IMG/VR virus record: IMGVR_UViG_3300020456_000005
Origin: a virus
Strand: one strand, 5' to 3'
Length of the DNA stretch: 64,000 nucleotides
A program made the position numbers and the translations under genes. The number at the start of each line of letters is the position of its first letter. The stretch's first letter is position 1. Below the pieces are notes generated by a model. The model ran no database searches. It had not been told where the DNA came from and saw only the letters and a list, made by a program, of their open reading frames with translations. Below, one piece after another: positions 1 to 64,000 of the stretch.

Positions 1-3000
1 CAACTCAAGACTTCTATGCACAGTCTAAGAAGCAAGATGGTGGTCTCGTATTCTACACTGGTCTAAACTCTAATGGTGACCTATACATTGGTAACCGTAA
101 GATTGATGCTATCACTGGTGAAGAAGAATTCCTAGAGTCTGCACAGTTAGTTGATTCTGACGATGATACAGAAGATATCGGTAACCTCGTTACCACGTTT
201 GATACTCCTGTAACATTCAATGAGTACATCACTGTTAATGGTGGTGATGCTCAGGATCGCATGAGCACATTCAACTCTCCTGTTACTATCAATGTTCTTG
301 GTAGAGTTAGAGAATATGCGTTTACTGTAGTTTCTAACGTATCACCTAGCGATGGTGATGATGCAACTCTTGATAAGACACAGCAATTCCTCAATCAAGA
401 TACATTTGGCGATATTGTTATTGCTAGAAACAGAGTTGCTGCATCTGTATTCCAATTTAACCCACGTGGATCAAATGGTTCAGCACAAGGTTATAAGATT
501 CAGAACCATGTAGTTGCTAATCTTGGATCAAATATTACTCCTAATCAGAGTGCTCTCTATTCAACAGGACTAGGAACAGCAATTGATGCTACCCAGAATG
601 TTCTTTATGGAAATACAGTTCCACTTTCTGGAGACATGCTCCTTAAAGGATCTGAAGTTGGTGGTTCTGGATCAATTGGTTGGATTTATGCTAACTTCTT
701 CTCTATAATTCCAGCAGCAAATATCCTTCACTTCACGATGGATGGTAGCACTGTTATCACTATCACATGGGGTAACAATCTAAACAACGAACAGGTTGGT
801 GTTACTAGTGGATCACAAATTAGAATCAGTAACTTCAGTGATTCTGGATTTAATGGTCTATGGCAGATTATTGGTAATGGATTTACACCTACTGCTAGTA
901 CTTGTCAGATTGCTCTCATTGAGAACAGATCTAATGTTGCTAATGATAATCCACGCCTATGGAGTGATGAAGTTTCACTTGGAAATGATGTAAGACTAGA
1001 GTTCTCTAATTCTTCTTGGAAGGAATTTGGAGTTCTTGGTGCTGAAACACTTAGAACTGATACTGAGAACATTGGTGACTACAAACTTGGTATTAACACA
1101 GTTGCAAGATCTGCACATGATGCATATAAGACTGCATTCACTGATGTTGCAACAGCTCCTCGTGCAAACCTTGACGTTGTTGGTAACACATTTATCAGTG
1201 GTAAGATTATCTCTGATTACTTAGATAACGCTGCATTTGCTAATAGAACTGAAACATCTACTGACTATGCATTGTTGGTTGGTGGTGATAGTGCAACACC
1301 AGCAAATGAAGCAACACTAAGAGTTGCAACTTCTAACAATGGTCGTGTTGGTATTAATGTAACCAATGCTGAACTAGACAGAGCATTAGTTGTTGACGGT
1401 GAGTCAAGATTTACTGGCGATGCTAGATTCCAACAGGATATTGAAGTTCATGGTGGTGGCGGTACTAATACTGCTGAAATCAGAACTGATATTACTTCTG
1501 GTACATTTAATTTCTTAATGAATAACACCTTTGTTGGTGTTGCAAATGCTAATGGTCTTAAGATTGCTGGTTGGGTACAAAATATTGAAATTGGTAATGA
1601 GACTGCACAAGAACAATACATTGAACTTGGCACTAAATCTCTTAATAGCAATATCTTTATTGGATCTACTCCAGACACACCTGTTGGAAATATTTCTAAG
1701 GTTGAGATTGGTGGAGCATATAACAATAATGAATCCCAATCTTACACTGAGATTAAAACCAAGTCTCTTAAAGTTAATGGTGATTTCCAGTTAGGAACTA
1801 GACGCACTATTACAGATTCGGTAAGACTATCTACCACTGCTGGTGAAGTTAGCTTCTTCTCTGACTCTGGTTCTGCATCTACTATTAACTTTGGTCTAAA
1901 TGCATCTGAAGTTAACATTGCTGGTCAGGGTGGTAAGACTACTATCAACAACCAGTTGGAAGTTATTGCATCTGCTAAGTTTAATGGTGATGTACATATG
2001 TGTGGTGGACTTGCGTCCTTCGCATTCAATGCATCTAGAGGACAGAGTGGAACAACAATTTCTGCACATGATGATGGAATTATTGTTGCAGATGTTCAGT
2101 TCAATAAGAATATTGATATCTTAAATGTCACACGTCTTACAAGTGCTGAAGATGGATACAACCAAGTTGATACTGCTGGTTCTGGAAATTGGGGTAGTAG
2201 TTCATATCAGGATGATCAAAGTATTGGACTACCAACTTTAAGTGGTAATGAATTCTATCTACCTCTTAAGAATAAACCAGATGATGCTGATGGCAATCCA
2301 TACTTTAATGAGAATGATTACATTATCGTTGATAGTCCAGTAGTTACAACCACTGGATATCCAGAATTCTTGAAAGTTCTAGAGTTAACTAGAATTAATA
2401 CCGCACCATATTATATTAAAGTTGAGCGTAAACCTTTCGGTACATTTACTGGACAAGTAGAAACACATCCAGATACAACACCAATCTATAAGGTTAATGT
2501 ACAGTTTGACTCCACATGGACTGAGCAGGCACTAGATGCTGATGGTCCTGAAGATAATGTATATCTTGCAGAGTTTGGTGGTGATTTAAATCCTAATGAT
2601 TATGTAATCGTTGATCGTGAAGATACTAATAATGATGGCACCTTTGATCAAGGTGAAATCCTTAAGGTTCTAACATCACTTAATCAACAGGTTCAGAAGT
2701 TTAGAATTTCTGACTGTGGAACCCCAGATAAAGATGTATTCATCGTTGATTCTACTACTGGTGATACTTACATCGGTGGTGAAGTAACAATTGAGAACTC
2801 AGTTAATATTAATGGTGGTTGCTCTACTACAGATAGAGGAACAATCACTGGTAATATTACACCTGCAACTGGTAGTATTCTAGTAGACACGATTACTAAT
2901 ATCAGTAGCACTGATATTGCCAAGGTTAAACTTAATGATACTGTTAAGTTTGATGGTGGTGGAGTCAATGCAGATCTATTCGGTAACACCAGAATTATTG

Positions 3001-4688
3001 AGATCGGAACTGATTTTATTAAACTAAATCAGAATATTGTTTCTACCGCAGCTCTAACAAATGTAACATTCCGTGTTACTAAGAACGAAGAGTTTATCAT
3101 TACTAATGGTAAAGAGCAGAATACTCTTTACTTTGATACATGTAGTGCTGCTCTTGAAATTGGTAATCAGATCAGAAGAATTGATATTAGCAGAGTTCTT
3201 CCTGGATCGCAATCTCCTGCAGATACTGTAAGTACCTACGATGGAAGTGAAGCAGATCAAAAGGTTTATTCTTATTGGGTTGATCCTGCAACAATTAATG
3301 CTAATGGTCCAATTACTACATTAACCGCAACTGCGAATACTGGTCCTATTTCTGGATCTGTCTATCTAAGTGTTGCTGAGTTAGGTCTTGGATCTGGTAG
3401 ATTTGCTGAGGGTGATTTAGTTCTGGTTGGTAACACATCTCAGATTAATGCTAAGGGAACAACTGGAACTGATTGGGAAATCATGGAAGTTGGGGCAGTT
3501 GATATCACCTCAAATATTTTGAGATGTATTCCTGGTCAAGAGGGAACAACTGCAAATGCACTATCAACCTACCCAGCAACTACAACTAGTGTTATTAGAA
3601 TCCTGAAGCATCCTATGGTTTCTTCAATGCTTGACATTGAAGAAAGAACTCGTGATGTTAATGGAACTAATGTTCCTTACGTTTCTGTAATTATTGATAA
3701 AGGACAAATTGTCCAAACAAAACTTGATTACACAAACTTTGTAAGAATTACCAATGCATCTGATGCAAATGGTAAGTTCTACCTTGTTAACGGAGGTTTA
3801 CTAGGAAAATATCATACACCAGTCATGGATGAAACACTCCAAGATGGTAACGTTACTCATAGAAATGGTGATTTAGTTCTTAATAAAGACTTCTCCATGT
3901 ATGGTGGCAACATCGTCATGAAGGATTCTGTTGGTAAGACAAATATCTTGAGAGTTGTTAATGATGATGGACATGCAGATCACTCTGGATCTATCTACTT
4001 TGATGCTGGTATTATTGGAAGAGGTAATATTACTCTCTATCCAGCAACTTGTCCAGAAAACGTTGTTGTAAATGCACAGTCATGTAACCCATCATTTAAG
4101 ATTGATACATTTGGTAATGGTTTAGTTGGTCAAAGTTGGGAAATTGTTGGATCTCCAGCAGAGGCTCCAGCAAAAACACCAAAACTATCTGTCCAGAATC
4201 TTGGTATCAACGGTGCTGATAGGTTCGTAATCAATCAAGATAATTCTATTGATGCATTTGGTATTAATAATTTCTACACCACTAGTGGCGGTAGACATGC
4301 CAGATATGTATCTACTGGATCTGATGCAGATGATAAGAATCTACAATCTAATGTTACTTACTTTGTTAATGTAACTAATCAAGATGAAATGATTCTATTC
4401 TTACCAGAGAATGCTCAAAGTGGAGATAGAATTGAAATCATTGAGGTTGGTGGAAATCTAACTTACGATACATCTCTAGTCATTAGAGCATTAGGATCAC
4501 AGGTTAGAGTCCAAGGTGATAGTTCAGGAACTACAATTGGATTAGGTGGATCCACTCCATATAATTCTGGTGAACTAGTTGTACAAACACCAAACGCTGC
4601 GTTTACCTTGATCTACCTAGGATCTACAGACTCACAAGGAACAATTGTTTCTTCCTCTGTAACTGGATGGTGGCTCAAGGAGGTCTGA
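1..4688 (+). CDS. Giant cyanophage virion structural / tail-fibre-like protein (5'-truncated by window)
   Basis: Frame is open from position 3 (TQDFYAQSKKQDGGLVFYTGLNSNGDLYIGNRKIDAITGEE...), so ATG 261 is internal. G/T/N/S-rich beta repeats. C-terminal gp9/gp10-like domain (YFVN..LFLP..GDRIEIIEV..FTLIY..GWWLKEV). Confidence 0.8.
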   Translation, partial: TQDFYAQSKKQDGGLVFYTGLNSNGDLYIGNRKIDAITGEEEFLESAQLVDSDDDTEDIGNLVTTFDTPVTFNEYITVNGGDAQDRMSTFNSPVTINVLGRVREYAFTVVSNVSPSDGDDATLDKTQQFLNQDTFGDIVIARNRVAASVFQFNPRGSNGSAQGYKIQNHVVANLGSNITPNQSALYSTGLGTAIDATQNVLYGNTVPLSGDMLLKGSEVGGSGSIGWIYANFFSIIPAANILHFTMDGSTVITITWGNNLNNEQVGVTSGSQIRISNFSDSGFNGLWQIIGNGFTPTASTCQIALIENRSNVANDNPRLWSDEVSLGNDVRLEFSNSSWKEFGVLGAETLRTDTENIGDYKLGINTVARSAHDAYKTAFTDVATAPRANLDVVGNTFISGKIISDYLDNAAFANRTETSTDYALLVGGDSATPANEATLRVATSNNGRVGINVTNAELDRALVVDGESRFTGDARFQQDIEVHGGGGTNTAEIRTDITSGTFNFLMNNTFVGVANANGLKIAGWVQNIEIGNETAQEQYIELGTKSLNSNIFIGSTPDTPVGNISKVEIGGAYNNNESQSYTEIKTKSLKVNGDFQLGTRRTITDSVRLSTTAGEVSFFSDSGSASTINFGLNASEVNIAGQGGKTTINNQLEVIASAKFNGDVHMCGGLASFAFNASRGQSGTTISAHDDGIIVADVQFNKNIDILNVTRLTSAEDGYNQVDTAGSGNWGSSSYQDDQSIGLPTLSGNEFYLPLKNKPDDADGNPYFNENDYIIVDSPVVTTTGYPEFLKVLELTRINTAPYYIKVERKPFGTFTGQVETHPDTTPIYKVNVQFDSTWTEQALDADGPEDNVYLAEFGGDLNPNDYVIVDREDTNNDGTFDQGEILKVLTSLNQQVQKFRISDCGTPDKDVFIVDSTTGDTYIGGEVTIENSVNINGGCSTTDRGTITGNITPATGSILVDTITNISSTDIAKVKLNDTVKFDGGGVNADLFGNTRIIEIGTDFIKLNQNIVSTAALTNVTFRVTKNEEFIITNGKEQNTLYFDTCSAALEIGNQIRRIDISRVLPGSQSPADTVSTYDGSEADQKVYSYWVDPATINANGPITTLTATANTGPISGSVYLSVAELGLGSGRFAEGDLVLVGNTSQINAKGTTGTDWEIMEVGAVDITSNILRCIPGQEGTTANALSTYPATTTSVIRILKHPMVSSMLDIEERTRDVNGTNVPYVSVIIDKGQIVQTKLDYTNFVRITNASDANGKFYLVNGGLLGKYHTPVMDETLQDGNVTHRNGDLVLNKDFSMYGGNIVMKDSVGKTNILRVVNDDGHADHSGSIYFDAGIIGRGNITLYPATCPENVVVNAQSCNPSFKIDTFGNGLVGQSWEIVGSPAEAPAKTPKLSVQNLGINGADRFVINQDNSIDAFGINNFYTTSGGRHARYVSTGSDADDKNLQSNVTYFVNVTNQDEMILFLPENAQSGDRIEIIEVGGNLTYDTSLVIRALGSQVRVQGDSSGTTIGLGGSTPYNSGELVVQTPNAAFTLIYLGSTDSQGTIVSSSVTGWWLKEV

Positions 4689-4691
4689 TAA

Positions 4692-6080
4692 ATGGCAAAT
4701 TACGGTAGAATTAAATCAACGAAAATCGCCCCAATTGGCACAATTATGCCATGGGGTGGTGGTTCAGCGATTGGGGAAAGTGGGGATAATATACCAAGAG
4801 GTTGGATTGTATGTAATCCTGCTACTCAGATACTAAATGCTGCAGATTATCCATTGCTCGCTAAAGTACTTGGAAATACATATGGACCATTTCCTGAACC
4901 AACTGATACTACATCAGTTATTGGAGTTAATTTTGGCATCGTAAATAATTTTCCTTATAATCCAGATTCCGATAGTGATCGTCATGATGCATCAAAACAT
5001 GTAGATCGGTTTGGATTACCTAATTTAAATCAACTTGCATTAGTTGATATTGAAGCAGCTAGAATACCAACTGATGCTCTATTAGAATTGGGAACATATA
5101 TTAGTAAAAATGGAACAGAAGGTGATTTACCAGATACAGAACCAGATGTTGATGTTGATATTACTTTTACAGTAGAACCATCAGATAATATGGCTGGTAG
5201 AATTACTGGAATTACATTATCAGATCCAATTTATACTGATACAGTGTATGTTTTACCAAGAAAACTTGGTAATGACCATACTCCAGCGCATACACATAGA
5301 CCAGCTAGTGATAGTGAGTTTGATAAATTTACAGGTGTACAACCACTTGCTAATCCATTGATGGAATTCCAACCAGGAACTGGACTACCTGATAATGCTG
5401 GTAAGATTGAAAGTGTCACGGCAATTGGAAACAGAGGTACTAATTCTCCCCCACATACATTTTTACGTGGAGAACGTGATGTTACATGGTTTGATGAAAA
5501 TGATGGTGGATTAACTGTCCCAATATTAGACAAAAAGATTAATATTCCATTTAATATGGCACTTGTTCCTCAGAGTGTTGGTACTTCTAGGACAATACCA
5601 AAGGTAAATAAAATTGAGAATGAATATACAGATAATGGTTTGTCAATAGAATTTGTGCAAACGCAAGCACATACAGGAGCATTTCCTCCTGCTGGAAGAT
5701 ATCAAGGAAGAAGAAACTATTATCCATCTCCAGATGTTCCCGATTATCATAGAGGAGTGGATATGCCACAGGCATATATCAATGATCCTCCATTTGTATT
5801 AGGAGAACAACAACAAATTACTTTAGGAGTTACAGATACATTCGCATCAACTCTAGATCACGAGTCTGATCGTTGGCTAGATAGTACATTGAAGTCGCAT
5901 ACTCACGATGCAATGGAGTTGACGATGAATCGTGGAAGTCTTGCTATACCAACAACGGTATTGGTTAATAACGTTTCTACTGGTACTACAGTTCCTGTTA
6001 GTGTTGATACCGCGTTGACAATTGCAGTTAATCCAAATACACCATCACTAACAATAATGTATATTATTAGGGCGTTTTAA
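4692..6080 (+). CDS. Tail collar domain protein (short tail fibre / gp10-gp12-like)
   Basis: APIGTIMPWGG..PRGWIVC..DYPLLAKVLGNTYG..FGLPNL collar motif, HxHxH motifs, C-terminal PSLTIMYIIRAF. Confidence 0.8.
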   Translation: MANYGRIKSTKIAPIGTIMPWGGGSAIGESGDNIPRGWIVCNPATQILNAADYPLLAKVLGNTYGPFPEPTDTTSVIGVNFGIVNNFPYNPDSDSDRHDASKHVDRFGLPNLNQLALVDIEAARIPTDALLELGTYISKNGTEGDLPDTEPDVDVDITFTVEPSDNMAGRITGITLSDPIYTDTVYVLPRKLGNDHTPAHTHRPASDSEFDKFTGVQPLANPLMEFQPGTGLPDNAGKIESVTAIGNRGTNSPPHTFLRGERDVTWFDENDGGLTVPILDKKINIPFNMALVPQSVGTSRTIPKVNKIENEYTDNGLSIEFVQTQAHTGAFPPAGRYQGRRNYYPSPDVPDYHRGVDMPQAYINDPPFVLGEQQQITLGVTDTFASTLDHESDRWLDSTLKSHTHDAMELTMNRGSLAIPTTVLVNNVSTGTTVPVSVDTALTIAVNPNTPSLTIMYIIRAF

Positions 6081-6082
6081 AA

Positions 6083-7441
6083 ATGGCAGTATTCTACAAT
6101 AGAGAAAGAAGTAAGTTAGGGTCACTTACTGGAACTATTATATCATTTGCTACGCAACTTCCTACTAATGAACCTAAAGATAATGTAGATTTATTACCTG
6201 CAGGTTATCTAAGATGTGATGGAAGTGTATTATTTGCTTCTGAGTATCCATTACTAGCAGCAGTACTAGGAGTTGGTGATGAATGTCGTTATAAGAAACC
6301 AGATACCGCATTAGCAGCAAATGAGTTTCAGATACCTGATCTAAGAAGTAAACATATTAGGGCAACAACATCTGCCAATATTGGTCTTTACAACGATCTA
6401 TATGTAACTGATGTTAATGGTAATCAAGTTATAAAAGCTGGTGTTGGATTAGATGTAATTCAAAATATTGATAGTCCATTTACATTAACATATAATGGTG
6501 AATTTTATATTCCACCACAAACTGTAGATTTAAGAGGAGAACCATCATTTTCACTTGAAACGGGTGCATATACGTTTGAAACGGGTGTGCAAAACAATAT
6601 GTTCCAACCACACTTACATAGATCCACAACTAGTCGCGCAAGACAATATGATAGAGCTGGAAATCATTTTGGTTCAATTCAGAATAATTCTATTAGATCT
6701 ATGTCTTCACTTAATGTTTGTCAGTGGTGGGCAAATACTAGACAAGAACTTTGCTACTGGCAAATAACAACAGCGTCAGCAAAAACTAGAGAAGGAGTTG
6801 GACCAGGACAAAACGATGTGTCTACACTACTTGGACCATCCAATGAAATTAACCAGTATGGTGCATGTTGGTTTGCTTGCGGACAGTTTACCACTCAAGG
6901 ATATTGTCTGTGGCCTGAAACCTCTAATTGTCCTGGTGGCGGAACTGTAGGTCAACAAGAATGGAATATCAGATTAAATTCTGAATGTGGCGTGGGTAAT
7001 GGCAGAGAAGGAGATACTACCACATTTGGTAATATAACTTATGATCCAACTTGGACAGTTGATTGTGTATGTCCATTGGGTATAGGTTGTCCAAATGGTA
7101 TTGATACTGATTTCGTAAATTCTGATACATTAATCAACTTTGCTGGACTGGGATCAAATTTACCATTCACAATGCTAGATGAAGAATATTATCCTACAGG
7201 ATATGGATCAGTAGCTAACGTATCAACTTTATCTGGTGAGTTTGGAGATGAAGGAATTCATAGACACAGAATACCAGTTGAAGCTGATGATCCACATACT
7301 TATAAAATGGTAACTAGAGCAGCATCGGCAAGAGCTGATACTGGACTAGATTCTCAGATTGTGATTGATATTAATAGTGATAAAAAGGCAGATAAATACA
7401 TACAGCCTTACATTGTAACGGAATACCTAATTAAGTTCTGA
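6083..7441 (+). CDS. Tail collar domain protein with Cys-rich insert
   Basis: GTIISF..PAGYLRCDGS..EYPLLAAVLG..FQIPDLR, PHLH and HRHR motifs, C-terminal QPYIVTEYLIKF. Confidence 0.8.
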   Translation: MAVFYNRERSKLGSLTGTIISFATQLPTNEPKDNVDLLPAGYLRCDGSVLFASEYPLLAAVLGVGDECRYKKPDTALAANEFQIPDLRSKHIRATTSANIGLYNDLYVTDVNGNQVIKAGVGLDVIQNIDSPFTLTYNGEFYIPPQTVDLRGEPSFSLETGAYTFETGVQNNMFQPHLHRSTTSRARQYDRAGNHFGSIQNNSIRSMSSLNVCQWWANTRQELCYWQITTASAKTREGVGPGQNDVSTLLGPSNEINQYGACWFACGQFTTQGYCLWPETSNCPGGGTVGQQEWNIRLNSECGVGNGREGDTTTFGNITYDPTWTVDCVCPLGIGCPNGIDTDFVNSDTLINFAGLGSNLPFTMLDEEYYPTGYGSVANVSTLSGEFGDEGIHRHRIPVEADDPHTYKMVTRAASARADTGLDSQIVIDINSDKKADKYIQPYIVTEYLIKF

Positions 7442-10400
7442 TGGCAAATTATAGATCTACTCTTCCAAATTTTTATTCTGATAAAGGCGGGTCATACGTT
7501 CAGATTGGTGCTATTGTACCAGTGCTGGTAGATAGTAATTCTGACCCTACGAATAATTTACCAACACAAGATCCACATTATTCTCATCGTGGATACTTGT
7601 ATTGTGATGGAAGTAAATATTCTATTAAAGATTATCCTTTATTATACGAAAGTTTAGGTAACGAGTATCTACAAAGATCTGGTGCTAATGGTAACGAAAG
7701 ACTTTCTGCAAATGCTATCATTCAAACTGAATCAGGACCACCAGGAACAGTACATAGAACTTTTGTAAATGGTGGTAATGTATATGCAGAAATTTATGGT
7801 ACAAAAACAACCGCCCCTGATGGAACAGTAACTTATGATAGAGTAATTCCTTCTAATGCAACATTATCATTTCGTCAATTAGGGGATTTTCCTGGTTCTA
7901 GAACTTGGCGTAAGGCGACAGCACCTTACAACAATTTATGGAGTGAGTTCATGAAGAGCTACTCTGTATATCCCTCTACTACTGATCCTTTATTTGATAT
8001 TGATCATACTTGGACTGGTGGTACTGTTAATATTCCTACAACTGGTAATTATAAAATTCAGTACGCAACTGATAATGCAGGTAGTGTAACATTTAACGGT
8101 ACTGTTTACAGTAGTGGTTCTTCATTTACAGAGGGCACAATCAACACAGTAGATTTAGGAAATGTTTCTGCTGGTTCATATCCAATATCATTATTGGTAA
8201 ACAATGGATCTGGAACTGGAGGCACAACTTTCCTGCAAAATCCAGGTGGTATTGCTGTTAGAATCTATAATGATGCTACTAATGTGGATGTATGGGCAAC
8301 AACTTCTGATGTTGCTAACACTTCATCACAAGGTGTAGTTCAAGAAAATAAAGAATATAGATTAATATACGCTTCTTTCTATCAAAGTTTAGCACAAAGA
8401 TCTGATACTCATGTTTATAGAGTACTTGTAAACTATGATCCTAATGATACTACTACAGGAACACCTGGAGCAACTGTAACATGGAGTATTAGTTCATCAT
8501 CAATATTAGCATCACCAGATCCACTTAATACTCTTGCTATTGCTCATTATGGTACAGTCCCTGCAATCGCTCCTGGCACTTACGATCCTTTAACTGGGCA
8601 AGGATATCCAACGGGATATGAACAATATGAAGATGCTGGTGCTCGTAATGATACGATGCAGATCTCTTGGGGTAATTTATTTGGAATGCCTGCTGGTGTT
8701 AGTGTAGATACCTATGAAATTTACTTAGAAGATTTATCAGTTCAAACATCTGTATTATGGAATATCAAAAATATTCCAGCATCAAAGACAGGAATGAGTG
8801 TTAATGAACCACTACCAACTGGCGCAACGAAATTACCTAACACTGTAGAACAAACTTCAATAGGTTCTGGTCCTGATTGGGTTAATAATGGATATTCTGG
8901 TCCACAACCTCCTGCTGGTGAAAAGCATAAGTACAGACTACATGTTATTGCAAATCTAACTAATCAGCAAACTCTGATTACTCATATGGATTTTGCTGCT
9001 GGATCTGGTCAGTTAATTCCAGACTATAATAGAGCACCAGCATATACAGATAACTATGATATTACTGGAACAGGATCTGGTGTCACTGGTGGTAGTTTAG
9101 ACATCGTTATTGGAAGTTTAACAAATCAACCTGTAATTAGAATTAGAAAAGGATATGAATTATCTGATTATCCATACATTCTAGGTGAATTTAGAGTTCC
9201 TGATTATAGAGATAGAAAACTAATTGGATATGGTGAGGGTATTGAAGGATCTGGTAGTCCACTGGTAGGTGATAGAATTACTATGAGAGTTGGTGATATT
9301 GGTGGGCAATGGTATATTCCAACAACTGAATTAGAAACTCCTCAAGAATTTTATGAAATTAGTGATGTTGTTACTACTGGATATAATGATGTAGTAGCAG
9401 ATATTACTTCATATGCTATTGGAGAAAAAACATATAGAGTTGGACCTACAGAAGATTATATCTTTGCACGTCCTGCATCACATAATCATTATATTTTAGG
9501 AAGTATTGTTCTAGAGAGATCACTTGCAACCCTTGGAGGTGTAGACACATATACTACACAATACACAAATTATAATGGTTCTGTTCTTGAGTTCGTTCCT
9601 GGTGGTCCATCTGGTGATGGTGGGGCAATAGGTCACTCTCATGGATTACAAGGATCAAGACCTTCTAATGCAACTATTGCTACTTATGGTAATGTTGAAG
9701 GTATTGGTGAAAAGAAACAAACAAATGTTCTGCCTGATAAAACATGGGCAGTTGATGATCCAGCATTTACGTCTACGATTACTGATTATAATGATACTTG
9801 GCAGACAGAATGGGGTAATGGTCGTGGTGAACTTGGTGGATTTGCTAATCCTGGACTAGATCAAGATAATTATATTAGATTTTCTAGTTTAGGAACATCT
9901 CCACAATCTACTTTGGCAAACGACAGAGGTGTTACATTCACCATTGATATGTCAAATTATACTAAATTTTATGTTCTTGCTATCGTAGGAAATGATAGTA
10001 ATGGTGGAGAACGTCCTAACCAACCAACTGAAGGATTGAGAATAATTTGGCCAAATGGAGTTGAAGAAGATATTCTTCCTTCTAGAGGAGGTAGTGGTTT
10101 ATCTTTCAATGAGTATGATGCAGCATATGCATTCTGGAAAAAGCAAATAGTTGATATCCCTCCACAATATCGGACAAGTAATGTTTCAATTACATTAAAA
10201 CAAGATCTTGAAGTACCTGCAACTACTTGGCAGGAATATAGTAGGGAAACAAGTGAATCACTTGGATTTGATAGTGAGACTGGCTGGAATGATGTTGGTG
10301 CGCTCCACCCTAACGGATTGGATTCTATTGGAGTTGCACAAGTTGGATTGATGGGTGGTACACAACCTGGAGTAGTTTGGGATGGATGTTACAACTATAG

Positions 10401-12984
10401 TATTACAACACCACCAACAATCGCGATTGATTCTACTACTAGTGATGGTACATTCCTTAATGTTACTACAGTTAATGATCATGGATTTGCTGTTGGAGAT
10501 GCCGTTACTATTGCTTTAACAAATACTTTTGATGGTACGTATACAGTATTAGAAGATGGTTTCTCTAATAATCAAGTTAGATTACAACCTCAAAATCCTA
10601 TTGGTGCTCAAACTGTTTCTGGAGGAACAATTAGAGAAGCTGGTGGATATATTGTAGAAAGTGAAGTTCAAAGCGAACCTAAAGTTTGGGTTGTTGATAA
10701 TGTTACTACAATTGGTGGTAAAGATATTATTGCATCTGAAGCAGATCTTGGGCAAGAAATATATCAACAATCTATTAATAGTGGGTCATTAAGTGTTCCT
10801 GCACGCCCTAACAATTCAAGTACAGTAAGTGGTTATGAAGTAACTTTACTAGCTCCTGGTGGTGGAGGAGGTGGATCCTTCGGTAATGGTGGTAATGGTG
10901 GAAGTGCAAGTGCAACTCTCACAGTTGATGGCATTAACTATACCATTACTGCTGGTGGTGGTCAAGGTGGTTCTTCTGGCAACGGTGGCGGTGGAGCAGG
11001 TGGGGGAGGAAATTATTCTATTCCTGCTGCTCTGTTAAATGATGATAGATTTAGTTTTGAAGTAACAGAAAATGGATCTTCTGGATCTGGTACAAGTGGT
11101 GGACAAGGTGGCGGTGCCGCAGGTGGTGCTGGTGGTGATGAAGACAGCAGCATATCATCCAGTACCAGTAGATATTTTAGCAGTAGCGATTCATTTAATC
11201 CTGCATCTGTAGTTCCTAGTGGTGGTTCTTTAACAAGCGTATATGCAGACATATCTGGTGGTGGTGGAGGTAATGGACCTGGTAATGGTCAGGCAGGTTG
11301 TGGTACAACTGGTGGTACTGGATCTCCTGGTAGAAGAGTAACTGGAACCATAGCTTCAGTAGGAAATTTAAATTTTATAATTGGTCAAAGAGGTAATCAA
11401 GGAAACAATATTTACGGTGGATCGCAGACAGAATCTACAACTTCAGGAGGCGGCGGGCGAGCTAATGGTGGTACTGGTGGCCGCGGCGCATGGGGTAACG
11501 GTGGATCTGGTGGTGGTGGCGGTGGCGCTACTTCACTTTCTGCTGGTGTCGGTAACCTAATGGGTGCTGGCGGCGGTGGAGGCGGCGGCGGTAACGGTGG
11601 TGGAAACAATGGTGGTTCTGTCACTGACCCATGTTGGACTGGTGGCGGTGGTCTTGGACCAGCACAAGGACTTTATGCATCAGCTTCTATTGGTTTCTCT
11701 AATGGTGGTGCTGGTAGTGCTTCTGGTTGTACTGCTGGTGGAGGCGGTGGAGGCGGTGCTGGTGCTGGTCCTAATGGCGGTGGTAATGGCGGTTTAGGCG
11801 GTCAAGCTGGTGCTGGTCACGTCAACACTGGTTCTGGATCGGGTGGTTATGCAGGTAGATCTGCTGTGAATAGTAATTATGTTTCTGGTTATTCTGAATC
11901 TTCTGGTTCTAGTGGTAATGGATATGTTAGTCTTACAATTAACTATACCCAACCAGTTGATAACCCAGATGGTGGTGGCGGTGGATCAGGATCTCAAGTA
12001 TATTTCAAATATACAGGTGATCCTACTGCTATTGCTTGTTCAATTGGAAATGCTGGTGGTGCTGGCAGCGGCGGTGGTAACGGTGGAAGTGCTGGAACCA
12101 TTACAGTATCTGTATATGAAACAATTGAAGGTGATGACAATGTAATTGGAACTACATCTCCAGCAGGAAGATATTATGAAGTTTCCAATTGGCCATCAAA
12201 TACACCAAACTACTCAGGAACTCCAAAAACAGTTGGTGGTGCTATATGGCATTCTTCAAGTGCAGGAGTTAATGTAACTAGCTCAACAGGTACTAATTTT
12301 CCAACTGCATCAGCATTAAGTGCAAATAAAGCAACAAAATATGTGTTGTTTAGTGGTGGTGGAAGTAGATTCTTACAATTAGGACCATTTAACATGACAA
12401 ATGTGAATAAAGCAACATTTACTGTTATTAAAGGAAATAATAATAATGGTGGTGATGCTCCTGAAGAAGGACTCTTCGTATACTATAAAACTTCAGTTGA
12501 TGCAACCTCGGAAACACTATTATCACAAGTTGCTGGACCTACTGTTAGTGCAAGTGGATATGCAAATTATGAAGTTACAATTGATGATAACAATAATGTT
12601 AAAGCTAACGGAATTTATTTGATTCTTCGTCAAAATCGTCCTACAGGTACGGGAGATAATGATGCTGCAGGAACAGGAGATACTAATGATAACTGGGCAT
12701 TAGCACAATTTGGATTTAACTACAATCCTGCTATAGAGCAAAACTTTGTCCCATCAGTAGATGCTACTCTTCCTAGTAATACAGGTGATTGTGGTCCTGA
12801 TGATGGAATTGATCGTCTTAGAAGAACAGTTACTGCAGAAAAGAGTAATATGAGATTTACTGACGGACAATTCCAATTGTCTTCATCTACTCCAATATCT
12901 GTAACTGCTACAGCACGAGTACAAGAGACTATACCTCTGATTACAAGGTATCATAGATCAAAATACTTGATTAAAGCATTCTAG
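7441..12984 (+). CDS. Large multidomain tail fibre (split collar domain, PA14-like, PEBP/YbhB-like, reelin-like and Gly-rich domains)
   Basis: GYLYCDGSKYSIKDYPLLYESLG ... EFRVPDYR collar halves, long Gly-rich tract at about 10850-12100, C-terminal SKYLIKAF. Confidence 0.8.
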   Translation: MANYRSTLPNFYSDKGGSYVQIGAIVPVLVDSNSDPTNNLPTQDPHYSHRGYLYCDGSKYSIKDYPLLYESLGNEYLQRSGANGNERLSANAIIQTESGPPGTVHRTFVNGGNVYAEIYGTKTTAPDGTVTYDRVIPSNATLSFRQLGDFPGSRTWRKATAPYNNLWSEFMKSYSVYPSTTDPLFDIDHTWTGGTVNIPTTGNYKIQYATDNAGSVTFNGTVYSSGSSFTEGTINTVDLGNVSAGSYPISLLVNNGSGTGGTTFLQNPGGIAVRIYNDATNVDVWATTSDVANTSSQGVVQENKEYRLIYASFYQSLAQRSDTHVYRVLVNYDPNDTTTGTPGATVTWSISSSSILASPDPLNTLAIAHYGTVPAIAPGTYDPLTGQGYPTGYEQYEDAGARNDTMQISWGNLFGMPAGVSVDTYEIYLEDLSVQTSVLWNIKNIPASKTGMSVNEPLPTGATKLPNTVEQTSIGSGPDWVNNGYSGPQPPAGEKHKYRLHVIANLTNQQTLITHMDFAAGSGQLIPDYNRAPAYTDNYDITGTGSGVTGGSLDIVIGSLTNQPVIRIRKGYELSDYPYILGEFRVPDYRDRKLIGYGEGIEGSGSPLVGDRITMRVGDIGGQWYIPTTELETPQEFYEISDVVTTGYNDVVADITSYAIGEKTYRVGPTEDYIFARPASHNHYILGSIVLERSLATLGGVDTYTTQYTNYNGSVLEFVPGGPSGDGGAIGHSHGLQGSRPSNATIATYGNVEGIGEKKQTNVLPDKTWAVDDPAFTSTITDYNDTWQTEWGNGRGELGGFANPGLDQDNYIRFSSLGTSPQSTLANDRGVTFTIDMSNYTKFYVLAIVGNDSNGGERPNQPTEGLRIIWPNGVEEDILPSRGGSGLSFNEYDAAYAFWKKQIVDIPPQYRTSNVSITLKQDLEVPATTWQEYSRETSESLGFDSETGWNDVGALHPNGLDSIGVAQVGLMGGTQPGVVWDGCYNYSITTPPTIAIDSTTSDGTFLNVTTVNDHGFAVGDAVTIALTNTFDGTYTVLEDGFSNNQVRLQPQNPIGAQTVSGGTIREAGGYIVESEVQSEPKVWVVDNVTTIGGKDIIASEADLGQEIYQQSINSGSLSVPARPNNSSTVSGYEVTLLAPGGGGGGSFGNGGNGGSASATLTVDGINYTITAGGGQGGSSGNGGGGAGGGGNYSIPAALLNDDRFSFEVTENGSSGSGTSGGQGGGAAGGAGGDEDSSISSSTSRYFSSSDSFNPASVVPSGGSLTSVYADISGGGGGNGPGNGQAGCGTTGGTGSPGRRVTGTIASVGNLNFIIGQRGNQGNNIYGGSQTESTTSGGGGRANGGTGGRGAWGNGGSGGGGGGATSLSAGVGNLMGAGGGGGGGGNGGGNNGGSVTDPCWTGGGGLGPAQGLYASASIGFSNGGAGSASGCTAGGGGGGGAGAGPNGGGNGGLGGQAGAGHVNTGSGSGGYAGRSAVNSNYVSGYSESSGSSGNGYVSLTINYTQPVDNPDGGGGGSGSQVYFKYTGDPTAIACSIGNAGGAGSGGGNGGSAGTITVSVYETIEGDDNVIGTTSPAGRYYEVSNWPSNTPNYSGTPKTVGGAIWHSSSAGVNVTSSTGTNFPTASALSANKATKYVLFSGGGSRFLQLGPFNMTNVNKATFTVIKGNNNNGGDAPEEGLFVYYKTSVDATSETLLSQVAGPTVSASGYANYEVTIDDNNNVKANGIYLILRQNRPTGTGDNDAAGTGDTNDNWALAQFGFNYNPAIEQNFVPSVDATLPSNTGDCGPDDGIDRLRRTVTAEKSNMRFTDGQFQLSSSTPISVTATARVQETIPLITRYHRSKYLIKAF

Positions 12985-12991
12985 ATAAATA
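12985..12991 (+). promoter_or_regulatory. T4-type late promoter ATAAATA
   Basis: Lies immediately after the fibre stop codon and 25 nt before ATG 13016. Confidence 0.65.
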
Positions 12992-13015
12992 CTTCATGCA
13001 CTCAAGATTATCCAA

Positions 13016-13957
13016 ATGTCAAAAGCTTTATTGACTTTGAATGCCTTTGATAAGACGATTAATTATAAAGGTATTTCAAAAACTATTAATGATGATTATT
13101 GGGAGAGAGAAATTGCTCCCATTATCACACCTGTGTGGGATACTCCTAGGGACAGATTAGAATTATTTGTATACAAAGAGGATAAAACCTGTTTGGTGCA
13201 AAGAAATAAGTATGTAAGAAACTTTAAGACTAACAGTGGTAAGTGGGTATCTTACGAGTTTGATCCACAAGCAATTAACGATCTTGCAACAGTTGAAGAT
13301 TTATTCAACAGTGTGTCAGAGAAGTTCATTGAATATAAAGAAATTGGTGAGGAAGAGTACGAAAGAGCACTTCAACAAAAGTTTAGAGCAGATGCTTCAT
13401 TAAACTGGGATAAGGTGAAGTTAGTTAGAAAATTCTTATTAGATGAAAGTGATTGGACTCAAGTAGAAGATGCACCAATAACAGCAGAAGAAAAAGTTTT
13501 ATATCAAAAGTATAGAACATATCTACGTGAATTGTTCAATCAAAATCAGGTAGAATTACCACATGATGTATGCTTCCCAATTACTCCTAAAGAATACTTA
13601 CATAGAAAGACATTAGATATCCCAGCAGTCAATGTTGAGGCACTTGGTGATCAGGGTGTTAATGAGGAGTATTTGTTCAGTGACTTTCATTTTTGGAAAC
13701 TAACATCTCCTGCTGTCAATAGTTTTGCACAAAAACTAGCACTTTATATGACATTGAAGTCTATATTAGATGAAGACTCTAAAGTATCTGGTGTAAGACC
13801 AGTCAGAAAATTCAGGCATCAAACTATAAACTTGAATCATGAAGATGATACTCTTAGAGAGAAGACTATAGATGAGGTAGGTGCATCTCATCCTAATACA
13901 TCTGCAGAAGCATATATTAAAGCTTTAATAACAAGAATTGAAAACGGAGAAATCTGA
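13016..13957 (+). CDS. Phage tail (fibre) assembly chaperone-like protein
   Basis: VRKFLLDESDWTQVEDAP..YQKYRTYLREL matches the R..LL..SDWTQ..D.P..W/Y..YR..LRD chaperone motif; follows the fibre genes. Confidence 0.7.
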   Translation: MSKALLTLNAFDKTINYKGISKTINDDYWEREIAPIITPVWDTPRDRLELFVYKEDKTCLVQRNKYVRNFKTNSGKWVSYEFDPQAINDLATVEDLFNSVSEKFIEYKEIGEEEYERALQQKFRADASLNWDKVKLVRKFLLDESDWTQVEDAPITAEEKVLYQKYRTYLRELFNQNQVELPHDVCFPITPKEYLHRKTLDIPAVNVEALGDQGVNEEYLFSDFHFWKLTSPAVNSFAQKLALYMTLKSILDEDSKVSGVRPVRKFRHQTINLNHEDDTLREKTIDEVGASHPNTSAEAYIKALITRIENGEI

Positions 13958-14313
13958 TGTTAGTATCAATGAACCCAGAGAGACTATATGAATTAGTCTC
14001 ATACTATGCGAAAGCAGAAAACAAGTACATTCTAGTCATTGATAACACTGACTGGTGCTATCTCTCATCCGAGAAACAACAAGAGGTTTTAAACTTCTAC
14101 GATGATGATATCATTGATGAGGATGAAGTACAAGAGATATTCTCAAATACATTAACATTCTATAAATTTGACACACAAACAGTTGCTATTGATACTGCAC
14201 GTAGTTGGTTTCCTTTGCTAAAAGAATTAGAAGATACCGATTACTTTGTTGAAGCATATGTGGTAACACCAACAGGAGCTATTCCATATACAAACAAAGT
14301 TGCTGCTTCATGA
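13957..14313 (+). CDS. Hypothetical acidic protein
   Basis: 118-aa ORF whose start overlaps the upstream stop (TGATG). Confidence 0.75.
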   Translation: MLVSMNPERLYELVSYYAKAENKYILVIDNTDWCYLSSEKQQEVLNFYDDDIIDEDEVQEIFSNTLTFYKFDTQTVAIDTARSWFPLLKELEDTDYFVEAYVVTPTGAIPYTNKVAAS

Positions 14314-14340
14314 TATAATATAATTACATTTTGATGTGAA

Positions 14341-14973
14341 ATGAGTCTACAGTATAACAGTCAGTTCTTTAGTTTTAGAAGAACTACCATTCCGAAACAA
14401 TTAATGGAGGATCTAGAGAGTCATCTAGCATCTTCTAATTTAGAATTTTTTTCTGCTAGAGTAGCTGGATCAAACTCTCCTGAAGAGGATATGTCTGCAT
14501 ATCTCTCCGATAAAAGAAAGTGTAAAGCAGCAGTTATTGAGAATGAAGATGTCATGAAATTCATCTTCGCTCAATTTAATGAAGTAAATCCTGCTACTGA
14601 TATTTGGCAATTTGATCTCTCATTCTTTGAGAACATTCAATATTTGAGATATGAGAGCTCTAAAGAAAGCTTTTCTTATAGTGAACATGATCATTTTGAT
14701 TGGCATAATGATATGATGATGAGTGATGATAAAGTCAATTTAATGACACGAAAATTATCAATGACATTAATGCTCAGTCATAAAGAAGATTACACTGGTG
14801 GTGAGTTTGAATTTGCAAGTGTTCGTGCTGGTAAAATCAATACAAAAGAGATTAGTTTAGATTACGGTGATATATTAATATTTCCATCAATTATGGAGCA
14901 TAGAGTAAAACCAGTTACAAGTGGTGTTAGAAATGTATTAGTAGCGTGGGCATGGGGACCAATGTTTAAATGA
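14341..14973 (+). CDS. 2OG-Fe(II) oxygenase (PKHD/prolyl-hydroxylase type)
   Basis: FDWHND..RKLSMTLML..YTGGEF..IFPS..HRVKPVTSGVRNVLVAW: HxD...H...R signature. Confidence 0.9.
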   Translation: MSLQYNSQFFSFRRTTIPKQLMEDLESHLASSNLEFFSARVAGSNSPEEDMSAYLSDKRKCKAAVIENEDVMKFIFAQFNEVNPATDIWQFDLSFFENIQYLRYESSKESFSYSEHDHFDWHNDMMMSDDKVNLMTRKLSMTLMLSHKEDYTGGEFEFASVRAGKINTKEISLDYGDILIFPSIMEHRVKPVTSGVRNVLVAWAWGPMFK

Positions 14974-15152
14974 ATGTACCAACACATCATGAACTTATGC
15001 ATATGCAACTGCAAGCAATGCTAAGAGAAAACTCTTTTCCTGAGGAAGAACTCAAATATCTAGGATTTGAGGATGGAGAGCACTGGTATCTCATTGCAGG
15101 AGAGCATAGAGTACCTGTATCTCAATTGGAAGGAATTGATCCAGTTGATTAA
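14970..15152 (+). CDS. Small hypothetical protein
   Basis: 60-aa ORF with ATGA overlap. Confidence 0.7.
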   Translation: MNVPTHHELMHMQLQAMLRENSFPEEELKYLGFEDGEHWYLIAGEHRVPVSQLEGIDPVD

Positions 15153-15195
15153 GTGTCACATACCTCTTGACAGACTCTTATGACAGTGCCATACT
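15138..15195 (+). promoter_or_regulatory. Early promoter: upstream palindrome + TTGACA-17-CATACT
   Basis: gatCCAGTTgattAAGTGTCACA (15138-15160), TTGACA 15167-72, extended -10 TGcCATACT ending 15195. Confidence 0.8.
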
Positions 15196-15219
15196 ACACG
15201 AGTCGTTCAAACAACCACT

Positions 15220-15420
15220 ATGACATCACGCCCCGAAACTCTTCTGTCACGTGCAGATTACGTTGAGGATATTAAGATCCGTTGGCAGATCCACCAGTAT
15301 GAGTGGAATAAACTCTGTGAGGATCTTAATCAGGCATATGAGTACCTGATCCCTTTCTTCAAGAAGTATCGTGACTATGCAGTCACTGCCTATCAAAAAG
15401 AATTTGGGACAAGTAAATAA
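15220..15420 (+). CDS. Small hypothetical early protein
   Basis: 66-aa ORF directly behind the promoter. Confidence 0.75.
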   Translation: MTSRPETLLSRADYVEDIKIRWQIHQYEWNKLCEDLNQAYEYLIPFFKKYRDYAVTAYQKEFGTSK

Positions 15421-15425
15421 TTATC

Positions 15426-15461
15426 AAGGGGGTTGCAAACCCCCTTTTTTCATGCTATCAT
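15426..15461 (+). terminator. Intrinsic terminator overlapping a sigma70 promoter
   Basis: AAGGGGGTT-GCA-AACCCCCTT followed by a T run. TTGCAA (15433-38) lies across the loop and TATCAT (15456-61) is 17 nt downstream. Confidence 0.8.
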
Positions 15462-15482
15462 GACTCCATACACATCTGATTC

Positions 15483-16037
15483 ATGTTTGATTCCATTTTT
15501 GCTGACGGTAGTCTCCGCGACTACATCAATAATAATTTGAATGATCCTTGGATTGGAACACCCTTTGAGGGTTATGTGTTCATGTCACCCAAACAAAAGG
15601 GTGAGTTTGGTGAACGCTTTGTGTCCAAGTATATGGAAGAGTTTTTACTCTCAGAAGTTAAACGTGCCAAGACTTCTACGGCAGGACATGATCGTGTGAT
15701 TGATAGTATCCTCACAGAGATCAAGTTCGCGCTCGCTACTCGCAATAAAAAGGGTGGAGTTGTGGTTGATAAGTTCATTATTAATCATGTTTCCGTGTGT
15801 AAGGATTGGGAACGTCTTATCTTCTGCGGAATTAATCCTGATGAAAAGGATATTCGTATCTTTTATATCACTAAGCAGAACTTTGAAGAGCATCTTAAGA
15901 GCGATGATTGCTTGTTTAATGTGCAACAAGGCGGACAAAATGGTGGCAATGATGATTATATCTGCACCAATGTCGCAGCATTGTTACAGAGTGACATAGT
16001 TTCGCCAATTGTCAAGTGGTCCGCATGCCAGTTGTGA
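15483..16037 (+). CDS. Putative PD-(D/E)XK (restriction-endonuclease-like) nuclease
   Basis: KQKGEFGERFV...GHDRVIDSILTEIKFA: E...D...EIK catalytic pattern. Confidence 0.65.
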   Translation: MFDSIFADGSLRDYINNNLNDPWIGTPFEGYVFMSPKQKGEFGERFVSKYMEEFLLSEVKRAKTSTAGHDRVIDSILTEIKFALATRNKKGGVVVDKFIINHVSVCKDWERLIFCGINPDEKDIRIFYITKQNFEEHLKSDDCLFNVQQGGQNGGNDDYICTNVAALLQSDIVSPIVKWSACQL

Positions 16038-16082
16038 ATCTGTCACACTGACCTCTGGCACCACACTCTAATGCCCTATAAT
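16026..16082 (+). promoter_or_regulatory. Early promoter with palindrome
   Basis: TGCCAGTTgtgaATCTGTCACA (16026-47), TATAAT 16077-82. A second degenerate copy lies at 16004-16022. Confidence 0.75.
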
Positions 16083-16104
16083 TATTCCATAAGCAAGGCA
16101 CCCA

Positions 16105-16347
16105 ATGCAACTCCTCACCCCTGCCACACAGATTGATTATTTCCCTGTCGGCACTGGTAAGCGTTATGTTAAGCGTGTCATCTGGCACCCTACTGAGAAT
16201 GAGTATCAAGGTTGTGTCTCATTCTCTACTCGCACCAAGTCTGATATGGTGTATGATGTAAACAACTACGTCGCTAATGGTGCTGAGATTACTGACTTCA
16301 ACCTTGAACCATACTCTGGTTCTGATTACTCCCCTGTCTACTGCTGA
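16105..16347 (+). CDS. Hypothetical early protein
   Basis: 80-aa ORF behind the promoter. Confidence 0.75.
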   Translation: MQLLTPATQIDYFPVGTGKRYVKRVIWHPTENEYQGCVSFSTRTKSDMVYDVNNYVANGAEITDFNLEPYSGSDYSPVYC

Positions 16348-16349
16348 TC

Positions 16350-16496
16350 ATGTTCACTAAAGAAGACACCGACTTCATTGATATGTTGTTTGGTAAACTC
16401 ACTAGTTTGGATACAGACATGATTGATCTTCATGATTCTGATTGTTGTGATGATCATTTACAATTAGAACTACTCAATGATGGAACTACCAACTGA
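16350..16496 (+). CDS. Small acidic hypothetical protein (48 aa, not in ORF track)
   Basis: MFTKEDTDFIDMLFGKL...; fills the gap between neighbours. Confidence 0.6.
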   Translation: MFTKEDTDFIDMLFGKLTSLDTDMIDLHDSDCCDDHLQLELLNDGTTN

Positions 16497-16776
16497 TTTT
16501 ATTCATCAACCACCCAAAGGATATACCTATGAAGTTCAATCGTTCAAGCGTAACATTTATAGTATTTGGTGTTGCAATCATGCTCAATTCGTTTACAACG
16601 ATGGTGCTGTTTCAAAGACTATCTGGGGATTCTATGACTCAAAGAAGCGACAGTATCACTCACCAATCAACTCTAAGAAAGCAGGAAAGGTGATAGATAT
16701 AAGTAAGACAACACCATACACTGCTATGCAGATTGTCAAACCTATGAGACCTACGATTGCTAACTTCTATGAGTAA
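16477..16776 (+). CDS. Cyanophage hypothetical protein
   Basis: 99-aa ORF, TIWGFY..YHSPINSKK..TTPYTAMQ. Confidence 0.75.
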   Translation: MMELPTDFIHQPPKGYTYEVQSFKRNIYSIWCCNHAQFVYNDGAVSKTIWGFYDSKKRQYHSPINSKKAGKVIDISKTTPYTAMQIVKPMRPTIANFYE

Positions 16777-16921
16777 GAAAAAAGACTACGATGGACCACT
16801 TTATGCTCCTTGGCATAAGGTAGAAGAGTTTAAAAAAACTAGACCTACATATGTTGATCATCTAACTGGAAAGACTTCGTATCCTCCAGCATTTAAGCGA
16901 GATAGTAAATTATCTGATTAA
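16769..16921 (+). CDS. Small hypothetical protein (50 aa, not in ORF track)
   Basis: MSKKKDYDGPLYAPWHKV...; overlaps the upstream stop. Confidence 0.6.
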   Translation: MSKKKDYDGPLYAPWHKVEEFKKTRPTYVDHLTGKTSYPPAFKRDSKLSD

Positions 16922-16935
16922 CTGAAAACCTTACA

Positions 16936-17139
16936 ATGTATGAGATTATGTCCGAGATTTATGACTTGAAAAAACAGAAACGGAAGGACGCTTTCCATAT
17001 TTTTTATGAGAGCGTCCTTAAACCAGATGTAGAACTGCGTCAATATGCTCATGATGAGGAATGTTATCATGAATTGATGGAGTGGCGCAATGATATTCTA
17101 AGTTACCTTGATCAACGTCGTCAGCAAGAGTTTCAATGA
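16936..17139 (+). CDS. Hypothetical protein
   Basis: 67-aa ORF in operon-like packing. Confidence 0.7.
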   Translation: MYEIMSEIYDLKKQKRKDAFHIFYESVLKPDVELRQYAHDEECYHELMEWRNDILSYLDQRRQQEFQ

Positions 17140-17528
17140 ACGATCTTATCCAAGACTATTGGTCATCACCATCATCTGAGCGCCCTAATCTAGGACCTGA
17201 TATGACATATGATAAGCAACGTAAACTAAGAATGCAGGATGCAATTGATGATTACCTGCAAGATCCAGATGTTGATGCACGTAGGTGTTACGAAGAGATG
17301 CTTTCATGTGTAGAAGATGTAATCAAATACCATAAGAAAGAACTTAATAAAGCATCTGAATTGTACAATCTCATGCTAGGCAATAGAAGGTATGATATGA
17401 ATAAACCTGCTAAACCTGCATCAGTTGGAAGTACAACAAATAATGAAGATGGTACAAAATCATATGGATATGCTGCTAGTGTAACCATGTCAGACATTTA
17501 CAAATTTCAAAGAGGTAATTCATTGTAA
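17136..17528 (+). CDS. Hypothetical protein
   Basis: 130-aa ORF with ATGA overlap. Confidence 0.75.
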   Translation: MNDLIQDYWSSPSSERPNLGPDMTYDKQRKLRMQDAIDDYLQDPDVDARRCYEEMLSCVEDVIKYHKKELNKASELYNLMLGNRRYDMNKPAKPASVGSTTNNEDGTKSYGYAASVTMSDIYKFQRGNSL

Positions 17529-17686
17529 TGAAGATTAAACTTGAATTGACACCTGATCAAGTCAGGTATTTACTTGATATCATGTGGGGATGTGAACCAG
17601 AACTTAAACTTGCTTCACGTCATGGTATCAGTGATGTTTATCTTGAACGATACTTGGCATCTAGTCTACAAGTAAAGGACACTTGA
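17528..17686 (+). CDS. Small hypothetical protein (52 aa, not in ORF track)
   Basis: MKIKLELTPDQVRYLLDIM...; TAATG overlap. Confidence 0.6.
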   Translation: MKIKLELTPDQVRYLLDIMWGCEPELKLASRHGISDVYLERYLASSLQVKDT

Positions 17687-17732
17687 TGAACTGACCACTG
17701 TGGTGGCACAGGGCATGGAAACCATGTATATT
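17677..17732 (+). promoter_or_regulatory. Early promoter with palindrome
   Basis: GGACACTTgatgAACTGACCAC (17677-98), TGGCAC-17-TATATT (17727-32). Confidence 0.7.
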
Positions 17733-17755
17733 AAGAGGGTCAAAGGAACGCTCTC

Positions 17756-18007
17756 ATGACCATCCAAACCGTCAAGCACTGCTTCTACAAGATTGAGATT
17801 GACACTGTTGATGCTCCGCAGCACCCCATCGTATACTTCCGCAAGTGTGGCAAGTGTACGACTGCTAAAGGTGCTGATCGCCAGCACAACCGCATTGTGA
17901 ACGAGACTGTTGATGCTTGGCGTCAATTCTCTCAGCAGATCCGTCGCTACACCATCTCTCGTGTGCCAGCTGACGTAGTGGTACAAGGCGACATCCGCAC
18001 TGCCTGA
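17756..18007 (+). CDS. Hypothetical basic early protein
   Basis: 83 aa with AAGGA SD and C-ending codons. Confidence 0.75.
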   Translation: MTIQTVKHCFYKIEIDTVDAPQHPIVYFRKCGKCTTAKGADRQHNRIVNETVDAWRQFSQQIRRYTISRVPADVVVQGDIRTA

Positions 18008-18020
18008 TCTGCCCTATAAT
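17961..18020 (+). promoter_or_regulatory. Early promoter with palindrome (inside 3' end of upstream CDS)
   Basis: GTGTGCCAGCTgacgTAGTGGTACA (17961-85), TGCCC-TATAAT 18015-20. Confidence 0.75.
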
Positions 18021-18044
18021 AAGTTCATCAACACAAGACACCAC

Positions 18045-18485
18045 ATGACCACTTCCTTCGCTGACTACTGTGCAACATCTGATGCTCGTGATCAGATCGC
18101 TGCTAATGTACTTGAGTGGACTCAGATGCTCTGCCTTTCTCTTGAGCAGAACTTTGTTAACGAGTCTATCCGCCGTGCTCATTTCTTCTCTGCAAGCGGC
18201 GACAACACAGAATACTGGGAGAACCGTATTGCTGAGTACAAAGAAGGCAAAGATCTGTACAAGTTCACCATCAACACTGGTCGTAAGTACCACAAGATCA
18301 TCATGATTGATACTAGTGGTTCTGAGAGTGTTCATGCATTTGTGGACAAGAAGACTGGTGAACTGTATAAAGCAGCATCATTCAAAGCACCTGCTAAGGG
18401 TGTTCGCTTTGATCTCCGCATCATCAAAGAGCGTGAGTTCGTGTTAGAGAATGCTGACTGGGCAGGTGGTTACCTGTACAAGTGA
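18045..18485 (+). CDS. Phage hypothetical early protein
   Basis: GRKYHKI..SVHAFVDKKTGELYKAASFKAPAKGVRF, a motif I recognise as widespread in phage early proteins. Confidence 0.8.
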   Translation: MTTSFADYCATSDARDQIAANVLEWTQMLCLSLEQNFVNESIRRAHFFSASGDNTEYWENRIAEYKEGKDLYKFTINTGRKYHKIIMIDTSGSESVHAFVDKKTGELYKAASFKAPAKGVRFDLRIIKEREFVLENADWAGGYLYK

Positions 18486-18488
18486 TGA

Positions 18489-18517
18489 TTGACAAATACA
18501 TAATTCTCGTATACACT
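18489..18517 (+). promoter_or_regulatory. sigma70-type promoter without upstream palindrome
   Basis: TTGACA-17-TACACT. Confidence 0.7.
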
Positions 18518-18549
18518 AAACTTGTTCACTCTTTTCCCCTTTTAAACTC

Positions 18550-18792
18550 ATGACTGTTCCAGCATACTACATTGTAGCAGATGGCAATGCTTATGGTATA
18601 GAAGATGATGGTTATATGTTTGGCGCTCCTGTAAAGATGGATGGTACTCCCGATTGGGATTGTGCCTACGACTTTGACTTTGAGCGTGGTATGGATGAAG
18701 AAGACGCAGAATATGTTATTCATATCTGCAATTTGCTTAAGCAAGCGTTTGACCTTACAAAAGAATACAATCAGGAGGTGTTTGTAAAATGA
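18550..18792 (+). CDS. Hypothetical acidic protein
   Basis: 80-aa ORF behind the promoter. Confidence 0.7.
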   Translation: MTVPAYYIVADGNAYGIEDDGYMFGAPVKMDGTPDWDCAYDFDFERGMDEEDAEYVIHICNLLKQAFDLTKEYNQEVFVK

Positions 18793-19082
18793 TTTACCTA
18801 TCACGTTACACTAAAACAAAACCACAGCACACCGCTCCATTGATCGTCAATGACATCAAAACACTGCTGAAACCCCTCCCTAATCGTCATACACGCGGTT
18901 TGTACACAGTTCCAGTAGGAACTGACGCTGAACCCATGACGGACGAATACAGACGCTTCTGGCGCTATCAAGGACATTTTACGTTAGAATTTGTAAAGGC
19001 AATTTGCGAAATCCTCCCTAAGGATGTAGAATTTGTGTCTTATGATCACCTCAAGAACCAACTGGAACTGAACAAACTATGA
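18789..19082 (+). CDS. Hypothetical protein
   Basis: 97 aa with GGAGG SD and ATGA overlap. Confidence 0.75.
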   Translation: MIYLSRYTKTKPQHTAPLIVNDIKTLLKPLPNRHTRGLYTVPVGTDAEPMTDEYRRFWRYQGHFTLEFVKAICEILPKDVEFVSYDHLKNQLELNKL

Positions 19083-19315
19083 ACAACGTTGACGCTCTTC
19101 GTATCTCACAACAACGTGATGACATTTGTGAGTGGGCAGTCGCTCGCTTTCGTGAACTTATGGAGGGAGATCGTATTGATGATGCTCTCTGTTTTGCTGA
19201 TGAATGGTTTGAGTGGTTGGATCCAAACAACTACATAAACGAGTCCACACACTTCTACAATGTAGATGAACTCCAAGAATTACATGACGGATTTGAAGAA
19301 CTCTCCCCTGAATGA
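19079..19315 (+). CDS. Hypothetical acidic protein
   Basis: 78 aa with ATGA overlap. Confidence 0.7.
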   Translation: MNNVDALRISQQRDDICEWAVARFRELMEGDRIDDALCFADEWFEWLDPNNYINESTHFYNVDELQELHDGFEELSPE

Positions 19316-19442
19316 GCAGATAAGACTGCTGATCATGGAATACATGACAGCGGAGAATAATAAAGATCATGCTAAAGCAGAGAAGATTCATGCAGAAATC
19401 AAGCAACTCAAATCCCTTTGTGGCAAAGATTGCACTGACTGA
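19284..19442 (+). CDS. Small helical hypothetical protein (52 aa, not in ORF track)
   Basis: MTDLKNSPLNEQIRLLIMEYM... Confidence 0.5.
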   Translation: MTDLKNSPLNEQIRLLIMEYMTAENNKDHAKAEKIHAEIKQLKSLCGKDCTD

Positions 19443-19581
19443 TGCTCTTGAAGAAGAGTATCAGGACTGGTTAGAGATCAAGCGTAGTCTAGGTATCAAG
19501 AGAACAATTAAAAGTTTTTTGTATTTTATCCACAACTATGGCATACCTGACAAAGAAGGAGGCAGTATGGATCTGCCGTAA
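19420..19581 (+). CDS. Small hypothetical protein (GTG start preferred over 19369)
   Basis: EEEYQDWLEIKRSLGIKRTIKSFL. Confidence 0.55.
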   Translation: MAKIALTDALEEEYQDWLEIKRSLGIKRTIKSFLYFIHNYGIPDKEGGSMDLP

Positions 19582-19723
19582 GGTGATTAAAGTTTGGCAT
19601 CCCGAACTACGTGGCAATACTGAAGCAAAGCAAAAGTATTGGCAATACTTCCTTGACATACTATACAAGGATGGTAGAATTGAACAAAGTGATTACGAAA
19701 CATGGTTATGTCCTTTCAAATGA
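19538..19723 (+). CDS. Small hypothetical protein
   Basis: 61 aa, W..FLDILYKDGRI...YETWLCPF. Confidence 0.7.
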   Translation: MAYLTKKEAVWICRKVIKVWHPELRGNTEAKQKYWQYFLDILYKDGRIEQSDYETWLCPFK

Positions 19724-20409
19724 AGATGACTGCAGTCCTGAGTGGATTGCTATTTACAGTTGCACCCATTGCAGTTGATGCTAATGAAGATAAACTGACA
19801 AAAGGTTATTATACCTTTGACGCAATGGGTTGTATGCTCCTTAGAGAGTGTACAGAAGGTGTTAAAGAAGTACATTCACTCTTGGATATTTCATCTCAAT
19901 ATGAGGAACCAGAGAAATTCACACATGTGAGTCGTGAGTTTAATAATATGCTCACCTCACTCCATACTGTTGGTGTCAAAGTATTTCTTGCTGATGAGAA
20001 ATACTTTCCAGTAGGACATCGTGGTGTCTATCATACTGTAAGCAACAACTTCTATCTTAATAGGAGATTCATGCATCGTCCACATGTACTCATGAGTGTA
20101 ATGAGACATGAAGGATGGCATGCTGCACAAGATTGTATGGCAGGCACCATTGATAATAGTTTGATTGCTATCATCATGGATGAGGAGAAAGTTCCTATGA
20201 TCTGGCAAGAGATTGCTTCTGACACATATAAAAGTATGCCTCATGCTATTCCATGGGAGAAGGAAGCAACGTGGGCAGGAAAGACTGAAGGCATGACAGA
20301 AGCAGCACTTGCATCGTGCGCTCGTGGTAAAATGTGGTATGATTATAAACCCACACCACTCACACGTCAATGGTTGGAGGAGAACGGTTATGACGTACCT
20401 AGAGATTGA
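19720..20409 (+). CDS. Exported HExxH (zincin-like) protein
   Basis: N-terminal hydrophobic signal-like segment (MKMTAVLSGLLFTVAPIAVDA), VMRHEGWHAAQDC, downstream EKEA. Confidence 0.65.
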   Translation: MKMTAVLSGLLFTVAPIAVDANEDKLTKGYYTFDAMGCMLLRECTEGVKEVHSLLDISSQYEEPEKFTHVSREFNNMLTSLHTVGVKVFLADEKYFPVGHRGVYHTVSNNFYLNRRFMHRPHVLMSVMRHEGWHAAQDCMAGTIDNSLIAIIMDEEKVPMIWQEIASDTYKSMPHAIPWEKEATWAGKTEGMTEAALASCARGKMWYDYKPTPLTRQWLEENGYDVPRD

Positions 20410-20698
20410 ACGAGATGACAACACGCAAGACCTCTACATCACGCTCCCGCAAGAGTACCTCAACCAACTCGGTTGGGAAGCAGGCACAGAAATCGTCTGG
20501 GAAATCTCAGAAGAGAGTATCACGCTCCGCAAGTACTCAGAAGAATCTGAAGAAGAATCTAGAGAAACTAACATCACAGAAGGAACAGAAGAAGACTGGG
20601 ACAAGTTCTGGTACGAAAGTGAGAGCGAAGGCAAAGAGTTCCGCGAAACCCTCAGTCAAGTCTACCACTCGCCAGAACAGCAAGGATCGTGGAGTTAA
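20390..20698 (+). CDS. AbrB/MazE-like DNA-binding protein with acidic tail
   Basis: GGAGGAG SD at 20376-82; DLYITLPQEYLNQLGWEAGTEIVWEISEESITLRK swapped-hairpin motif. Confidence 0.75.
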   Translation: MTYLEIERDDNTQDLYITLPQEYLNQLGWEAGTEIVWEISEESITLRKYSEESEEESRETNITEGTEEDWDKFWYESESEGKEFRETLSQVYHSPEQQGSWS

Positions 20699-20933
20699 AC
20701 ACACGCGCTCTAGTAAGAAAGAACTCTTTCCACATAACCCATTTCCGTGGAGATTAGAACCACGTACTGGTAAGTTTAACTTATCATGGTACATGTGTTT
20801 TGATCACGCGGTAGATCAAATTGAAAGACAACAACTCAAACCACGTGACTATAAATTACAGTGTTACATCAGTGTACCACTGGATGATCCACTCACTGGT
20901 TCAGTACGCATACAACGATACGTTAACAGATGA
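20406..20933 (+). CDS. Basic Ser/Lys-rich protein overlapping the AbrB-like gene
   Basis: 175-aa ORF; globular-looking C-terminus (FPHNPFPWRLE..WYMCFDHA) fills 20700-20933. Confidence 0.6.
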   Translation: MNEMTTRKTSTSRSRKSTSTNSVGKQAQKSSGKSQKRVSRSASTQKNLKKNLEKLTSQKEQKKTGTSSGTKVRAKAKSSAKPSVKSTTRQNSKDRGVKHTRSSKKELFPHNPFPWRLEPRTGKFNLSWYMCFDHAVDQIERQQLKPRDYKLQCYISVPLDDPLTGSVRIQRYVNR

Positions 20934-21520
20934 TTGATGAAAGTAAGGTCATCATTACTGATGATTACATGCCACAAGAAGATTTTAATCTTATCAAAGG
21001 TTTTATCATGGGCAATGAAATGGCATGGTACTGGATTGGTAACTATGGTGGAGGATATCCACTCATGGAACATGTATTCTACTCTGAAAAGAGAGGACCA
21101 GAACTACATGTTGGTACACCAATGGTGAATACAACTGCATTTAGATATGTTGATCCATTGATTGCACGTATTAAACCAGCAGGACTAGTACGTATCCGCG
21201 CTAATTGTAATTGGCGTACGGATATTAATACCATGGAACAACGTGCATGGCACACTGATGTACCATTTGAATGTACGACTGGCATTTATTATCTACATGA
21301 TAGTGATGGTTGTACTGTACTGGACAATGATGGTGATCCGTTGGAGATTGAAACTAAAGCAAATAGATTTGTTGAGTTTCCATCATCATATCAACATGCT
21401 GCAACACCATTTACCACGCCAGAACGACGTGTGTTGATTAACTTTAACTTCCATCGTGGTGATATGAGTCCAAATACGACCACTATTCAAAGTGGCATAT
21501 CCAACCCCGAACACTGGTAA
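20930..21520 (+). CDS. 2OG-Fe(II) oxygenase
   Basis: RIRAN..WHTD..TTGIYYL..ANRFVEFPS..HAA..RVLINFNF. Confidence 0.85.
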   Translation: MIDESKVIITDDYMPQEDFNLIKGFIMGNEMAWYWIGNYGGGYPLMEHVFYSEKRGPELHVGTPMVNTTAFRYVDPLIARIKPAGLVRIRANCNWRTDINTMEQRAWHTDVPFECTTGIYYLHDSDGCTVLDNDGDPLEIETKANRFVEFPSSYQHAATPFTTPERRVLINFNFHRGDMSPNTTTIQSGISNPEHW

Positions 21521-21533
21521 CATGTGGTATAAT
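21478..21533 (+). promoter_or_regulatory. Early promoter with palindrome
   Basis: GACCACTAttcaAAGTGGCATA (21478-99), TGG-TATAAT 21528-33. Confidence 0.7.
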
Positions 21534-21552
21534 ATGTGAGTAACCAAACTAC

Positions 21553-21705
21553 ATGATGAAACACCGTTTATGGTTGCTAGCAAGCACATTGTGCGGCGTA
21601 GGTTTACTCTATGTTTGCACATACCAACCCCATGGTGAGATGATACAAACCATGGTGGATATTGTCCATTCATTCCCTAAAGCAAGAGAAGGAGAACAGT
21701 ATTAA
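21553..21705 (+). CDS. Small putative membrane protein (50 aa, not in ORF track)
   Basis: MMKHRLWLLASTLCGVGLLYVC hydrophobic N-terminus, behind the promoter. Confidence 0.55.
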   Translation: MMKHRLWLLASTLCGVGLLYVCTYQPHGEMIQTMVDIVHSFPKAREGEQY

Positions 21706-21860
21706 TGACAAAACGACAATTTGTAAATTCAAAGGGTGATACATGGGAGTGGGATGAAACTCCTGACACTCAAAAGGCAATCAAACGATTGCAAATGGAT
21801 ATTGATGAACGTATTCGTCAACTAGAGAGTGAAGCATCTGATTATGGTGTAGGTAAGTAA
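21705..21860 (+). CDS. Small hypothetical protein (51 aa, not in ORF track)
   Basis: MTKRQFVNSKGDTWEWDETP...; TAATG overlaps at both ends. Confidence 0.65.
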   Translation: MTKRQFVNSKGDTWEWDETPDTQKAIKRLQMDIDERIRQLESEASDYGVGK

Positions 21861-22354
21861 TGGAAAGAGCATTCATTCGTGAACGTCATCAAATTATTAT
21901 TGACACATATTATGATCTCAGTATCAATGATGCATTCATGGATGAGATCAAAGATATTGAGTGGGTGAACTCATATGCAACTAATGTGAGTGCTAAGATG
22001 TCTGCTTGGTCTACCAAATCAGATAATATCACCCAGATCTATGAGTGGGTGCTCTCATTACTACATGCTACACATGATGATCTACCAGTTCATAAGTATG
22101 AATTGTATGAAGCATGGTATGCATCTTATAGTGATGGTGATAACACACGTTGTCATGATCATAAGTTTGTACCATGGTCATTTGTATACTTCATACAATC
22201 ACCTGAAGGATCATCATCACTTTATTTTCCTACATCAAATAAAGAAATCAAACCAGTTGCTGGTCGTGTTGTAGTATTTCCTGGAAATGTAGAACATTAC
22301 GTGCCAATTAATCATTGTGATGATAGAATAGTACTTGCTGGTAATATTAAATGA
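21860..22354 (+). CDS. Putative 2OG-Fe(II) oxygenase (TIGR02466-like)
   Basis: WYASY..HDH..WSFVYFI..VVFPG..HYV..RIVLAGNI. Confidence 0.85.
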   Translation: MERAFIRERHQIIIDTYYDLSINDAFMDEIKDIEWVNSYATNVSAKMSAWSTKSDNITQIYEWVLSLLHATHDDLPVHKYELYEAWYASYSDGDNTRCHDHKFVPWSFVYFIQSPEGSSSLYFPTSNKEIKPVAGRVVVFPGNVEHYVPINHCDDRIVLAGNIK

Positions 22355-22938
22355 AAGCACAATTTGAAATCACACCTGATACATATGATCCCACAATTGA
22401 GTGGGGTGATAAGGTATTGTACTTTCCTAACTATTTCCCTGATCATGCTAACATCACATGGAATGATATTGTACCATTATGGCAAGCAGAGCGTAATAAT
22501 GATTATCTCCGCATGCTCACTCCACCTAATGAGTTAGTCACAGAAAATCATATTGATTATGATGGTGAAACAGAAAATCCAGATCTAGCATTTCAAATTG
22601 ATCGGCAAGTGATTGTGCCCACATTTGTGACACACACTCAAGATAATTTGAATGATCATGTTAGAACTATATGTGAAGAAGCATACGCTCTTAAATTACG
22701 TAATCTTCATACCTATAGTACTGTCATGGCGGAGTCTTATGTGTTTAAATCACATAAAGATCCACATTCTATCATGTTAGTACAATGTATTGGTATGACA
22801 TCATATCATTTTGAAGATGGTACAATACATCAATTGAAAGAAGGTGATGGTCTATACATCCCACGTGGTATCTACCATGCACCACAAGTGTTTGGTCCAC
22901 GTGTTACATTCTCATACAACTGGCATTACAGACGATGA
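22351..22938 (+). CDS. JmjC/cupin-like 2OG oxygenase
   Basis: FKSHKD..LVQCIG..LKEGDGLYIPRGIYH..RVTFS. Confidence 0.8.
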   Translation: MKAQFEITPDTYDPTIEWGDKVLYFPNYFPDHANITWNDIVPLWQAERNNDYLRMLTPPNELVTENHIDYDGETENPDLAFQIDRQVIVPTFVTHTQDNLNDHVRTICEEAYALKLRNLHTYSTVMAESYVFKSHKDPHSIMLVQCIGMTSYHFEDGTIHQLKEGDGLYIPRGIYHAPQVFGPRVTFSYNWHYRR

Positions 22939-23096
22939 ATCATCTTACACCTGAAGAATACATGTATATTCGTACTGTACTCGCACGTACATCATCATAT
23001 ACTATCGCACGTGCTGAACAAATAGATCTCCCTACTGTGAATCATAAACTACTCACACGTAAAATTGATAACATTATTCAACGTATGCACCGATGA
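22935..23096 (+). CDS. Small hypothetical protein (53 aa, not in ORF track)
   Basis: MNHLTPEEYMYIRTVL...; ATGA overlaps at both ends. Confidence 0.6.
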   Translation: MNHLTPEEYMYIRTVLARTSSYTIARAEQIDLPTVNHKLLTRKIDNIIQRMHR

Positions 23097-23644
23097 TCAT
23101 TAAACATCAAGAAAATGTCAATGTGATCACTGCCAAATACCCTGATCTCTCTATTAATCAACAGTTGTACACTGATGCACATACTATTGGTTGGAAAGAA
23201 TTTAATGTATCAACTGTACGTGTCACTCATATGTCTGATTGGTGGGTAGAATCACCTGCTATTGATACCATCGTTGATTGGGTAGCACATACTATTCAAC
23301 AAAATGTACAATACACATTAGATCACACATTCACTATTGTGTCAACATGGTTCGCTAAGTATTCAAAAGATGATTACTCACTCCCACATCATCACATCCC
23401 AACACAATACTCTTTTGTATACTATGTTAGGACACCACCTAATTCAGCACCACTCCTTCTCCCATCATCTAATACATCTATCCCAGTAGAAGAAGGACTT
23501 GTTGTTATACTACCAATGGGAACTATACATGGTGTTGACAAATGCCAAACTGATGATAGACTAGTCCTAGCAGGTAATTTCTATCTCACACCACCAGGAA
23601 TGACAGTACAAATGGATGGATTCTACTCGGGGGCAACTAAATGA
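23093..23644 (+). CDS. Putative 2OG-Fe(II) oxygenase (paralogue of 21860-22354)
   Basis: WFAKY..PHHH..YSFVYYV..HGV..RLVLAGNF. Confidence 0.85.
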   Translation: MIIKHQENVNVITAKYPDLSINQQLYTDAHTIGWKEFNVSTVRVTHMSDWWVESPAIDTIVDWVAHTIQQNVQYTLDHTFTIVSTWFAKYSKDDYSLPHHHIPTQYSFVYYVRTPPNSAPLLLPSSNTSIPVEEGLVVILPMGTIHGVDKCQTDDRLVLAGNFYLTPPGMTVQMDGFYSGATK

Positions 23645-23901
23645 CATACACTCCTAGAGTTAATGATAGAGTTAAATGGAGAGATGATGAGGGTTGGGTC
23701 TATTGTATTACTGATCAATACTTCACACTAGAAGTATCAACCAAACCAATGTCAGAAGAAACAGCACAACATACTAAACATAGACAACATCATTGCTTAC
23801 TAGTTGTGCCCATTAATCAATACAATAATGTACAATACCTAGGACATAGACAATCACAATACGATGACACCATCACTCAAACTATTCAAACAAACAAGTG
23901 A
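23641..23901 (+). CDS. Hypothetical protein
   Basis: 86 aa, YTPRVNDRVKW..EGWVY. Confidence 0.7.
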   Translation: MTYTPRVNDRVKWRDDEGWVYCITDQYFTLEVSTKPMSEETAQHTKHRQHHCLLVVPINQYNNVQYLGHRQSQYDDTITQTIQTNK

Positions 23902-24094
23902 TAAACCATACGATAGACATCACTATCTACTCGTCACTAAAGACAACAAATCTATCATGTTTGATGACTATGAACAACTTAGAGCAGTCTGGTTTCAACG
24001 CTGTCACACTGGTATGCTATCACATGTCATAGTACAAGATAATGTACAATATAATACACATGTCCGCGCCAGTGATACCAAGGGTTTTAAGTAG
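23864..24094 (+). CDS. Hypothetical protein
   Basis: 76 aa, FKQTSDKPYDRHHY...KGFK. Confidence 0.7.
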   Translation: MTPSLKLFKQTSDKPYDRHHYLLVTKDNKSIMFDDYEQLRAVWFQRCHTGMLSHVIVQDNVQYNTHVRASDTKGFK

Positions 24095-24096
24095 GT

Positions 24097-24117
24097 TGTG
24101 GAAAACCCTGTGGAAAA
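24097..24117 (-). promoter_or_regulatory. Two tandem cyanobacterial-type DnaA boxes (TTTTCCACA)
   Basis: TGTGGAAAA at 24097-105 and 24109-117 in intergenic DNA. Confidence 0.55.
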
Positions 24118-24196
24118 CTTTAAAAACATTAAATAAATGGGGGTAAGGTGCTGTGTAGATACTGTGAAGGATCTGTTAAGGTACTCTGGAGACGCT

Positions 24197-24225
24197 ACCT
24201 TAGCCCGCAACCTACCGAAAGTCAA
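24197..24225 (-). promoter_or_regulatory. Leftward sigma70 promoter TTGACT-17-TAAGGT
   Basis: Reverse complements of AGTCAA (24220-25) and ACCTTA (24197-202); 31 nt from the palindrome edge at 24233. Confidence 0.6.
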
Positions 24226-24232
24226 GTAGGAG

Positions 24233-24292
24233 TGTGCCAGTTCTTTTAGTGGCACAAAAACCCTCGGAAATGACTCGGAGGTGCTTTATAAT
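24233..24292 (+). promoter_or_regulatory. Early promoter with the most symmetric palindrome copy
   Basis: TGTGCCA-gttcttttag-TGGCACA (24233-56), TATAAT 24287-92. Confidence 0.8.
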
Positions 24293-24326
24293 AAACTCAA
24301 GAACACAGAAATCTCACTTTTTCGCT

Positions 24327-24381
24327 TTTTTGAGTTTTTCGGAATTCTTAAAAAGTCAAAATTTAAGATTTTTGAGTTTTT
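24327..24381 (+). repeat. T-rich direct repeat TTTTTGAGTTTTT x2 in AT-rich leader
   Basis: Copies at 24327-39 and 24369-81. Confidence 0.7.
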
Positions 24382-24400
24382 TTAACTTTTAATCTTTAAC

Positions 24401-24634
24401 ATGTTTGTGAAAACCTACGAAATCAAGGACTCTAGTGCTATTTTCTCCCTTAAATCGGAAGAAAACAGTGTATTTGTTGTGTATAACAGCAATCTAGACA
24501 AAGAATACGAGTTTAATTGTAAAAATGTACAAGAATTTGACGAAAAAGTGTCAAATACTCTGAAAAATGAAGAATCTATTGGTAAACTAGTAAATGTAAG
24601 TATTAAAGAAGGTCTAATCACCCCAACTAAATAA
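24401..24634 (+). CDS. KTSC-like small protein
   Basis: SSAIFSL..VFVVYNS..EYEF..ESIGKLVN resembles the KTSC pattern. Confidence 0.55.
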   Translation: MFVKTYEIKDSSAIFSLKSEENSVFVVYNSNLDKEYEFNCKNVQEFDEKVSNTLKNEESIGKLVNVSIKEGLITPTK

Positions 24635-24672
24635 TCATCCACTGTTGTAGTATAGTAAACACTATCTGAGTA

Positions 24673-24831
24673 ATGAGTAAGAAGAGTTCACGCGGTTCAT
24701 CTGATCACCGCGATGAGTTTATAGACGATTTTGAAGATTTTGGTTATGAAGTAAAGAATATCCGACGCCACTCAAAGAAGAAAGTAGCAAAGTTTAAACG
24801 AGAACAGGATGAACACTATGACAGTTATTAA
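24673..24831 (+). CDS. Small charged hypothetical protein (52 aa, not in ORF track)
   Basis: MSKKSSRGSSDHRDEFIDDFEDFG...; preceded by late-type CTAAATA 24627-33. Confidence 0.6.
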   Translation: MSKKSSRGSSDHRDEFIDDFEDFGYEVKNIRRHSKKKVAKFKREQDEHYDSY

Positions 24832-24895
24832 AGTGGACCACTAGTGGTTGCATAATAGAATCTGAATGTATATTATTAAAGAGTACATTCAGATT
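24819..24895 (+). promoter_or_regulatory. Early promoter with palindrome and inverted repeat flanking the -10 box
   Basis: TGACAGTTattaAAGTGGACCA (24819-40), TTGCAT-17-TATTAT (24871-76), inverted repeat 24859-70/24884-95. Confidence 0.7.
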
Positions 24896-24903
24896 TTCTT
24901 TTT

Positions 24904-25086
24904 ATGTTCTTCAAACACATTTCACTTCATGAATACGACCTCACTGATAAAGGTATTAGTCAGGCATGTTATGATGAGATGAGAGGTGAGGGATATGATT
25001 TAATTTTAGCAGAAGATGAGATGCGTCATTTAGCAAACTTTAAACGTGAACAGTTTAAAGACTACATGCGCCCACTATTTGCTTAG
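24904..25086 (+). CDS. Small hypothetical early protein
   Basis: 60 aa. Confidence 0.7.
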   Translation: MFFKHISLHEYDLTDKGISQACYDEMRGEGYDLILAEDEMRHLANFKREQFKDYMRPLFA

Positions 25087-25089
25087 GGG

Positions 25090-25329
25090 ATGAACATGAC
25101 ACCAGCAGAATACAAAGCACATTGTGCCATGGACACTCTAAGAATTGGACAGGTTGTAACCAGCATGGACAATATTGATTTTCTCACTATTGTTTATGAG
25201 GACTATTGCACTAAGCATAGTTTACCTTATGTCTCAGCAGATGAGCAGGATCTTAATGACATGGATGAGAAACATGTCAACTGGTTGTATAATTTCAACC
25301 AGATGTGGGATCTCGCTATAAACAATTAA
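25090..25329 (+). CDS. Small hypothetical protein
   Basis: 79 aa. Confidence 0.65.
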   Translation: MNMTPAEYKAHCAMDTLRIGQVVTSMDNIDFLTIVYEDYCTKHSLPYVSADEQDLNDMDEKHVNWLYNFNQMWDLAINN

Positions 25330-25339
25330 AGCGGCCGCG

Positions 25340-25398
25340 GCAACCAGTCTGACAACTGTCCACTGGTTGCTGTTTTGTTTTGACCCATCGGTTATACT
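25340..25398 (+). promoter_or_regulatory. Early promoter with palindrome
   Basis: CCAGTCtgacAACTGTCCAC (25344-63) inside the inverted repeat GCAACCAGT/ACTGGTTGC; TATACT 25393-98. Confidence 0.7.
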
Positions 25399-25404
25399 AT
25401 GTGC

Positions 25405-25596
25405 ATGACATACGAAATCACCTGCCCCGCCACTGGCGACACCGAGATGACCAACGACCTAGATCGTGCCATGGACATCTGCTTTGACATGCATCAGGAC
25501 CATGATGGTGCATATGCCTGCATCCGTGACGACTTCGGAAACATAGTAGGCGAATACGGCGACGTAATGGAAGCAGTCGCCAACCACTTGATGTAG
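25405..25596 (+). CDS. Small acidic hypothetical early protein (probably leaderless)
   Basis: ATG 25405 lies 6 nt after the -10 box. Confidence 0.65.
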   Translation: MTYEITCPATGDTEMTNDLDRAMDICFDMHQDHDGAYACIRDDFGNIVGEYGDVMEAVANHLM

Positions 25597-25639
25597 TGGC
25601 ACACAGGGGGTTGCAACTGCTGCCCCCATGCCCTATATT
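25583..25639 (+). promoter_or_regulatory. Early promoter with palindrome
   Basis: ACCACTTgatgTAGTGGCACA (25583-603), TTGCAA-17-TATATT (25634-39), GGGGG/CCCCC arms around the -35. Confidence 0.8.
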
Positions 25640-25674
25640 AAAAGAGTCAACAAATCACCCCCCATTTTCACCAC

Positions 25675-25998
25675 ATGCGTAAGATTGAATCACTGATGAA
25701 CCGCGCCATCCAAACTAACAAGAATTGGAGCAATGCTAACACCAGTGTTACTTACTGCCCCGAATCTGAGGAGTCTAAGGTATACCTGCACGGCAACCAC
25801 ATTGCCACTGTAGGTGACAATTTCCTTCAGATCTTTGATGGCGGTTGGCAATCCAACACCACCAAATCTCGTTTGAATGCACTCATCAACGAATTCTGTA
25901 ACGGATTCACTGACGGCGTATTTCAGAAGAATTTTGAGTGGTTCATCACCGATAACAATGTTACTCGGGACTTTGAGAATGGTTACATATTTGCATGA
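25675..25998 (+). CDS. Phage hypothetical early protein
   Basis: MRKIE..VYLHGNHIA..GWQSNTTKSRLNAL. Confidence 0.8.
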   Translation: MRKIESLMNRAIQTNKNWSNANTSVTYCPESEESKVYLHGNHIATVGDNFLQIFDGGWQSNTTKSRLNALINEFCNGFTDGVFQKNFEWFITDNNVTRDFENGYIFA

Positions 25999-26000
25999 AT

Positions 26001-26028
26001 GAGCGGGGGCAATATGCCCCCTCTTTTT
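26001..26028 (+). terminator. Intrinsic terminator
   Basis: GGGGGCA-ata-TGCCCCC followed by TCTTTTT. Confidence 0.8.
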
Positions 26029-26103
26029 ATCCTTACCCATACACAATTGAAACCTATTCCATCGCATTGCAATGATGAACTTTTGCCGTGGTTTGTTTTC
26101 ATG

Positions 26104-26132
26104 TTGACAAAAAAGTTGATTGGTGGTATAAC
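26104..26132 (+). promoter_or_regulatory. sigma70-type promoter without palindrome
   Basis: TTGACA-17-TATAAC with TGG extension. Confidence 0.65.
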
Positions 26133-26158
26133 TAGTATACGCCAACCTGAGGTTTAAC

Positions 26159-26293
26159 ATGACTGCAGAAGAATGGGAAACAGAGTATCAAGAACAGTTG
26201 CAAGATGAGTTGTCAACGGGATGGCGTGATTTCATCCGTTATGATGACTGCTGCGCTGCTGTCCTTGAGATAGACTACACCACACAATCATGA
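26159..26293 (+). CDS. Small acidic hypothetical protein (44 aa, not in ORF track)
   Basis: GAGGT SD; MTAEEWETEYQEQL... Confidence 0.6.
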   Translation: MTAEEWETEYQEQLQDELSTGWRDFIRYDDCCAAVLEIDYTTQS

Positions 26294-26433
26294 ACCACAT
26301 CATCACCATGCTCCAGGACATTTTTGACGTGCCTAACATTGAAAGCGTACTAGTAGAAGATGAGAACGGGGAACTAGGTGTGGACCTGACCGATTTGGAA
26401 ACTGTCCCATCAGAGGCGACGGGTTGGCAGTGA
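26290..26433 (+). CDS. Small acidic hypothetical protein (47 aa, not in ORF track)
   Basis: ATGA overlap; MNHIITMLQDIFDV... Confidence 0.55.
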   Translation: MNHIITMLQDIFDVPNIESVLVEDENGELGVDLTDLETVPSEATGWQ

Positions 26434-26444
26434 TGCCCTATAAT
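26387..26444 (+). promoter_or_regulatory. Early promoter with palindrome
   Basis: TGACCGATTtggaAACTGTCCCA (26387-409), TGCCC-TATAAT 26439-44. Confidence 0.65.
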
Positions 26445-26464
26445 AGGGACACCAACAAAAAAAC

Positions 26465-26686
26465 ATGATCAACGTTTCCTGCATCTCCCCCAGCGTCTCG
26501 CAATCAGTCTGGACTCTCAAGGTCAACCCGTTCACTGGCACATGCCGTGTCCGTTGGTTCAAAACTCCTTCGGCAGAGTACACGTTTAAAACTCGTAAGC
26601 GTGATATCCTAGCACTGATGATGGCGGGTGATCGCTCGGTCGGTCAGTGGGTAAACTGGCACATGCGCCGTTGCTCTGTTGCCTGA
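26465..26686 (+). CDS. KTSC-like small protein
   Basis: SQSVWTLKVNP..CRVRWF..EYTF..SVGQWVN. Confidence 0.55.
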   Translation: MINVSCISPSVSQSVWTLKVNPFTGTCRVRWFKTPSAEYTFKTRKRDILALMMAGDRSVGQWVNWHMRRCSVA

Positions 26687-26698
26687 TTGCTCTATAAT
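26642..26698 (+). promoter_or_regulatory. Early promoter with palindrome
   Basis: GGTCAGTGggtaAACTGGCACA (26642-63), TTGCTC-16-TATAAT (26693-98). Confidence 0.75.
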
Positions 26699-26704
26699 AA
26701 AAGC

Positions 26705-26932
26705 ATGAACACAAACGACCAACTCCCCAAGCACATGCAGGACCGTTACGAGGTACGCGACGGGTTCATCATCTCCAAAGGATGCACCGACCCTGTGATC
26801 TTCGCCGCCATGGAATCCATCAAAGCAGACATGCTGAGAGAAACCCAAGAGCGGCAGGCAATCCGTGAGGGTCGCCTACCCGCTCCCCGTTATCAAAACT
26901 GGGGAGTCTGGAACATTTCTGACCGTCACTGA
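26705..26932 (+). CDS. Hypothetical early protein (probably leaderless)
   Basis: ATG 6 nt after TATAAT; C-terminal WGVWNISDRH. Confidence 0.7.
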   Translation: MNTNDQLPKHMQDRYEVRDGFIISKGCTDPVIFAAMESIKADMLRETQERQAIREGRLPAPRYQNWGVWNISDRH

Positions 26933-26939
26933 TTCTACC

Positions 26940-27173
26940 ATGATCCAAACCACTTGGGCAGTCCAACCCGCCAACTGGACAAACTTTGATCCTGAGGGTG
27001 CGATCCAATGCGCCGACATTGAGACAGCATACAAGATCTGCCAATCAGTCATCGGTGAGGGTGATCAGATGATTTGGAAGATGACCGCAGGCGACCCCAT
27101 CCGATGGGTGAGGGTCTATGAAGACGAGAGCATAGATGCTGTGACGGATCAACATCTGGCACACCTCGTGTAG
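26940..27173 (+). CDS. Hypothetical protein
   Basis: MIQTTWAVQPANW...; ATG 26940 preferred. Confidence 0.7.
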   Translation: MIQTTWAVQPANWTNFDPEGAIQCADIETAYKICQSVIGEGDQMIWKMTAGDPIRWVRVYEDESIDAVTDQHLAHLV

Positions 27174-27198
27174 ACCTGCGCCTCATTCCCTGTATAAT
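27140..27198 (+). promoter_or_regulatory. Early promoter with palindrome
   Basis: TGTGACGGATcaacATCTGGCACA (27140-63), TAGACC-16-TATAAT (27193-98). Confidence 0.75.
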
Positions 27199-27224
27199 AA
27201 AAGAGTAAACAAACAACACACCAC

Positions 27225-27476
27225 ATGCAAACACTTCAAACCATGATCCCTGAGCGCACTGACTATAACGGTTGGGCAAACTATGAGACTTGGAATGTTG
27301 CTCTCTGGTTGCAGAATGATGAGTGCATGTATAACATTGCTCGGAAGTATTCTGAGTATGATATGCTCATCCCACGCCTTGAACTTAACTTCGGGAAGAT
27401 GACACCAGATGGCGTACGTTGGATGGATGGTGTTATTGACACTGACGAACTTGACGAGATGCTAGAAGATCTCTGA
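27225..27476 (+). CDS. Phage hypothetical early protein
   Basis: YNGWANYETWNVALWLQNDE..TPDGVRW motif. Confidence 0.8.
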   Translation: MQTLQTMIPERTDYNGWANYETWNVALWLQNDECMYNIARKYSEYDMLIPRLELNFGKMTPDGVRWMDGVIDTDELDEMLEDL

Positions 27477-27495
27477 TCACACAGTTAGTAACACT

Positions 27496-27521
27496 GGGGG
27501 CAGTTAAATTGCCCCCTTTTT
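27496..27521 (+). terminator. Intrinsic terminator closing the early island
   Basis: GGGGGCAG-ttaaa-TTGCCCCC followed by TTTTT. Confidence 0.8.
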
Positions 27522-27588
27522 GGTATATTGGGGTTGCCGAGCGGGACTCCTACCTCTTCCCTAACCTACAAAAGTATCCCAACGACCG

Positions 27589-27595
27589 ATAAATA
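27589..27595 (+). promoter_or_regulatory. Late promoter ATAAATA
   Basis: Upstream of the first gene of the late block. Confidence 0.6.
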
Positions 27596-27652
27596 TTATT
27601 GTAATTCGTTATGTGAAATACCGTGAAACTAAAAAATTCGCCCAAAAAAATT

Positions 27653-27913
27653 ATGTCTGAAAACCTCGTGATTACAGAAGAGACTGTCATTGGTGATCTG
27701 AATGACCCTTTGAAGAAGGACCCCCAGTTTGTGCTCGCAGTGCATGAGCAACAGATCAATAAGATGGCAGATGTAATCCAAGAAATTGCCGAGCGCCTTG
27801 TAAGTCTAGAAGCGAAGGTAATTGAAGTAGAGAACCTCATGAGATTCCCTGATGGGGAACATCCACTAGATAAGTATCCTGAAGTATCTGGGAGACTGAA
27901 CGTTGGAGAATAA
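27653..27913 (+). CDS. Hypothetical coiled-coil protein
   Basis: ATG 27653; heptad-like IQEIAERLVSLEAKV. Confidence 0.7.
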   Translation: MSENLVITEETVIGDLNDPLKKDPQFVLAVHEQQINKMADVIQEIAERLVSLEAKVIEVENLMRFPDGEHPLDKYPEVSGRLNVGE

Positions 27914-28169
27914 TTTATACGAAGAGATACTGAATAACTTTGATGCATTCTGCGACCAGTTTGAGGGCGCAGCAGCAAAAAGATTTGCAGGATTAGACAA
28001 TGACTCAAGACAACCAATTGACAATACAGAAGTTAAACGATCAACTCCAAGAGCTGCTCAAGAGATTGACGACGGTGGAGCAGAGGGTATCATCGTTAGA
28101 GAACCCCCAATTGATGTACAAGCCTCCCCAGTCCCAGAGTTATCTGACTTTGGGGGAGACGTTGAATGA
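27903..28169 (+). CDS. Hypothetical protein (TTG start, overlaps next ORF)
   Basis: EILNNFDAFCDQFEGAAAKRF. Confidence 0.5.
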   Translation: MENNLYEEILNNFDAFCDQFEGAAAKRFAGLDNDSRQPIDNTEVKRSTPRAAQEIDDGGAEGIIVREPPIDVQASPVPELSDFGGDVE

Positions 28170-28221
28170 CGTTTATAGGAAGTTAGAAGAATGCCAAACC
28201 TCGTTGGACCAGAAACAGTAG
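28000..28221 (+). CDS. Hypothetical coiled-coil protein
   Basis: LTTVEQRVSSLENPQLMYKPP..TLGETL. Confidence 0.6.
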   Translation: MTQDNQLTIQKLNDQLQELLKRLTTVEQRVSSLENPQLMYKPPQSQSYLTLGETLNDVYRKLEECQTSLDQKQ

Positions 28222-28565
28222 ACACTTCAAGTACAGATGCAAACTGTTTGTACCCTGCAGCGCCCCTAGGAGGGACTCCATACGCCACTAAGGTGTATGC
28301 CGATGGTAAACCTATAGAGATCTACGATAACCTCTCTAAACCTGCTTCTATTGCAGGACAGAAAATTAATCCACTCATTCCTGCACCTTGTCAACCAGGT
28401 GAGAGGATCATCAGACCAACTATTAACAATACTGTCTTTTTCAACGGAAGGTTACCTGCAGTTACTGGGGACGAAGCACAGTTAGTTTTAGGAGGTACAC
28501 CGAGGCCCTTGACAGGACCGTTCCAACATCCTACAATAATCATAGGTTCAAATTTAGCGAATTAA
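28191..28565 (+). CDS. PAAR-like / T4 gp5.4-like baseplate spike-tip protein
   Basis: KVYADGKPI and TVFFNGRLPAVTGD repeats; positioned shortly upstream of gp25. Confidence 0.6.
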   Translation: MPNLVGPETVDTSSTDANCLYPAAPLGGTPYATKVYADGKPIEIYDNLSKPASIAGQKINPLIPAPCQPGERIIRPTINNTVFFNGRLPAVTGDEAQLVLGGTPRPLTGPFQHPTIIIGSNLAN

Positions 28566-28567
28566 TT

Positions 28568-28714
28568 ATGGCACGAAGCAAAGTCGGACTTTCTGGCGGA
28601 CTCATGATTGAGTCTGTTCCCAAGAAAACTCGTCAGGGATCTGGGCAACACACAAAGTATGCTGCCACGTCTCGGAATGGTAAGAAGAAGCGTTATCGCG
28701 GACAGGGCAAATGA
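28568..28714 (+). CDS. Small basic cyanophage protein (48 aa, not in ORF track)
   Basis: MARSKVGLSG..PKKTRQGSGQHTKYAATSRNGKKKRYRGQGK. Confidence 0.75.
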   Translation: MARSKVGLSGGLMIESVPKKTRQGSGQHTKYAATSRNGKKKRYRGQGK

Positions 28715-29232
28715 CCCGAGCGCCGAAACTCCGAGATTTATTGTTTATCTCACAAGATAAGGAGATGGCGATGATTCAGGAGATGATATATAAAGTGAAG
28801 ATGTCTAATTGGGATATCCATCCTTCTAAGACATGTCTCTTGTGTGTCTCTCCTGATTACTCAAGTATAGTAACGCAGCACCTCTGTCACGGTTTATCCA
28901 TGGATAGAGAGTGTTTTCACGTTGAATCTGTAAACGTTCCTTTTCCTGATGAAGATGTTGGGAAATATAAAGAAGCATTTATTGCTAATTTTTCGGAATG
29001 GGTATTAGATTGGGATAACTTTGTTTTATGTGAAGCAGGAGTTATTCGTGGTGGTAATTATACTTGGATAACAGAAGTGATGGAAGAATTCGCAATTCCG
29101 AATTACTATACTCTTTCACTTTGCGAAAACATTCATAGTAAATTTAAAAGCGATTTAGTAACTCATTATTATGACGACAACACGGAAGACTTACACTTCT
29201 GGTGGGAACAACCAAACAATCACTGGAGCTAA
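28711..29232 (+). CDS. Phosphoribosyltransferase-fold-like protein
   Basis: FVLCEAGVIRGGNY resembles a degenerate PRPP-binding loop; ends LHFWWE as in PRT-type proteins. Confidence 0.5.
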   Translation: MTRAPKLRDLLFISQDKEMAMIQEMIYKVKMSNWDIHPSKTCLLCVSPDYSSIVTQHLCHGLSMDRECFHVESVNVPFPDEDVGKYKEAFIANFSEWVLDWDNFVLCEAGVIRGGNYTWITEVMEEFAIPNYYTLSLCENIHSKFKSDLVTHYYDDNTEDLHFWWEQPNNHWS

Positions 29233-29233
29233 G

Positions 29234-29449
29234 ATGGGCAATTCACGAGTTGATAAAGGACAAAGTTTTATTGATGAGGGGATGACTCTAATCACTGAAA
29301 CTGATAGTGACAAGTATTTGAACATGGCGTCAAAGCGTAATCGTAATAAGAAAAAAGAAGAACTATACCCAATGCCTGAGGACCGTATGGAGAAACCATG
29401 TGGTGGTGCAGGTGGATTTGATGATTTTGTGGAGCGTTGGACTGAATGA
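29234..29449 (+). CDS. Small cyanophage hypothetical protein
   Basis: MGNSRVDK..GMTLITETDSDKYL; GGAG SD. Confidence 0.7.
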   Translation: MGNSRVDKGQSFIDEGMTLITETDSDKYLNMASKRNRNKKKEELYPMPEDRMEKPCGGAGGFDDFVERWTE

Positions 29450-30051
29450 GTTTATCAATTGATAAGAAGCAGTTTTTTCCTACTCAACTTCTAGCATTTC
29501 GTAATGATCTTAATTCTAAGAAGTTGAATAGGAAAATTGCTAACTACGTTATTGAGCAAAGTAAAAAGAATCCAAATACTAAGAGATATTCCGTAGGTGG
29601 AGAGACTGGATGGCATTCTGAATGTAATCTTCATGATCTACCCTACGATTGGTCTCAAGAACTGCGTATGATGATCCTAGGAGCGTCTAGTGCGTTTGTT
29701 GGTATTGATATTGAACAACAACCATATCATATAGAAGCATGGGCAATAAAACTAGGAAAAGGCAGTTATTCAAACTACCATAGTCATCCTGGTTTCCGTC
29801 TAAGTGGTGTTTACTATGTAAAGGTGCCGAGTGAGTGCGATGAACTCAAAGGATCAATTGCATTTCCAGACACTAGAGCAGGAGCTATGGGTACTGCTTT
29901 TGAAATGCCAACGATTAACTTTAAAGCATCTGAAGGTGAGGGTTTAGTTTTTCAGAGTTGGTTACCTCACTATGTAACTCCGCATATTGGTGATGAAGAA
30001 AGGATTAGTGTTTCATGGAATATACGTTTTGATGAGGAACCCACTAAATAA
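29446..30051 (+). CDS. Putative 2OG-Fe(II) oxygenase (TIGR02466-like)
   Basis: WAI..HSHP..LSGVYYVK..FQSWLPHYV..RISVSWNI. Confidence 0.88.
   Translation: MSLSIDKKQFFPTQLLAFRNDLNSKKLNRKIANYVIEQSKKNPNTKRYSVGGETGWHSECNLHDLPYDWSQELRMMILGASSAFVGIDIEQQPYHIEAWAIKLGKGSYSNYHSHPGFRLSGVYYVKVPSECDELKGSIAFPDTRAGAMGTAFEMPTINFKASEGEGLVFQSWLPHYVTPHIGDEERISVSWNIRFDEEPTK
30044..30050 (+). promoter_or_regulatory. Late promoter CTAAATA
   Basis: Overlaps the stop of the upstream gene, 24 nt before gp25. Confidence 0.6.
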
Positions 30052-30073
30052 CTAGTGACTCCGTAAACTCTTA

Positions 30074-30469
30074 ATGGCAACGTCTAATCTCTCGTTTAGA
30101 GATGTCAATATCACCTTTAAGAAGCATCCTGTTACTGACGACGTAGTTGTTAGTAAGGATAATGCTGCTATTAAGCAGTCTATCATCAGTTTACTTCTTA
30201 CTAACAGGGGTGAACGTCTATTCAATTCGGACTTTGGTTCGGATATTAGATCATTTTTGTTTGAACCTTTAGACTTTGGTACTGCTGCTCAAATCAAGAT
30301 GGGCATTCGTAGTACTATCAAACAATACGAACCAAGAATATCAGTACAAGCCGTTGTTGTCATTCCAAACTATGACGACAACGGTTTTGATGTGGAAATG
30401 ACTTATCAAATAAGAGGAACAGATGTCCCCCCTGTACAAATAGAATTCTTCCTGTCTAGGACGAGATAA
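30074..30469 (+). CDS. gp25: Baseplate wedge subunit gp25
   Basis: AIKQSI..LLLTNRGERLFNSDFGS..LFEP..YEPRI. Confidence 0.93.
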   Translation: MATSNLSFRDVNITFKKHPVTDDVVVSKDNAAIKQSIISLLLTNRGERLFNSDFGSDIRSFLFEPLDFGTAAQIKMGIRSTIKQYEPRISVQAVVVIPNYDDNGFDVEMTYQIRGTDVPPVQIEFFLSRTR

Positions 30470-32271
30470 TGCCATATACTCAGTTAAACAATTTAGATTT
30501 CAATGAAATCAAAACTGCTCTCAAAGATTACATGAGAGCGCAAACGGATTTTACTGACTATGATTTTGAGGGGTCGGCATTAAGTCAACTTTTAGATGTA
30601 TTAGCATATAACACGTACTACACGGCGTTCAATGCTAATATGGTAGTCAATGAGATGTTCCTTGACTCCGCTACTCTTAGAGACAACGTAGTAGCGTTAG
30701 CAAAGCAATTAGGGTATACACCGAAGTCAATTACCGCACCGAAAGCGGAAGTAAGTTTTAATTTAACATTTACTAGCACTGCTCCCGCGTCTGTAACGAT
30801 AAAGGCGGGAACAGGGTTTGTAACTAATTATGACAGTAGTTTATATCGTTATATCTTAAAAAATGACGTTAAGGTAGAAGTATCTAATAAAATTGCGTCA
30901 TTTACGGATATTCCAGTCTACGAAGGTGCATCTGTTGTAACTAGAACTAGTTTTGATACTTCTCTTAAGTCACAACGCTTTAAAATTGAAAATCCTTCGG
31001 CAGATTTGAATACACTAGTAGTAAATGTGTATCAATCTGTTGGATCCTCTGTATTTCAAGAATATAAGAGAGCTGACAGTGTTCTTGATATTGGTTCTGA
31101 TGATAATGTGTATTTCATCAGTGAGATTGAAGATGAGCAGTATGAAATTTTCTTTGGAGACAATATTTTAGGTAATAGACCTGATAACGGTGAGATTGTT
31201 GAGATCTCTTATATTTCTACTAATGGACCTTCATCAAACGGTGCAAAGTCATTTACATTCAATGGTAGGATAGAAGATGAGAACAATGTTGCGATTACAG
31301 TACCATTTAATGTAAGTACGGTCACAACTGTTAGTAAATCATCTGGTGGTGCTGATATTGAGAGTATTGAGAAAATTAAATACAATGCACCTAAGTTCTA
31401 CGGATCTCAAAATCGTGCAGTAACATCTAACGACTATAGTGCAATCGTTAGGAATCTATATCCATCTATTAGTGATATCATTGTATTTGGTGGAGAGGAT
31501 CAAGTTCCACCAGAATACGGTAAGGTATTCATTTCAGTAAAACCAAATGAAGCAGCATCACTTTCTGCGTTAACAAAATCTGATTTAACTCAGCAACTAA
31601 GACAATATACAGTTGCATCAGTTAAACCTCAATTTATTGATCCATCTATTCTATATGTTGAGTTAGATAGTAAAATTTATTTTGATGGGACTAAGACAAA
31701 CAAACTTCCTACTGAAGTAGCATCCACTGCGGCCACTGGTATTGTAGAATATTTAAAAACATCAGAAACTGAAAAGTTTAATGGTAAGTTTAGATATAGT
31801 AAGTTTATTGGTGTAATTGATGGATCAGATCATTCTATCAATTCTAATAACACTACAGTGACTCTAAGGAAGGATTTCTATGCACAGATTAATGCATCTT
31901 CCTATTATGAGGTATGTTATCAGAATCCTTTCTTAAAAGATTGCGATAATCCAGTGCTTTCTTCTACTGGTATGACAGTCTTTGAGTATCCTAATTATAC
32001 CACGTATCTTGAGGATAGAGATGGCAAAATCGTCCTATATAGACTAGATTCCTTGACTGGAGAAAAAATTCTCCTTAATGATTCTATTGGTGATATTGAT
32101 TATATGCACGGCGAGGTTAAATTATATAATTTCACTATCTTAAAAGGATCGTTCTCAGACAACCGAGTTGAATTGAGAGTTAAACCTGCTAATAAGGATA
32201 TTGAAGTAAAACGTGAGGTATATCTAGATGTTGATATATCAAAAAGTACATTTGTAGCATACAAAGAGTAG
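30469..32271 (+). CDS. gp6: Baseplate wedge subunit gp6
   Basis: LDFNEIK..FTDYDFEGS..LLDVLAYNTYY..EMFLDSATLR..QNRAVTSNDY..YGKVFI. Confidence 0.95.
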   Translation: MPYTQLNNLDFNEIKTALKDYMRAQTDFTDYDFEGSALSQLLDVLAYNTYYTAFNANMVVNEMFLDSATLRDNVVALAKQLGYTPKSITAPKAEVSFNLTFTSTAPASVTIKAGTGFVTNYDSSLYRYILKNDVKVEVSNKIASFTDIPVYEGASVVTRTSFDTSLKSQRFKIENPSADLNTLVVNVYQSVGSSVFQEYKRADSVLDIGSDDNVYFISEIEDEQYEIFFGDNILGNRPDNGEIVEISYISTNGPSSNGAKSFTFNGRIEDENNVAITVPFNVSTVTTVSKSSGGADIESIEKIKYNAPKFYGSQNRAVTSNDYSAIVRNLYPSISDIIVFGGEDQVPPEYGKVFISVKPNEAASLSALTKSDLTQQLRQYTVASVKPQFIDPSILYVELDSKIYFDGTKTNKLPTEVASTAATGIVEYLKTSETEKFNGKFRYSKFIGVIDGSDHSINSNNTTVTLRKDFYAQINASSYYEVCYQNPFLKDCDNPVLSSTGMTVFEYPNYTTYLEDRDGKIVLYRLDSLTGEKILLNDSIGDIDYMHGEVKLYNFTILKGSFSDNRVELRVKPANKDIEVKREVYLDVDISKSTFVAYKE

Positions 32272-32274
32272 TAG

Positions 32275-35200
32275 ATGCTTAAGACTGCTAATAAAATCTC
32301 ATTTCTAGTTGAGTCTCAGTTACCAGACTTCATTAATGAAGAGTACGAACTTTTTAGTAAGTTTGTAAGGAAGTACTATGAGCAATTAGAGTTACAGGGT
32401 CAACCTGTTGATATTATCACGAATCTTGAAACATATCGTGATATAGATTTTTATGAGAAAAATGTATTAAAGCAGTCAACTACTATTACTGGCAACCTAT
32501 CCAGTAATGCAGATGTTATTAACGTAGTAGACGCTGCATCATTTCCAAAAAGTGGATATATCAAAATTGATGATGAAATTTGTTTCTATGGTAATAGAAC
32601 AGAGACTTCATTCTTAGAAGTAAGTCGTGGTGTTAGTGGAAACACAACATTAGGAGATCTTTACAAATCTAGTACATTTGTAACTACTCAGTCATCTACT
32701 CATGTTAATGGGTCAACTGTACAGAATATCAGTAATTTGTTTCTGTATGCATTAGTCAAAAGTTTTGAAGATCAATACCTTGCAGATTTTCCAGAAGCGT
32801 ATTTAAAAGAAGGTGTAGACAAGAGAACTCTTATTAAGAATATCTCTTCTTTTTACAGATCAAAGGGAACTGACAATTCAATCAAATTTCTATTCAAATG
32901 TTTGGTTGAAGAGGATCCAAATCCAGAAATTGCATATCCAAGAGATTTTACATTAAAATCATCTGAATCTAATTGGATTCAATCATATGCACTAAGAGTA
33001 AAGATTATTAGTGGCGAACCAAATAATTTAATTGGTAAAAGAATTGTTCAAAACGTAGAAGGTAACTATGCTTCTGCTGTTGTAGATAACGTTAAGTATA
33101 GCGGTACATACGATGGAGAGGCATTGTATGACATTATCTTAAATGAGCAAAGTGTTAATGGAACATTTGAGAAATCGTTAAAAACTGTATTGACTAGTCC
33201 AATTGTTGGATCTTTGACAGTTGGTGATAGAGTAAATGTATTCTCTACTATGGGGTGGGGAAAGAAAGGATCATTCTCTATAGGATTAGAGACATTTACG
33301 TTTGAAGAGAAAAATGTAAATCAATTTATAATTAAGACAAGATCTGGTACGGGATCTCATCAATCAGGAGAATCTGTTACTTATAACCTAGAAGTAACTT
33401 CTGATGATGTCAAATTACAAGTATTTGGAATTTTATATGGATTACAGAATGTTATTGAATCTCCATATTCAAATGTTGGTGAAAGTGTAGAAATTTCTGA
33501 ATCTGGATTCCTAACAGATGATATCAGAATTAACGACACTCAAAATAATCTAAGATGGGTTGATAGCACTGGCGTTGCAGCAATTGCAGACCTTAATCCT
33601 AATGTTTCTGCCATCTTTGAAGATGGTGAAGGATATTACATTGCTTCATCAGGATTTCCATCACATGCTATTGGAACTCTTCCATCTGATGCTCAAGATC
33701 AGAAACTATTAAAGATTATTAGAAAGCATCCTATACAGACTACAGAAGTCTATAAGACATTATATCGTGATATTGGTGTTGCTGTCAATGGTATTCCATT
33801 CTTAAGTTATAAAGACGAAGAAGTAGTTAATAGTGGTGCATTACAATCTGTAGCGATTACATCTAGAGGTGCTGGTTATAATAAACCTCCATTTGTGTTA
33901 ATTGATGGTGTTTCAGATTTAGCAAGAACTAAACTAGCAGGTCAAGTAGTTGAATCAGTTGTTATTGATACTCCTGGTAATTACACTGCAGTTCCTACTA
34001 TAGAAATATTGTCTGGTAGGAATGCTCAGGCAAGAGCAGTTGTTACTAATGGTGAAATTACTAGTATTGTAGTTGAGAATGAAGGTGAGTACTATTCCTC
34101 AGCACCAGAAGTAAGAATTACTGATTCTGCAGGTAGAGGTAGATTTGCAACATATCGTGCAGTTGTTACTACTGCAGGAACTATTGACAGATTTGAAAAA
34201 ATCAATGGTGGTAGTCTATATTCTCAAGAAAATGTACAGGTAGACATTATTGCGGTAGGATCTGGTGCTACTGGAACCGCATCTATTAGACAATGGAGAA
34301 AAGATAAGTTTTATAAGAATGAATCTTCTCTTGATTCTGAAAATGGTTATTTCTTCCCAAATTACGTAACTAACCGTGGTTCTGGGTATGCATACTATGC
34401 TGCACCATCAACTATTAGATCTGGTGATACTGGAGTAAATCATTCTCCTATTATTGGTTTTGCATATGATGGTAATCCAATCTATGGTCCTTTTGGACAT
34501 CAAAACCCACTAGATTCTCAAAGTCTCATTGTGAGAATGACTAGTAGTTATAGTAAAAACAATGTAAGATCTGGTGGTCCATTAGTTAGTCAATACCCTA
34601 TCGGAACATTTATTGATGACTATACTTTTGTTGCTGAGTATGGAAGTCTGGATCAAAACAATGGACGCTATTGCGTAACACCAGATTATCCAGAAGGAAC
34701 TTATGCATATTTTGTAACTTTAGATAATCAGAATGATCCTGTATTCCCATATATTTTAGGTGATAACTATTATTCTCTACCAGTTGATTCTAATTACAAT
34801 TCAGAACTTTCTCAGGATGATATTCCTAAAACTGCAAGAAGACTTAGAACATCTGGTATTACTAGAAATGGTCAGTCTGCATTAGCAAAAATTGCAGATG
34901 TAAAACGAGGTAGTATTAGTTCTGTTTCTATTACTGGTAGCACTAGTAATTTCTCTGTTGGATCTGAGTTAATTATTGATGATTCGGATACTGATGGTTT
35001 TGGAGCAAGTGCAGAAGTCTCTTCAGTAAAGGGAAGACAAGTATCTAGTATTGAATCGCAAGATATTAAATCTCTGTTTATTGAGTTAAAAACAACTGCT
35101 TATTTGTTTGATGGTGATATAATCACTCAATCTAACACTGGAGCTACTGGTCAGATTGTAGGAGATGTATTTTCATCTACCAAATTTGCTTTACGTAATG

Positions 35201-38200
35201 TAATTGGTTCTTTTAATAGTACAGATGTACTATCTTCTAGTACAAAGGTTATTAGTCTATTCCTGAATCAAAACTCTTCATATACTAAAGGGGCTACATT
35301 AGAATTTACAGATGGTCTTGGTGCTCCAGTAGCATCTGGCGAAGTACTAGAAACCACAACAAAACAGAACACTGTAAAGATCAAAGTACTTAATGGTTCT
35401 TTTGTTCCATCAGATACATTCTTCTTGAGAAGTTCTGATTTAATCAATACTACTGGATCTAAAATATTAACAACTATAGAACTGAGTGAAGGACTAGTTA
35501 TTTTTGATTTAAAAGATAATGTTGCTATTTTAAAGACAGCAGATGCTCATGGCGTTGCTGAGACTGATATTATTACTATTGATATTAATCCAGATGATGC
35601 AACAACTACTACAACATATTATGTAAGATCCCGAGTATACCAAGAAGCAGTCCTGAAAACGCCTGGTATCACTAGAGTTTTGACGGACGATGGAATTGGA
35701 AAAGTTAGTATATTAAATGGTGGCGAAGATTATACTGCTAACACATATAATGATATTGCGTTATCTGGAGGTTCTGGATCTGGAGCAAAAGCAAATGTTG
35801 TTGTCTCAGCAGAAGGTAGCGTAACATCTATTACATTAACTGATAAAGGTACTGGATATCAATTATTTGATATTTTAACTATCGGTGATACAGCTCTTAG
35901 TAAGACAGATACTACTACACCTACCGTACAGATCAATATTGATCATATTGGTCTTGCTTTATCTGAGACAGTTGTAAATCTTGACAGTAATGTAGGTATT
36001 AATCCTGGTGATAAATTACGTATTGGAAATGAAATTATTACTGTTCTTTCTAGAGTAGTTAATTCAACTACATCAATTAATGTATCTAGAGGAACTGTTC
36101 CATTAAATCATTTTAATGGTGCTTCGGTATCATCTTACAATGCTGGTTATGTTATTTCTGTGGGTACTACAGTAGGAGATGCTAATATCCTTTCTTATAA
36201 TCCTAATACACAAAAAATTGTATTTACATATGATTATGGACAAACAACTAGTACAATTAATCCAATTGATTTAAGTACAGTATTTTTTGATCAAGAACAG
36301 AGACTTGCAGAGGTTGTTTCTGTAGAAGACCCTATTCGCTGTTTTGAATTTTCTTTAGATAATAACTCTTTTACAAGAAATCAATTAATTGATATTAAAG
36401 AAGGATATCGCTACATCTTTGATAGTTCCCATTCATCAATGAGTGATGTTGAGTTTGCTCTTTCACCTAGTAAGAATTTAAATCTAAAAACATTAGAGGC
36501 AATTAGAGGAAATGATACCCTTGATGTTAAATTTGGATTTGGACCAAGAATTGCTACTAACAATTATAACACAAAAGTAGAATCTCCATTTAAAAAGTAT
36601 TTTTACTTTGATAGGTTAAACAATGTTAATTCTGAAGAGGCATTTATCAATGTAATTAATGATCCTTTACAGGGAGATAAGACTGCACTTTATATTACAA
36701 GTGACAGTATTGTTTATGAAACTGGTATACCTGCTACCAATGATGGAAGTGGCACAATCAATTATATTTCACGATCATTATTCTCAGTTGGAGAAATTAA
36801 TGACATTAGGGTAATCAATATTGGTAATGATTATAAGAAAGTTCCTTCTGTATTAGGAATCATACCAACAAATAAAGCTACAGCAACATCCACTATTTCT
36901 AATGGTGAAGTTGTTGGAGTATCTGTAAAAACTAATGGAAGTGGATATTCCAAACCTATTGTTTATGTTGATGGAGATGCGAAATTAAAGGCGATTATAG
37001 ATCAAGGTAAAATCACAGGTATTCAAATTATCAGTTCTGGTTCTGGATATACTACTGCTCCTGAAGTTAAGATTGCAGAATCTGATGTTCAGTGTCTTAT
37101 TAATAGTGATGGCATTGGAGTTCCTAGAAATGTTAATGTCTTTAATCCAGGCGGATCTTTCCATGGAGATGATACTTTATCATCTACATTTAGATCTAAC
37201 TATATTCTATCACTATCTAATTTTGATCCCGATTCTTTTGCGATTGGAGAGACTATCGTTCAAAGGATTAATGGTGTAGAAGTAGCAAGAGCTAGAATAA
37301 CATTTTTTAGATCTGGTAGATTAAGTGTTGATAGAGTATCTGGAGTTTTTAGGAAGAATAAAGAAATTCAAGGTCTTGCTAGAAATAAAACTGCAATTTT
37401 AAAAAATATTAGTTATACTGAGTTTTCTCCTCAAATTACTACTTACTACGATAATCAAGGATATTTCCAATCTGACAGTGGAAAAGTTAGTGATCAAAAC
37501 CAAAGACTCACAGATTCATTCTATTATCAAGATTATTCATATCTGGTTAAATCAAAGACTTCTATTGATACTTGGAGATCATTAATCAAGTCAACAACAC
37601 ATCCTGCTGGATTTAAAGTTTTTGGTGAGGTATTACTTGAAACTTCATCAAATGCTGCGATGAATAGTAATAGTACATTTACTTCTACAAGTATTGTACA
37701 AGTTTGGAATCCAGATGTAAATAAAGTCTCTGTAATCAGCACTAAGAAAAATATTACTCAAAGTATTGTTCTCATGGATACTTTGAAAGTTGAAAGAGGC
37801 GTTGGTTCTGTATCCAAAGAAACATTTAATACTTCTGAAATTATTTCTGGTGAAGTTTATCTCACAGAATCTTTTGATGGTAATTTTGGAGATAAAGGAA
37901 ATCTACAAGGAAAAACGGTTTTCAATATTGTTGATGTAAATGGTAATAGCATCATACCTTATAATGAGCAGGCATTAACAATTACTCTTGATGGTATATT
38001 ACAAGAACCTGGTATTGCATACACCGTAAATAACGATAAGATTACTTTTGCTGACCCACCTATCGGACCAACTACTAAAGATGGTCAATCTGTTCCTGGT
38101 GTTTTATTCTATGGAAGAAGATTCCAATTTAAGTCAGACACTCTAAATCAGAAATATCTTAAAAAGATTAAAAATATTTTCCAGCGTTCTGGTACATGGA

Positions 38201-41200
38201 TAGACGCTGCAAATCAAATTAATCAAAATAGAAGGTTTATACAATCTGAAACTCTAGGTTATATTAAATCAAGATATACATCAATTCCATGGACTAATTT
38301 AAGTGAAAAGTGTTATCGTGACATTGGTCTCATATTAGACGCATTAGAACATGACTTAAGATTTGGTGGCAATCAGAAAACTTTATTTGCCGTTGAAAAA
38401 TATTTCAATGCTGGAGTTCTTGATTATATTTCTGGAGAACTAGAGGCAACTATTGATGCATTTGATTATGCAGTACGTTTATGTAAACTAGCAGCTAGAA
38501 ATTGGGATTACTCAGATCGTCAAGTATCTTGGACTCCAGGTACTAATAAAGTTACGTTATCTAATACTGACAATGTGGCAATTGGTATGAAGGTAAGTGC
38601 TGGAAGAGCATTCCCTGCAGGAACTATCATTACTGACATCATTGATAAGAGAACTATTCAGGTAAGTAATGAATCTGTAGACATAACACCAGATCCATCT
38701 GGTAATGCAGATATGTCGTTTATTTGGAGTGGATTAAATGTTGGTACTTACTTTGATGCATCAACATTAATTCATAAAAATAAATCAAGTATGATTACAT
38801 CTACAATTGATGCAATCAATACAAAGTATCTTGCTCTTGCTGCTACTAACTATGATACAAAGTGTGCTAGAGATCTTGGGTTATTAGTTGATGCTGTAGT
38901 TTATAGTTTGAAGTACGGCGGCAATAGAAAAATTGTAGAATTTGCTGAAAGTTATTTTATTGATGGAGATCTTAATTTCATTAAGAATGAACTTAATGAA
39001 ACAGTCTATGCACATAAGGTATTGCGTGACCTAATGATTGCTGCAATGAGAAATCAGGGTGATGTAACAGATGATAGTATTCGTATTGATTCATCATCAC
39101 CAGCATGTGCTGAGGTTGCTAGTTCCATTACAACTTATATTGATATTATTGAATCTATTTTAGAAGGTGGTCCTGATAGAGTAGATACTGTTGAACAAAA
39201 TGCAAACTCTACAGGATATTGGACTACGTTTATTTCGTATTCAAATTATAATATTCTTCCAGATCCTTTACTACTAACTGAATTAAAAGAATGTGAAGAA
39301 GTAGCTTCTGCATTAGATTCACTATTTGAAAATGTAAGGCAAACATTAACTACTGGTCCAGAAACTGCGTCTCTATCATATCCAGACTATATTAATGGAG
39401 AAAATACAATATTTGAATTGTATTATGAAGATGGTACACCTGTTGACACTGAAGCAAACGAAAATCTGTTTATTGCACTAAGTGGTGTATTGCAACATGA
39501 TCCTGCGTACACTATTGATAGAACATCTGTACCAAACAAGGTTGTGTTTGATACTCCTCCTATTTGGGGACAAGGAGAGAATACGAAAACTGTTCAGGAA
39601 CCTCTAGCAGTTGAAAAATTCTTTGCACATGGAGTAGGTAACTATCTCAGATGTGAAATTGAAAAGTCTGGTATATTAGATGGTTCTGGGGGACCATTCC
39701 TAATTTTAAATTCTAGTAATAAAAAAGTTCAAACTGTTGATGATCCTAGGTTTGCTTTTGTATTCATAGATGGTATTCTTCAGCGTGATGGTGTTTCTTA
39801 TACAATCACAGGACCTGCAATTAGATTTACTAGAAAAATCTTTAGAGAAAACAATATTGAAATTATACTATTATATGGTAGAGATATTGACCAGACTGTA
39901 ACTCTATTTGATTTCCAGAGAAATACTTATTATAATGAAATTAAATTAACTTGTGATGCAGGATCACCAAATAATTTTATTGATTGGGTTTCTTGGTTCA
40001 ATACTTCATATGATAAATTCCAAGTTGCTTATCAAAAGGTTGGAAATGTTAAGAAGTTTATTGGTAATCTAAAATCCTATACTACAACTGATCAAACCTT
40101 AGTTATTACATTAGCTGGAAATAATCCTGATGTAGATGCTAGTAATATTTTCTTTGCAGGAGATTCTAATTTTTCGGATGAGTATGAGTTATCTGGAACT
40201 ACGAATACTGTAGAAGTTGTTAGAGATTCTGATAACGACTATAGAATGCAAAGAAACTCTGGTAATTGGTTATATGGAACTCCACGTGCAGATGAGTCTT
40301 TCTATGAAAGAAAACGTCTCCTTGCTAATTTAAATGCAAAAGATGTTATTAGAATTGATGGTGAGAAAGAGTTTAGAACTATTAACGAGTTACCAAGATA
40401 CACAAATCCTAAAAATTATAATGCTGGAGAGGATGTATCAAATACTTTCTTTGGTTCTGTAACTACCACTAATTACAATGGTGATGTAAGTGGTGTAGGT
40501 CTTAGTGTTACCTGTGAAATTGAAAATGGTAGCGTTTCTGCATTATTGTGGAATAAAAAGGATTTACAACTGTTATATGATGAAGGAATTATACAACCAA
40601 CTACGGCATATGGTTATGACTCTCCTCCTATTTTACATTTCATTCCTGTAAATCAAGAGGGTGGAGGAGCAAGAGCGGAAGTAGTTGTATCTAATGGTCA
40701 AATTATTGATATTGTACTAACTAAAAAAGGATCTGGATATACTGAACCACCAAGAGTAGTTACTGCAAGGTCTTACGATATAATTAAAGGTACTGGTAGA
40801 AAAATTGATACATTCCATACTCTTGGAATTGGAACTCAAATTGGTCAGAGTTCTCCTGTTGCTGTAGCAACATTTATTGATAAACTCAAAGGAGTTGATT
40901 TACCAGTTGTTACTATTGATCCTTCCGTAACAATTCCATCTGGATATGATGTAACGCTAATAATTCAAAAGAGTATTGATACTGCTCCTCTGTTCAATGT
41001 CTCTCGTGAATATAGATTCTTCAATCCATTTGCAGGATCTTCTTCTATTGCGGGACCTACCACACAGGTAGATGCGGACATTATGCTTATTATTGAACCT
41101 AAATTAGTATCAGATACTATTGTAGTTTCACTTGAAATTGATATAACTGAGTATCTTGAGGTTGGATTCTCTATGTGGTCTCCAGATCTTGAGAACTTAA

Positions 41201-41628
41201 CGTTCTTCAATAATATTAATCATTGGGAGAATAGTATATACATGGATCTTGGAGATATTGTTGCTCCAAGTGGTGATCCAGTGTCGGAAGTTCAACTTGC
41301 TGAACTAGAACCATACGAAATTACTTCTGACGGTTCTTCTTCTTCCGCGTATCCATTTAACCTAGGATACTCCTCAATTAACTATTATATGTCTCAACTA
41401 GATACTTCAGATCTACCTAATATAGGCAATCCTTCGTATCTTGCTACTGGTGAGGTAGTCTATGCAAATACAGCAAGATTCCCGTCATCAGGAACCATTT
41501 TGATTGGTGGTGAAAAGATTTCCTACACCTCTAAGATGGCGGATCGTTTTCTTAATTGCACAAGAGGCGCGGACGGGTCACCCGTTTCATCGCATACAGT
41601 AGGAGACTACTTAAGAAACGCCCTATAA
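32275..41628 (+). CDS. gp7: Giant baseplate wedge initiator gp7 (3117 aa) with inserted domains
   Basis: Between gp6 and gp8. ISFLVESQLPDFI..FVRKYYE, LIKNISSFYRSKGT and DSFYYQDYSYLVKS..HPAGFKVFG. Contains YHYH-like and phycobiliprotein-like inserts. Confidence 0.85.
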   Translation: MLKTANKISFLVESQLPDFINEEYELFSKFVRKYYEQLELQGQPVDIITNLETYRDIDFYEKNVLKQSTTITGNLSSNADVINVVDAASFPKSGYIKIDDEICFYGNRTETSFLEVSRGVSGNTTLGDLYKSSTFVTTQSSTHVNGSTVQNISNLFLYALVKSFEDQYLADFPEAYLKEGVDKRTLIKNISSFYRSKGTDNSIKFLFKCLVEEDPNPEIAYPRDFTLKSSESNWIQSYALRVKIISGEPNNLIGKRIVQNVEGNYASAVVDNVKYSGTYDGEALYDIILNEQSVNGTFEKSLKTVLTSPIVGSLTVGDRVNVFSTMGWGKKGSFSIGLETFTFEEKNVNQFIIKTRSGTGSHQSGESVTYNLEVTSDDVKLQVFGILYGLQNVIESPYSNVGESVEISESGFLTDDIRINDTQNNLRWVDSTGVAAIADLNPNVSAIFEDGEGYYIASSGFPSHAIGTLPSDAQDQKLLKIIRKHPIQTTEVYKTLYRDIGVAVNGIPFLSYKDEEVVNSGALQSVAITSRGAGYNKPPFVLIDGVSDLARTKLAGQVVESVVIDTPGNYTAVPTIEILSGRNAQARAVVTNGEITSIVVENEGEYYSSAPEVRITDSAGRGRFATYRAVVTTAGTIDRFEKINGGSLYSQENVQVDIIAVGSGATGTASIRQWRKDKFYKNESSLDSENGYFFPNYVTNRGSGYAYYAAPSTIRSGDTGVNHSPIIGFAYDGNPIYGPFGHQNPLDSQSLIVRMTSSYSKNNVRSGGPLVSQYPIGTFIDDYTFVAEYGSLDQNNGRYCVTPDYPEGTYAYFVTLDNQNDPVFPYILGDNYYSLPVDSNYNSELSQDDIPKTARRLRTSGITRNGQSALAKIADVKRGSISSVSITGSTSNFSVGSELIIDDSDTDGFGASAEVSSVKGRQVSSIESQDIKSLFIELKTTAYLFDGDIITQSNTGATGQIVGDVFSSTKFALRNVIGSFNSTDVLSSSTKVISLFLNQNSSYTKGATLEFTDGLGAPVASGEVLETTTKQNTVKIKVLNGSFVPSDTFFLRSSDLINTTGSKILTTIELSEGLVIFDLKDNVAILKTADAHGVAETDIITIDINPDDATTTTTYYVRSRVYQEAVLKTPGITRVLTDDGIGKVSILNGGEDYTANTYNDIALSGGSGSGAKANVVVSAEGSVTSITLTDKGTGYQLFDILTIGDTALSKTDTTTPTVQINIDHIGLALSETVVNLDSNVGINPGDKLRIGNEIITVLSRVVNSTTSINVSRGTVPLNHFNGASVSSYNAGYVISVGTTVGDANILSYNPNTQKIVFTYDYGQTTSTINPIDLSTVFFDQEQRLAEVVSVEDPIRCFEFSLDNNSFTRNQLIDIKEGYRYIFDSSHSSMSDVEFALSPSKNLNLKTLEAIRGNDTLDVKFGFGPRIATNNYNTKVESPFKKYFYFDRLNNVNSEEAFINVINDPLQGDKTALYITSDSIVYETGIPATNDGSGTINYISRSLFSVGEINDIRVINIGNDYKKVPSVLGIIPTNKATATSTISNGEVVGVSVKTNGSGYSKPIVYVDGDAKLKAIIDQGKITGIQIISSGSGYTTAPEVKIAESDVQCLINSDGIGVPRNVNVFNPGGSFHGDDTLSSTFRSNYILSLSNFDPDSFAIGETIVQRINGVEVARARITFFRSGRLSVDRVSGVFRKNKEIQGLARNKTAILKNISYTEFSPQITTYYDNQGYFQSDSGKVSDQNQRLTDSFYYQDYSYLVKSKTSIDTWRSLIKSTTHPAGFKVFGEVLLETSSNAAMNSNSTFTSTSIVQVWNPDVNKVSVISTKKNITQSIVLMDTLKVERGVGSVSKETFNTSEIISGEVYLTESFDGNFGDKGNLQGKTVFNIVDVNGNSIIPYNEQALTITLDGILQEPGIAYTVNNDKITFADPPIGPTTKDGQSVPGVLFYGRRFQFKSDTLNQKYLKKIKNIFQRSGTWIDAANQINQNRRFIQSETLGYIKSRYTSIPWTNLSEKCYRDIGLILDALEHDLRFGGNQKTLFAVEKYFNAGVLDYISGELEATIDAFDYAVRLCKLAARNWDYSDRQVSWTPGTNKVTLSNTDNVAIGMKVSAGRAFPAGTIITDIIDKRTIQVSNESVDITPDPSGNADMSFIWSGLNVGTYFDASTLIHKNKSSMITSTIDAINTKYLALAATNYDTKCARDLGLLVDAVVYSLKYGGNRKIVEFAESYFIDGDLNFIKNELNETVYAHKVLRDLMIAAMRNQGDVTDDSIRIDSSSPACAEVASSITTYIDIIESILEGGPDRVDTVEQNANSTGYWTTFISYSNYNILPDPLLLTELKECEEVASALDSLFENVRQTLTTGPETASLSYPDYINGENTIFELYYEDGTPVDTEANENLFIALSGVLQHDPAYTIDRTSVPNKVVFDTPPIWGQGENTKTVQEPLAVEKFFAHGVGNYLRCEIEKSGILDGSGGPFLILNSSNKKVQTVDDPRFAFVFIDGILQRDGVSYTITGPAIRFTRKIFRENNIEIILLYGRDIDQTVTLFDFQRNTYYNEIKLTCDAGSPNNFIDWVSWFNTSYDKFQVAYQKVGNVKKFIGNLKSYTTTDQTLVITLAGNNPDVDASNIFFAGDSNFSDEYELSGTTNTVEVVRDSDNDYRMQRNSGNWLYGTPRADESFYERKRLLANLNAKDVIRIDGEKEFRTINELPRYTNPKNYNAGEDVSNTFFGSVTTTNYNGDVSGVGLSVTCEIENGSVSALLWNKKDLQLLYDEGIIQPTTAYGYDSPPILHFIPVNQEGGGARAEVVVSNGQIIDIVLTKKGSGYTEPPRVVTARSYDIIKGTGRKIDTFHTLGIGTQIGQSSPVAVATFIDKLKGVDLPVVTIDPSVTIPSGYDVTLIIQKSIDTAPLFNVSREYRFFNPFAGSSSIAGPTTQVDADIMLIIEPKLVSDTIVVSLEIDITEYLEVGFSMWSPDLENLTFFNNINHWENSIYMDLGDIVAPSGDPVSEVQLAELEPYEITSDGSSSSAYPFNLGYSSINYYMSQLDTSDLPNIGNPSYLATGEVVYANTARFPSSGTILIGGEKISYTSKMADRFLNCTRGADGSPVSSHTVGDYLRNAL

Positions 41629-41641
41629 ATAAATATAAATA
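41624..41641 (+). promoter_or_regulatory. Tandem late promoters TATAAATA
   Basis: Perfect T4 late consensus at 41624-31 and 41634-41, upstream of gp8. Confidence 0.85.
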
Positions 41642-41677
41642 ACTCGGATTCAGTCTTACTATACAGGCACTAGTGCT

Positions 41678-43444
41678 ATGGCAGCTATTATTTCAGAAAA
41701 ATTTAGAATCTTCAATGCGAAGCAATTTCTAGAATCTTTAACAGAAGGTACGAACGATGCAGATGCAGCGCGTACCCGAATGTATTTCTTCGTTGGAAGA
41801 TCCTCTAAGTGGGATGCTTACCTAGAAATCTTTAATGTAAGTGGAACATTCCAAGTTGGAGAAACTGTAAGCGGTGGTGGATGGAGTGGCGTAGTTGCTG
41901 CTGTATATTCTAACAGTGTACTGCTTAACACTATCTTACCAACACCAACTACTACTCCAGCGTTTGGAACAACGGTTACTGGCGGAACTAGTGGTGCTAC
42001 TGCTAAGAGTGGTGTATACAGATATGGTACGGAAGATGTACCTCCAATGCCACTAGACAACTTCTCTGAGAAGAGATCTGTATATGAAGAACTGATTGCT
42101 GCCAAGAGAGTCACTGGTCCATTTGCACGCCTTGTAGTTCCCCGTTACAACTGGAACCTTGCGCTGAATCCCAAGTTTGATATGTACCGTCCAAACTACT
42201 CCCCAACTCCAGGTGGTGGCGGAGCTATTGGTGTTGAAACTGCACTAGGATCTAGTTCACTATCTAATTCCAAGTTTTATGTAATGAACGCTACTTACGA
42301 AGTGTTCAAATGCCTATACAACGGCGAATCACCAGCAAATCCAACTGGTCAAAACGCTACTTACGAACCAAAGTCACAACCTTCTGCTGGACAAGGAACA
42401 TTTGATGCTGCTACTGGGTTGTATACCGAACCATCAGGAACTGCTGGTTATATTTGGAAGCACATGTTTACACTTCCTACAGCAGACGTTCTTTCATTCC
42501 TTTCTTCTGACTTTATGCCTATTGCCTCTTCAGGTGATGCATCAAGAACTGCAGTTGAAGCACTTGCTGTTGCTGGTTCCATTAATGTATCAGTAATTCG
42601 TGATGCTGGTGTTGCACTTCCTGCATCATCTACTTTGTATACTGCTGTTCAAGGAGATGGTAACGGAGCAATTGTTAAACTAGAGACTGATGGTTCTGGA
42701 ACTATTACAGGCACCGAAATGTATGCTGCTGGTAGTGGTTATACTTATGCTAACGTTATTCTTCAAACTGGAACAGTATTTACTGACACTGGTCTAACTG
42801 CAGCTGCTGGTGCATTTGCAGGAACTGCATCTATTGAGGCAGTTATTTCTCCAGAAGGTGGTCATGGTTCTCATGCAGAAGATGAGTTGTTCTCTAAGCG
42901 TGTGATGACCAATATTCGTCTTACCTATGATGAAGGTCAAGGAGACTTCCCAGTAGATAACGATTTCCGTCGCATTGGTATCATTCAAGACCCATATGAG
43001 TATGGTACTACTACCTTTGCTTCCGCAAGTACTCTACGTGGTACAAATGTACTAAAAATTAATGGTGCTACTGCTGACTATGTTTCAGATGAGGTAATTA
43101 CTCAAACTGTAACTGGTGGAACTGCGAAAGGAACCGTAGTATCATGGGATGCTACTAATGGTATTCTAAAGTATTATCAATCTGCTTCTACTGACACCGA
43201 TGGCGGTAAAGTTTTAGCGTTTGAATCTAATGCTTCAAATGCTGTTGTTGGTTCTACTTCCACTGCTTCTGGAACCGTAGATACTTCCCAAAATGCAGTT
43301 CTTTCCGATATCTCCTTTACAGGTGGCATGGCAGCGCCAGAATTAGAACCAAACTCTGGAGAAATCGTATACATAGAGAATAGAAGAGAGATTACTAGAG
43401 CTCCTGATCAAATTGAGGACATTAAACTAGTAATTGAATTCTGA
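41678..43444 (+). CDS. gp8: Baseplate wedge subunit gp8
   Basis: MAAIISEKFRIFNA..FYVMN..YEVFKCLYN..GYIWKHMFT..YIENRR.ITRA.DQIEDIKLVIEF. Confidence 0.92.
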   Translation: MAAIISEKFRIFNAKQFLESLTEGTNDADAARTRMYFFVGRSSKWDAYLEIFNVSGTFQVGETVSGGGWSGVVAAVYSNSVLLNTILPTPTTTPAFGTTVTGGTSGATAKSGVYRYGTEDVPPMPLDNFSEKRSVYEELIAAKRVTGPFARLVVPRYNWNLALNPKFDMYRPNYSPTPGGGGAIGVETALGSSSLSNSKFYVMNATYEVFKCLYNGESPANPTGQNATYEPKSQPSAGQGTFDAATGLYTEPSGTAGYIWKHMFTLPTADVLSFLSSDFMPIASSGDASRTAVEALAVAGSINVSVIRDAGVALPASSTLYTAVQGDGNGAIVKLETDGSGTITGTEMYAAGSGYTYANVILQTGTVFTDTGLTAAAGAFAGTASIEAVISPEGGHGSHAEDELFSKRVMTNIRLTYDEGQGDFPVDNDFRRIGIIQDPYEYGTTTFASASTLRGTNVLKINGATADYVSDEVITQTVTGGTAKGTVVSWDATNGILKYYQSASTDTDGGKVLAFESNASNAVVGSTSTASGTVDTSQNAVLSDISFTGGMAAPELEPNSGEIVYIENRREITRAPDQIEDIKLVIEF

Positions 43445-43469
43445 TCAGTTGATTTAGAGATCGTGCGAG

Positions 43470-46400
43470 ATGCCCCAAAAGACTAACCTGAACGTAGCAC
43501 CGTTCTACGACGATTTTGACCAGGACAAAAATTTCTACAAAGTTTTATTCCGTCCTGGGTACTCTATTCAGGCGAGGGAATTAACTCAGTTACAATCTAT
43601 TTTACAAAATCAGATTGAACAGTTTGGTAAGTACGCTTTCAAACAAGGCGAACTTGTTATTCCTGGTGAGGTGGGTTTAAACACCAAACTTAATTTTGTT
43701 AAATTATCATCTGTATCAGAAATTCCTGTCAATCAAGACGGTCAAATCGTATACAAGAAATACGACGTAAGCGGTCTTAAAGATCAAACACTTAGAGGAT
43801 TAACCTCTGGTGTAGTTGCAACTGTTGTGGAAGCATATACGGCGTCTGAGACTGCTTCTGATGTAATATATGTCAACTATACTAATAGTGGTGATGCAGG
43901 AAACGAAGAGACTTTTAGACAAGGTGAAACCCTAGAAGTAGTAGACGGGGTTAATGCACCTTTATTAGTTGTTGGAACTGATGGAAGTGTTCTTCCAACT
44001 AGTATTGAAGTTACCAATCCAGACACTTTTGAAACTACATCTCTAGAAAGTCCCGCTATGGGATATGCTTCTGCTGTAAAAGTAGAAGAAGGAATTTATT
44101 TTGTCAATGGTTATTTTGTTAAGAACGATTCTCAATTACTAGTCATTGATCGTTATTATAATAAACCATCTGCAAAAATTGGTTTTAAGATTACTGAAGA
44201 CATCTCAACTCCTGAAGAAGATGAGTCTTTATATGATAATGCTATCGGGTCTAATAATTATACTGCTCCTGGTGCCCATAGATTACAGATTAAGTTAAAT
44301 CTAGTAAATTATTCTTTATCTCAGATTACAGATAAGAATTTTATTCAACTTTTAGCAGTTCGTCTAGGATCTGTACAAAGTATTGTATCTCAAACTGATT
44401 ATAACTTATTAGAGCAGACTCTTGCAAGAAGAACATATGATGAGTCTGGAGATTATGTAGTTGATAATTTCTCATTAGATGTTCGTGAATATTATCAGGA
44501 AGGTGGTAATCTAGGTGTTTATGGTCAAGATGAATTTGGTTTAGTTAATGGTCTTGAGTTACAATCAGCAAAAGAAAAGTTAGTTGCTAGTATTGGACCA
44601 GGAAAAGCATATATTAAAGGATATGAAATTGTCAATAAAGAGACAAAGTATATTACTGTTAATAAAGCAAGAGAAACTTTAAACAGAGACGATATCAGAC
44701 TTAAGACTAAAGGTCTTCCTACTTACAAAGTAACTAATACATTTGGAACAATTCCATTAAATGCTGAGGGTTCTGAATTAACTGCATATCCTAATGTATT
44801 CCTTTGTAGTAATTTTAATGACGGAAGTATTGGTTTAAACAATACTGAAGATGATAATGATTCAAAACAAACTTTAAGTCGCCGCGGCCAGTTCTTTGAT
44901 GTAAATTCTGGTATTAAAACCATTTATATCAATGTTGATACATTCTATGCAAATACATTCTCAACTCTATCTGATGCTAATTTTGAATCAGTTTTGGGAA
45001 CTTTATGGTTTGTTCAGACTAGAACTGATATCGGAGAACCATCTGTAGTTAATTCTGTAAAATCATTAGCATTTTCAAAAGTTAATAGAATTGAAGTAAA
45101 CACAAGTTCAGGTGTAACATTCCTTGAACTTACTATTACTGGAAGAAAGGATTATCTAGATTCATACTTCTTAGAGTATGATACATCTTCTGGATCAAAA
45201 TACAGAGAGCTTTACTTATCTGAGAATGATGCCATTAATGGTAATACTCCTTTTGGTACAATTGTTGATTATAACGAAACGATTACCCCTGTAATTGGTC
45301 TTGCTAAACCAAGTAATTTTACATTACTTGAAAGAGGAAGTGGATTTAATGAAGATTCTGATTCTGTAATTTCTAAAGGTAGATTGGAGAATGGAAGTGC
45401 TGTATATAATACGACATTTGGGTTATCTTATTTTGACCCACAATTCTTCACTAAGATTCTTCTTGATGATGTTATTATCGCAGACGGTAGATTTGCATCT
45501 GGTAAGTATGTCTATGGTTTAGAAAGTGGTGCCTATGGAGTTGTAGAAGGTCCATCTGATGGAATGTTTACCACAAATAAAATTTTGATGGTAAAAACTC
45601 TTTTTGGTAACTTTAAGTCAGGTGAAACTATTAGAGACGAAGACAACTTCTCAGTTAGAGTTGCAAAAGATAATACAATTTCTCACTTTGTTGTTAACAA
45701 TAGAGGTTCTAATTATGTTGACGGTTCAAAGTTAAGAATTGATGGAGTTGAATACGATACTTCTAAGGTAGATTTAAATATTGCTAGTGGTTCTATTATC
45801 AGTGCCACAGTTTCTAATAGAGAATTATTTAATCAAGAATATGCAAAACCTCCTGTTATTACAGTAGTTCAAGGTTCTGGAGGTGGTAATCCAAATGCAG
45901 CTGTTATTACACCTATTCTTGTTAGAAATTCTGTAGTTACATACACACCACAAAATGTTAAGTCATTCTTCTGTCAGTATGGATCTGGAAATGCTAATAA
46001 ATTTACTTCTGACGTAGAATTTAATAAGGAAAAATTTGCAGAAGTTACATCAATTACAGATTTCACTTTTAGTGGAGATCAAGGAAGAAAGTATATTGAG
46101 TGTAATGGATTTGGTGGAGATGCAACTAAGTTTGTTCAGCAAGGAGATTTAATTCAATTTGCTGATGAAGATTCAACGATTGTAAGAGCAATTGTACAAT
46201 ACTCCACAAAACCAGAAGGTGTTTCTAAGTCAAGAATTTATCTTGATAGATCTTTACCAAAAGGTGTAAGTAATGGTAGTGTTGTAAGGGTTCGTCCTTC
46301 TATTTCAAACTTTAATCAGGGAACATTACTTTATAAAACTGGTTCTAGTCAAGTAAGTTCTATTGTTGCAGATAGCGAAGATTCAAAAATTGCTTATTAT

Positions 46401-49400
46401 CTAAGAAGAGATTTTGTTGCAACTGGAGTTGGTGGAGCGGGTGCCATTACATTTGCAGCTCAACTTCCATTCGGAACACAAAGATTCGTTTCTTTCTCTG
46501 AAAGTAATTTTCTTGTCACAATTCTAGATCCTGGCGATGCTCCAGATGTTGTAGAAGGTGATATTGTTTATATCACAGCAGATCAAGTATCAATTAAAGC
46601 TTCAACAGATTCTGCTAGTGGATTAACTTCAGGTAGTGTTACGTTGAATCTACCATCAACATATTTTGGAACTATTCCTACTGGTGGTCAATATCCAACA
46701 CTAAAACTAACATCTACTTTAGAAGTAACTAAGGCAAAACCAAGATTAAAAACAGCAGTAGTCAATAAGAGAATTGTTATTGACTCTCCTGGAGATATGA
46801 TAATTCCTCTCAGAGGTAGTGATTATGATTCTGAAAGTCTTACAGTTTATAGTTATGCTGATGTATACAAACTAAGATATGTTTATGAAGGTTCTTCTTC
46901 AGAACCTCCTGTTGTTGACAGAAATGGAAATCTTGTTAGTGGAATAGATGTAACTAATAGATTTACATTTGATGATGGTCAAAGAGATACTGTTTACGAT
47001 CTTTCACGTATTGTTTTAAAACCAGGATTTGAATCTCCAGCTGGACAATTAGTAATTGCATTTGATTATTTTGAACATACTAAAGGAGATTTCTGTACAG
47101 TTGATTCTTATCTACATGAAGCTGGTGTAGGACAAGAAGAAATTCCATCATTCAACTCACCAACATTAGGTAAAATTTCTTTAAAAGACGTTCTTGATTA
47201 TAGACCAAAGGTAGATAACGATTCTATTATTTCTGGTTTCCAAGATAATGCTTTATTATCTGCTGCCAATACTAGATCTTTCACTGGAACTGGTGGTGTT
47301 ATTACAAGTACTCCTGCTCCAGATTCAAATTTAGAATTTACATTCTCATTTACTCAAACTCAATACCTTGATAGAATTGATGCTCTTTTCTTAGATAAGA
47401 AAGGACAATTTATTATCAAAGAAGGTAATTCTTCTCTTAACCCAACAAGACCTGATCTAATCAGTGATGCAGTACCTTTGTACTACATGTATGTTCCTGC
47501 ATTTACTCAAAGTAGTAAAGATGTAAGAATTACTCCTGTTGACAATCGTCGTTACACAATGCGCGACATTGGCAAGTTGGAGAAACGTATTGAGCGTCTT
47601 GAATATTACACATTGTTAAGTGTTCTAGAGCAACAGGCATTAAACATGCAAATCATTGACTCTTCTGGTGTCAATAGATTTAAGAGCGGTTTCATTGTGG
47701 ACAATTTTGAGACACATAAGATTGGTTCTTTAAGATCGCTTGATTACAAGTGCTCTATTGATACTCAGCAGTCTGTAATGAGACCTCAATCAAAAGAAGA
47801 TTCATTCTCTTTAGTTGAAGTTAATCAAAGAAATGATCAGAGATCTATTTCTGGTTATGTTAAGAATGGTGATCGTGTTACTTTACCATTTACAGAAACA
47901 AAATTACTAGGTAATGAATCTGCTACAAAAACTATTAATCCAAATCCATTTGTTGTTCTCCAATATGTTGGTGATGCATTTATTGGACCTAATGTAGATT
48001 CTTGGTATGATACTAGTGTAGCACCATTGGTAAATGATAACAATACAAATTTATATTCAATTTTCTTAGCTAAGAATGAGTTGAGAGATGCATTCTCAAG
48101 CATTTACAATTCATATAAAGTTAATTGGTTAGGTGCTAGCAGATCATTCTTTAATATTAATTCTTTTGCAAACGTTAATAGTAATATCTCAGATTCTTCT
48201 GTAACTACTGCTTCAGTTGGAAGTTCTTCTAATATTAGTCCAGAAAATAATGAGATCGGAAAAGGTATTTCTACTAAAGGTGTAGGAAGTAATGTGGTAT
48301 CTACTTCGCTATCATTCTTTGCTAGAAGCATTGTAGTTAAATTTAATATCAATAGGTTAAAACCAAATACAAATATCTCAGTCTTCATGGAAGGTAGAGA
48401 TATTGCTAGATGGGTAAATCCTGATTTCAGATATACTGGTATTGCAGGTAATTCACTATCATCTTTTAATAGTCAAGTTAAGACTGATGATAATGGTAAT
48501 GCTAGTGGTATTATTCTAGTTCCAGCTGGTCTTCCACCTAGAGAAAATGCAACATGGACTGGTGATATCAATACTGTTGTATATGACGAAGATGCAGATG
48601 AGATGAGATTTACAACTGGTGTAAAAACTATCAGATTTACATCCAGTGCTACTGATGCACCAAAAGATGAAGTTGATTCATATGCAGAAGTTAAGTTCTA
48701 TGCAACTGGACTTCTCCCTGAAAATCCATCTTCTATTGTATCAACTACACCAGCATTCTTTAAATCAAATGAAGGAATTCAAACTACTGATAGTAATACT
48801 GAAAATCCAATTAAACCAAATCCATTAGCACAAACATTTACTGTAGAAGGATTTGATGGCGGTGTATTTGTAACCAGTGTAGATCTATTCTTCTCTAAGA
48901 AGAGTAGTACAATTCCATTGAGAGTATATCTAACTGATATTCAAAGTGGTAAACCAGGTAAAAATATTATTCCAGGAACTCAAAAGATTCTAAGTCCTGA
49001 AACTTATTTGAGAGTAGTTGCTAGTGAAACTTTAACTATTACTAGAGATGAAAAAGTAACTGGTTCTAAATCTAATGCATCTGGTCCTATTTCAAAAGTA
49101 ATTGATAAGAATAATACAGAAGTTACTCCTTCAACAACAGGAGTATTTACTTTAACTAATGATCAGGTTTATACATTAGTTCTAAGTAATCATAATGGTA
49201 AATCATTCGTTCAAGATGAAAATCTTTCAATTCCATCTTTGACAGAATCTAACAATACAAATAACACAACATCAACTTTAAAAATTGCTAAAGATTCGGG
49301 AAGAGTTACTGATCTAAGAGTTAAGAACACTGGTTCTGATTATGATTCAGCAATTCTAACTATTGAAAGTCCACAACTACCAGGTGGTGGTAATTCAACT

Positions 49401-51587
49401 GCTACTGTAAGAGTTTCTGGTGGTAAAATTTACCACACTGAAATTGTACTTTCTGGATCTGAATATACAGAACCCCCTGCAGTTATTATTAATGGTACTG
49501 GAACTGGTAATGCTGGAGCTGAAATTGAGTCGTTTATTACAATTGACAGTCCTGCTGTTCGTATGGGTATTGCCATTGATGAAGATGGTGTAACTCAGTC
49601 AACTGTTGCAACTAATTTTAAATTTGATTATCCAATTTACTTAGAATCTGATACCGAATATTCTATAGTAGTAGAAACCGATTCAATTGATTATTTAATA
49701 TGGGCATCTAAATTAGGTGAAACTGATATTGCTACTAGTACTACTGTTACTACTCAACCAGCATTAGGATCTCTATTTAAATCTCAGAATACAAATAATT
49801 GGACAGAAGATTTGTTTGAGGATGTTAAGTTCAAACTAAATCGTGCTGAGTTTGATACTAGCAGAACTGCATCTTTACTATTAACAAATAGTGACTTGGG
49901 ATATGAAAAACTAGATCTAAACAGTATTGAAACTAATGCAGAATCAAATACTTCTGCTACTTCAAGTCTGTTTAAAAATAACAACTTTATTATTAAAGTA
50001 AATCATTCTGATAATGGATTTGATTCTGATAAAAAATCATATGTATTCTTCAAGAATTGTTTGGATGTTGGTGGAGTTGCTGCATCACAACTTAATAGTA
50101 GATTATATCAAGTAAGTAATACTGGTATAGATTACTATAACATTGTTTCTAGTAGCAGAGCTTCTTCAAATTCATTTGGTGGAGGAAGTTCTATTCTAGC
50201 ATCATACAATAGAAAATTTGAAAAACTACATGCAATAGTTCCTTACTTATCTTTTGGATCTACTGATGTTAAGAGTTTCATTCAAACAACCAATGTCTCA
50301 CCTGTAGACGATAACGTTAATACATTTACATCATATAGTCAAACTGGATATGAAAAAACATTTTTAAATGAAGATGTATTCTTTATCAATCAAAAGATGA
50401 TTGCATCCAGAGTGAATGAAATTATTAATAATCTAGATAGATCTTTAACATATAAATTAGATTTCTCTAGTTCATCAACACACCTATCTCCAATTGTAGA
50501 TTTATCTCGTGCTACTGTTAAGACTATTACTAATAGAGTAGAGAATGCAACTGGTTCAGAAGATAGATTTGGTAGAAGAAAGCAAATCCTAGAATTCTAT
50601 CCTGTATATAATTTCATTGTTTCTGGAATTGATACTACATCAGAAGTAATTCAATCTGGTCAAACTATTGCTGGATCAACAACTAATGCTTCAGGTGAGA
50701 TTATTAAAGTTGTAGGTACTGCAGTATTTGTTAAGTTAAAAACTACTAATGCATTTACTCCTGGTGAGCAAGTATCTTTCTCAAATCAAACTTTTGCTGG
50801 AACTACTACCGTAGCTCTTACAGGTGCTTCTAAAGTTGTATTCCAAATTCCTAATATAACCGTTCCACCAACATATGTAACAGCAAGAAACCCATCTGTT
50901 CTTGCACAAACATATGATAATAAAATTACTGGTAAAATTGTTTTGTGGAATCAAAAGTCTAGTGAGTTGACTTTGATTAATGATAAGCAACCACTTTCTG
51001 ATGACTATACTGGTGCAATTGTTGAATCTGCAGCATTTACAAGAAACGCTTCCGTTGATGCTCAGAATGAAGATATCTTTAGAGTTGGAGATATTTTATC
51101 ATATCAAGATCAACCAAGTGATGAACACAACTTTATTGAGATTTCTAGAATTACATATTCAGATGGTATTGATTATATCTCTGATAATCAATCCAAGAAT
51201 AGTTCTAGTGTTGCTAAGTATATTACTAAAGAAATCGCAATTCAGAATCCAGGAACTTCCATTGACGTTAAGACTACAGTAAATGTATCTGACATTGAAA
51301 ATATTAAAGTCCTTTACAGAATCAAAAAATCTTCTTCACAAGAGAATTTTGATGATGTTGAATGGGTATATTTTAATGAAACTGGATCTCCAGATGTAGA
51401 GGTAATTGCAACATCCGAAAATTCTATTAGTGGAATTTCAGAAAAGCAAGATTCGTATCAAGAACTATCTTATAGTGTTGAAAATCTCCCAGAATTTTCA
51501 TCATTTGCTATTAAAATTGTTATGAAATCTAATAATCCTGCTTTTGTTCCTAAGGTACAAGATTTAAGAGCGGTAGCATCTTACTAA
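43470..51587 (+). CDS. VrlC/DUF4815-like giant virion structural protein (2705 aa)
   Basis: MPQKTNLNVAPFYDDFD..VLFRPG..QARELTQLQS, LARRTYDESGDY, YTMRDIGKLEKRI, NPLAQTF. Confidence 0.85.
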   Translation: MPQKTNLNVAPFYDDFDQDKNFYKVLFRPGYSIQARELTQLQSILQNQIEQFGKYAFKQGELVIPGEVGLNTKLNFVKLSSVSEIPVNQDGQIVYKKYDVSGLKDQTLRGLTSGVVATVVEAYTASETASDVIYVNYTNSGDAGNEETFRQGETLEVVDGVNAPLLVVGTDGSVLPTSIEVTNPDTFETTSLESPAMGYASAVKVEEGIYFVNGYFVKNDSQLLVIDRYYNKPSAKIGFKITEDISTPEEDESLYDNAIGSNNYTAPGAHRLQIKLNLVNYSLSQITDKNFIQLLAVRLGSVQSIVSQTDYNLLEQTLARRTYDESGDYVVDNFSLDVREYYQEGGNLGVYGQDEFGLVNGLELQSAKEKLVASIGPGKAYIKGYEIVNKETKYITVNKARETLNRDDIRLKTKGLPTYKVTNTFGTIPLNAEGSELTAYPNVFLCSNFNDGSIGLNNTEDDNDSKQTLSRRGQFFDVNSGIKTIYINVDTFYANTFSTLSDANFESVLGTLWFVQTRTDIGEPSVVNSVKSLAFSKVNRIEVNTSSGVTFLELTITGRKDYLDSYFLEYDTSSGSKYRELYLSENDAINGNTPFGTIVDYNETITPVIGLAKPSNFTLLERGSGFNEDSDSVISKGRLENGSAVYNTTFGLSYFDPQFFTKILLDDVIIADGRFASGKYVYGLESGAYGVVEGPSDGMFTTNKILMVKTLFGNFKSGETIRDEDNFSVRVAKDNTISHFVVNNRGSNYVDGSKLRIDGVEYDTSKVDLNIASGSIISATVSNRELFNQEYAKPPVITVVQGSGGGNPNAAVITPILVRNSVVTYTPQNVKSFFCQYGSGNANKFTSDVEFNKEKFAEVTSITDFTFSGDQGRKYIECNGFGGDATKFVQQGDLIQFADEDSTIVRAIVQYSTKPEGVSKSRIYLDRSLPKGVSNGSVVRVRPSISNFNQGTLLYKTGSSQVSSIVADSEDSKIAYYLRRDFVATGVGGAGAITFAAQLPFGTQRFVSFSESNFLVTILDPGDAPDVVEGDIVYITADQVSIKASTDSASGLTSGSVTLNLPSTYFGTIPTGGQYPTLKLTSTLEVTKAKPRLKTAVVNKRIVIDSPGDMIIPLRGSDYDSESLTVYSYADVYKLRYVYEGSSSEPPVVDRNGNLVSGIDVTNRFTFDDGQRDTVYDLSRIVLKPGFESPAGQLVIAFDYFEHTKGDFCTVDSYLHEAGVGQEEIPSFNSPTLGKISLKDVLDYRPKVDNDSIISGFQDNALLSAANTRSFTGTGGVITSTPAPDSNLEFTFSFTQTQYLDRIDALFLDKKGQFIIKEGNSSLNPTRPDLISDAVPLYYMYVPAFTQSSKDVRITPVDNRRYTMRDIGKLEKRIERLEYYTLLSVLEQQALNMQIIDSSGVNRFKSGFIVDNFETHKIGSLRSLDYKCSIDTQQSVMRPQSKEDSFSLVEVNQRNDQRSISGYVKNGDRVTLPFTETKLLGNESATKTINPNPFVVLQYVGDAFIGPNVDSWYDTSVAPLVNDNNTNLYSIFLAKNELRDAFSSIYNSYKVNWLGASRSFFNINSFANVNSNISDSSVTTASVGSSSNISPENNEIGKGISTKGVGSNVVSTSLSFFARSIVVKFNINRLKPNTNISVFMEGRDIARWVNPDFRYTGIAGNSLSSFNSQVKTDDNGNASGIILVPAGLPPRENATWTGDINTVVYDEDADEMRFTTGVKTIRFTSSATDAPKDEVDSYAEVKFYATGLLPENPSSIVSTTPAFFKSNEGIQTTDSNTENPIKPNPLAQTFTVEGFDGGVFVTSVDLFFSKKSSTIPLRVYLTDIQSGKPGKNIIPGTQKILSPETYLRVVASETLTITRDEKVTGSKSNASGPISKVIDKNNTEVTPSTTGVFTLTNDQVYTLVLSNHNGKSFVQDENLSIPSLTESNNTNNTTSTLKIAKDSGRVTDLRVKNTGSDYDSAILTIESPQLPGGGNSTATVRVSGGKIYHTEIVLSGSEYTEPPAVIINGTGTGNAGAEIESFITIDSPAVRMGIAIDEDGVTQSTVATNFKFDYPIYLESDTEYSIVVETDSIDYLIWASKLGETDIATSTTVTTQPALGSLFKSQNTNNWTEDLFEDVKFKLNRAEFDTSRTASLLLTNSDLGYEKLDLNSIETNAESNTSATSSLFKNNNFIIKVNHSDNGFDSDKKSYVFFKNCLDVGGVAASQLNSRLYQVSNTGIDYYNIVSSSRASSNSFGGGSSILASYNRKFEKLHAIVPYLSFGSTDVKSFIQTTNVSPVDDNVNTFTSYSQTGYEKTFLNEDVFFINQKMIASRVNEIINNLDRSLTYKLDFSSSSTHLSPIVDLSRATVKTITNRVENATGSEDRFGRRKQILEFYPVYNFIVSGIDTTSEVIQSGQTIAGSTTNASGEIIKVVGTAVFVKLKTTNAFTPGEQVSFSNQTFAGTTTVALTGASKVVFQIPNITVPPTYVTARNPSVLAQTYDNKITGKIVLWNQKSSELTLINDKQPLSDDYTGAIVESAAFTRNASVDAQNEDIFRVGDILSYQDQPSDEHNFIEISRITYSDGIDYISDNQSKNSSSVAKYITKEIAIQNPGTSIDVKTTVNVSDIENIKVLYRIKKSSSQENFDDVEWVYFNETGSPDVEVIATSENSISGISEKQDSYQELSYSVENLPEFSSFAIKIVMKSNNPAFVPKVQDLRAVASY

Positions 51588-51796
51588 TGAAACATATAAA
51601 AGTGAAAAACGAAGATCACCTGTATCGCGATTCTGATACAGGTGCAATCATAAATACTGACATATCATCTTTTGAAAAATATAAGAAGTCCAGAAGTAAG
51701 TTTCAAAATATGGAGCAGGAATTAGACTTTGTGAAAGGTGAGATCAGTGAAATAAAATCCTTATTGCACCAGTTGCTGAAGTCCAATGGTTCTTAG
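51587..51796 (+). CDS. Small cyanophage structural-region protein
   Basis: LYRDSDTGAIINTD plus coiled coil; contains an internal ATAAATA at 51650-56. Confidence 0.8.
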   Translation: MKHIKVKNEDHLYRDSDTGAIINTDISSFEKYKKSRSKFQNMEQELDFVKGEISEIKSLLHQLLKSNGS

Positions 51797-53921
51797 AAAC
51801 GTAGCGAAAACATTTAGTCTAGAACAGCAAAGACAAGAGATTAATTTAATCGCTGCTGATCTACATAATCTTTCTCAAGTAGCTGAGACGGATCCAGTAT
51901 TTGGAGCTTCACCTTCTTCAGGAATAACATCTCAAAAAATTGCTAACTGGGATTTAGCATATAGCTGGGGAAACCATGCTTTATCGGGATATGCAACAGA
52001 GACCTTTGTTATTAATGCATTAACTAATATAAACAATTGGGATACTGCGTACGGTTGGGGTGATCATAGTACTGCTGGATATCTAACAAGTAATGCAATT
52101 GAAGTTTCTGATTCAGAACCAACAACACCTTCTAATGGTGATTTATGGTGGAAGAGTGATACTGGTGTACTAAAAATTTATTATACTGATGTAGATACAA
52201 GTCAGTGGGTAGATGCTAGTCCCACCTCCGCATCTGCTACCAGTCCAAAAGTATTAACTGCAGATGTTCCACCACCAAATCCAGTTAATGGTGATTTATG
52301 GTGGAAGAGTGATACTGGTGTACTAAAAATTTGGTGGGTAGATTCTGATAGTGCTCAATGGGTTGATGCATCTCCTGCAGGTGGTCTTGGTGGAGGTGGA
52401 GGTGGAGGAACACCACCATCAATTTTACATGCTAATGTAGCAGCATTCCCTCCAGTAGGAACATCAGAAAGTATCTTTGCATATGCAGATGATACTGGAT
52501 CCATGTACTATTCCAACGGTGTCAGTTGGACCAGTCAGAGATTAGTAACCACAAATGATGTTACCACATCAGACTTTGCAACCTTACTGGGTGCTACGCA
52601 ATTAACATATACAATTAATGCTTTAGACCATACTGGTAGCACTACTGCAGAAAATGCTGCAAGAAAAGTAATCAGACTTAATGATTCTGGTGGTACTACA
52701 GATCAAATTGTTTTAGTCGCAGGAACTGGACTATCAATCAGTAGAACTGGAGATGAGATTGAATTAACTAATGATGTAACAAATTCTACTTACTCTATCT
52801 CTGCAGAATCTGCTACTGGTAATGCAGATTCAATATTAAGATTGACTGATAATGCTGGTGCTACTGATGATATCACATTTGCTGGTGCAGATGGATTAAC
52901 AGTAGAACGAACTGATGCTAATACAATTACGTTCAGAGCACCTTCTGGTGGTAGTGGTGGAACATATACGGCAGAAGACGCTCAAGATGCTGCGTCTCAG
53001 TTATTTGTTAATGGAACTCATACTGGAATTTCTTTCACATATAATGACGCCAACAACACTATTGATGCAACCGTAACAGGTGGTGGAGGTGGAGGAACCA
53101 CATACGATTTACTTGGTTCAAACACTACTAGTAATAATGCAATTTTAACATTGCGTGATGCTAACAACAATGATGATAGCATTGAATTTATAGGAAGTAA
53201 CGGAACTGATATTGCTTGGGATAGTGTTAACAATAGAATTACGATCAATAGCACTGCACCTGTTCAACCTGACTGGGATGCTACATCAGGTCTCGGTGAG
53301 ATTTTAAATAAACCAACAATTCCTTCAGCATATACATTACCTGTTGCTACAACATCAACTTTAGGCGGTGTCATTCCAGACGGCACTACTATTACAATAG
53401 ATGCTAACGGTAATATTGCTGCAGCTGCGGGTGGATATGTTTTACCTACAGCAAGTGCTACTGTTCTGGGTGGTATTAAAATTGGTAGTGGATTGTCTAT
53501 TGATGGCAACGGTGTAGTCAATGCTACAGGTGGATCAACCGTACCACAGATTCAAGATCTTACTGGAACTACAGGTTCAGTTGCTGATAATAACACCACA
53601 GAACTAAATATTACAGGTTACAAAGCCTACGCATTGTTTAAAATTACAGTTGATACTGAAGCATGGGTAAGAGTATATGTGGATGATGCATCTAGAGATG
53701 CAGATTTAACACGTAGTGAAGGTCAAGATCCTAATCCAGGCAGCGGTGTTATTGCTGAAGTAAGAACTAGTGGAGCAGAATCTATTCTAACCTCTCCTGG
53801 TATTATGGGATTTAACAATGACAATCCTAGAACAGATAACATTTATCTTTCCGTCACTAATAGAAGTGGCAATCCTACCCCAATCACAGTCACTCTAACG
53901 GCACTACAAATCGGAGAATAA
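51786..53921 (+). CDS. Virion fibre/structural protein
   Basis: LRNVAKTFSLEQQRQEIN N-terminus, duplicated P..GDLWW..WVDASP module, YTLP.A...LGG repeats. Confidence 0.75.
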   Translation: MVLRNVAKTFSLEQQRQEINLIAADLHNLSQVAETDPVFGASPSSGITSQKIANWDLAYSWGNHALSGYATETFVINALTNINNWDTAYGWGDHSTAGYLTSNAIEVSDSEPTTPSNGDLWWKSDTGVLKIYYTDVDTSQWVDASPTSASATSPKVLTADVPPPNPVNGDLWWKSDTGVLKIWWVDSDSAQWVDASPAGGLGGGGGGGTPPSILHANVAAFPPVGTSESIFAYADDTGSMYYSNGVSWTSQRLVTTNDVTTSDFATLLGATQLTYTINALDHTGSTTAENAARKVIRLNDSGGTTDQIVLVAGTGLSISRTGDEIELTNDVTNSTYSISAESATGNADSILRLTDNAGATDDITFAGADGLTVERTDANTITFRAPSGGSGGTYTAEDAQDAASQLFVNGTHTGISFTYNDANNTIDATVTGGGGGGTTYDLLGSNTTSNNAILTLRDANNNDDSIEFIGSNGTDIAWDSVNNRITINSTAPVQPDWDATSGLGEILNKPTIPSAYTLPVATTSTLGGVIPDGTTITIDANGNIAAAAGGYVLPTASATVLGGIKIGSGLSIDGNGVVNATGGSTVPQIQDLTGTTGSVADNNTTELNITGYKAYALFKITVDTEAWVRVYVDDASRDADLTRSEGQDPNPGSGVIAEVRTSGAESILTSPGIMGFNNDNPRTDNIYLSVTNRSGNPTPITVTLTALQIGE
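52133..52332 (+). repeat. 47-bp identical direct repeat
   Basis: TAATGGTGATTTATGGTGGAAGAGTGATACTGGTGTACTAAAAATTT at 52133-79 and 52286-332. Confidence 0.9.
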
Positions 53922-53926
53922 TTAAC

Positions 53927-56278
53927 ATGACAGTTGCAACATCAATCATTGACGTAAATAACGGTAATGCAGGTTGGACCAAAGCAAACGTCATGGATGC
54001 TTTGGAGACAGCATTTTCTCAATTAGGTCTTAATGCAGGAACAGAGCAAACTAATGTTCCTCAAGGATGCATTTCACCAAGCGGTAATTTTCATTTGTAT
54101 GGTGCGGTTGATGCAGACTGGTACGATGCCAATGGTGGAGACCAAGGACCAGATTATAATTACGGTGGGGCAATAACTCAATCGTACATAGTTACTGAAG
54201 TTGGCACAGATTATAAACTTGAAAAAGTAATTAACAATAATGCTCCTTATTACGCAGGATTTGTTGATACAACAACGGATGAATTTATCTACACTCGCCA
54301 TGGATTTGAAACAGGAGATGCGGTTAAATATGCAAAAGGTCAGACAGATACAAATTTCAATGTAGGAACAACTGTAACTATTGACACTTTATATTACGTA
54401 ATTAAAACTAGTAGAGATCGTTTTCAGATAGCATCATCTTTAGCAAATGCTAATAATGGAACGCAAATTGATTTAGATGGCAATTCTGGTAGTTCATCAA
54501 CTATTGATGTTTGGACACAAGAAGCACAGCAAGCATCTGATTATATTAATCCCACAATTACCATCTATATGGGTGATACTGTTGAATTTCAAAATGCTGC
54601 TGGAAATAGTACAAATTTAACTGCCTGTATGAATACAGATAGTTTTAATAATAATCAGAGAATTGTTTATCAAGATGCTACATATGGTTCTTATCCAGTA
54701 GATGAAACTAGTATTAGTTATCGCCAAAACGTTACTAACATTAGTTGTGTTCCAGGAGCAAACTTAACTTGGAATACATCTGCTCGTCCTCAAACCGAAG
54801 CGGAACCTACAGTTCCCGCATCAGAATTAAATCCATCATTTACAAATGAACCTGGAGAAGATGGGACAGTAAAATATATTTACTGTAGTGAAGATACCGC
54901 TACAGCAAAAGGAGAAATTGTTTTAATTCCTGGTTTTATAAACCACAGTACTGCATATTATGGATATTGGAAATATACAGTTCCAGCATCTGGTAGTAGA
55001 TCAGAACTCAAATTAAGGATTTGGAGGTATGGATACAATAATGGAAGATTGGGTAATGTAACAATCCATTCTATTGGATCTGGTTGGAATGCTCAGGAAG
55101 TATTTACAATTCCTGGTGAAGCTGTTGGATTTAATGCTACCACAGGAGATATTCGGTTTGGTGTACGTACACCAGAAACTTCTAGTAATGCATATGATGG
55201 AATAGCAGAGATTAATACAACTACTCTAGGTGCTGGTTCTACTATGTTCCAGAAAAATGAAAATTTTGCTGTATTAAAAGTAGAAAACGATTCTAGTAAA
55301 AAATATAGATATGGATATTATTGTCTTACATTGAAAGACGAGGCATCAACTAATTGGAAACTTTTCATAGGTTGTGGTAGTGGATGGGATTGGATGAATC
55401 GTGCAGGAACTGCTTCAAACGTAATTGATGGTACTAATCTTGGAGCGTTCTCTGGATATCAAGGATTAGACTGGCAAAGTAGTCAGAGTGGTCCCACTCA
55501 GAGTACTACTAACTATTGGAATGTTTCAAATAACTCAACACCTACATCATACCCATTACAAATTAGAACTTATAGAGCACAAGCTCCTCAAGATACTAAT
55601 TTTTTCGTAATACAATTTTGTTCTGTCATTAATGGAATTGTTTCAGTTAATTCTACATTTACTCTTTGTGTGGGTGATGGATATGGTGCAGGTACTTTTG
55701 ACTTAGATGATGTATTTTTAGGTGGTGTTGTTAGTTACGAGTCATATGGAGGTAGTGATCTTGAAATTAAAACTTATATGCCTGGATACACTTATGCTTA
55801 TTATAGTAGCAGAAGTTCTCCAAATGAAGAACCAGTTAGTACTCAAAGTCAGGCACGAAGTGCTTTCTATGGATATATGAGAGGATATAATAGTGCTAAT
55901 TATATGTCGGATGTTTATACTCATAATATTAAAACATCTGACACAAATGCATCTTCCGTTTACTATAGAAATAGTACATATGACAAATATAATAACAAAG
56001 GAGTAGATTCAAATGCTGATTGGTTTAAACCAATCAAAACTATTCCATTATCTCAGAAAATGATTCCGTGTCCATATTATATTCCAGATGATTTTACAAT
56101 TTTACAAGTCGCAACAACACCTGGATTGATATCATTTAGACCAGGAGATACAGTTACTATTGACACAAACGAAGTGTATAAGATTATTCTTGCTTCGTAT
56201 GAATCTCAACAAACTGGTTTTGATGGAATTGCTAATAATACAACAACAGGAACATTATTCTTAGCTAGGACTACCTGA
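53927..56278 (+). CDS. Virion structural protein
   Basis: 783 aa, T/N/S/Y-rich, HGFETGDAVKY..YYVIK..FQIASSLANA module. Confidence 0.7.
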   Translation: MTVATSIIDVNNGNAGWTKANVMDALETAFSQLGLNAGTEQTNVPQGCISPSGNFHLYGAVDADWYDANGGDQGPDYNYGGAITQSYIVTEVGTDYKLEKVINNNAPYYAGFVDTTTDEFIYTRHGFETGDAVKYAKGQTDTNFNVGTTVTIDTLYYVIKTSRDRFQIASSLANANNGTQIDLDGNSGSSSTIDVWTQEAQQASDYINPTITIYMGDTVEFQNAAGNSTNLTACMNTDSFNNNQRIVYQDATYGSYPVDETSISYRQNVTNISCVPGANLTWNTSARPQTEAEPTVPASELNPSFTNEPGEDGTVKYIYCSEDTATAKGEIVLIPGFINHSTAYYGYWKYTVPASGSRSELKLRIWRYGYNNGRLGNVTIHSIGSGWNAQEVFTIPGEAVGFNATTGDIRFGVRTPETSSNAYDGIAEINTTTLGAGSTMFQKNENFAVLKVENDSSKKYRYGYYCLTLKDEASTNWKLFIGCGSGWDWMNRAGTASNVIDGTNLGAFSGYQGLDWQSSQSGPTQSTTNYWNVSNNSTPTSYPLQIRTYRAQAPQDTNFFVIQFCSVINGIVSVNSTFTLCVGDGYGAGTFDLDDVFLGGVVSYESYGGSDLEIKTYMPGYTYAYYSSRSSPNEEPVSTQSQARSAFYGYMRGYNSANYMSDVYTHNIKTSDTNASSVYYRNSTYDKYNNKGVDSNADWFKPIKTIPLSQKMIPCPYYIPDDFTILQVATTPGLISFRPGDTVTIDTNEVYKIILASYESQQTGFDGIANNTTTGTLFLARTT

Positions 56279-56940
56279 TGGCAGATTTTAATTTTTACGA
56301 ACCAAATTGGTCTGGTATGGTAACTGGAGATATCTCCAGTGGTGAAAGTATTGATAGTATATTTGACAATAATTTAAATACTTTTATATCAGGAAATCCT
56401 GAAGTAACCTTTACCATACCAACAGGACATCCATTCAGAACTTCTATTAATAAACTTAGAATTTATGCCACTAGATATCCAAATGGTGGGGCAGGAGGAG
56501 AGTTAATTGTTAATGGAACTGCTGTTTCTAATGTAAACACAGCAACTAGATCTTGGCATGAAGTAAGTGTCAGTTCTTTGACTGATATTAAATGGACAAA
56601 AGAAGGTGGTACAGATTCTGATTTTGCTAGTAATAGTTATGTCCTAGTTTTTGCTATTGAAATTAATGATTCTGTTCTTATAAATTTACCTCAGTTAACT
56701 GGTGGAACAGTATCGGGATTTAATACAAATCAACTAGTTGGTACTACTAATACACCTTTTGTAAATGTTGTATATTCTAGTATCGCTAGAGCTACGGGAA
56801 CAGCATCTGCCCCTAGTAGTTTTAATATAGAAGAACTTGATGAGGGTACAACTGGAGACCATTCTGCAGAGAGAGGATTCTTACGAGGAAAAAGACCGCA
56901 TAGAGGTTTGCAGTTCCCTAGAGGTTATTATAATAAATAA
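56278..56940 (+). CDS. Putative structural protein
   Basis: 220 aa, C-terminal GFLRGKRPHRGLQFPRGYYNK. Confidence 0.65.
   Translation: MADFNFYEPNWSGMVTGDISSGESIDSIFDNNLNTFISGNPEVTFTIPTGHPFRTSINKLRIYATRYPNGGAGGELIVNGTAVSNVNTATRSWHEVSVSSLTDIKWTKEGGTDSDFASNSYVLVFAIEINDSVLINLPQLTGGTVSGFNTNQLVGTTNTPFVNVVYSSIARATGTASAPSSFNIEELDEGTTGDHSAERGFLRGKRPHRGLQFPRGYYNK
56933..56939 (+). promoter_or_regulatory. Late promoter ATAAATA
   Basis: Overlaps the upstream stop, 26 nt before ATG 56965. Confidence 0.7.
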
Positions 56941-56964
56941 ATCAGAAGATAGTCTGGTCTAGAA

Positions 56965-59601
56965 ATGGCAATTAATTTCCCTTCAACTACGGGACAAGCA
57001 ACTGATGGTTCTTTTACCCACGCAGTTGGTAATATCACTTATAGGTGGAACGGAGTTAGTTGGTCTGCAAGTATTAGTGGTGGTGGCGGTGGTAGTTCTT
57101 ATGATGATTCCAGTGTTGACGCACATCTTAATAGAGCAACTGCTGCTGACAATGAAGTTCTAAGTTGGAATGGTGCAGATTATGATTGGGTCGCTCAATC
57201 TAGTGGAGGATCATCTCTATCAAATATCGCTGATGCAGGATATGGTGTTGATATTACTGGTAAGGCTGCTCTAACAGATGGTATTGATATTGATATTGGT
57301 GGTAGTATTAATGCAGCAGGAACTTCTATTGACTTTCAAAATACTACTATAAGCTTTAGTGGAGCATCTATTGGTGGACTGCAATCCACTATCAATGATG
57401 GTGTTGATTTCCATCTGAATAATAATAGTATAAGTTCTGGAAAAATTTTAAGTTGGAATGGTTCTGATTATGCTTGGATTGACCAATCTAGCGGTAGTGG
57501 GGGATCAATATACAACACAATTGGTCTTGAGGGTTGGGTTAAAGTACATAATGCACCGATATTGTTCACTCAGGCATTAGATGATACAACAGGTGCTAGC
57601 AACCAACCATTTTGGTTACAAAATTATGTCGCTGCTGTTCAGGGAATATCCTCTAATGCAGCAGCGACTCTTTCAACAGTTGCTACTGGAGGACATAACG
57701 CATTTACATCAGACACTACGCTTCAAGCAGCAATTAGAACTGCTGTTGGATCAAGTAATCCGTCTGGAGCTATTACAAATGCACAGTTCCCTATTGTCCC
57801 TACAGATAATCAAACTCATACTGTAGATGGTGTATCTTATCCAGTTATGGGTAAATTGTATGTTCCTACAGGTCTAACAGAAAATCAAGTTGATGTTGTA
57901 GTTCTATTCCATGGAACTCTTCCTGAAGGTGGTACTTATACTATTGGACAAGCAGCAGTAGATATGCTTGATAGATTTGTAAGTACTGATACTACAAATG
58001 CTAATTATACAACTCTTAATATAAGAGATAAGATTGTTTTTTCTGTAGCATATCCTCAAGATCATATCCCTCAGAATAGACAGTTTAATTTAACAGGTGT
58101 TGGTACAGAACAAGCAGATTTCTTGTTAGGAGATAACCTGCCTTATGCTAGAGCAGCAGTTGGATGGGTTCAGAATTCTTTGGATGCTTATATTGCAGCA
58201 CAGGGTGGTAGTAAAACTATTGGAAATGTTTATCTGTTTGGTCACTCTCAAGGTGGTAAATTAGTTGCCAAGATTAACACTTTAGATACTGGTATTACTG
58301 GTGTTGTTTCAAACTCACCTGGTCCTATTCATCTTGACCAAACTTGTGCAGCACAACCAGGAGGAACATCTTGTTCAAAAATTTCTGCAATTCATGGTTA
58401 TCCTGTTAACGTAACTATCACAGATAGTAGTAGTGGCGGATCATCTACATTTACTGGATTAACAGATACTCCATCCTCATTAACTGCAGATAAATGGTTA
58501 AAAGTAAATTCTGCAGCAAATGCTCTAGAATTTGTTGACTCACCATCTGGTGGATCTGGAACTCTTACAGTTGCAACTTCTAATGCTGCAAGAGAATATA
58601 ATTATAATGATCTTCCTGGAACAGCGACTGCATATGGTTTGAATACTGCTGCAAATGTTGCCCCACAGAATACACCAACATACACAAATACTGATGGGTA
58701 TACTTTTCCAATATCAAATCCAGTAAATCACCCAGATCCAGTTTCTTTAGCATTTGATGGAAGAACTGACACATATATTGCTGTTACTAGTTCTGTTGAT
58801 GATGGTGTAGTTGAATTGGTATTTACAAATCCAATTGCAGTAGGAAATTTAGATAAATTGGTACTTGGATTTGATGGCAATATTGAGTGTGGATTTAATG
58901 GTGGTAATTATGTTACTGCATCAGGAGCAACTGGAAATGTTACAGAATTAACAGTAAGTTCTACAGCAAACCAAACTCTTAATAAGTTAACTTTCAAAAC
59001 CCCAACAGCATCAGGTGCTGTTGGTAACTTATACTATGTTATTGCTTCGTTTGGTGGAAGTCAGAGCAGATTGAGAATTAAAGAAACAGATATTTCTGTA
59101 GGAAGTTCTGGAACAGGTGATAATCAATTGATTATGCATGATAGTAGTGTTGTTATACATCTCACTCCATCAGAAGTAAATAAAGTAGTTGCAGTAAAAA
59201 CTGATATTCCTAGACAAATTATTCTTCCCGCAGGAGCATTGATGACTCCAGGAGATACTGTTACTGTTATTGATGTTGGTCATGGTCCTTACGACAGAGA
59301 CGATACTAATCTGTATCCATTTGCTACTCCAACCATGGGATTCCCTTATTATACGTACAATAGTGGTAATTCATCTTATGCTCCTATTTTGATTTACCCA
59401 GATAGAGATGATGGAGTTCAAGGAACAAATATTCAACCATGGAATTCTGGTAATTCTATTACAGTTTATGGTACAGCACAAAATGGTGGTAAATATGTTA
59501 CAGAACCATTCCACGGTATGCCATTTGCAATCAATAAAAATGGCGGATCTATTAAATTGATGTGGATTGGTCCAAGTTACGGTTGGCGTGTCTTACCATA
59601 A
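56965..59601 (+). CDS. Fibre protein with embedded alpha/beta-hydrolase-like domain
   Basis: MAINFP N-module, VVVLFHG and VYLFGHSQGG, gp9/10-like C-terminus. Confidence 0.75.
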   Translation: MAINFPSTTGQATDGSFTHAVGNITYRWNGVSWSASISGGGGGSSYDDSSVDAHLNRATAADNEVLSWNGADYDWVAQSSGGSSLSNIADAGYGVDITGKAALTDGIDIDIGGSINAAGTSIDFQNTTISFSGASIGGLQSTINDGVDFHLNNNSISSGKILSWNGSDYAWIDQSSGSGGSIYNTIGLEGWVKVHNAPILFTQALDDTTGASNQPFWLQNYVAAVQGISSNAAATLSTVATGGHNAFTSDTTLQAAIRTAVGSSNPSGAITNAQFPIVPTDNQTHTVDGVSYPVMGKLYVPTGLTENQVDVVVLFHGTLPEGGTYTIGQAAVDMLDRFVSTDTTNANYTTLNIRDKIVFSVAYPQDHIPQNRQFNLTGVGTEQADFLLGDNLPYARAAVGWVQNSLDAYIAAQGGSKTIGNVYLFGHSQGGKLVAKINTLDTGITGVVSNSPGPIHLDQTCAAQPGGTSCSKISAIHGYPVNVTITDSSSGGSSTFTGLTDTPSSLTADKWLKVNSAANALEFVDSPSGGSGTLTVATSNAAREYNYNDLPGTATAYGLNTAANVAPQNTPTYTNTDGYTFPISNPVNHPDPVSLAFDGRTDTYIAVTSSVDDGVVELVFTNPIAVGNLDKLVLGFDGNIECGFNGGNYVTASGATGNVTELTVSSTANQTLNKLTFKTPTASGAVGNLYYVIASFGGSQSRLRIKETDISVGSSGTGDNQLIMHDSSVVIHLTPSEVNKVVAVKTDIPRQIILPAGALMTPGDTVTVIDVGHGPYDRDDTNLYPFATPTMGFPYYTYNSGNSSYAPILIYPDRDDGVQGTNIQPWNSGNSITVYGTAQNGGKYVTEPFHGMPFAINKNGGSIKLMWIGPSYGWRVLP

Positions 59602-59604
59602 ATA
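59598..59604 (+). promoter_or_regulatory. Late promoter ATAAATA
   Basis: Overlaps the upstream stop codon. Confidence 0.7.
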
Positions 59605-59627
59605 TAAACATAGAGAACATATAAAAA

Positions 59628-61289
59628 ATGGCAACTACTCCTCAGCAGACAATAGGAATTGAGCAGGAATATTCCTACGCATATCAAGGTGCGGATGGTA
59701 TGTGGGTCATGACCAAAGAAGAGTTTGAAGGTCATTATTCGTTTAATTCTGAGAGAATTGGTTCCATTGGAACATTTTGGGAAATCCCACTTTTAGTGGG
59801 TCAAGATAGATTGACCTTAGGAGAGTGGCCAGGTGGTAATTGGTTAGGATGGACTGGTGCAGCTGTTGCTCAAGATGGAAACATTTATTCTTGTCCAATT
59901 GGAGATGTTGGAGCAAAAAATATAATTCTCAATACTAAGTCAGATATAGGTTATCAATTTTCCAATCACATGCAAGGTATGATTGGTGTTGTATCACACC
60001 CAAATGGAAAACTTTATACTATTCCAGGTTATGGACATATTGTTGAAATTGATCCGACTAACAAAACAAGTTATATGATAAATCCAAATGGGCATACATC
60101 TACCGACATATTTGATGCTAGTGGTAAGTCCAGTGGATTAGGTACAGGATTTCACCGAAACACATTTTGTGCTGGTGTAGTAGCGCCAAATAATAAGTGC
60201 ATTTATTACATTCCAGATGATGCAGATCAAGTTGTAAAATTAAATCCAGCGACAAGATCTATAGAACTTATTGGAACTCAATCTGGTGCTATTGGATATA
60301 CAGGAAATTCATCGTGGAATACTTGGAATAATTCTGGTTCTGGAAAATTCTGTACTGGTGTATTAGGACCAGATGGAATGATTTATATGATTGGGTGTTA
60401 CCATAGAGCTATTGGTAAAATTGATCCATATACTGATACTGTTACTTGGACACATAAAGCAATTACAAATACCGAAACTCTTCCAATTGATGGAGGGGAT
60501 CCAGATCATTGGTATAGAATTGATTCGTATCAAGGTTGGACTGGTTTAATGGGTGATCCGAACAATTCATACATTTCACCAATGCTCAAACCAACGCAAT
60601 CTGCTTGCTTGGCTCCAGATGGTTGGATTTATATTCTCCCATATCAATATCCATGGATTATGAAATATAATCCTCTCTTGAATATTTTCAGAATGCATGT
60701 GGGAGATGCTGATTGGGCTACACTGAATTTAAATGCATTGAAAGAACTTGCTGTAGGAGGTTGGGGTGCAGATACAGATCAATTACAGAATCGTCATAAG
60801 CACACAGGTGCTTTTGTAGCAGCGGATGGCAATGTATATGCTGGTCCAGGTAGACATTGGGTTCACAGAGGTGGTGGATCAACTGACATTAGTGATGCAG
60901 ATACTCCTACAGATAGCACAACTGACAACTATAATTTCAGTATTTTAAAAGTTATCACTGGTGTAAATGCTATCCCTAAAGATTTTACTGATGCAGAAAA
61001 AGCACAGGGTTTCTCAACTCCAGCAATTAAACCACAAGGAAACATGGCAGTAAACTGGTCTAATATGGATGATAATTGGCGTACATGTATTTTGGGTCCA
61101 AATGGACATATGTATTGTATTCCTGGTAAAAATAAAAATGGAACTACCACACTTACTAATGACCAAGATGGTGAGACTTGGAACCTACCACAAGGAGCAC
61201 TTGAAATTCATTTAGGTGTTGTTGCAAAACCAGCAGAAGAGTTGTACGGTCCATATATCACAACTCAGTCATCTGTATCACGCCACTGA
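59628..61289 (+). CDS. Beta-propeller repeat protein (putative receptor-binding tip)
   Basis: Repeats such as GVLGPDGMIYMI, LAPDGWIYILP, VAADGNVYAGP, ILGPNGHMYCIP. Confidence 0.7.
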   Translation: MATTPQQTIGIEQEYSYAYQGADGMWVMTKEEFEGHYSFNSERIGSIGTFWEIPLLVGQDRLTLGEWPGGNWLGWTGAAVAQDGNIYSCPIGDVGAKNIILNTKSDIGYQFSNHMQGMIGVVSHPNGKLYTIPGYGHIVEIDPTNKTSYMINPNGHTSTDIFDASGKSSGLGTGFHRNTFCAGVVAPNNKCIYYIPDDADQVVKLNPATRSIELIGTQSGAIGYTGNSSWNTWNNSGSGKFCTGVLGPDGMIYMIGCYHRAIGKIDPYTDTVTWTHKAITNTETLPIDGGDPDHWYRIDSYQGWTGLMGDPNNSYISPMLKPTQSACLAPDGWIYILPYQYPWIMKYNPLLNIFRMHVGDADWATLNLNALKELAVGGWGADTDQLQNRHKHTGAFVAADGNVYAGPGRHWVHRGGGSTDISDADTPTDSTTDNYNFSILKVITGVNAIPKDFTDAEKAQGFSTPAIKPQGNMAVNWSNMDDNWRTCILGPNGHMYCIPGKNKNGTTTLTNDQDGETWNLPQGALEIHLGVVAKPAEELYGPYITTQSSVSRH

Positions 61290-61298
61290 TTATGACAC

Positions 61299-61305
61299 AT
61301 AAATA
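61299..61305 (+). promoter_or_regulatory. Late promoter ATAAATA
   Basis: Intergenic, 25 nt before ATG 61330. Confidence 0.7.
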
Positions 61306-61329
61306 GGACGGAAGGAGCACTCTCTAGAA

Positions 61330-63090
61330 ATGGCAATTAATTTTCCTGCAACTTCAGGACAACCAACAGACGGATCGTATACACATACGGTTGGTAATAT
61401 CACATGGTTATGGGATGGAGTTTCCTGGAGATCGGGTGTCTCAACTAGTGTAAATGAAGCCGATCCTATTTTTACTGCTTCTGCTGCGGGTAGCATTTCT
61501 TCAACTCATATCAATAATTGGAATAATGCATACAACTGGGGTGATCATTCTCAAGCAGGTTATTTAACTTCAGTTCCACAGGGTGCTACTGTAACGGTAG
61601 CAGACGATCCACCATCAAATCCAGTTAATGGTGATCTTTGGTGGGAGTCTGATACAGGATTTCTTAAAATTTATTATGAGGATGGAGATTCTAATCAGTG
61701 GATAGATGCTGCTCCTAGCGGAGGTATTACATTATCAGATCTTTCAGTATCAACTGCAGCTGCAGGAACAGCAGGACTCTCATACGATAACACAACAGGT
61801 GTATTAACATATACACCACCAGATTTATCTGGTTATCTAACATCGTTACCATCTCATGGTATTAATGATCATTCCGATGTTGATACTACTACAAATGCAC
61901 CATCTAATAATGATGTATTAAAGTGGGACGGTACTAATAATGAGTGGGTACCTGGAAGTATTGCGTCTTCTGGAGGAGCTCTTGCTTTAACAGATTTTTC
62001 TGTTCAAACTAGTGGTGCTGGGACTCCTTCTTTATTATATGATAATACAAGTGGTGTATTCACTTATACTCCACCAGATCTTTCATCTTATTTGACATCT
62101 TATACAGAGACCAGTACTCTTGCTAATGTTATTTCTAGAGGATCAACTTCAAATGACTCTGCTACCATTGGTGGTGATGGTACTGCAAGCGGTGTCACTC
62201 TTTCTGATGGCAACATTTCACTAAGAACAGGTACTGGAAATGTGGCATCTATTGACCTTTATTGTGAGGTTAACAATGCACATTTTGTAAGTGTAAAAGC
62301 ACCAGCACATGCTAATTTTAGTGGTAATGTCAATTTTACTCTACCAGAAAATAACGGGACTGTAGATCAACTTTTACGTACAGATGGATCGGGAAATACA
62401 AGTTGGGTTGATGCTTCTTCATTAACAGAATCAGATACTCTTGATACTGTAACTGGTAGGGGTGCTATTACTGCTAATGATATTACAGTTGGTAAATTAT
62501 CAATAGGAGATGCTTCTGGTAATACTGGTGCAAATAGTGTAGTACTTGGTAATTCGGATGATGCAAAACTATATTATCTTGGATCAGTAGATACATTACA
62601 AATTCAATCCGATAAAATATTCTTAAGAGCTAAGACAGGATTAGAAGATCCAATTATTTCGGGTGAATACAATGCTGATGTAAAACTTTATTATGCGGGA
62701 ACACCAAAGCTTGAAACTACTTCTGCTGGTATAACAGTTGCGGGGTCTATAATTGATGGATCAGGAAAGACAGTAAGACAATTAGAATGTGTTAGTAAGA
62801 CTGCAAGTTATACTTTGGCATCTGGAGATGCTGGAAAAACTTTTATAGTTAGTGGTAATAATGCAACTATAACTATTCCCAACGCTACTTTTGTTGAGGG
62901 AGACATTATAACAATTATCAATAATACCGCAACGAATATTATTATTGCTCAGGATACAGGATTGAGCATGTATTACACATCAGATGCTACAGGTACTACT
63001 GGTAATAGAACTGCCGCCGCAAGATCTTCTTCTACTATTTTATTCATAAGCGGAACTACTGCTTATCTTTCTGGAACAGGTTTAAGCTGA
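61330..63090 (+). CDS. Mosaic fibre protein
   Basis: MAINFP N-module, GDLWW module, LSYDNTTGV.TYTPPDLS.YL repeats, TLDTVTGRG, C-terminal YTL..GDAGK..LSG domain. Confidence 0.75.
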   Translation: MAINFPATSGQPTDGSYTHTVGNITWLWDGVSWRSGVSTSVNEADPIFTASAAGSISSTHINNWNNAYNWGDHSQAGYLTSVPQGATVTVADDPPSNPVNGDLWWESDTGFLKIYYEDGDSNQWIDAAPSGGITLSDLSVSTAAAGTAGLSYDNTTGVLTYTPPDLSGYLTSLPSHGINDHSDVDTTTNAPSNNDVLKWDGTNNEWVPGSIASSGGALALTDFSVQTSGAGTPSLLYDNTSGVFTYTPPDLSSYLTSYTETSTLANVISRGSTSNDSATIGGDGTASGVTLSDGNISLRTGTGNVASIDLYCEVNNAHFVSVKAPAHANFSGNVNFTLPENNGTVDQLLRTDGSGNTSWVDASSLTESDTLDTVTGRGAITANDITVGKLSIGDASGNTGANSVVLGNSDDAKLYYLGSVDTLQIQSDKIFLRAKTGLEDPIISGEYNADVKLYYAGTPKLETTSAGITVAGSIIDGSGKTVRQLECVSKTASYTLASGDAGKTFIVSGNNATITIPNATFVEGDIITIINNTATNIIIAQDTGLSMYYTSDATGTTGNRTAAARSSSTILFISGTTAYLSGTGLS

Positions 63091-63091
63091 T

Positions 63092-64000
63092 ATGATGCAT
63101 TCTCTCCTTTTAGTATATGGAACTCCAGATTCCAGTACTCCACCTACTAATGCTTTGGGATATGAAATTTTTCATCCCGATGATATGGATGACGAGCGTC
63201 AAGGAAAAATTGTTTCTGATGATGCTGGAAATGTTTATGGAATTACATCTACCTCATATTATAAAATTGATTCAAACGGAGATCTTCAATGGGAGAAACT
63301 AATACCATCGGAGTATGGACCAGCAGGTAATAAAGCATTAAAAAATATTGCTGTTTCTCCAAATGGGACATATCTAGCAATTGGTGGATGTGGTGGAAAT
63401 GAAGGATTGAGCGGTTATGGAGAATCTGCAATATTATCTCAGATTAATACTCAGACTGGAGATTCAATCAAACACTATTCAACTTATGATGGATCTGTAA
63501 ATCAGACTGCTAGATACGCACAAGTAAAAGATATTATTGTTGGTAACGATGGATTATGTACTTTAATTGGAGATCTATATGGTATTGGTGGTGCTCCATA
63601 TAATGAATTTTTAAAATTTTTAGTTGATTTTCCTAATCAAACTATCCTTTCGTCAATAGGAGAAACTGACGGTACATATATGGAGCAGTGGTTTGATGTT
63701 GATCAGAATGGTACTGATATTGTTCTCGGTGGTCTTGATGTTGAAAATAATCAGCAAGGATTCCAATGTTATAATTGGACCAAAATGAATAGGACGACCG
63801 ATGCTATTGTATGGTCAAAAACTTGGCAATCAAATAATGGAAATGGTATTGCTGGAAGGGGTGTTTGTATAGATTCAACTGGAGTTGTGTATGCTGGATT
63901 TGATGATCAACCTGCACAAACAAGAGGAATAGTTCGTTTTAATTCAACAACTGGAAATGTTGATACTGCTTTTAAAATACATTATACATCTGGTGATTTT
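63092..64000 (+). CDS. Beta-propeller protein (3'-truncated by window, not in ORF track)
   Basis: ATG 63092 stays open to the window end: SDDAGNVYG..KIDSNGDLQW..IAVSPNG..CIDSTGVVYAG. Confidence 0.7.
   Translation, partial: MMHSLLLVYGTPDSSTPPTNALGYEIFHPDDMDDERQGKIVSDDAGNVYGITSTSYYKIDSNGDLQWEKLIPSEYGPAGNKALKNIAVSPNGTYLAIGGCGGNEGLSGYGESAILSQINTQTGDSIKHYSTYDGSVNQTARYAQVKDIIVGNDGLCTLIGDLYGIGGAPYNEFLKFLVDFPNQTILSSIGETDGTYMEQWFDVDQNGTDIVLGGLDVENNQQGFQCYNWTKMNRTTDAIVWSKTWQSNNGNGIAGRGVCIDSTGVVYAGFDDQPAQTRGIVRFNSTTGNVDTAFKIHYTSGDF

Follow-up and report, generated by a model that had tools for sequence, protein, structure and literature searches.

A conserved, single-copy non-coding cassette around an early promoter of T4-like cyanophages, with optional DnaA boxes and a possible role in replication

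The intergenic gap and its neighbours

The stretch of DNA analysed here, referred to as the window (64,000 nucleotides; IMG/VR record IMGVR_UViG_3300020456_000005), belongs to a T4-like cyanomyovirus whose best matches in a phage collection, Synechococcus phages of the family Kyanoviridae, share only about 70% identity with it. Its plus strand carries nearly all of the genes, and a block of small, early-type genes lies at 14–30 kb between large virion genes. The 306-bp gap at 24095–24400, delimited by the end of an upstream ORF at 24094 and the start of the next conserved ORF at 24401, is the largest non-coding stretch of the window, as a preliminary description of this DNA had claimed, the runners-up being 178 and 173 bp long. 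A larger ORF-free interval at 63303–63652 proved to be an ORF running past the end of the window and no true gap. All of the sequence features named in that description were found where it had placed them, and the locus comprises the following elements.

23864–24094, plus strand: upstream gene of 76 aa (DUF7441, phrog_897), whose 3' end abuts the first DnaA box
24097–24117, consensus on the minus strand: front slot with two co-oriented, perfect cyanobacterial DnaA boxes at a 12-bp period
24118–24139, plus strand: A/T box, conserved in alignments with relatives
24138–24203, plus strand: about six degenerate 11-bp direct repeats, with a copy number of 2–6 in relatives
24197–24226, plus strand: locus-specific conserved block, defined by invariant alignment columns and ending in an invariant 11-mer (24216–24226)
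24233–24256, no strand assigned: palindromic upstream element of early promoters, with perfect 7-nt arms and a 10-nt spacer
24287–24292, plus strand: rightward -10 hexamer TATAAT, with no good -35
24308–24316, plus strand: conserved 9-mer of the initial transcribed region, found in both orientations in some relatives
24317–24400, plus strand: leader rich in A+T, containing phased T/A tracts as well as nested inverted repeats and reaching to the ATG of the downstream gene
24401–24634, plus strand: downstream gene of 77 aa (phrog_4357), with a KTSC-type fold according to a fold search

The 77-aa protein encoded downstream of the gap is modelled by AlphaFold with a pLDDT of 89.5, and its best PDB matches are the KTSC proteins 7x8c and 4rgi (TM of about 0.6, probability 0.91–0.97); a Pfam search of this protein returned no family, the KTSC link coming from the fold search only. 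As modelled, the KTSC-fold protein is not an initiator, and no initiator-like gene is adjacent to the cassette. The gene order of a 2OG-Fe(II) oxygenase, two small genes, the gap, and the KTSC-fold gene is also found in S-PM2. Within the 3' part of the DUF7441 gene, a 12-bp tandem repeat (two copies, 91% match) occupies 24032–24055.

The plus strand upstream of the gap is C/A-rich, in agreement with the preliminary description, and exhibits a GC skew of -0.158 over the preceding 1 kb, within the lowest 0.6% of the window. In the window (23095–24094), Syn9, S-MbCM7, and ACG-2014e, the GC skew of the 0.5–1 kb before the cassette is close to the genome-wide minimum, ranking among the lowest 0.05–0.6% of 1-kb windows, whereas S-PM2 lies at the opposite extreme. 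The composition of the small genes located there may account for this skew.

A non-coding cassette conserved among cyanomyoviruses

The gap is one copy of a non-coding cassette that occurs between the same flanking genes in at least 48 cyanomyovirus contigs. A search pattern built from the most conserved part of the cassette matches in 46 IMG/VR contigs, four isolates have a 300–370-bp gap upstream of the homologous gene that can be aligned with that of the window, and each of four complete genomes contains the cassette once. The strict core pattern and DUF7441 were not found in Syn9, S-PM2, S-RSM4, or P-HM2; the cassettes of S-PM2 (about 19.2–19.6 kb), recognisable and diverged, with three DnaA boxes, and of Syn9 (about 52.5–52.8 kb), more diverged, with two, were found solely through those boxes. 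The order of the elements is constant, consisting of a variable front slot, the A/T box, 2–6 of the 11-bp units, the block with the invariant 11-mer, and the palindrome, followed after about 30 nt by the -10, the conserved 9-mer, and A+T-rich tracts that extend to the ATG. The non-coding block remains invariant even in relatives whose neighbouring protein is just 43–56% identical. Read from these alignments, the gap is a control cassette that acts at the DNA level, is conserved in single copy among T4-like cyanophages (Kyanoviridae), and is arranged around a rightward early promoter.

The 11-bp register of the repeats appears in the window as a repeat with 33-nt spacing and as three unit matches clustered in the array, and one relative (L009) carries a perfect 11-bp array of 2.7 copies. 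Elsewhere in the window, the 11-bp unit is not enriched (90 matches vs 85 expected), no second copy of the invariant block was found there, and an 8-mer within this block shows no enrichment over the window (7 vs 4.6 expected). A second invariant 11-mer, accompanied by a palindrome and a -10, is present in contig L056 at 5950–5989, in GC-rich surroundings 3.4 kb away from the main cassette, and thus the invariant 11-mer could possibly be part of an extended promoter element. In the window, a similar word stands 8 nt ahead of another promoter palindrome, the one ending at 16047.

Recognition of the cassette also corrects gene calls in several deposited genomes. In S-PM2 (NC_006820.1, 18690–19333), five RefSeq tRNA features (S-PM2t004 to t008) overlap protein genes and the cassette; ARAGORN detected no tRNA at the annotated features over this interval, and they look like the product of a coordinate offset in the annotation. 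The small ORFs gp86 and gp87 of Syn9 (NC_008296.2, 52477–52797) are annotated within the cassette-homologous region, which harbours DnaA boxes, the A/T box, the conserved block, and the promoter, and are probably no genes. The CDS S-MbCM7_061 (KF156338.1) measures 405 nt, compared with about 237 nt in its homologues, and its 5' part enters the cassette, so its start was probably called too far upstream.

Short ORFs within the gap are not conserved, and coding is ruled out because the relatives, which lack an ATG, differ by 11-bp units that break any reading frame. A late promoter at the A/T box was rejected as well, since the phage late promoters have a strict 8-mer that the box matches at only seven of eight positions, and worse in relatives. 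Another possibility is that the gap encodes a structured RNA, non-coding or cis-regulatory, whose transcription would begin at the A/T box and span the repeats and the invariant block. The plus-strand RNA does fold somewhat better than shuffled sequences (z = -1.97), and the minimum-energy folds of many relatives predict a closing helix that joins the 5' end to the segment preceding the invariant 11-mer. However, Rfam searches, at gathering scores over the whole window and with E up to 10 over 23950–24500, gave nothing but noise, ARAGORN matched no tRNA, and the RNAalifold consensus was weak on both strands. In a 19-sequence alignment, this consensus reached -4.2 kcal/mol with none of 14 pairs compensated, and the closing helix taken from single-sequence folds could not be upheld, cognate and non-cognate duplexes having practically equal energies (-9.33 vs -9.38, permutation p = 0.66). 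The palindrome behaves similarly, its fifth arm base being C in 24 relatives and A in 23 with no compensation, which leaves a mismatch in half of them, and the A/T box from which such an RNA would start is merely a near miss to a late promoter. A structured RNA is therefore regarded as extremely unlikely. As there is no RNA covariation, sequence-specific recognition of DNA is the simplest reading, and the conservation of the cassette is best read as protein recognition of DNA.

DnaA boxes in the front slot

The front slot of the window contains two perfect copies of TGTGGAAAA, at 24097–24105 and 24109–24117, with a 12-bp period and a 3-bp gap. The preliminary description had taken this word for the DnaA box of cyanobacteria, and it is indeed their 9-bp species-specific consensus (PMC4674748). 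No further exact copies exist in the 64 kb, 1.18 being expected over the whole window. The pair amounts to one 10-nt tandem duplication and is, for that reason, weak evidence when taken alone, the weight being carried by its recurrence in relatives. Across 48 loci (484 kb), 43 of the 73 box-like 9-mers fall within -250 to +350 of the cassette core, where 4.3 would be expected, so that DnaA-type boxes are enriched about ten-fold at the cassette, in about eleven lineages. They are arranged as direct pairs or triplets with a 12-bp period, and also as inverted pairs. Homologous pairs or triplets occupy the same place in S-PM2 and in three contigs (L033, L056, and L057), the window pair aligning column for column with two of the three S-PM2 boxes, and additional boxes are located within the leader of three other relatives (L047, L016, and L012). 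Outside the cassette, box pairs with 12-bp spacing were observed at nearby intergenic sites, at +1176 in L016 and at -575 and +1391 in L026.

Conservation of the box spacing had been named as a check on the preliminary description, and it holds in part. About one third of the relatives, including S-PM2, have boxes and keep the 12-bp spacing, but the nearest relatives have none, and 32 of the 48 loci lack any DnaA-type box at the cassette. Since the closest relatives of the window possess the cassette without boxes, DnaA is not essential to the core function of the cassette. On a tree derived from the rest of the cassette, the box trait requires a minimum of two changes, and the most parsimonious history has six (gains or losses). 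To judge by this distribution, the DnaA boxes are a real, recurrent, and optional input, and the front slot is exchangeable.

In the cyanobacterial loci compared, tandem box pairs of 11–12 bp are typical of box clusters, which comprise 3–9 boxes each. The status of the tandem-box loci as dnaN-linked origins was not borne out, as the flanking ORFs tested were not dnaN, and thus the "host-type" label of the phage boxes rests on the literature consensus. Several loci of Nostocales and other cyanobacteria (L068, L076, L086, L098, L101, and L132) share a TATAAT followed by an inverted DnaA box and, after about 10 nt, by two tandem boxes 2 nt apart; this TATAAT plus three-box architecture probably represents a conserved module, either origin or promoter, of filamentous cyanobacteria. 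In the window, a single perfect E. coli-type DnaA box stands in a short intergenic gap at 19525–19533, 4 nt before an ATG at 19538.

The cassette resembles cyanobacterial oriC in the same 9-bp box word and in two co-oriented boxes separated by 3 bp, but oriC typically has 3–12 boxes next to dnaN, whereas the cassette has two and no dnaN linkage (PMC4674748, PMC8287927, PMC10721633). By the DnaA-trio rule of at least three consecutive NAN triplets within 16 bp of the boxes (PMC8287927), on the strand and side established in B. subtilis and with the strand polarity of PMC10721633, the plus strand shows only two NAN triplets 5' of the boxes, whereas four follow on the 3' side, within the A/T box; the side to which the rule applies was assigned with some doubt, and runs of NAN are common in AT-rich DNA. 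The box pair of a basal unwinding system is co-oriented, at most 3 bp apart and matched to the species, and the cassette boxes have all of these properties.

P1 oriR, pSC101, and RK2 are iteron origins of plasmids or phages with accessory DnaA boxes, and in the lambda pR/oop region DnaA modulates transcription next to the origin; at origins with accessory boxes, DnaA is a host-supplied accessory and not the sole initiator. The cassette is like the iteron origins in combining host DnaA boxes, short direct repeats, and an A+T-rich segment. It is unlike them in that it lacks an adjacent gene for a Rep-type initiator and can do without the boxes, and in that the phage brings a T4-type replisome.

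The preliminary description had also offered a DnaA-titrating decoy, in which the boxes would soak up host DnaA and thereby stop initiation of the host chromosome, the rest of the cassette being unrelated. The box words are perfect matches to the host type, the sites would be multiplied by amplification of the phage genome, and some relatives (L047 and L057) have 5–9 boxes at the locus. However, two boxes, as in the window, are too few for a plausible DnaA sink and fall short of the high density of datA, and two thirds of the loci manage with no box at all. Moreover, the boxes always occupy one slot of one cassette instead of being scattered, and the complete relatives without cassette boxes show no box cluster elsewhere. 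Titration of DnaA is thus considered very unlikely to be the purpose of the boxes.

The early promoter, the leader, and a possible role in replication

The palindrome at 24233–24256 had been singled out as the most symmetric of the early region, and it is present as described, but it also serves other loci, about a dozen early promoters of the window having it as their upstream element. These copies share half-sites and stand 29–31 nt before a -10, and a loose palindrome pattern yields 11 plus-strand matches at 28–32 nt from a -10, compared with 3–8 at other spacings and 4 on the minus strand. Because it is common to about a dozen early promoters at a fixed spacing of about 30 nt, the palindrome is a general early-promoter element and no mark of an origin. 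The rightward TATAAT begins 31 nt past the end of the palindrome, as had been noted, and a -10-like hexamer is kept in 42 of 47 relatives, 37 of which have it starting 29–30 nt after the palindrome. This rightward early promoter is predicted to be usable by host RNA polymerase before replication starts.

To the left of the palindrome, the minus strand of the conserved block holds the promoter-like pair TTGACT (24225–24220) and TAAGGT (24202–24197), with a 17-bp spacer, the distance from the end of its -10 to the start of the palindrome being 31 nt. The preliminary description had proposed that this leftward promoter drives a G/U-rich antisense transcript across the boxes, which would serve as an R-loop primer with the help of DnaA. 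About the palindrome, the pair mirrors the rightward -10; its -35-like hexamer does not vary in any of the relatives, 27 of 47 have a TGn extended -10 context, and in four of five genomes the 0.5–1 kb on the left ranks among the most negative GC skews, which would make a leftward transcript G-rich and prone to R-loops. However, although the pair itself stands, its -10 is not kept, the essential final T being found in only 4 of 47 relatives, most of which have TAAGCC, and a consensus promoter scan did not list the leftward promoter; an antisense primer transcript is therefore no conserved feature. Furthermore, the upstream skew of S-PM2 is opposite, the minus-strand RNA has no fold signal (z = +0.24), and the boxes across which the primer would run are missing from the nearest relatives. 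Priming by a leftward transcript thus appears unlikely.

Downstream of the rightward -10, the conserved 9-mer is strongly enriched, with 54 copies in the leader zone vs 4.5 expected. The T/A tracts reported earlier were recovered as eight tracts in 24318–24390, on average 9.9 bp apart. At 77% A+T, the 100 bp starting at 24300 are the AT-richest of the early region at 14–30 kb. By nearest-neighbour stability, the leader ranks at about 2000 of 63,900 windows, among the least stable 3% without being the minimum of the window. The leader of S-PM2 is densely occupied by tandem repeats, including arrays of the 9-mer, and the Syn9 version of the cassette has a short leader only. In S-WAM2 and ACG-2014e (L003 and L004), an ATG 6–7 nt after the -10 opens a leaderless ORF of 18–33 codons; such an ORF spans the A/T-tract inverted repeat in some relatives, and the window has no such ATG.

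Origins of T4 share no motif; oriF and oriG consist of a promoter and an A+T-rich downstream element, whereas oriE consists of an early promoter and evenly spaced direct repeats whose role is unproven even in T4 (PMC3016281). The layout of the cassette, with a promoter and an A+T-rich repeat tract, resembles these origins, as the preliminary description had suggested. As in oriE, a promoter of early mode, independent of a phage factor, lies beside evenly spaced short direct repeats, of 12 nt in T4 and 11 bp in the cassette, which in both cases are conserved at the syntenic site in relatives. However, there is no sequence similarity to oriE, no genes like repEA or repEB are adjacent to the cassette, and oriE is close to a switch in transcription direction, whereas genes on both sides of the cassette are on the plus strand. 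The most active of the T4 origins, although not all T4 origins, are near such a switch, with a shift in compositional bias (PMC3016281). In common with oriF (uvsY) and oriG (gene 34), the cassette has a unit of about 100 bp with a sigma-70-type -10 followed by an A+T-rich element; in contrast, the promoters of oriF and oriG are MotA-dependent middle promoters and that of the cassette belongs to the palindrome-associated early class. Moreover, oriF and oriG are R-loop origins, whereas the cassette is predicted to yield a U-rich transcript. Since rU:dA hybrids are weak, a persistent R-loop formed by this rightward transcript is not favoured. Two related phages, Syn9 and P-HM2, have an annotated gp59-like helicase loader.

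The interpretation originally proposed is thus retained in part. A conserved, cis-acting cassette with optional boxes is present, and the antisense primer and the special palindrome find no support. We consider that the cassette may be an early-promoter origin of the oriE/oriF type with an optional input of host DnaA, a reading to which we would give a little less than an even chance. Its job would be to start the first rounds of phage DNA replication, as oriE, oriF, and oriG do in T4. Transcription from the early promoter would enter the A+T-rich, repeat-dense leader, where the duplex would open, and the transcript or the opened strand could then let the phage replisome load. The 11-bp repeats and the invariant block would be the sites of a sequence-specific protein and, in about one third of the relatives, the tandem boxes could dock host DnaA beside the cassette, helping or timing the opening. 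We infer the binding of DnaA, the transcription of the cassette, and any role in replication.

The cumulative GC skew, which could have marked the suspected origin, shows no inflection at the cassette in the window, S-MbCM7, ACG-2014e, Syn9, or S-PM2; in the window it climbs steadily through the cassette, and no consistent extremum lies there in the four complete relatives. It is also a point against an origin that about a dozen promoters share the type of this one, which simply precedes an ordinary small gene.

These observations bear on a purely regulatory alternative, in which an early promoter would have the 11-bp repeats and the invariant block as operator arrays and would take the boxes as a transcription-factor input with no role in replication, and the long U-rich leader would tune how well the mRNA of the KTSC-fold gene and of the small genes that follow is translated or how stable it is. 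Membership in an early family of about twelve promoters and direct reading into a conserved gene fit this alternative, as does the lack of a skew signal at the cassette. Response regulators of the OmpR/PhoB type typically recognise tandem 11-bp direct repeats, and by this analogy the repeats of the cassette could be such operators. In addition, the leaderless short ORF over the A/T-tract palindrome in some relatives looks like an attenuator, and box pairs at other intergenic sites near the cassette (L016 and L026) would be expected if DnaA were used as a transcription factor. However, the non-coding conservation and the single-copy state of the cassette exceed those of the other eleven promoters of the family, and its repeat unit and invariant block are found nowhere else in the window. 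DnaA-box clusters in phages and plasmids are mostly known from origins, and this analogy would also speak against a regulatory role alone. Pure regulation is accordingly a substantial possibility, although the chances are that it is not the whole explanation.

For T4-like cyanophages, a group that is among the most abundant viruses of the ocean, no experimentally mapped origin was found in the literature, and no publication dealing with cyanomyovirus DnaA boxes or with a mapped origin in these phages came to light; a review mentions a single theta origin predicted in Syn9 only (PMC2984593). Returning to the origin reading, we tentatively suggest, well aware that the proposal is somewhat more likely to be wrong than right, that the cassette is the unmapped replication origin of this large marine group. 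It would be a single, conserved origin with iteron-like 11-bp repeats and promoter-driven opening of an A+T-rich repeat tract, to which about one third of the lineages would recruit DnaA through the front slot, so that the onset of phage replication would be tied to the state of the host in terms of replication or energy.

A short, single-copy, conserved cassette offers a concrete place to look for the origin, and it is present in the best-studied models, S-PM2 and Syn9. If the cassette is purely regulatory, it would be an unusually elaborate early control region with a DNA-binding factor; if host DnaA docks there, it would represent a new route for a lytic T4-type phage to sense or use the replication initiator of its host.

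Follow-up and report, generated by a model that had tools for sequence, protein, structure and literature searches.

The closest described relatives of the domains analysed here are the phycobiliproteins (PF00502), in which the Cys, Arg and Asp of a CxRD motif provide chromophore attachment and contact. Their beta subunits (CpeB, CpcB and the cryptophyte beta chains) are free-standing, antenna-operon-encoded proteins of about 170 aa (160–180 aa across the family), with CxRD at the start of a long helix and a further site, Asp39 and Cys153, that is served by T-type lyases; alpha subunits such as CpcA of C-phycocyanin are without the Cys153 site. The PB domain of the core-membrane linker ApcE, which binds its bilin without a lyase, is an example of the phycobiliprotein fold residing in a large multi-domain protein and being broken by an inserted loop; ApcE has a single domain of this kind and is part of the cytoplasmic antenna. 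CxRD is also the attachment motif of the lyase-independent bilin biosynthesis-associated globins BBAG-1 and BBAG-3 (Rockwell et al. 2023, PMC10151467). These distant phycobiliprotein paralogues outside the antenna self-assemble with bilin; they are small proteins of the cell, and their genes cluster with those for heme oxygenase and FDBR. The units described below resemble ApcE in lying in a large protein and in being interrupted, and the BBAGs, to which they are likened by description, in carrying CxRD.

The window, i.e. the whole stretch of 64,000 nucleotides analysed (IMG/VR record IMGVR_UViG_3300020456_000005), encodes a gp7-like giant baseplate wedge protein of 3117 aa (32275..41628; this and all features below are on the plus strand). 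As for T4 gp7, the gene lies in the gp6/gp8 interval: a gp6-like baseplate wedge gene is found upstream (30469..32271; Pfam Gp6-like_1st, E 3.7e-19; PHROG 219, E 2.8e-204) and a gp8-like one downstream (41678..43444; Pfam Phage-Gp8, E 1e-7; PHROG 438, E 5.6e-163). The protein matches PHROGs 4406 (virion structural protein) and 2885 (baseplate wedge subunit, E 3.8e-196), and reached only 24.3 bits with Pfam Baseplate_wedge PF23786 (cut-off 27). T4 gp7 has about 1030 aa, whereas the window protein is enlarged by many domain insertions, among them YHYH (PF14240) and two phycobiliprotein-like units. A second giant, of 'short tail fibre' type, is represented by its C-terminal part (3..4688, 5' open; PHROG 4527 positions 2403–3279), which is 68% identical to residues 2394–3331 of a 3333-aa ORF with five units in G001, the window's closest complete relative. 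The N-terminus of the window's fibre-type protein falls beyond the window edge; in the versions of relatives, this end carries more units and lies downstream of cpeT.

Translation of 38197..39345 and a coordinate check located the six motifs of the two gp7 units exactly where the initial annotation had placed them. These are DAANQINQN (D at 38203), CYRDIGLIL (C at 38311) and CEEVASALD (C at 39292) for copy 1, and DASTLIHKN (D at 38755), CARDLGLLV (C at 38863) and CAEVASSIT (C at 39106) for copy 2, with the same D-to-C distance of 36 aa in both. The N-terminal part of the outer unit (copy 1), up to its second-last helix, occupies 38134..38526 (unit HMM, 152 bits; AF2 helices 23–142 of model md478fcc87d0d) and holds the first D and KCYRD. 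It is followed by a beta-rich domain (38509..38724; AF2 strands E144–E215), by the complete inner unit (38734..39168; unit HMM, 119 bits; AF2, Foldseek and VIA matches), which holds its own D, KCARD and ACAEV, and by the last helix of the outer unit (39289..39354; ECEEVAS, AF2 helix 406–425). The cysteine of this last helix (39292, model Cys405) is invariant in 16/16 gp7 orthologues. Both the duplication and the nesting proposed earlier are genuine: the N-terminal parts of the copies share 37% identity over 104 aa (BLASTP, E 1e-22), and the orthologues L018–L026 have a single unbroken unit, into which the window protein has the small β domain and copy 2 inserted before the last helix. In ApcE, by comparison, the insertion site lies between early helices. 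Structural alignment matched the outer copy (model residues 36..424, to beta chain residues 33–172) and the inner copy (219..362, with alignments mostly beginning at beta residue 21–34) each to whole phycobiliprotein beta chains. In the AF2 model, an additional helix is present at the N-terminus of the outer unit, and residues 1–17 of the single-unit inner model are coil. As judged by sequence and predicted structure, gp7 residues ~1955–2360 are two globin-fold domains of the phycobiliprotein branch, one within the other.

Pfam, profile–profile and fold comparisons lend good support to the suggestion that this region is a phycobiliprotein fold that was captured along with its bilin-site residues. 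PF00502 matched 16/16 gp7 orthologue segments (best E 5.5e-8), and other families matched at most two members. The 447-aa segment of the window gp7 scored 22.4 bits (E 1.3e-4), marginally above the curated gathering cut-off of 22.2 bits, and the same region scored 15.7 bits, under the cut-off, when the full 3117-aa protein was used; the alignment joins aa 1956–2021 (copy 1) to profile positions 12–84. Scores were 38.6 bits for P0125, a metagenomic giant, and 47.6 bits for the G001 fibre giant. When the A1 profile of gp7 orthologues was compared with PDB sequences, about 48 of the 55 matches were phycobiliproteins (best 6y3d, E 3.3e-4), the alignment spanning CpcA residues 33 to 106; a single-sequence phmmer search against the PDB was not significant (E 0.17). 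With hhalign, probabilities of 92.7–95.6% were obtained over 84–115 columns, compared to 0.1–0.7% for reversed-template controls. CpcA was the best sequence-level match (94.8%, E 5e-8, 98–115 columns), with the consensus K-C-x-R-D-[IV]-G-Y and a trailing GG in common with the units, whereas the beta chains alone gave a low-confidence 5.8%.

The structural comparisons were made with AF2 models built without templates, which may nevertheless lean on phycobiliproteins in the training data. The single-domain model of the inner unit (m2ea665b92965) had a pLDDT of 84 and a pTM of 0.83, and Foldseek matched it to phycoerythrin beta (E 1.5e-4, TM 0.62–0.66). When an AF2 model was searched against 48,161 representative chains, ranks 1–7 were all held by phycobiliprotein-family chains (Z 12.7–14.7), followed by sensor globins (Z 9.5–11.9) and haemoglobins (Z 6–8). 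In that search, ApcE structures (4xxi, 7eyd, 7sc7, 9wg7) gave Z 13.0–13.3. With VIA, all 50 entries listed were phycobiliproteins or close relatives, and the beta subunits were the best structural match to the units (Z about 15–16; 14.7–16 for the inner unit), with an rmsd of 2.1–2.3 Å over 128–136 residues, from beta residue ~32 to the C-terminus. Taken together, sequence profiles and models indicate that the gp7 units and the light-harvesting proteins of the host are very probably true homologues, albeit distant ones.

The units nevertheless differ from beta subunits, and likewise from CpcA, in several respects. They are nested in a 3117-aa virion protein, are about 17% identical to beta subunits, show no clear N-terminal X-Y hairpin of the kind that pairs alpha with beta and have a shorter loop before the Cys. 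They also possess invariant residues of their own that are absent in phycobiliproteins (Asp2027, GGN and Tyr2043), and these could mark a different chemistry. With regard to the bilin site, CxRD stands at the start of a long helix in both. The phycocyanin motifs that the initial annotation had quoted are indeed carried by CpcA and CpcB from cyanobacterial genomes, including GDCSALMSEIAGYFD, but the residue equivalences drawn from them held to different degrees. KCYRD and KCARD of the window align to KC[AS]RD of CpcA, which supports, at the level of sequence, the first Cys as the equivalent of phycobiliprotein Cys84. The Asp and second Cys of gp7-type units are candidate counterparts of beta-Asp39 and beta-Cys153, aligned only by a greedy hhalign alignment of 5.8% probability and by offsets worked out from structural ranges. 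Both candidate residues are invariant in gp7-type units (24/24), and these units thereby keep a putative site that CpcA and other alpha subunits are without. Of the tandem-type units, only ~5% possess the second Cys.

We counted 1,483 aligned unit copies, with up to 34 in one protein. All 284 records with unit matches, among 50,697 phage records searched, were from cyanophages. Homologues of gp6 were present in 2,367 records, at least about 1,900 of which are not cyanophage-named and stem from other T4-like phages, while the units were found in cyanophage records only. Modules of about 150 aa, nested or in tandem, build giant baseplate and fibre proteins of T4-like cyanophages and of no other sequenced phages. 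Unlike the single domain of ApcE, they are present in 2 to more than 30 copies and in extracellular virion proteins. We found no published description of this module in the literature.

The initial annotation had also proposed the baseplate domains as a substrate for phage CpeT, and this link received circumstantial support. Among 28 cyanophage genomes, 23 had both units and cpeT, five had neither and none was discordant; in addition, the gene of the unit-bearing fibre giant is immediately preceded by cpeT and a 2OG-Fe(II) oxygenase gene in both G001 and S-PM2. It should be underlined that the co-occurrence represents only two to three independent events, and that P-SSM2, S-SM2 and S-SSM7 fall into a single clade of the gp6 tree. 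No units were found in P-SSM2, which carries ho1, pebS and pcyA; the presence of these bilin genes in a genome lacking units was counted against a bilin function. Compared to the BBAGs, the gene context is different: the neighbours of the window gp7 are baseplate genes, and neither heme oxygenase (PF01126) nor bilin reductase (PF05996) was matched in G001, likewise a point against a bilin function. The lyase genes of cluster A/B T4-like cyanophages are all of T-type (PMC10665884).

These observations suggest how the modules might function if a linear tetrapyrrole is still bound by them. During late gene expression, bilin from the pool of the infected cell would be joined to the CxRD cysteine through a thioether, either in an autocatalytic reaction like that of ApcE and BBAG-1/3 or by means of host lyases. 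In gp7-type modules, the Cys153-like residue would be loaded by CpeT, a T-type lyase and the sole lyase type of these phages. The virion would then bear bilin in baseplate and fibres, most likely as a light-responsive element gating adsorption, the other possibility being a purely stabilising cofactor. Attachment of bilin to the gp7 units is plausible, with the balance about even. The best explanation overall is that the units bear bilin in the virion, loaded by autocatalysis, host lyases or CpeT, a reading that could equally well prove right or wrong.

An alternative that we consider possible, though somewhat improbable, is that the fold has been exapted as a rigid helical building block, with CxRD and Tyr2043 forming a buried, chromophore-free polar network. 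The high copy number in virion structural proteins does look building-block-like, the invariant residues peculiar to the family are unrelated to bilin binding, and to our knowledge there is no report of pigmented (coloured) or fluorescent cyanophage particles, or of bilin on any virion protein. Moreover, the CxRD triad is absent in one or both units of several gp7 orthologues (L014/15/17, L021 and L023–25); this loss is tolerated, and gp7 therefore works without that site. On the other hand, the CxRD motif has its Cys in 96%, its Arg in 96% and its Asp in 99% of the aligned units, and if no ligand is bound, it is difficult to see why these residues are retained at 96–100% in units that are only ~30% identical. 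The way in which the triad is lost also argues against a merely structural role, as the three residues disappear jointly: the Asp is found in 1433/1433 Cys-containing units and in 35/50 Cys-less ones, in which Arg drops from 97.5% to 54% and Tyr2043 from 98% to 68%, while the structural Asp2027 and GGN are unaffected. The Cys is mostly replaced by Phe or Tyr, i.e. by bulky aromatics. Finally, under this alternative, shared ancestry would be all that links the units to cpeT, even though the two co-occur perfectly and cpeT adjoins the fibre giant.

It seems improbable that the Cys/Arg/Asp/Tyr site serves something other than bilin, whether by binding a metal, another metabolite of the host or a ligand on the host surface, or by locking fibre subunits together through an intermolecular disulfide or other cross-link. 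One conserved Cys in each extracellular domain could serve redox chemistry or cross-linking, the invariant Asp2027, Asn2033 and Tyr2043 could form a novel site, and the conserved 2OG-Fe(II) oxygenase gene beside the fibre giant hints at post-translational chemistry. The site is, however, located at the Cys84 pocket of phycobiliproteins, a homologue of bilin lyases is the one linked enzyme whose specificity is known, and Arg-Asp beside a Cys is not usual for metal. The intradomain disulfide that the initial annotation had offered as its alternative is disfavoured: exactly one Cys is present in 77% of the units of the wider family, which makes such a bond impossible in them, and several gp7 orthologues have lost the first Cys while the second is invariant. 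The two Cys sites would also be far apart by homology, which counts against this bond. It is highly improbable that the whole resemblance arose by chance, or that an unrelated helical bundle converged on a short motif: helical folds often give high Z-scores, and the phmmer, full-length gp7 and beta-only hhalign results were weak, but the profile alignments extend to both sides of the motif while reversed controls fail, PF00502 is the only family matched consistently across the orthologues and scores higher in other unit proteins, and phycobiliprotein-family chains rank above other globins in an unbiased structural search.

If the modules do carry bilin, their most likely use can be set beside what is known of adsorption. 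P-HM2 and S-PM2 adsorb in a light-dependent manner for which host photosynthesis is not needed, and darkness does not prevent the adsorption of P-SSM2 and P-SSP7 (PMC6628666). We found 6 and 12 unit matches in P-HM2 and S-PM2, respectively, and none in P-SSM2 and P-SSP7; this correlation, over four phages, is anecdotal. Light-gated adsorption through module bilins is accordingly a tentative proposal, and a rather unlikely one. We regard as similarly doubtful the wider suggestion that the virion may be its own bilin photoreceptor, with CpeT acting on virion proteins instead of, or besides, the host antenna, and with light shifting the conformation of baseplate or fibres. If true, it would account for the light-only adsorption of S-PM2 and P-HM2 and its independence of host photosynthesis. 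Given the pigment-attachment residues in the gp7 domains, a pigment in the virus particle and light sensing by it are now testable.

The gp7-like ORF (3117 aa, 32275..41628, + strand) has matches in PHROG families of baseplate-wedge and virion-structural proteins. The gene before it is gp6-like (Pfam Gp6-like_1st, PHROG 219) and the one after it is gp8-like (Pfam Phage-Gp8, PHROG 438). The initial annotation had placed two phycobiliprotein-like units with six motifs in the gp7-like protein, and translation together with a coordinate check recovered all six, in the outer copy 1 (Asp at 38203, Cys at 38311 and 39292) and in the inner copy 2 (Asp at 38755, Cys at 38863 and 39106). Copies 1 and 2 are genuine paralogues, identical at 37% of positions over 104 aa (E 1e-22), and when all six frames were scanned with a unit HMM built from the pair, they were the only two matches in the window. 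The nesting that had been read from the sequence was borne out when orthologous segments of gp7, 16 in all and taken from IMG/VR contigs, were aligned: a beta-rich segment and a second complete unit stand between the second-last and the last helix of copy 1, nine lineages (L018-L026 of our locus list, seven of them in the alignment) have a single uninterrupted unit of about 200 aa, and in one orthologue (L012) at least two units have been inserted. In an AlphaFold model of a 447-aa gp7 segment (pLDDT 66), helices at 23-142 are followed by strands at 144-215, helices at 223-363 and a final helix at 406-425, and a structural aligner placed whole phycobiliprotein beta chains onto residues 219-362 (inner copy) and onto 36..424 (outer copy).

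Some neighbouring features of the region are also worth recording. The stretch KKIKNIFQ just before the outer unit (window 38134-38200, gp7 aa ~1955-1975), which the gp7 model shows as an additional N-terminal helix, is invariant in 16/16 orthologues, including those that lack the CxRD motif. A YHYH domain (PF14240, E 8e-31; window 34279-34725, aa 669-817) is one of several insertions behind the size of gp7, which is three times that of T4 gp7. The 2705-aa ORF directly after gp8 (43470-51587) contains no phycobiliprotein-like unit, its PHROG matches all being to families of unknown function (phrog_358, E 0), and the fibre-region ORFs at 53927-56278 (783 aa) and 56278-56940 (220 aa) had no PHROG match at E 1e-5.

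The proposed phycobiliprotein fold was supported in agreement by Pfam, profile searches of the PDB, profile-profile comparison and predicted structure. PF00502, the Pfam phycobilisome protein family, scored 15.7 bits against full gp7, below threshold, and 22.4 bits against the 447-aa segment alone (cut-off 22.2); it was matched by 16/16 orthologue segments (best E 5.5e-8), any other family being matched by two segments at most. Among other unit-bearing proteins, PF00502 reached 38.6 bits for a metagenomic giant (P0125) and 47.6 bits, the strongest score seen, for the 3333-aa fibre protein of G001, the closest complete relative genome. A single-sequence phmmer search of the gp7 region against PDB sequences found no significant match (phycocyanin alpha, E 0.17), and a profile of the 16 orthologues against all PDB sequences gave 55 matches, about 48 of them phycobiliprotein alpha chains (best E 3.3e-4, aligned from CpcA residue 33 to 106). 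When the gp7 profile was compared by hhalign with alignments of CpcA and CpcB sequences taken from cyanobacterial genomes, probabilities were 92.7-95.6% (E 1e-8 to 4e-7, 84-115 columns), and reversed-template controls gave 0.1-0.7%. The match of gp7-type units to CpcB alone was weak (5.8% probability), and we therefore claim no sequence affinity to beta rather than alpha chains. With the single-unit AlphaFold model of copy 2 (pLDDT 84, pTM 0.83), the top Foldseek matches were phycobiliprotein beta chains only (E 1.5e-4, TM 0.62-0.66), and among representative chains the phycobiliprotein family took ranks 1-7 (Z 12.7-14.7), followed by sensor globins, RsbR and photoglobins (Z 9.5-11.9) and by haemoglobins (Z 6-8); a search of the ESM Atlas with copy 2 returned no usable match. 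These computational results show that gp7 contains two nested phycobiliprotein-fold domains, and on the four approaches combined their homology to phycobiliproteins is very probable.

The gp7 units belong to a large module family found in cyanophages only. A HMMER scan of 1.84 billion representative proteins retrieved 867 proteins at E <1e-3, many of them 3,000-6,400 aa long and with up to 30 matched stretches, and the best 150 of these 867 together contain about 1,480 units, which recur every 150 aa or so. Unit matches occurred in 284 of 50,697 phage records searched, all 284 of them cyanophages, whereas gp6 homologues were present in 2,367 records of T4-like phages from many hosts. Units 2-5 of the G001 fibre giant (L157 7917-9491, - strand; the best PF00502 stretch is in unit 4) have C-x-D-D in place of C-x-R-D and a 'PTGN' loop that resembles the 'PGGN' loop of beta subunits; they apparently lack a C-terminal helix of their own in the linear sequence and may therefore be nested.

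CxRD is the attachment motif of phycobiliproteins and of the BBAG-1/3 globins, the latter binding bilins without lyases (Rockwell et al., PMC10151467). In the aligned units this motif is nearly invariant (Cys 96%, Arg 96%, Asp 99%), as are the further family-specific residues Asp2027 (98%), GGN and Tyr2043 (97%), and its loss is correlated. Units with the Cys (n=1,433) all have the Asp and 97.5% have the Arg; of those without it (n=50), where Phe or Tyr is the usual substitute, only 70% keep the Asp, 54% the Arg and 68% Tyr2043, while Asp2027 and GGN are unchanged. The units are mutually related, so Fisher p-values for this correlated loss overstate independence. Judged from sequence, the pattern looks like that of one dispensable ligand site rather than of scattered structural residues. 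We regard the chances that bilins are attached to the modules as about even. The main rival, a fold exapted for purely structural use, is somewhat less probable; under it, the nearly invariant Cys-Arg-Asp site would need a new explanation.

Conservation of the proposed Cys, Asp and Arg positions across cyanophage gp7 homologues held only in part. Every gp7-type unit (24/24) keeps both the Asp within D-A-x-x-x-I-x-x-N and the Cys that precedes the last helix (x-C-x-x-V-x-S), but the CxRD triad has been lost in several gp7 lineages, which have Tyr-x-Lys-Asp, Trp-x-Asn-Asp or Phe-x-Arg-Asn instead, and one inner copy has no CxRD at all. A greedy profile alignment to CpcB, of low confidence, put the gp7-type residues on beta-Asp39, beta-Cys82 and beta-Cys153, and the structural-range offsets agree with it (model 221-362 against beta 34-172, which puts Cys343 on residue 153). 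The two bilin Cys sites of phycobiliproteins lie far apart. An intradomain disulfide between the two Cys, which the initial annotation had offered as an alternative, is unlikely and was rejected because the homologous sites are distant, the first Cys can be lost, and a single Cys is the rule in the family (exactly one in 77% of units, the gp7-type second Cys in only ~5%).

According to the literature, cpeT is present in more than 60% of T4-like cyanophages, clusters A and B have no lyase genes other than T-type ones (PMC10665884), and a T-type lyase serves the Cys153 position (PMC10452541). G001 (an IMG/VR genome of 192.8 kb, ~89% identical to the window in the gp7 segment) has two cpeT paralogues, 33% identical to each other, and no heme oxygenase or bilin reductase was found in it. 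The cpeT pair is followed closely downstream by a 2OG-Fe(II) oxygenase gene and by the fibre gene, which has five units. The gene order (L157, G001:93001-112000, at 12107-15615, - strand) is cpeT, small ORFs, the oxygenase, the unit-bearing giant 'short tail fibre' and a gp12-like gene, and it is conserved in S-PM2 (NC_006820 163,952-177,267), where the small ORFs number two and the unit-bearing giant is a 'short tail fiber protein' of 3779 aa. The oxygenase might be a modifier of the fibre protein. In the S-PM2 RefSeq record, 16 tRNA features sit inside the short-tail-fibre CDS under one locus tag (168,556-173,383); this is probably misplaced annotation. In Syn1, ACG-2014e/i and S-RIM32, cpeT is 1-3 kb upstream of the unit-bearing giant. 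The G001 CpeT proteins had no tblastn match in the window. The first ORF of the window, open at the 5' end, is the C-terminal part of a homologue of the G001 fibre (68% identity; PHROG 4527), and the fibre units and cpeT would therefore, by synteny, sit just upstream of the window.

The suggested co-occurrence of units and cpeT was seen in the genomes examined. In 18 genomes chosen before the outcome was seen, units were present in 13 and cpeT in the same 13 (divergent in P-SSM7 and S-ShM2), and both were absent from P-SSM2, S-SM2, S-SSM7, S-CRM01 and S-TIM5. Ten further genomes, five picked by cpeT and five by unit matches, all had both, so that the 28 genomes comprise 23 with both, five with neither and none discordant. 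The raw Fisher test for the first 18 gives p 1.2e-4, yet in the gp6 tree P-SSM2, S-SM2 and S-SSM7 form one clade with S-CRM01 as an outlier, and two to three independent events suffice. We therefore rejected the pattern as strong statistical evidence and regard it as suggestive, not conclusive. Units and cpeT are also partly adjacent, and CpeT may act on virion proteins.

Darkness prevents adsorption of P-HM1 and P-HM2 but not of P-SSM2 and the podovirus P-SSP7 (Liu et al., PMC6628666). For P-HM2 and S-PM2 the same paper gives a light-dependent adsorption that does not rely on photosynthesis by the host. Six unit matches were found in P-HM2 and 12 in S-PM2, P-HM1 has both units and cpeT, and P-SSM2 and P-SSP7 gave no unit matches. 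Four phages are an anecdote, though the prediction is sharp, and light-gated adsorption through the units seems rather improbable.

Phycobiliproteins serve cyanobacteria, red algae and cryptophytes as antenna proteins, with a few cellular paralogues, and our searches of the literature (cyanophage with phycobiliprotein, baseplate/gp7 or PF00502) found no published description of this domain in phages. Here the fold, with an intact attachment motif, is mass-produced as a module of virus particles whose hosts make bilins. Two puzzles thereby become testable, namely why most T4-like cyanophages encode a bilin lyase, of the T type only, and what light sensor makes the adsorption of cyanomyoviruses depend on light. 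Should the modules bear no bilins, they would still clearly exemplify the exaptation of a host photosynthesis fold into a structural repeat. If they do bear bilins, these virions would be the first phage particles known to carry pigment and possibly to sense light, and the modules would provide a new source of biliprotein tags that are small and self-contained.
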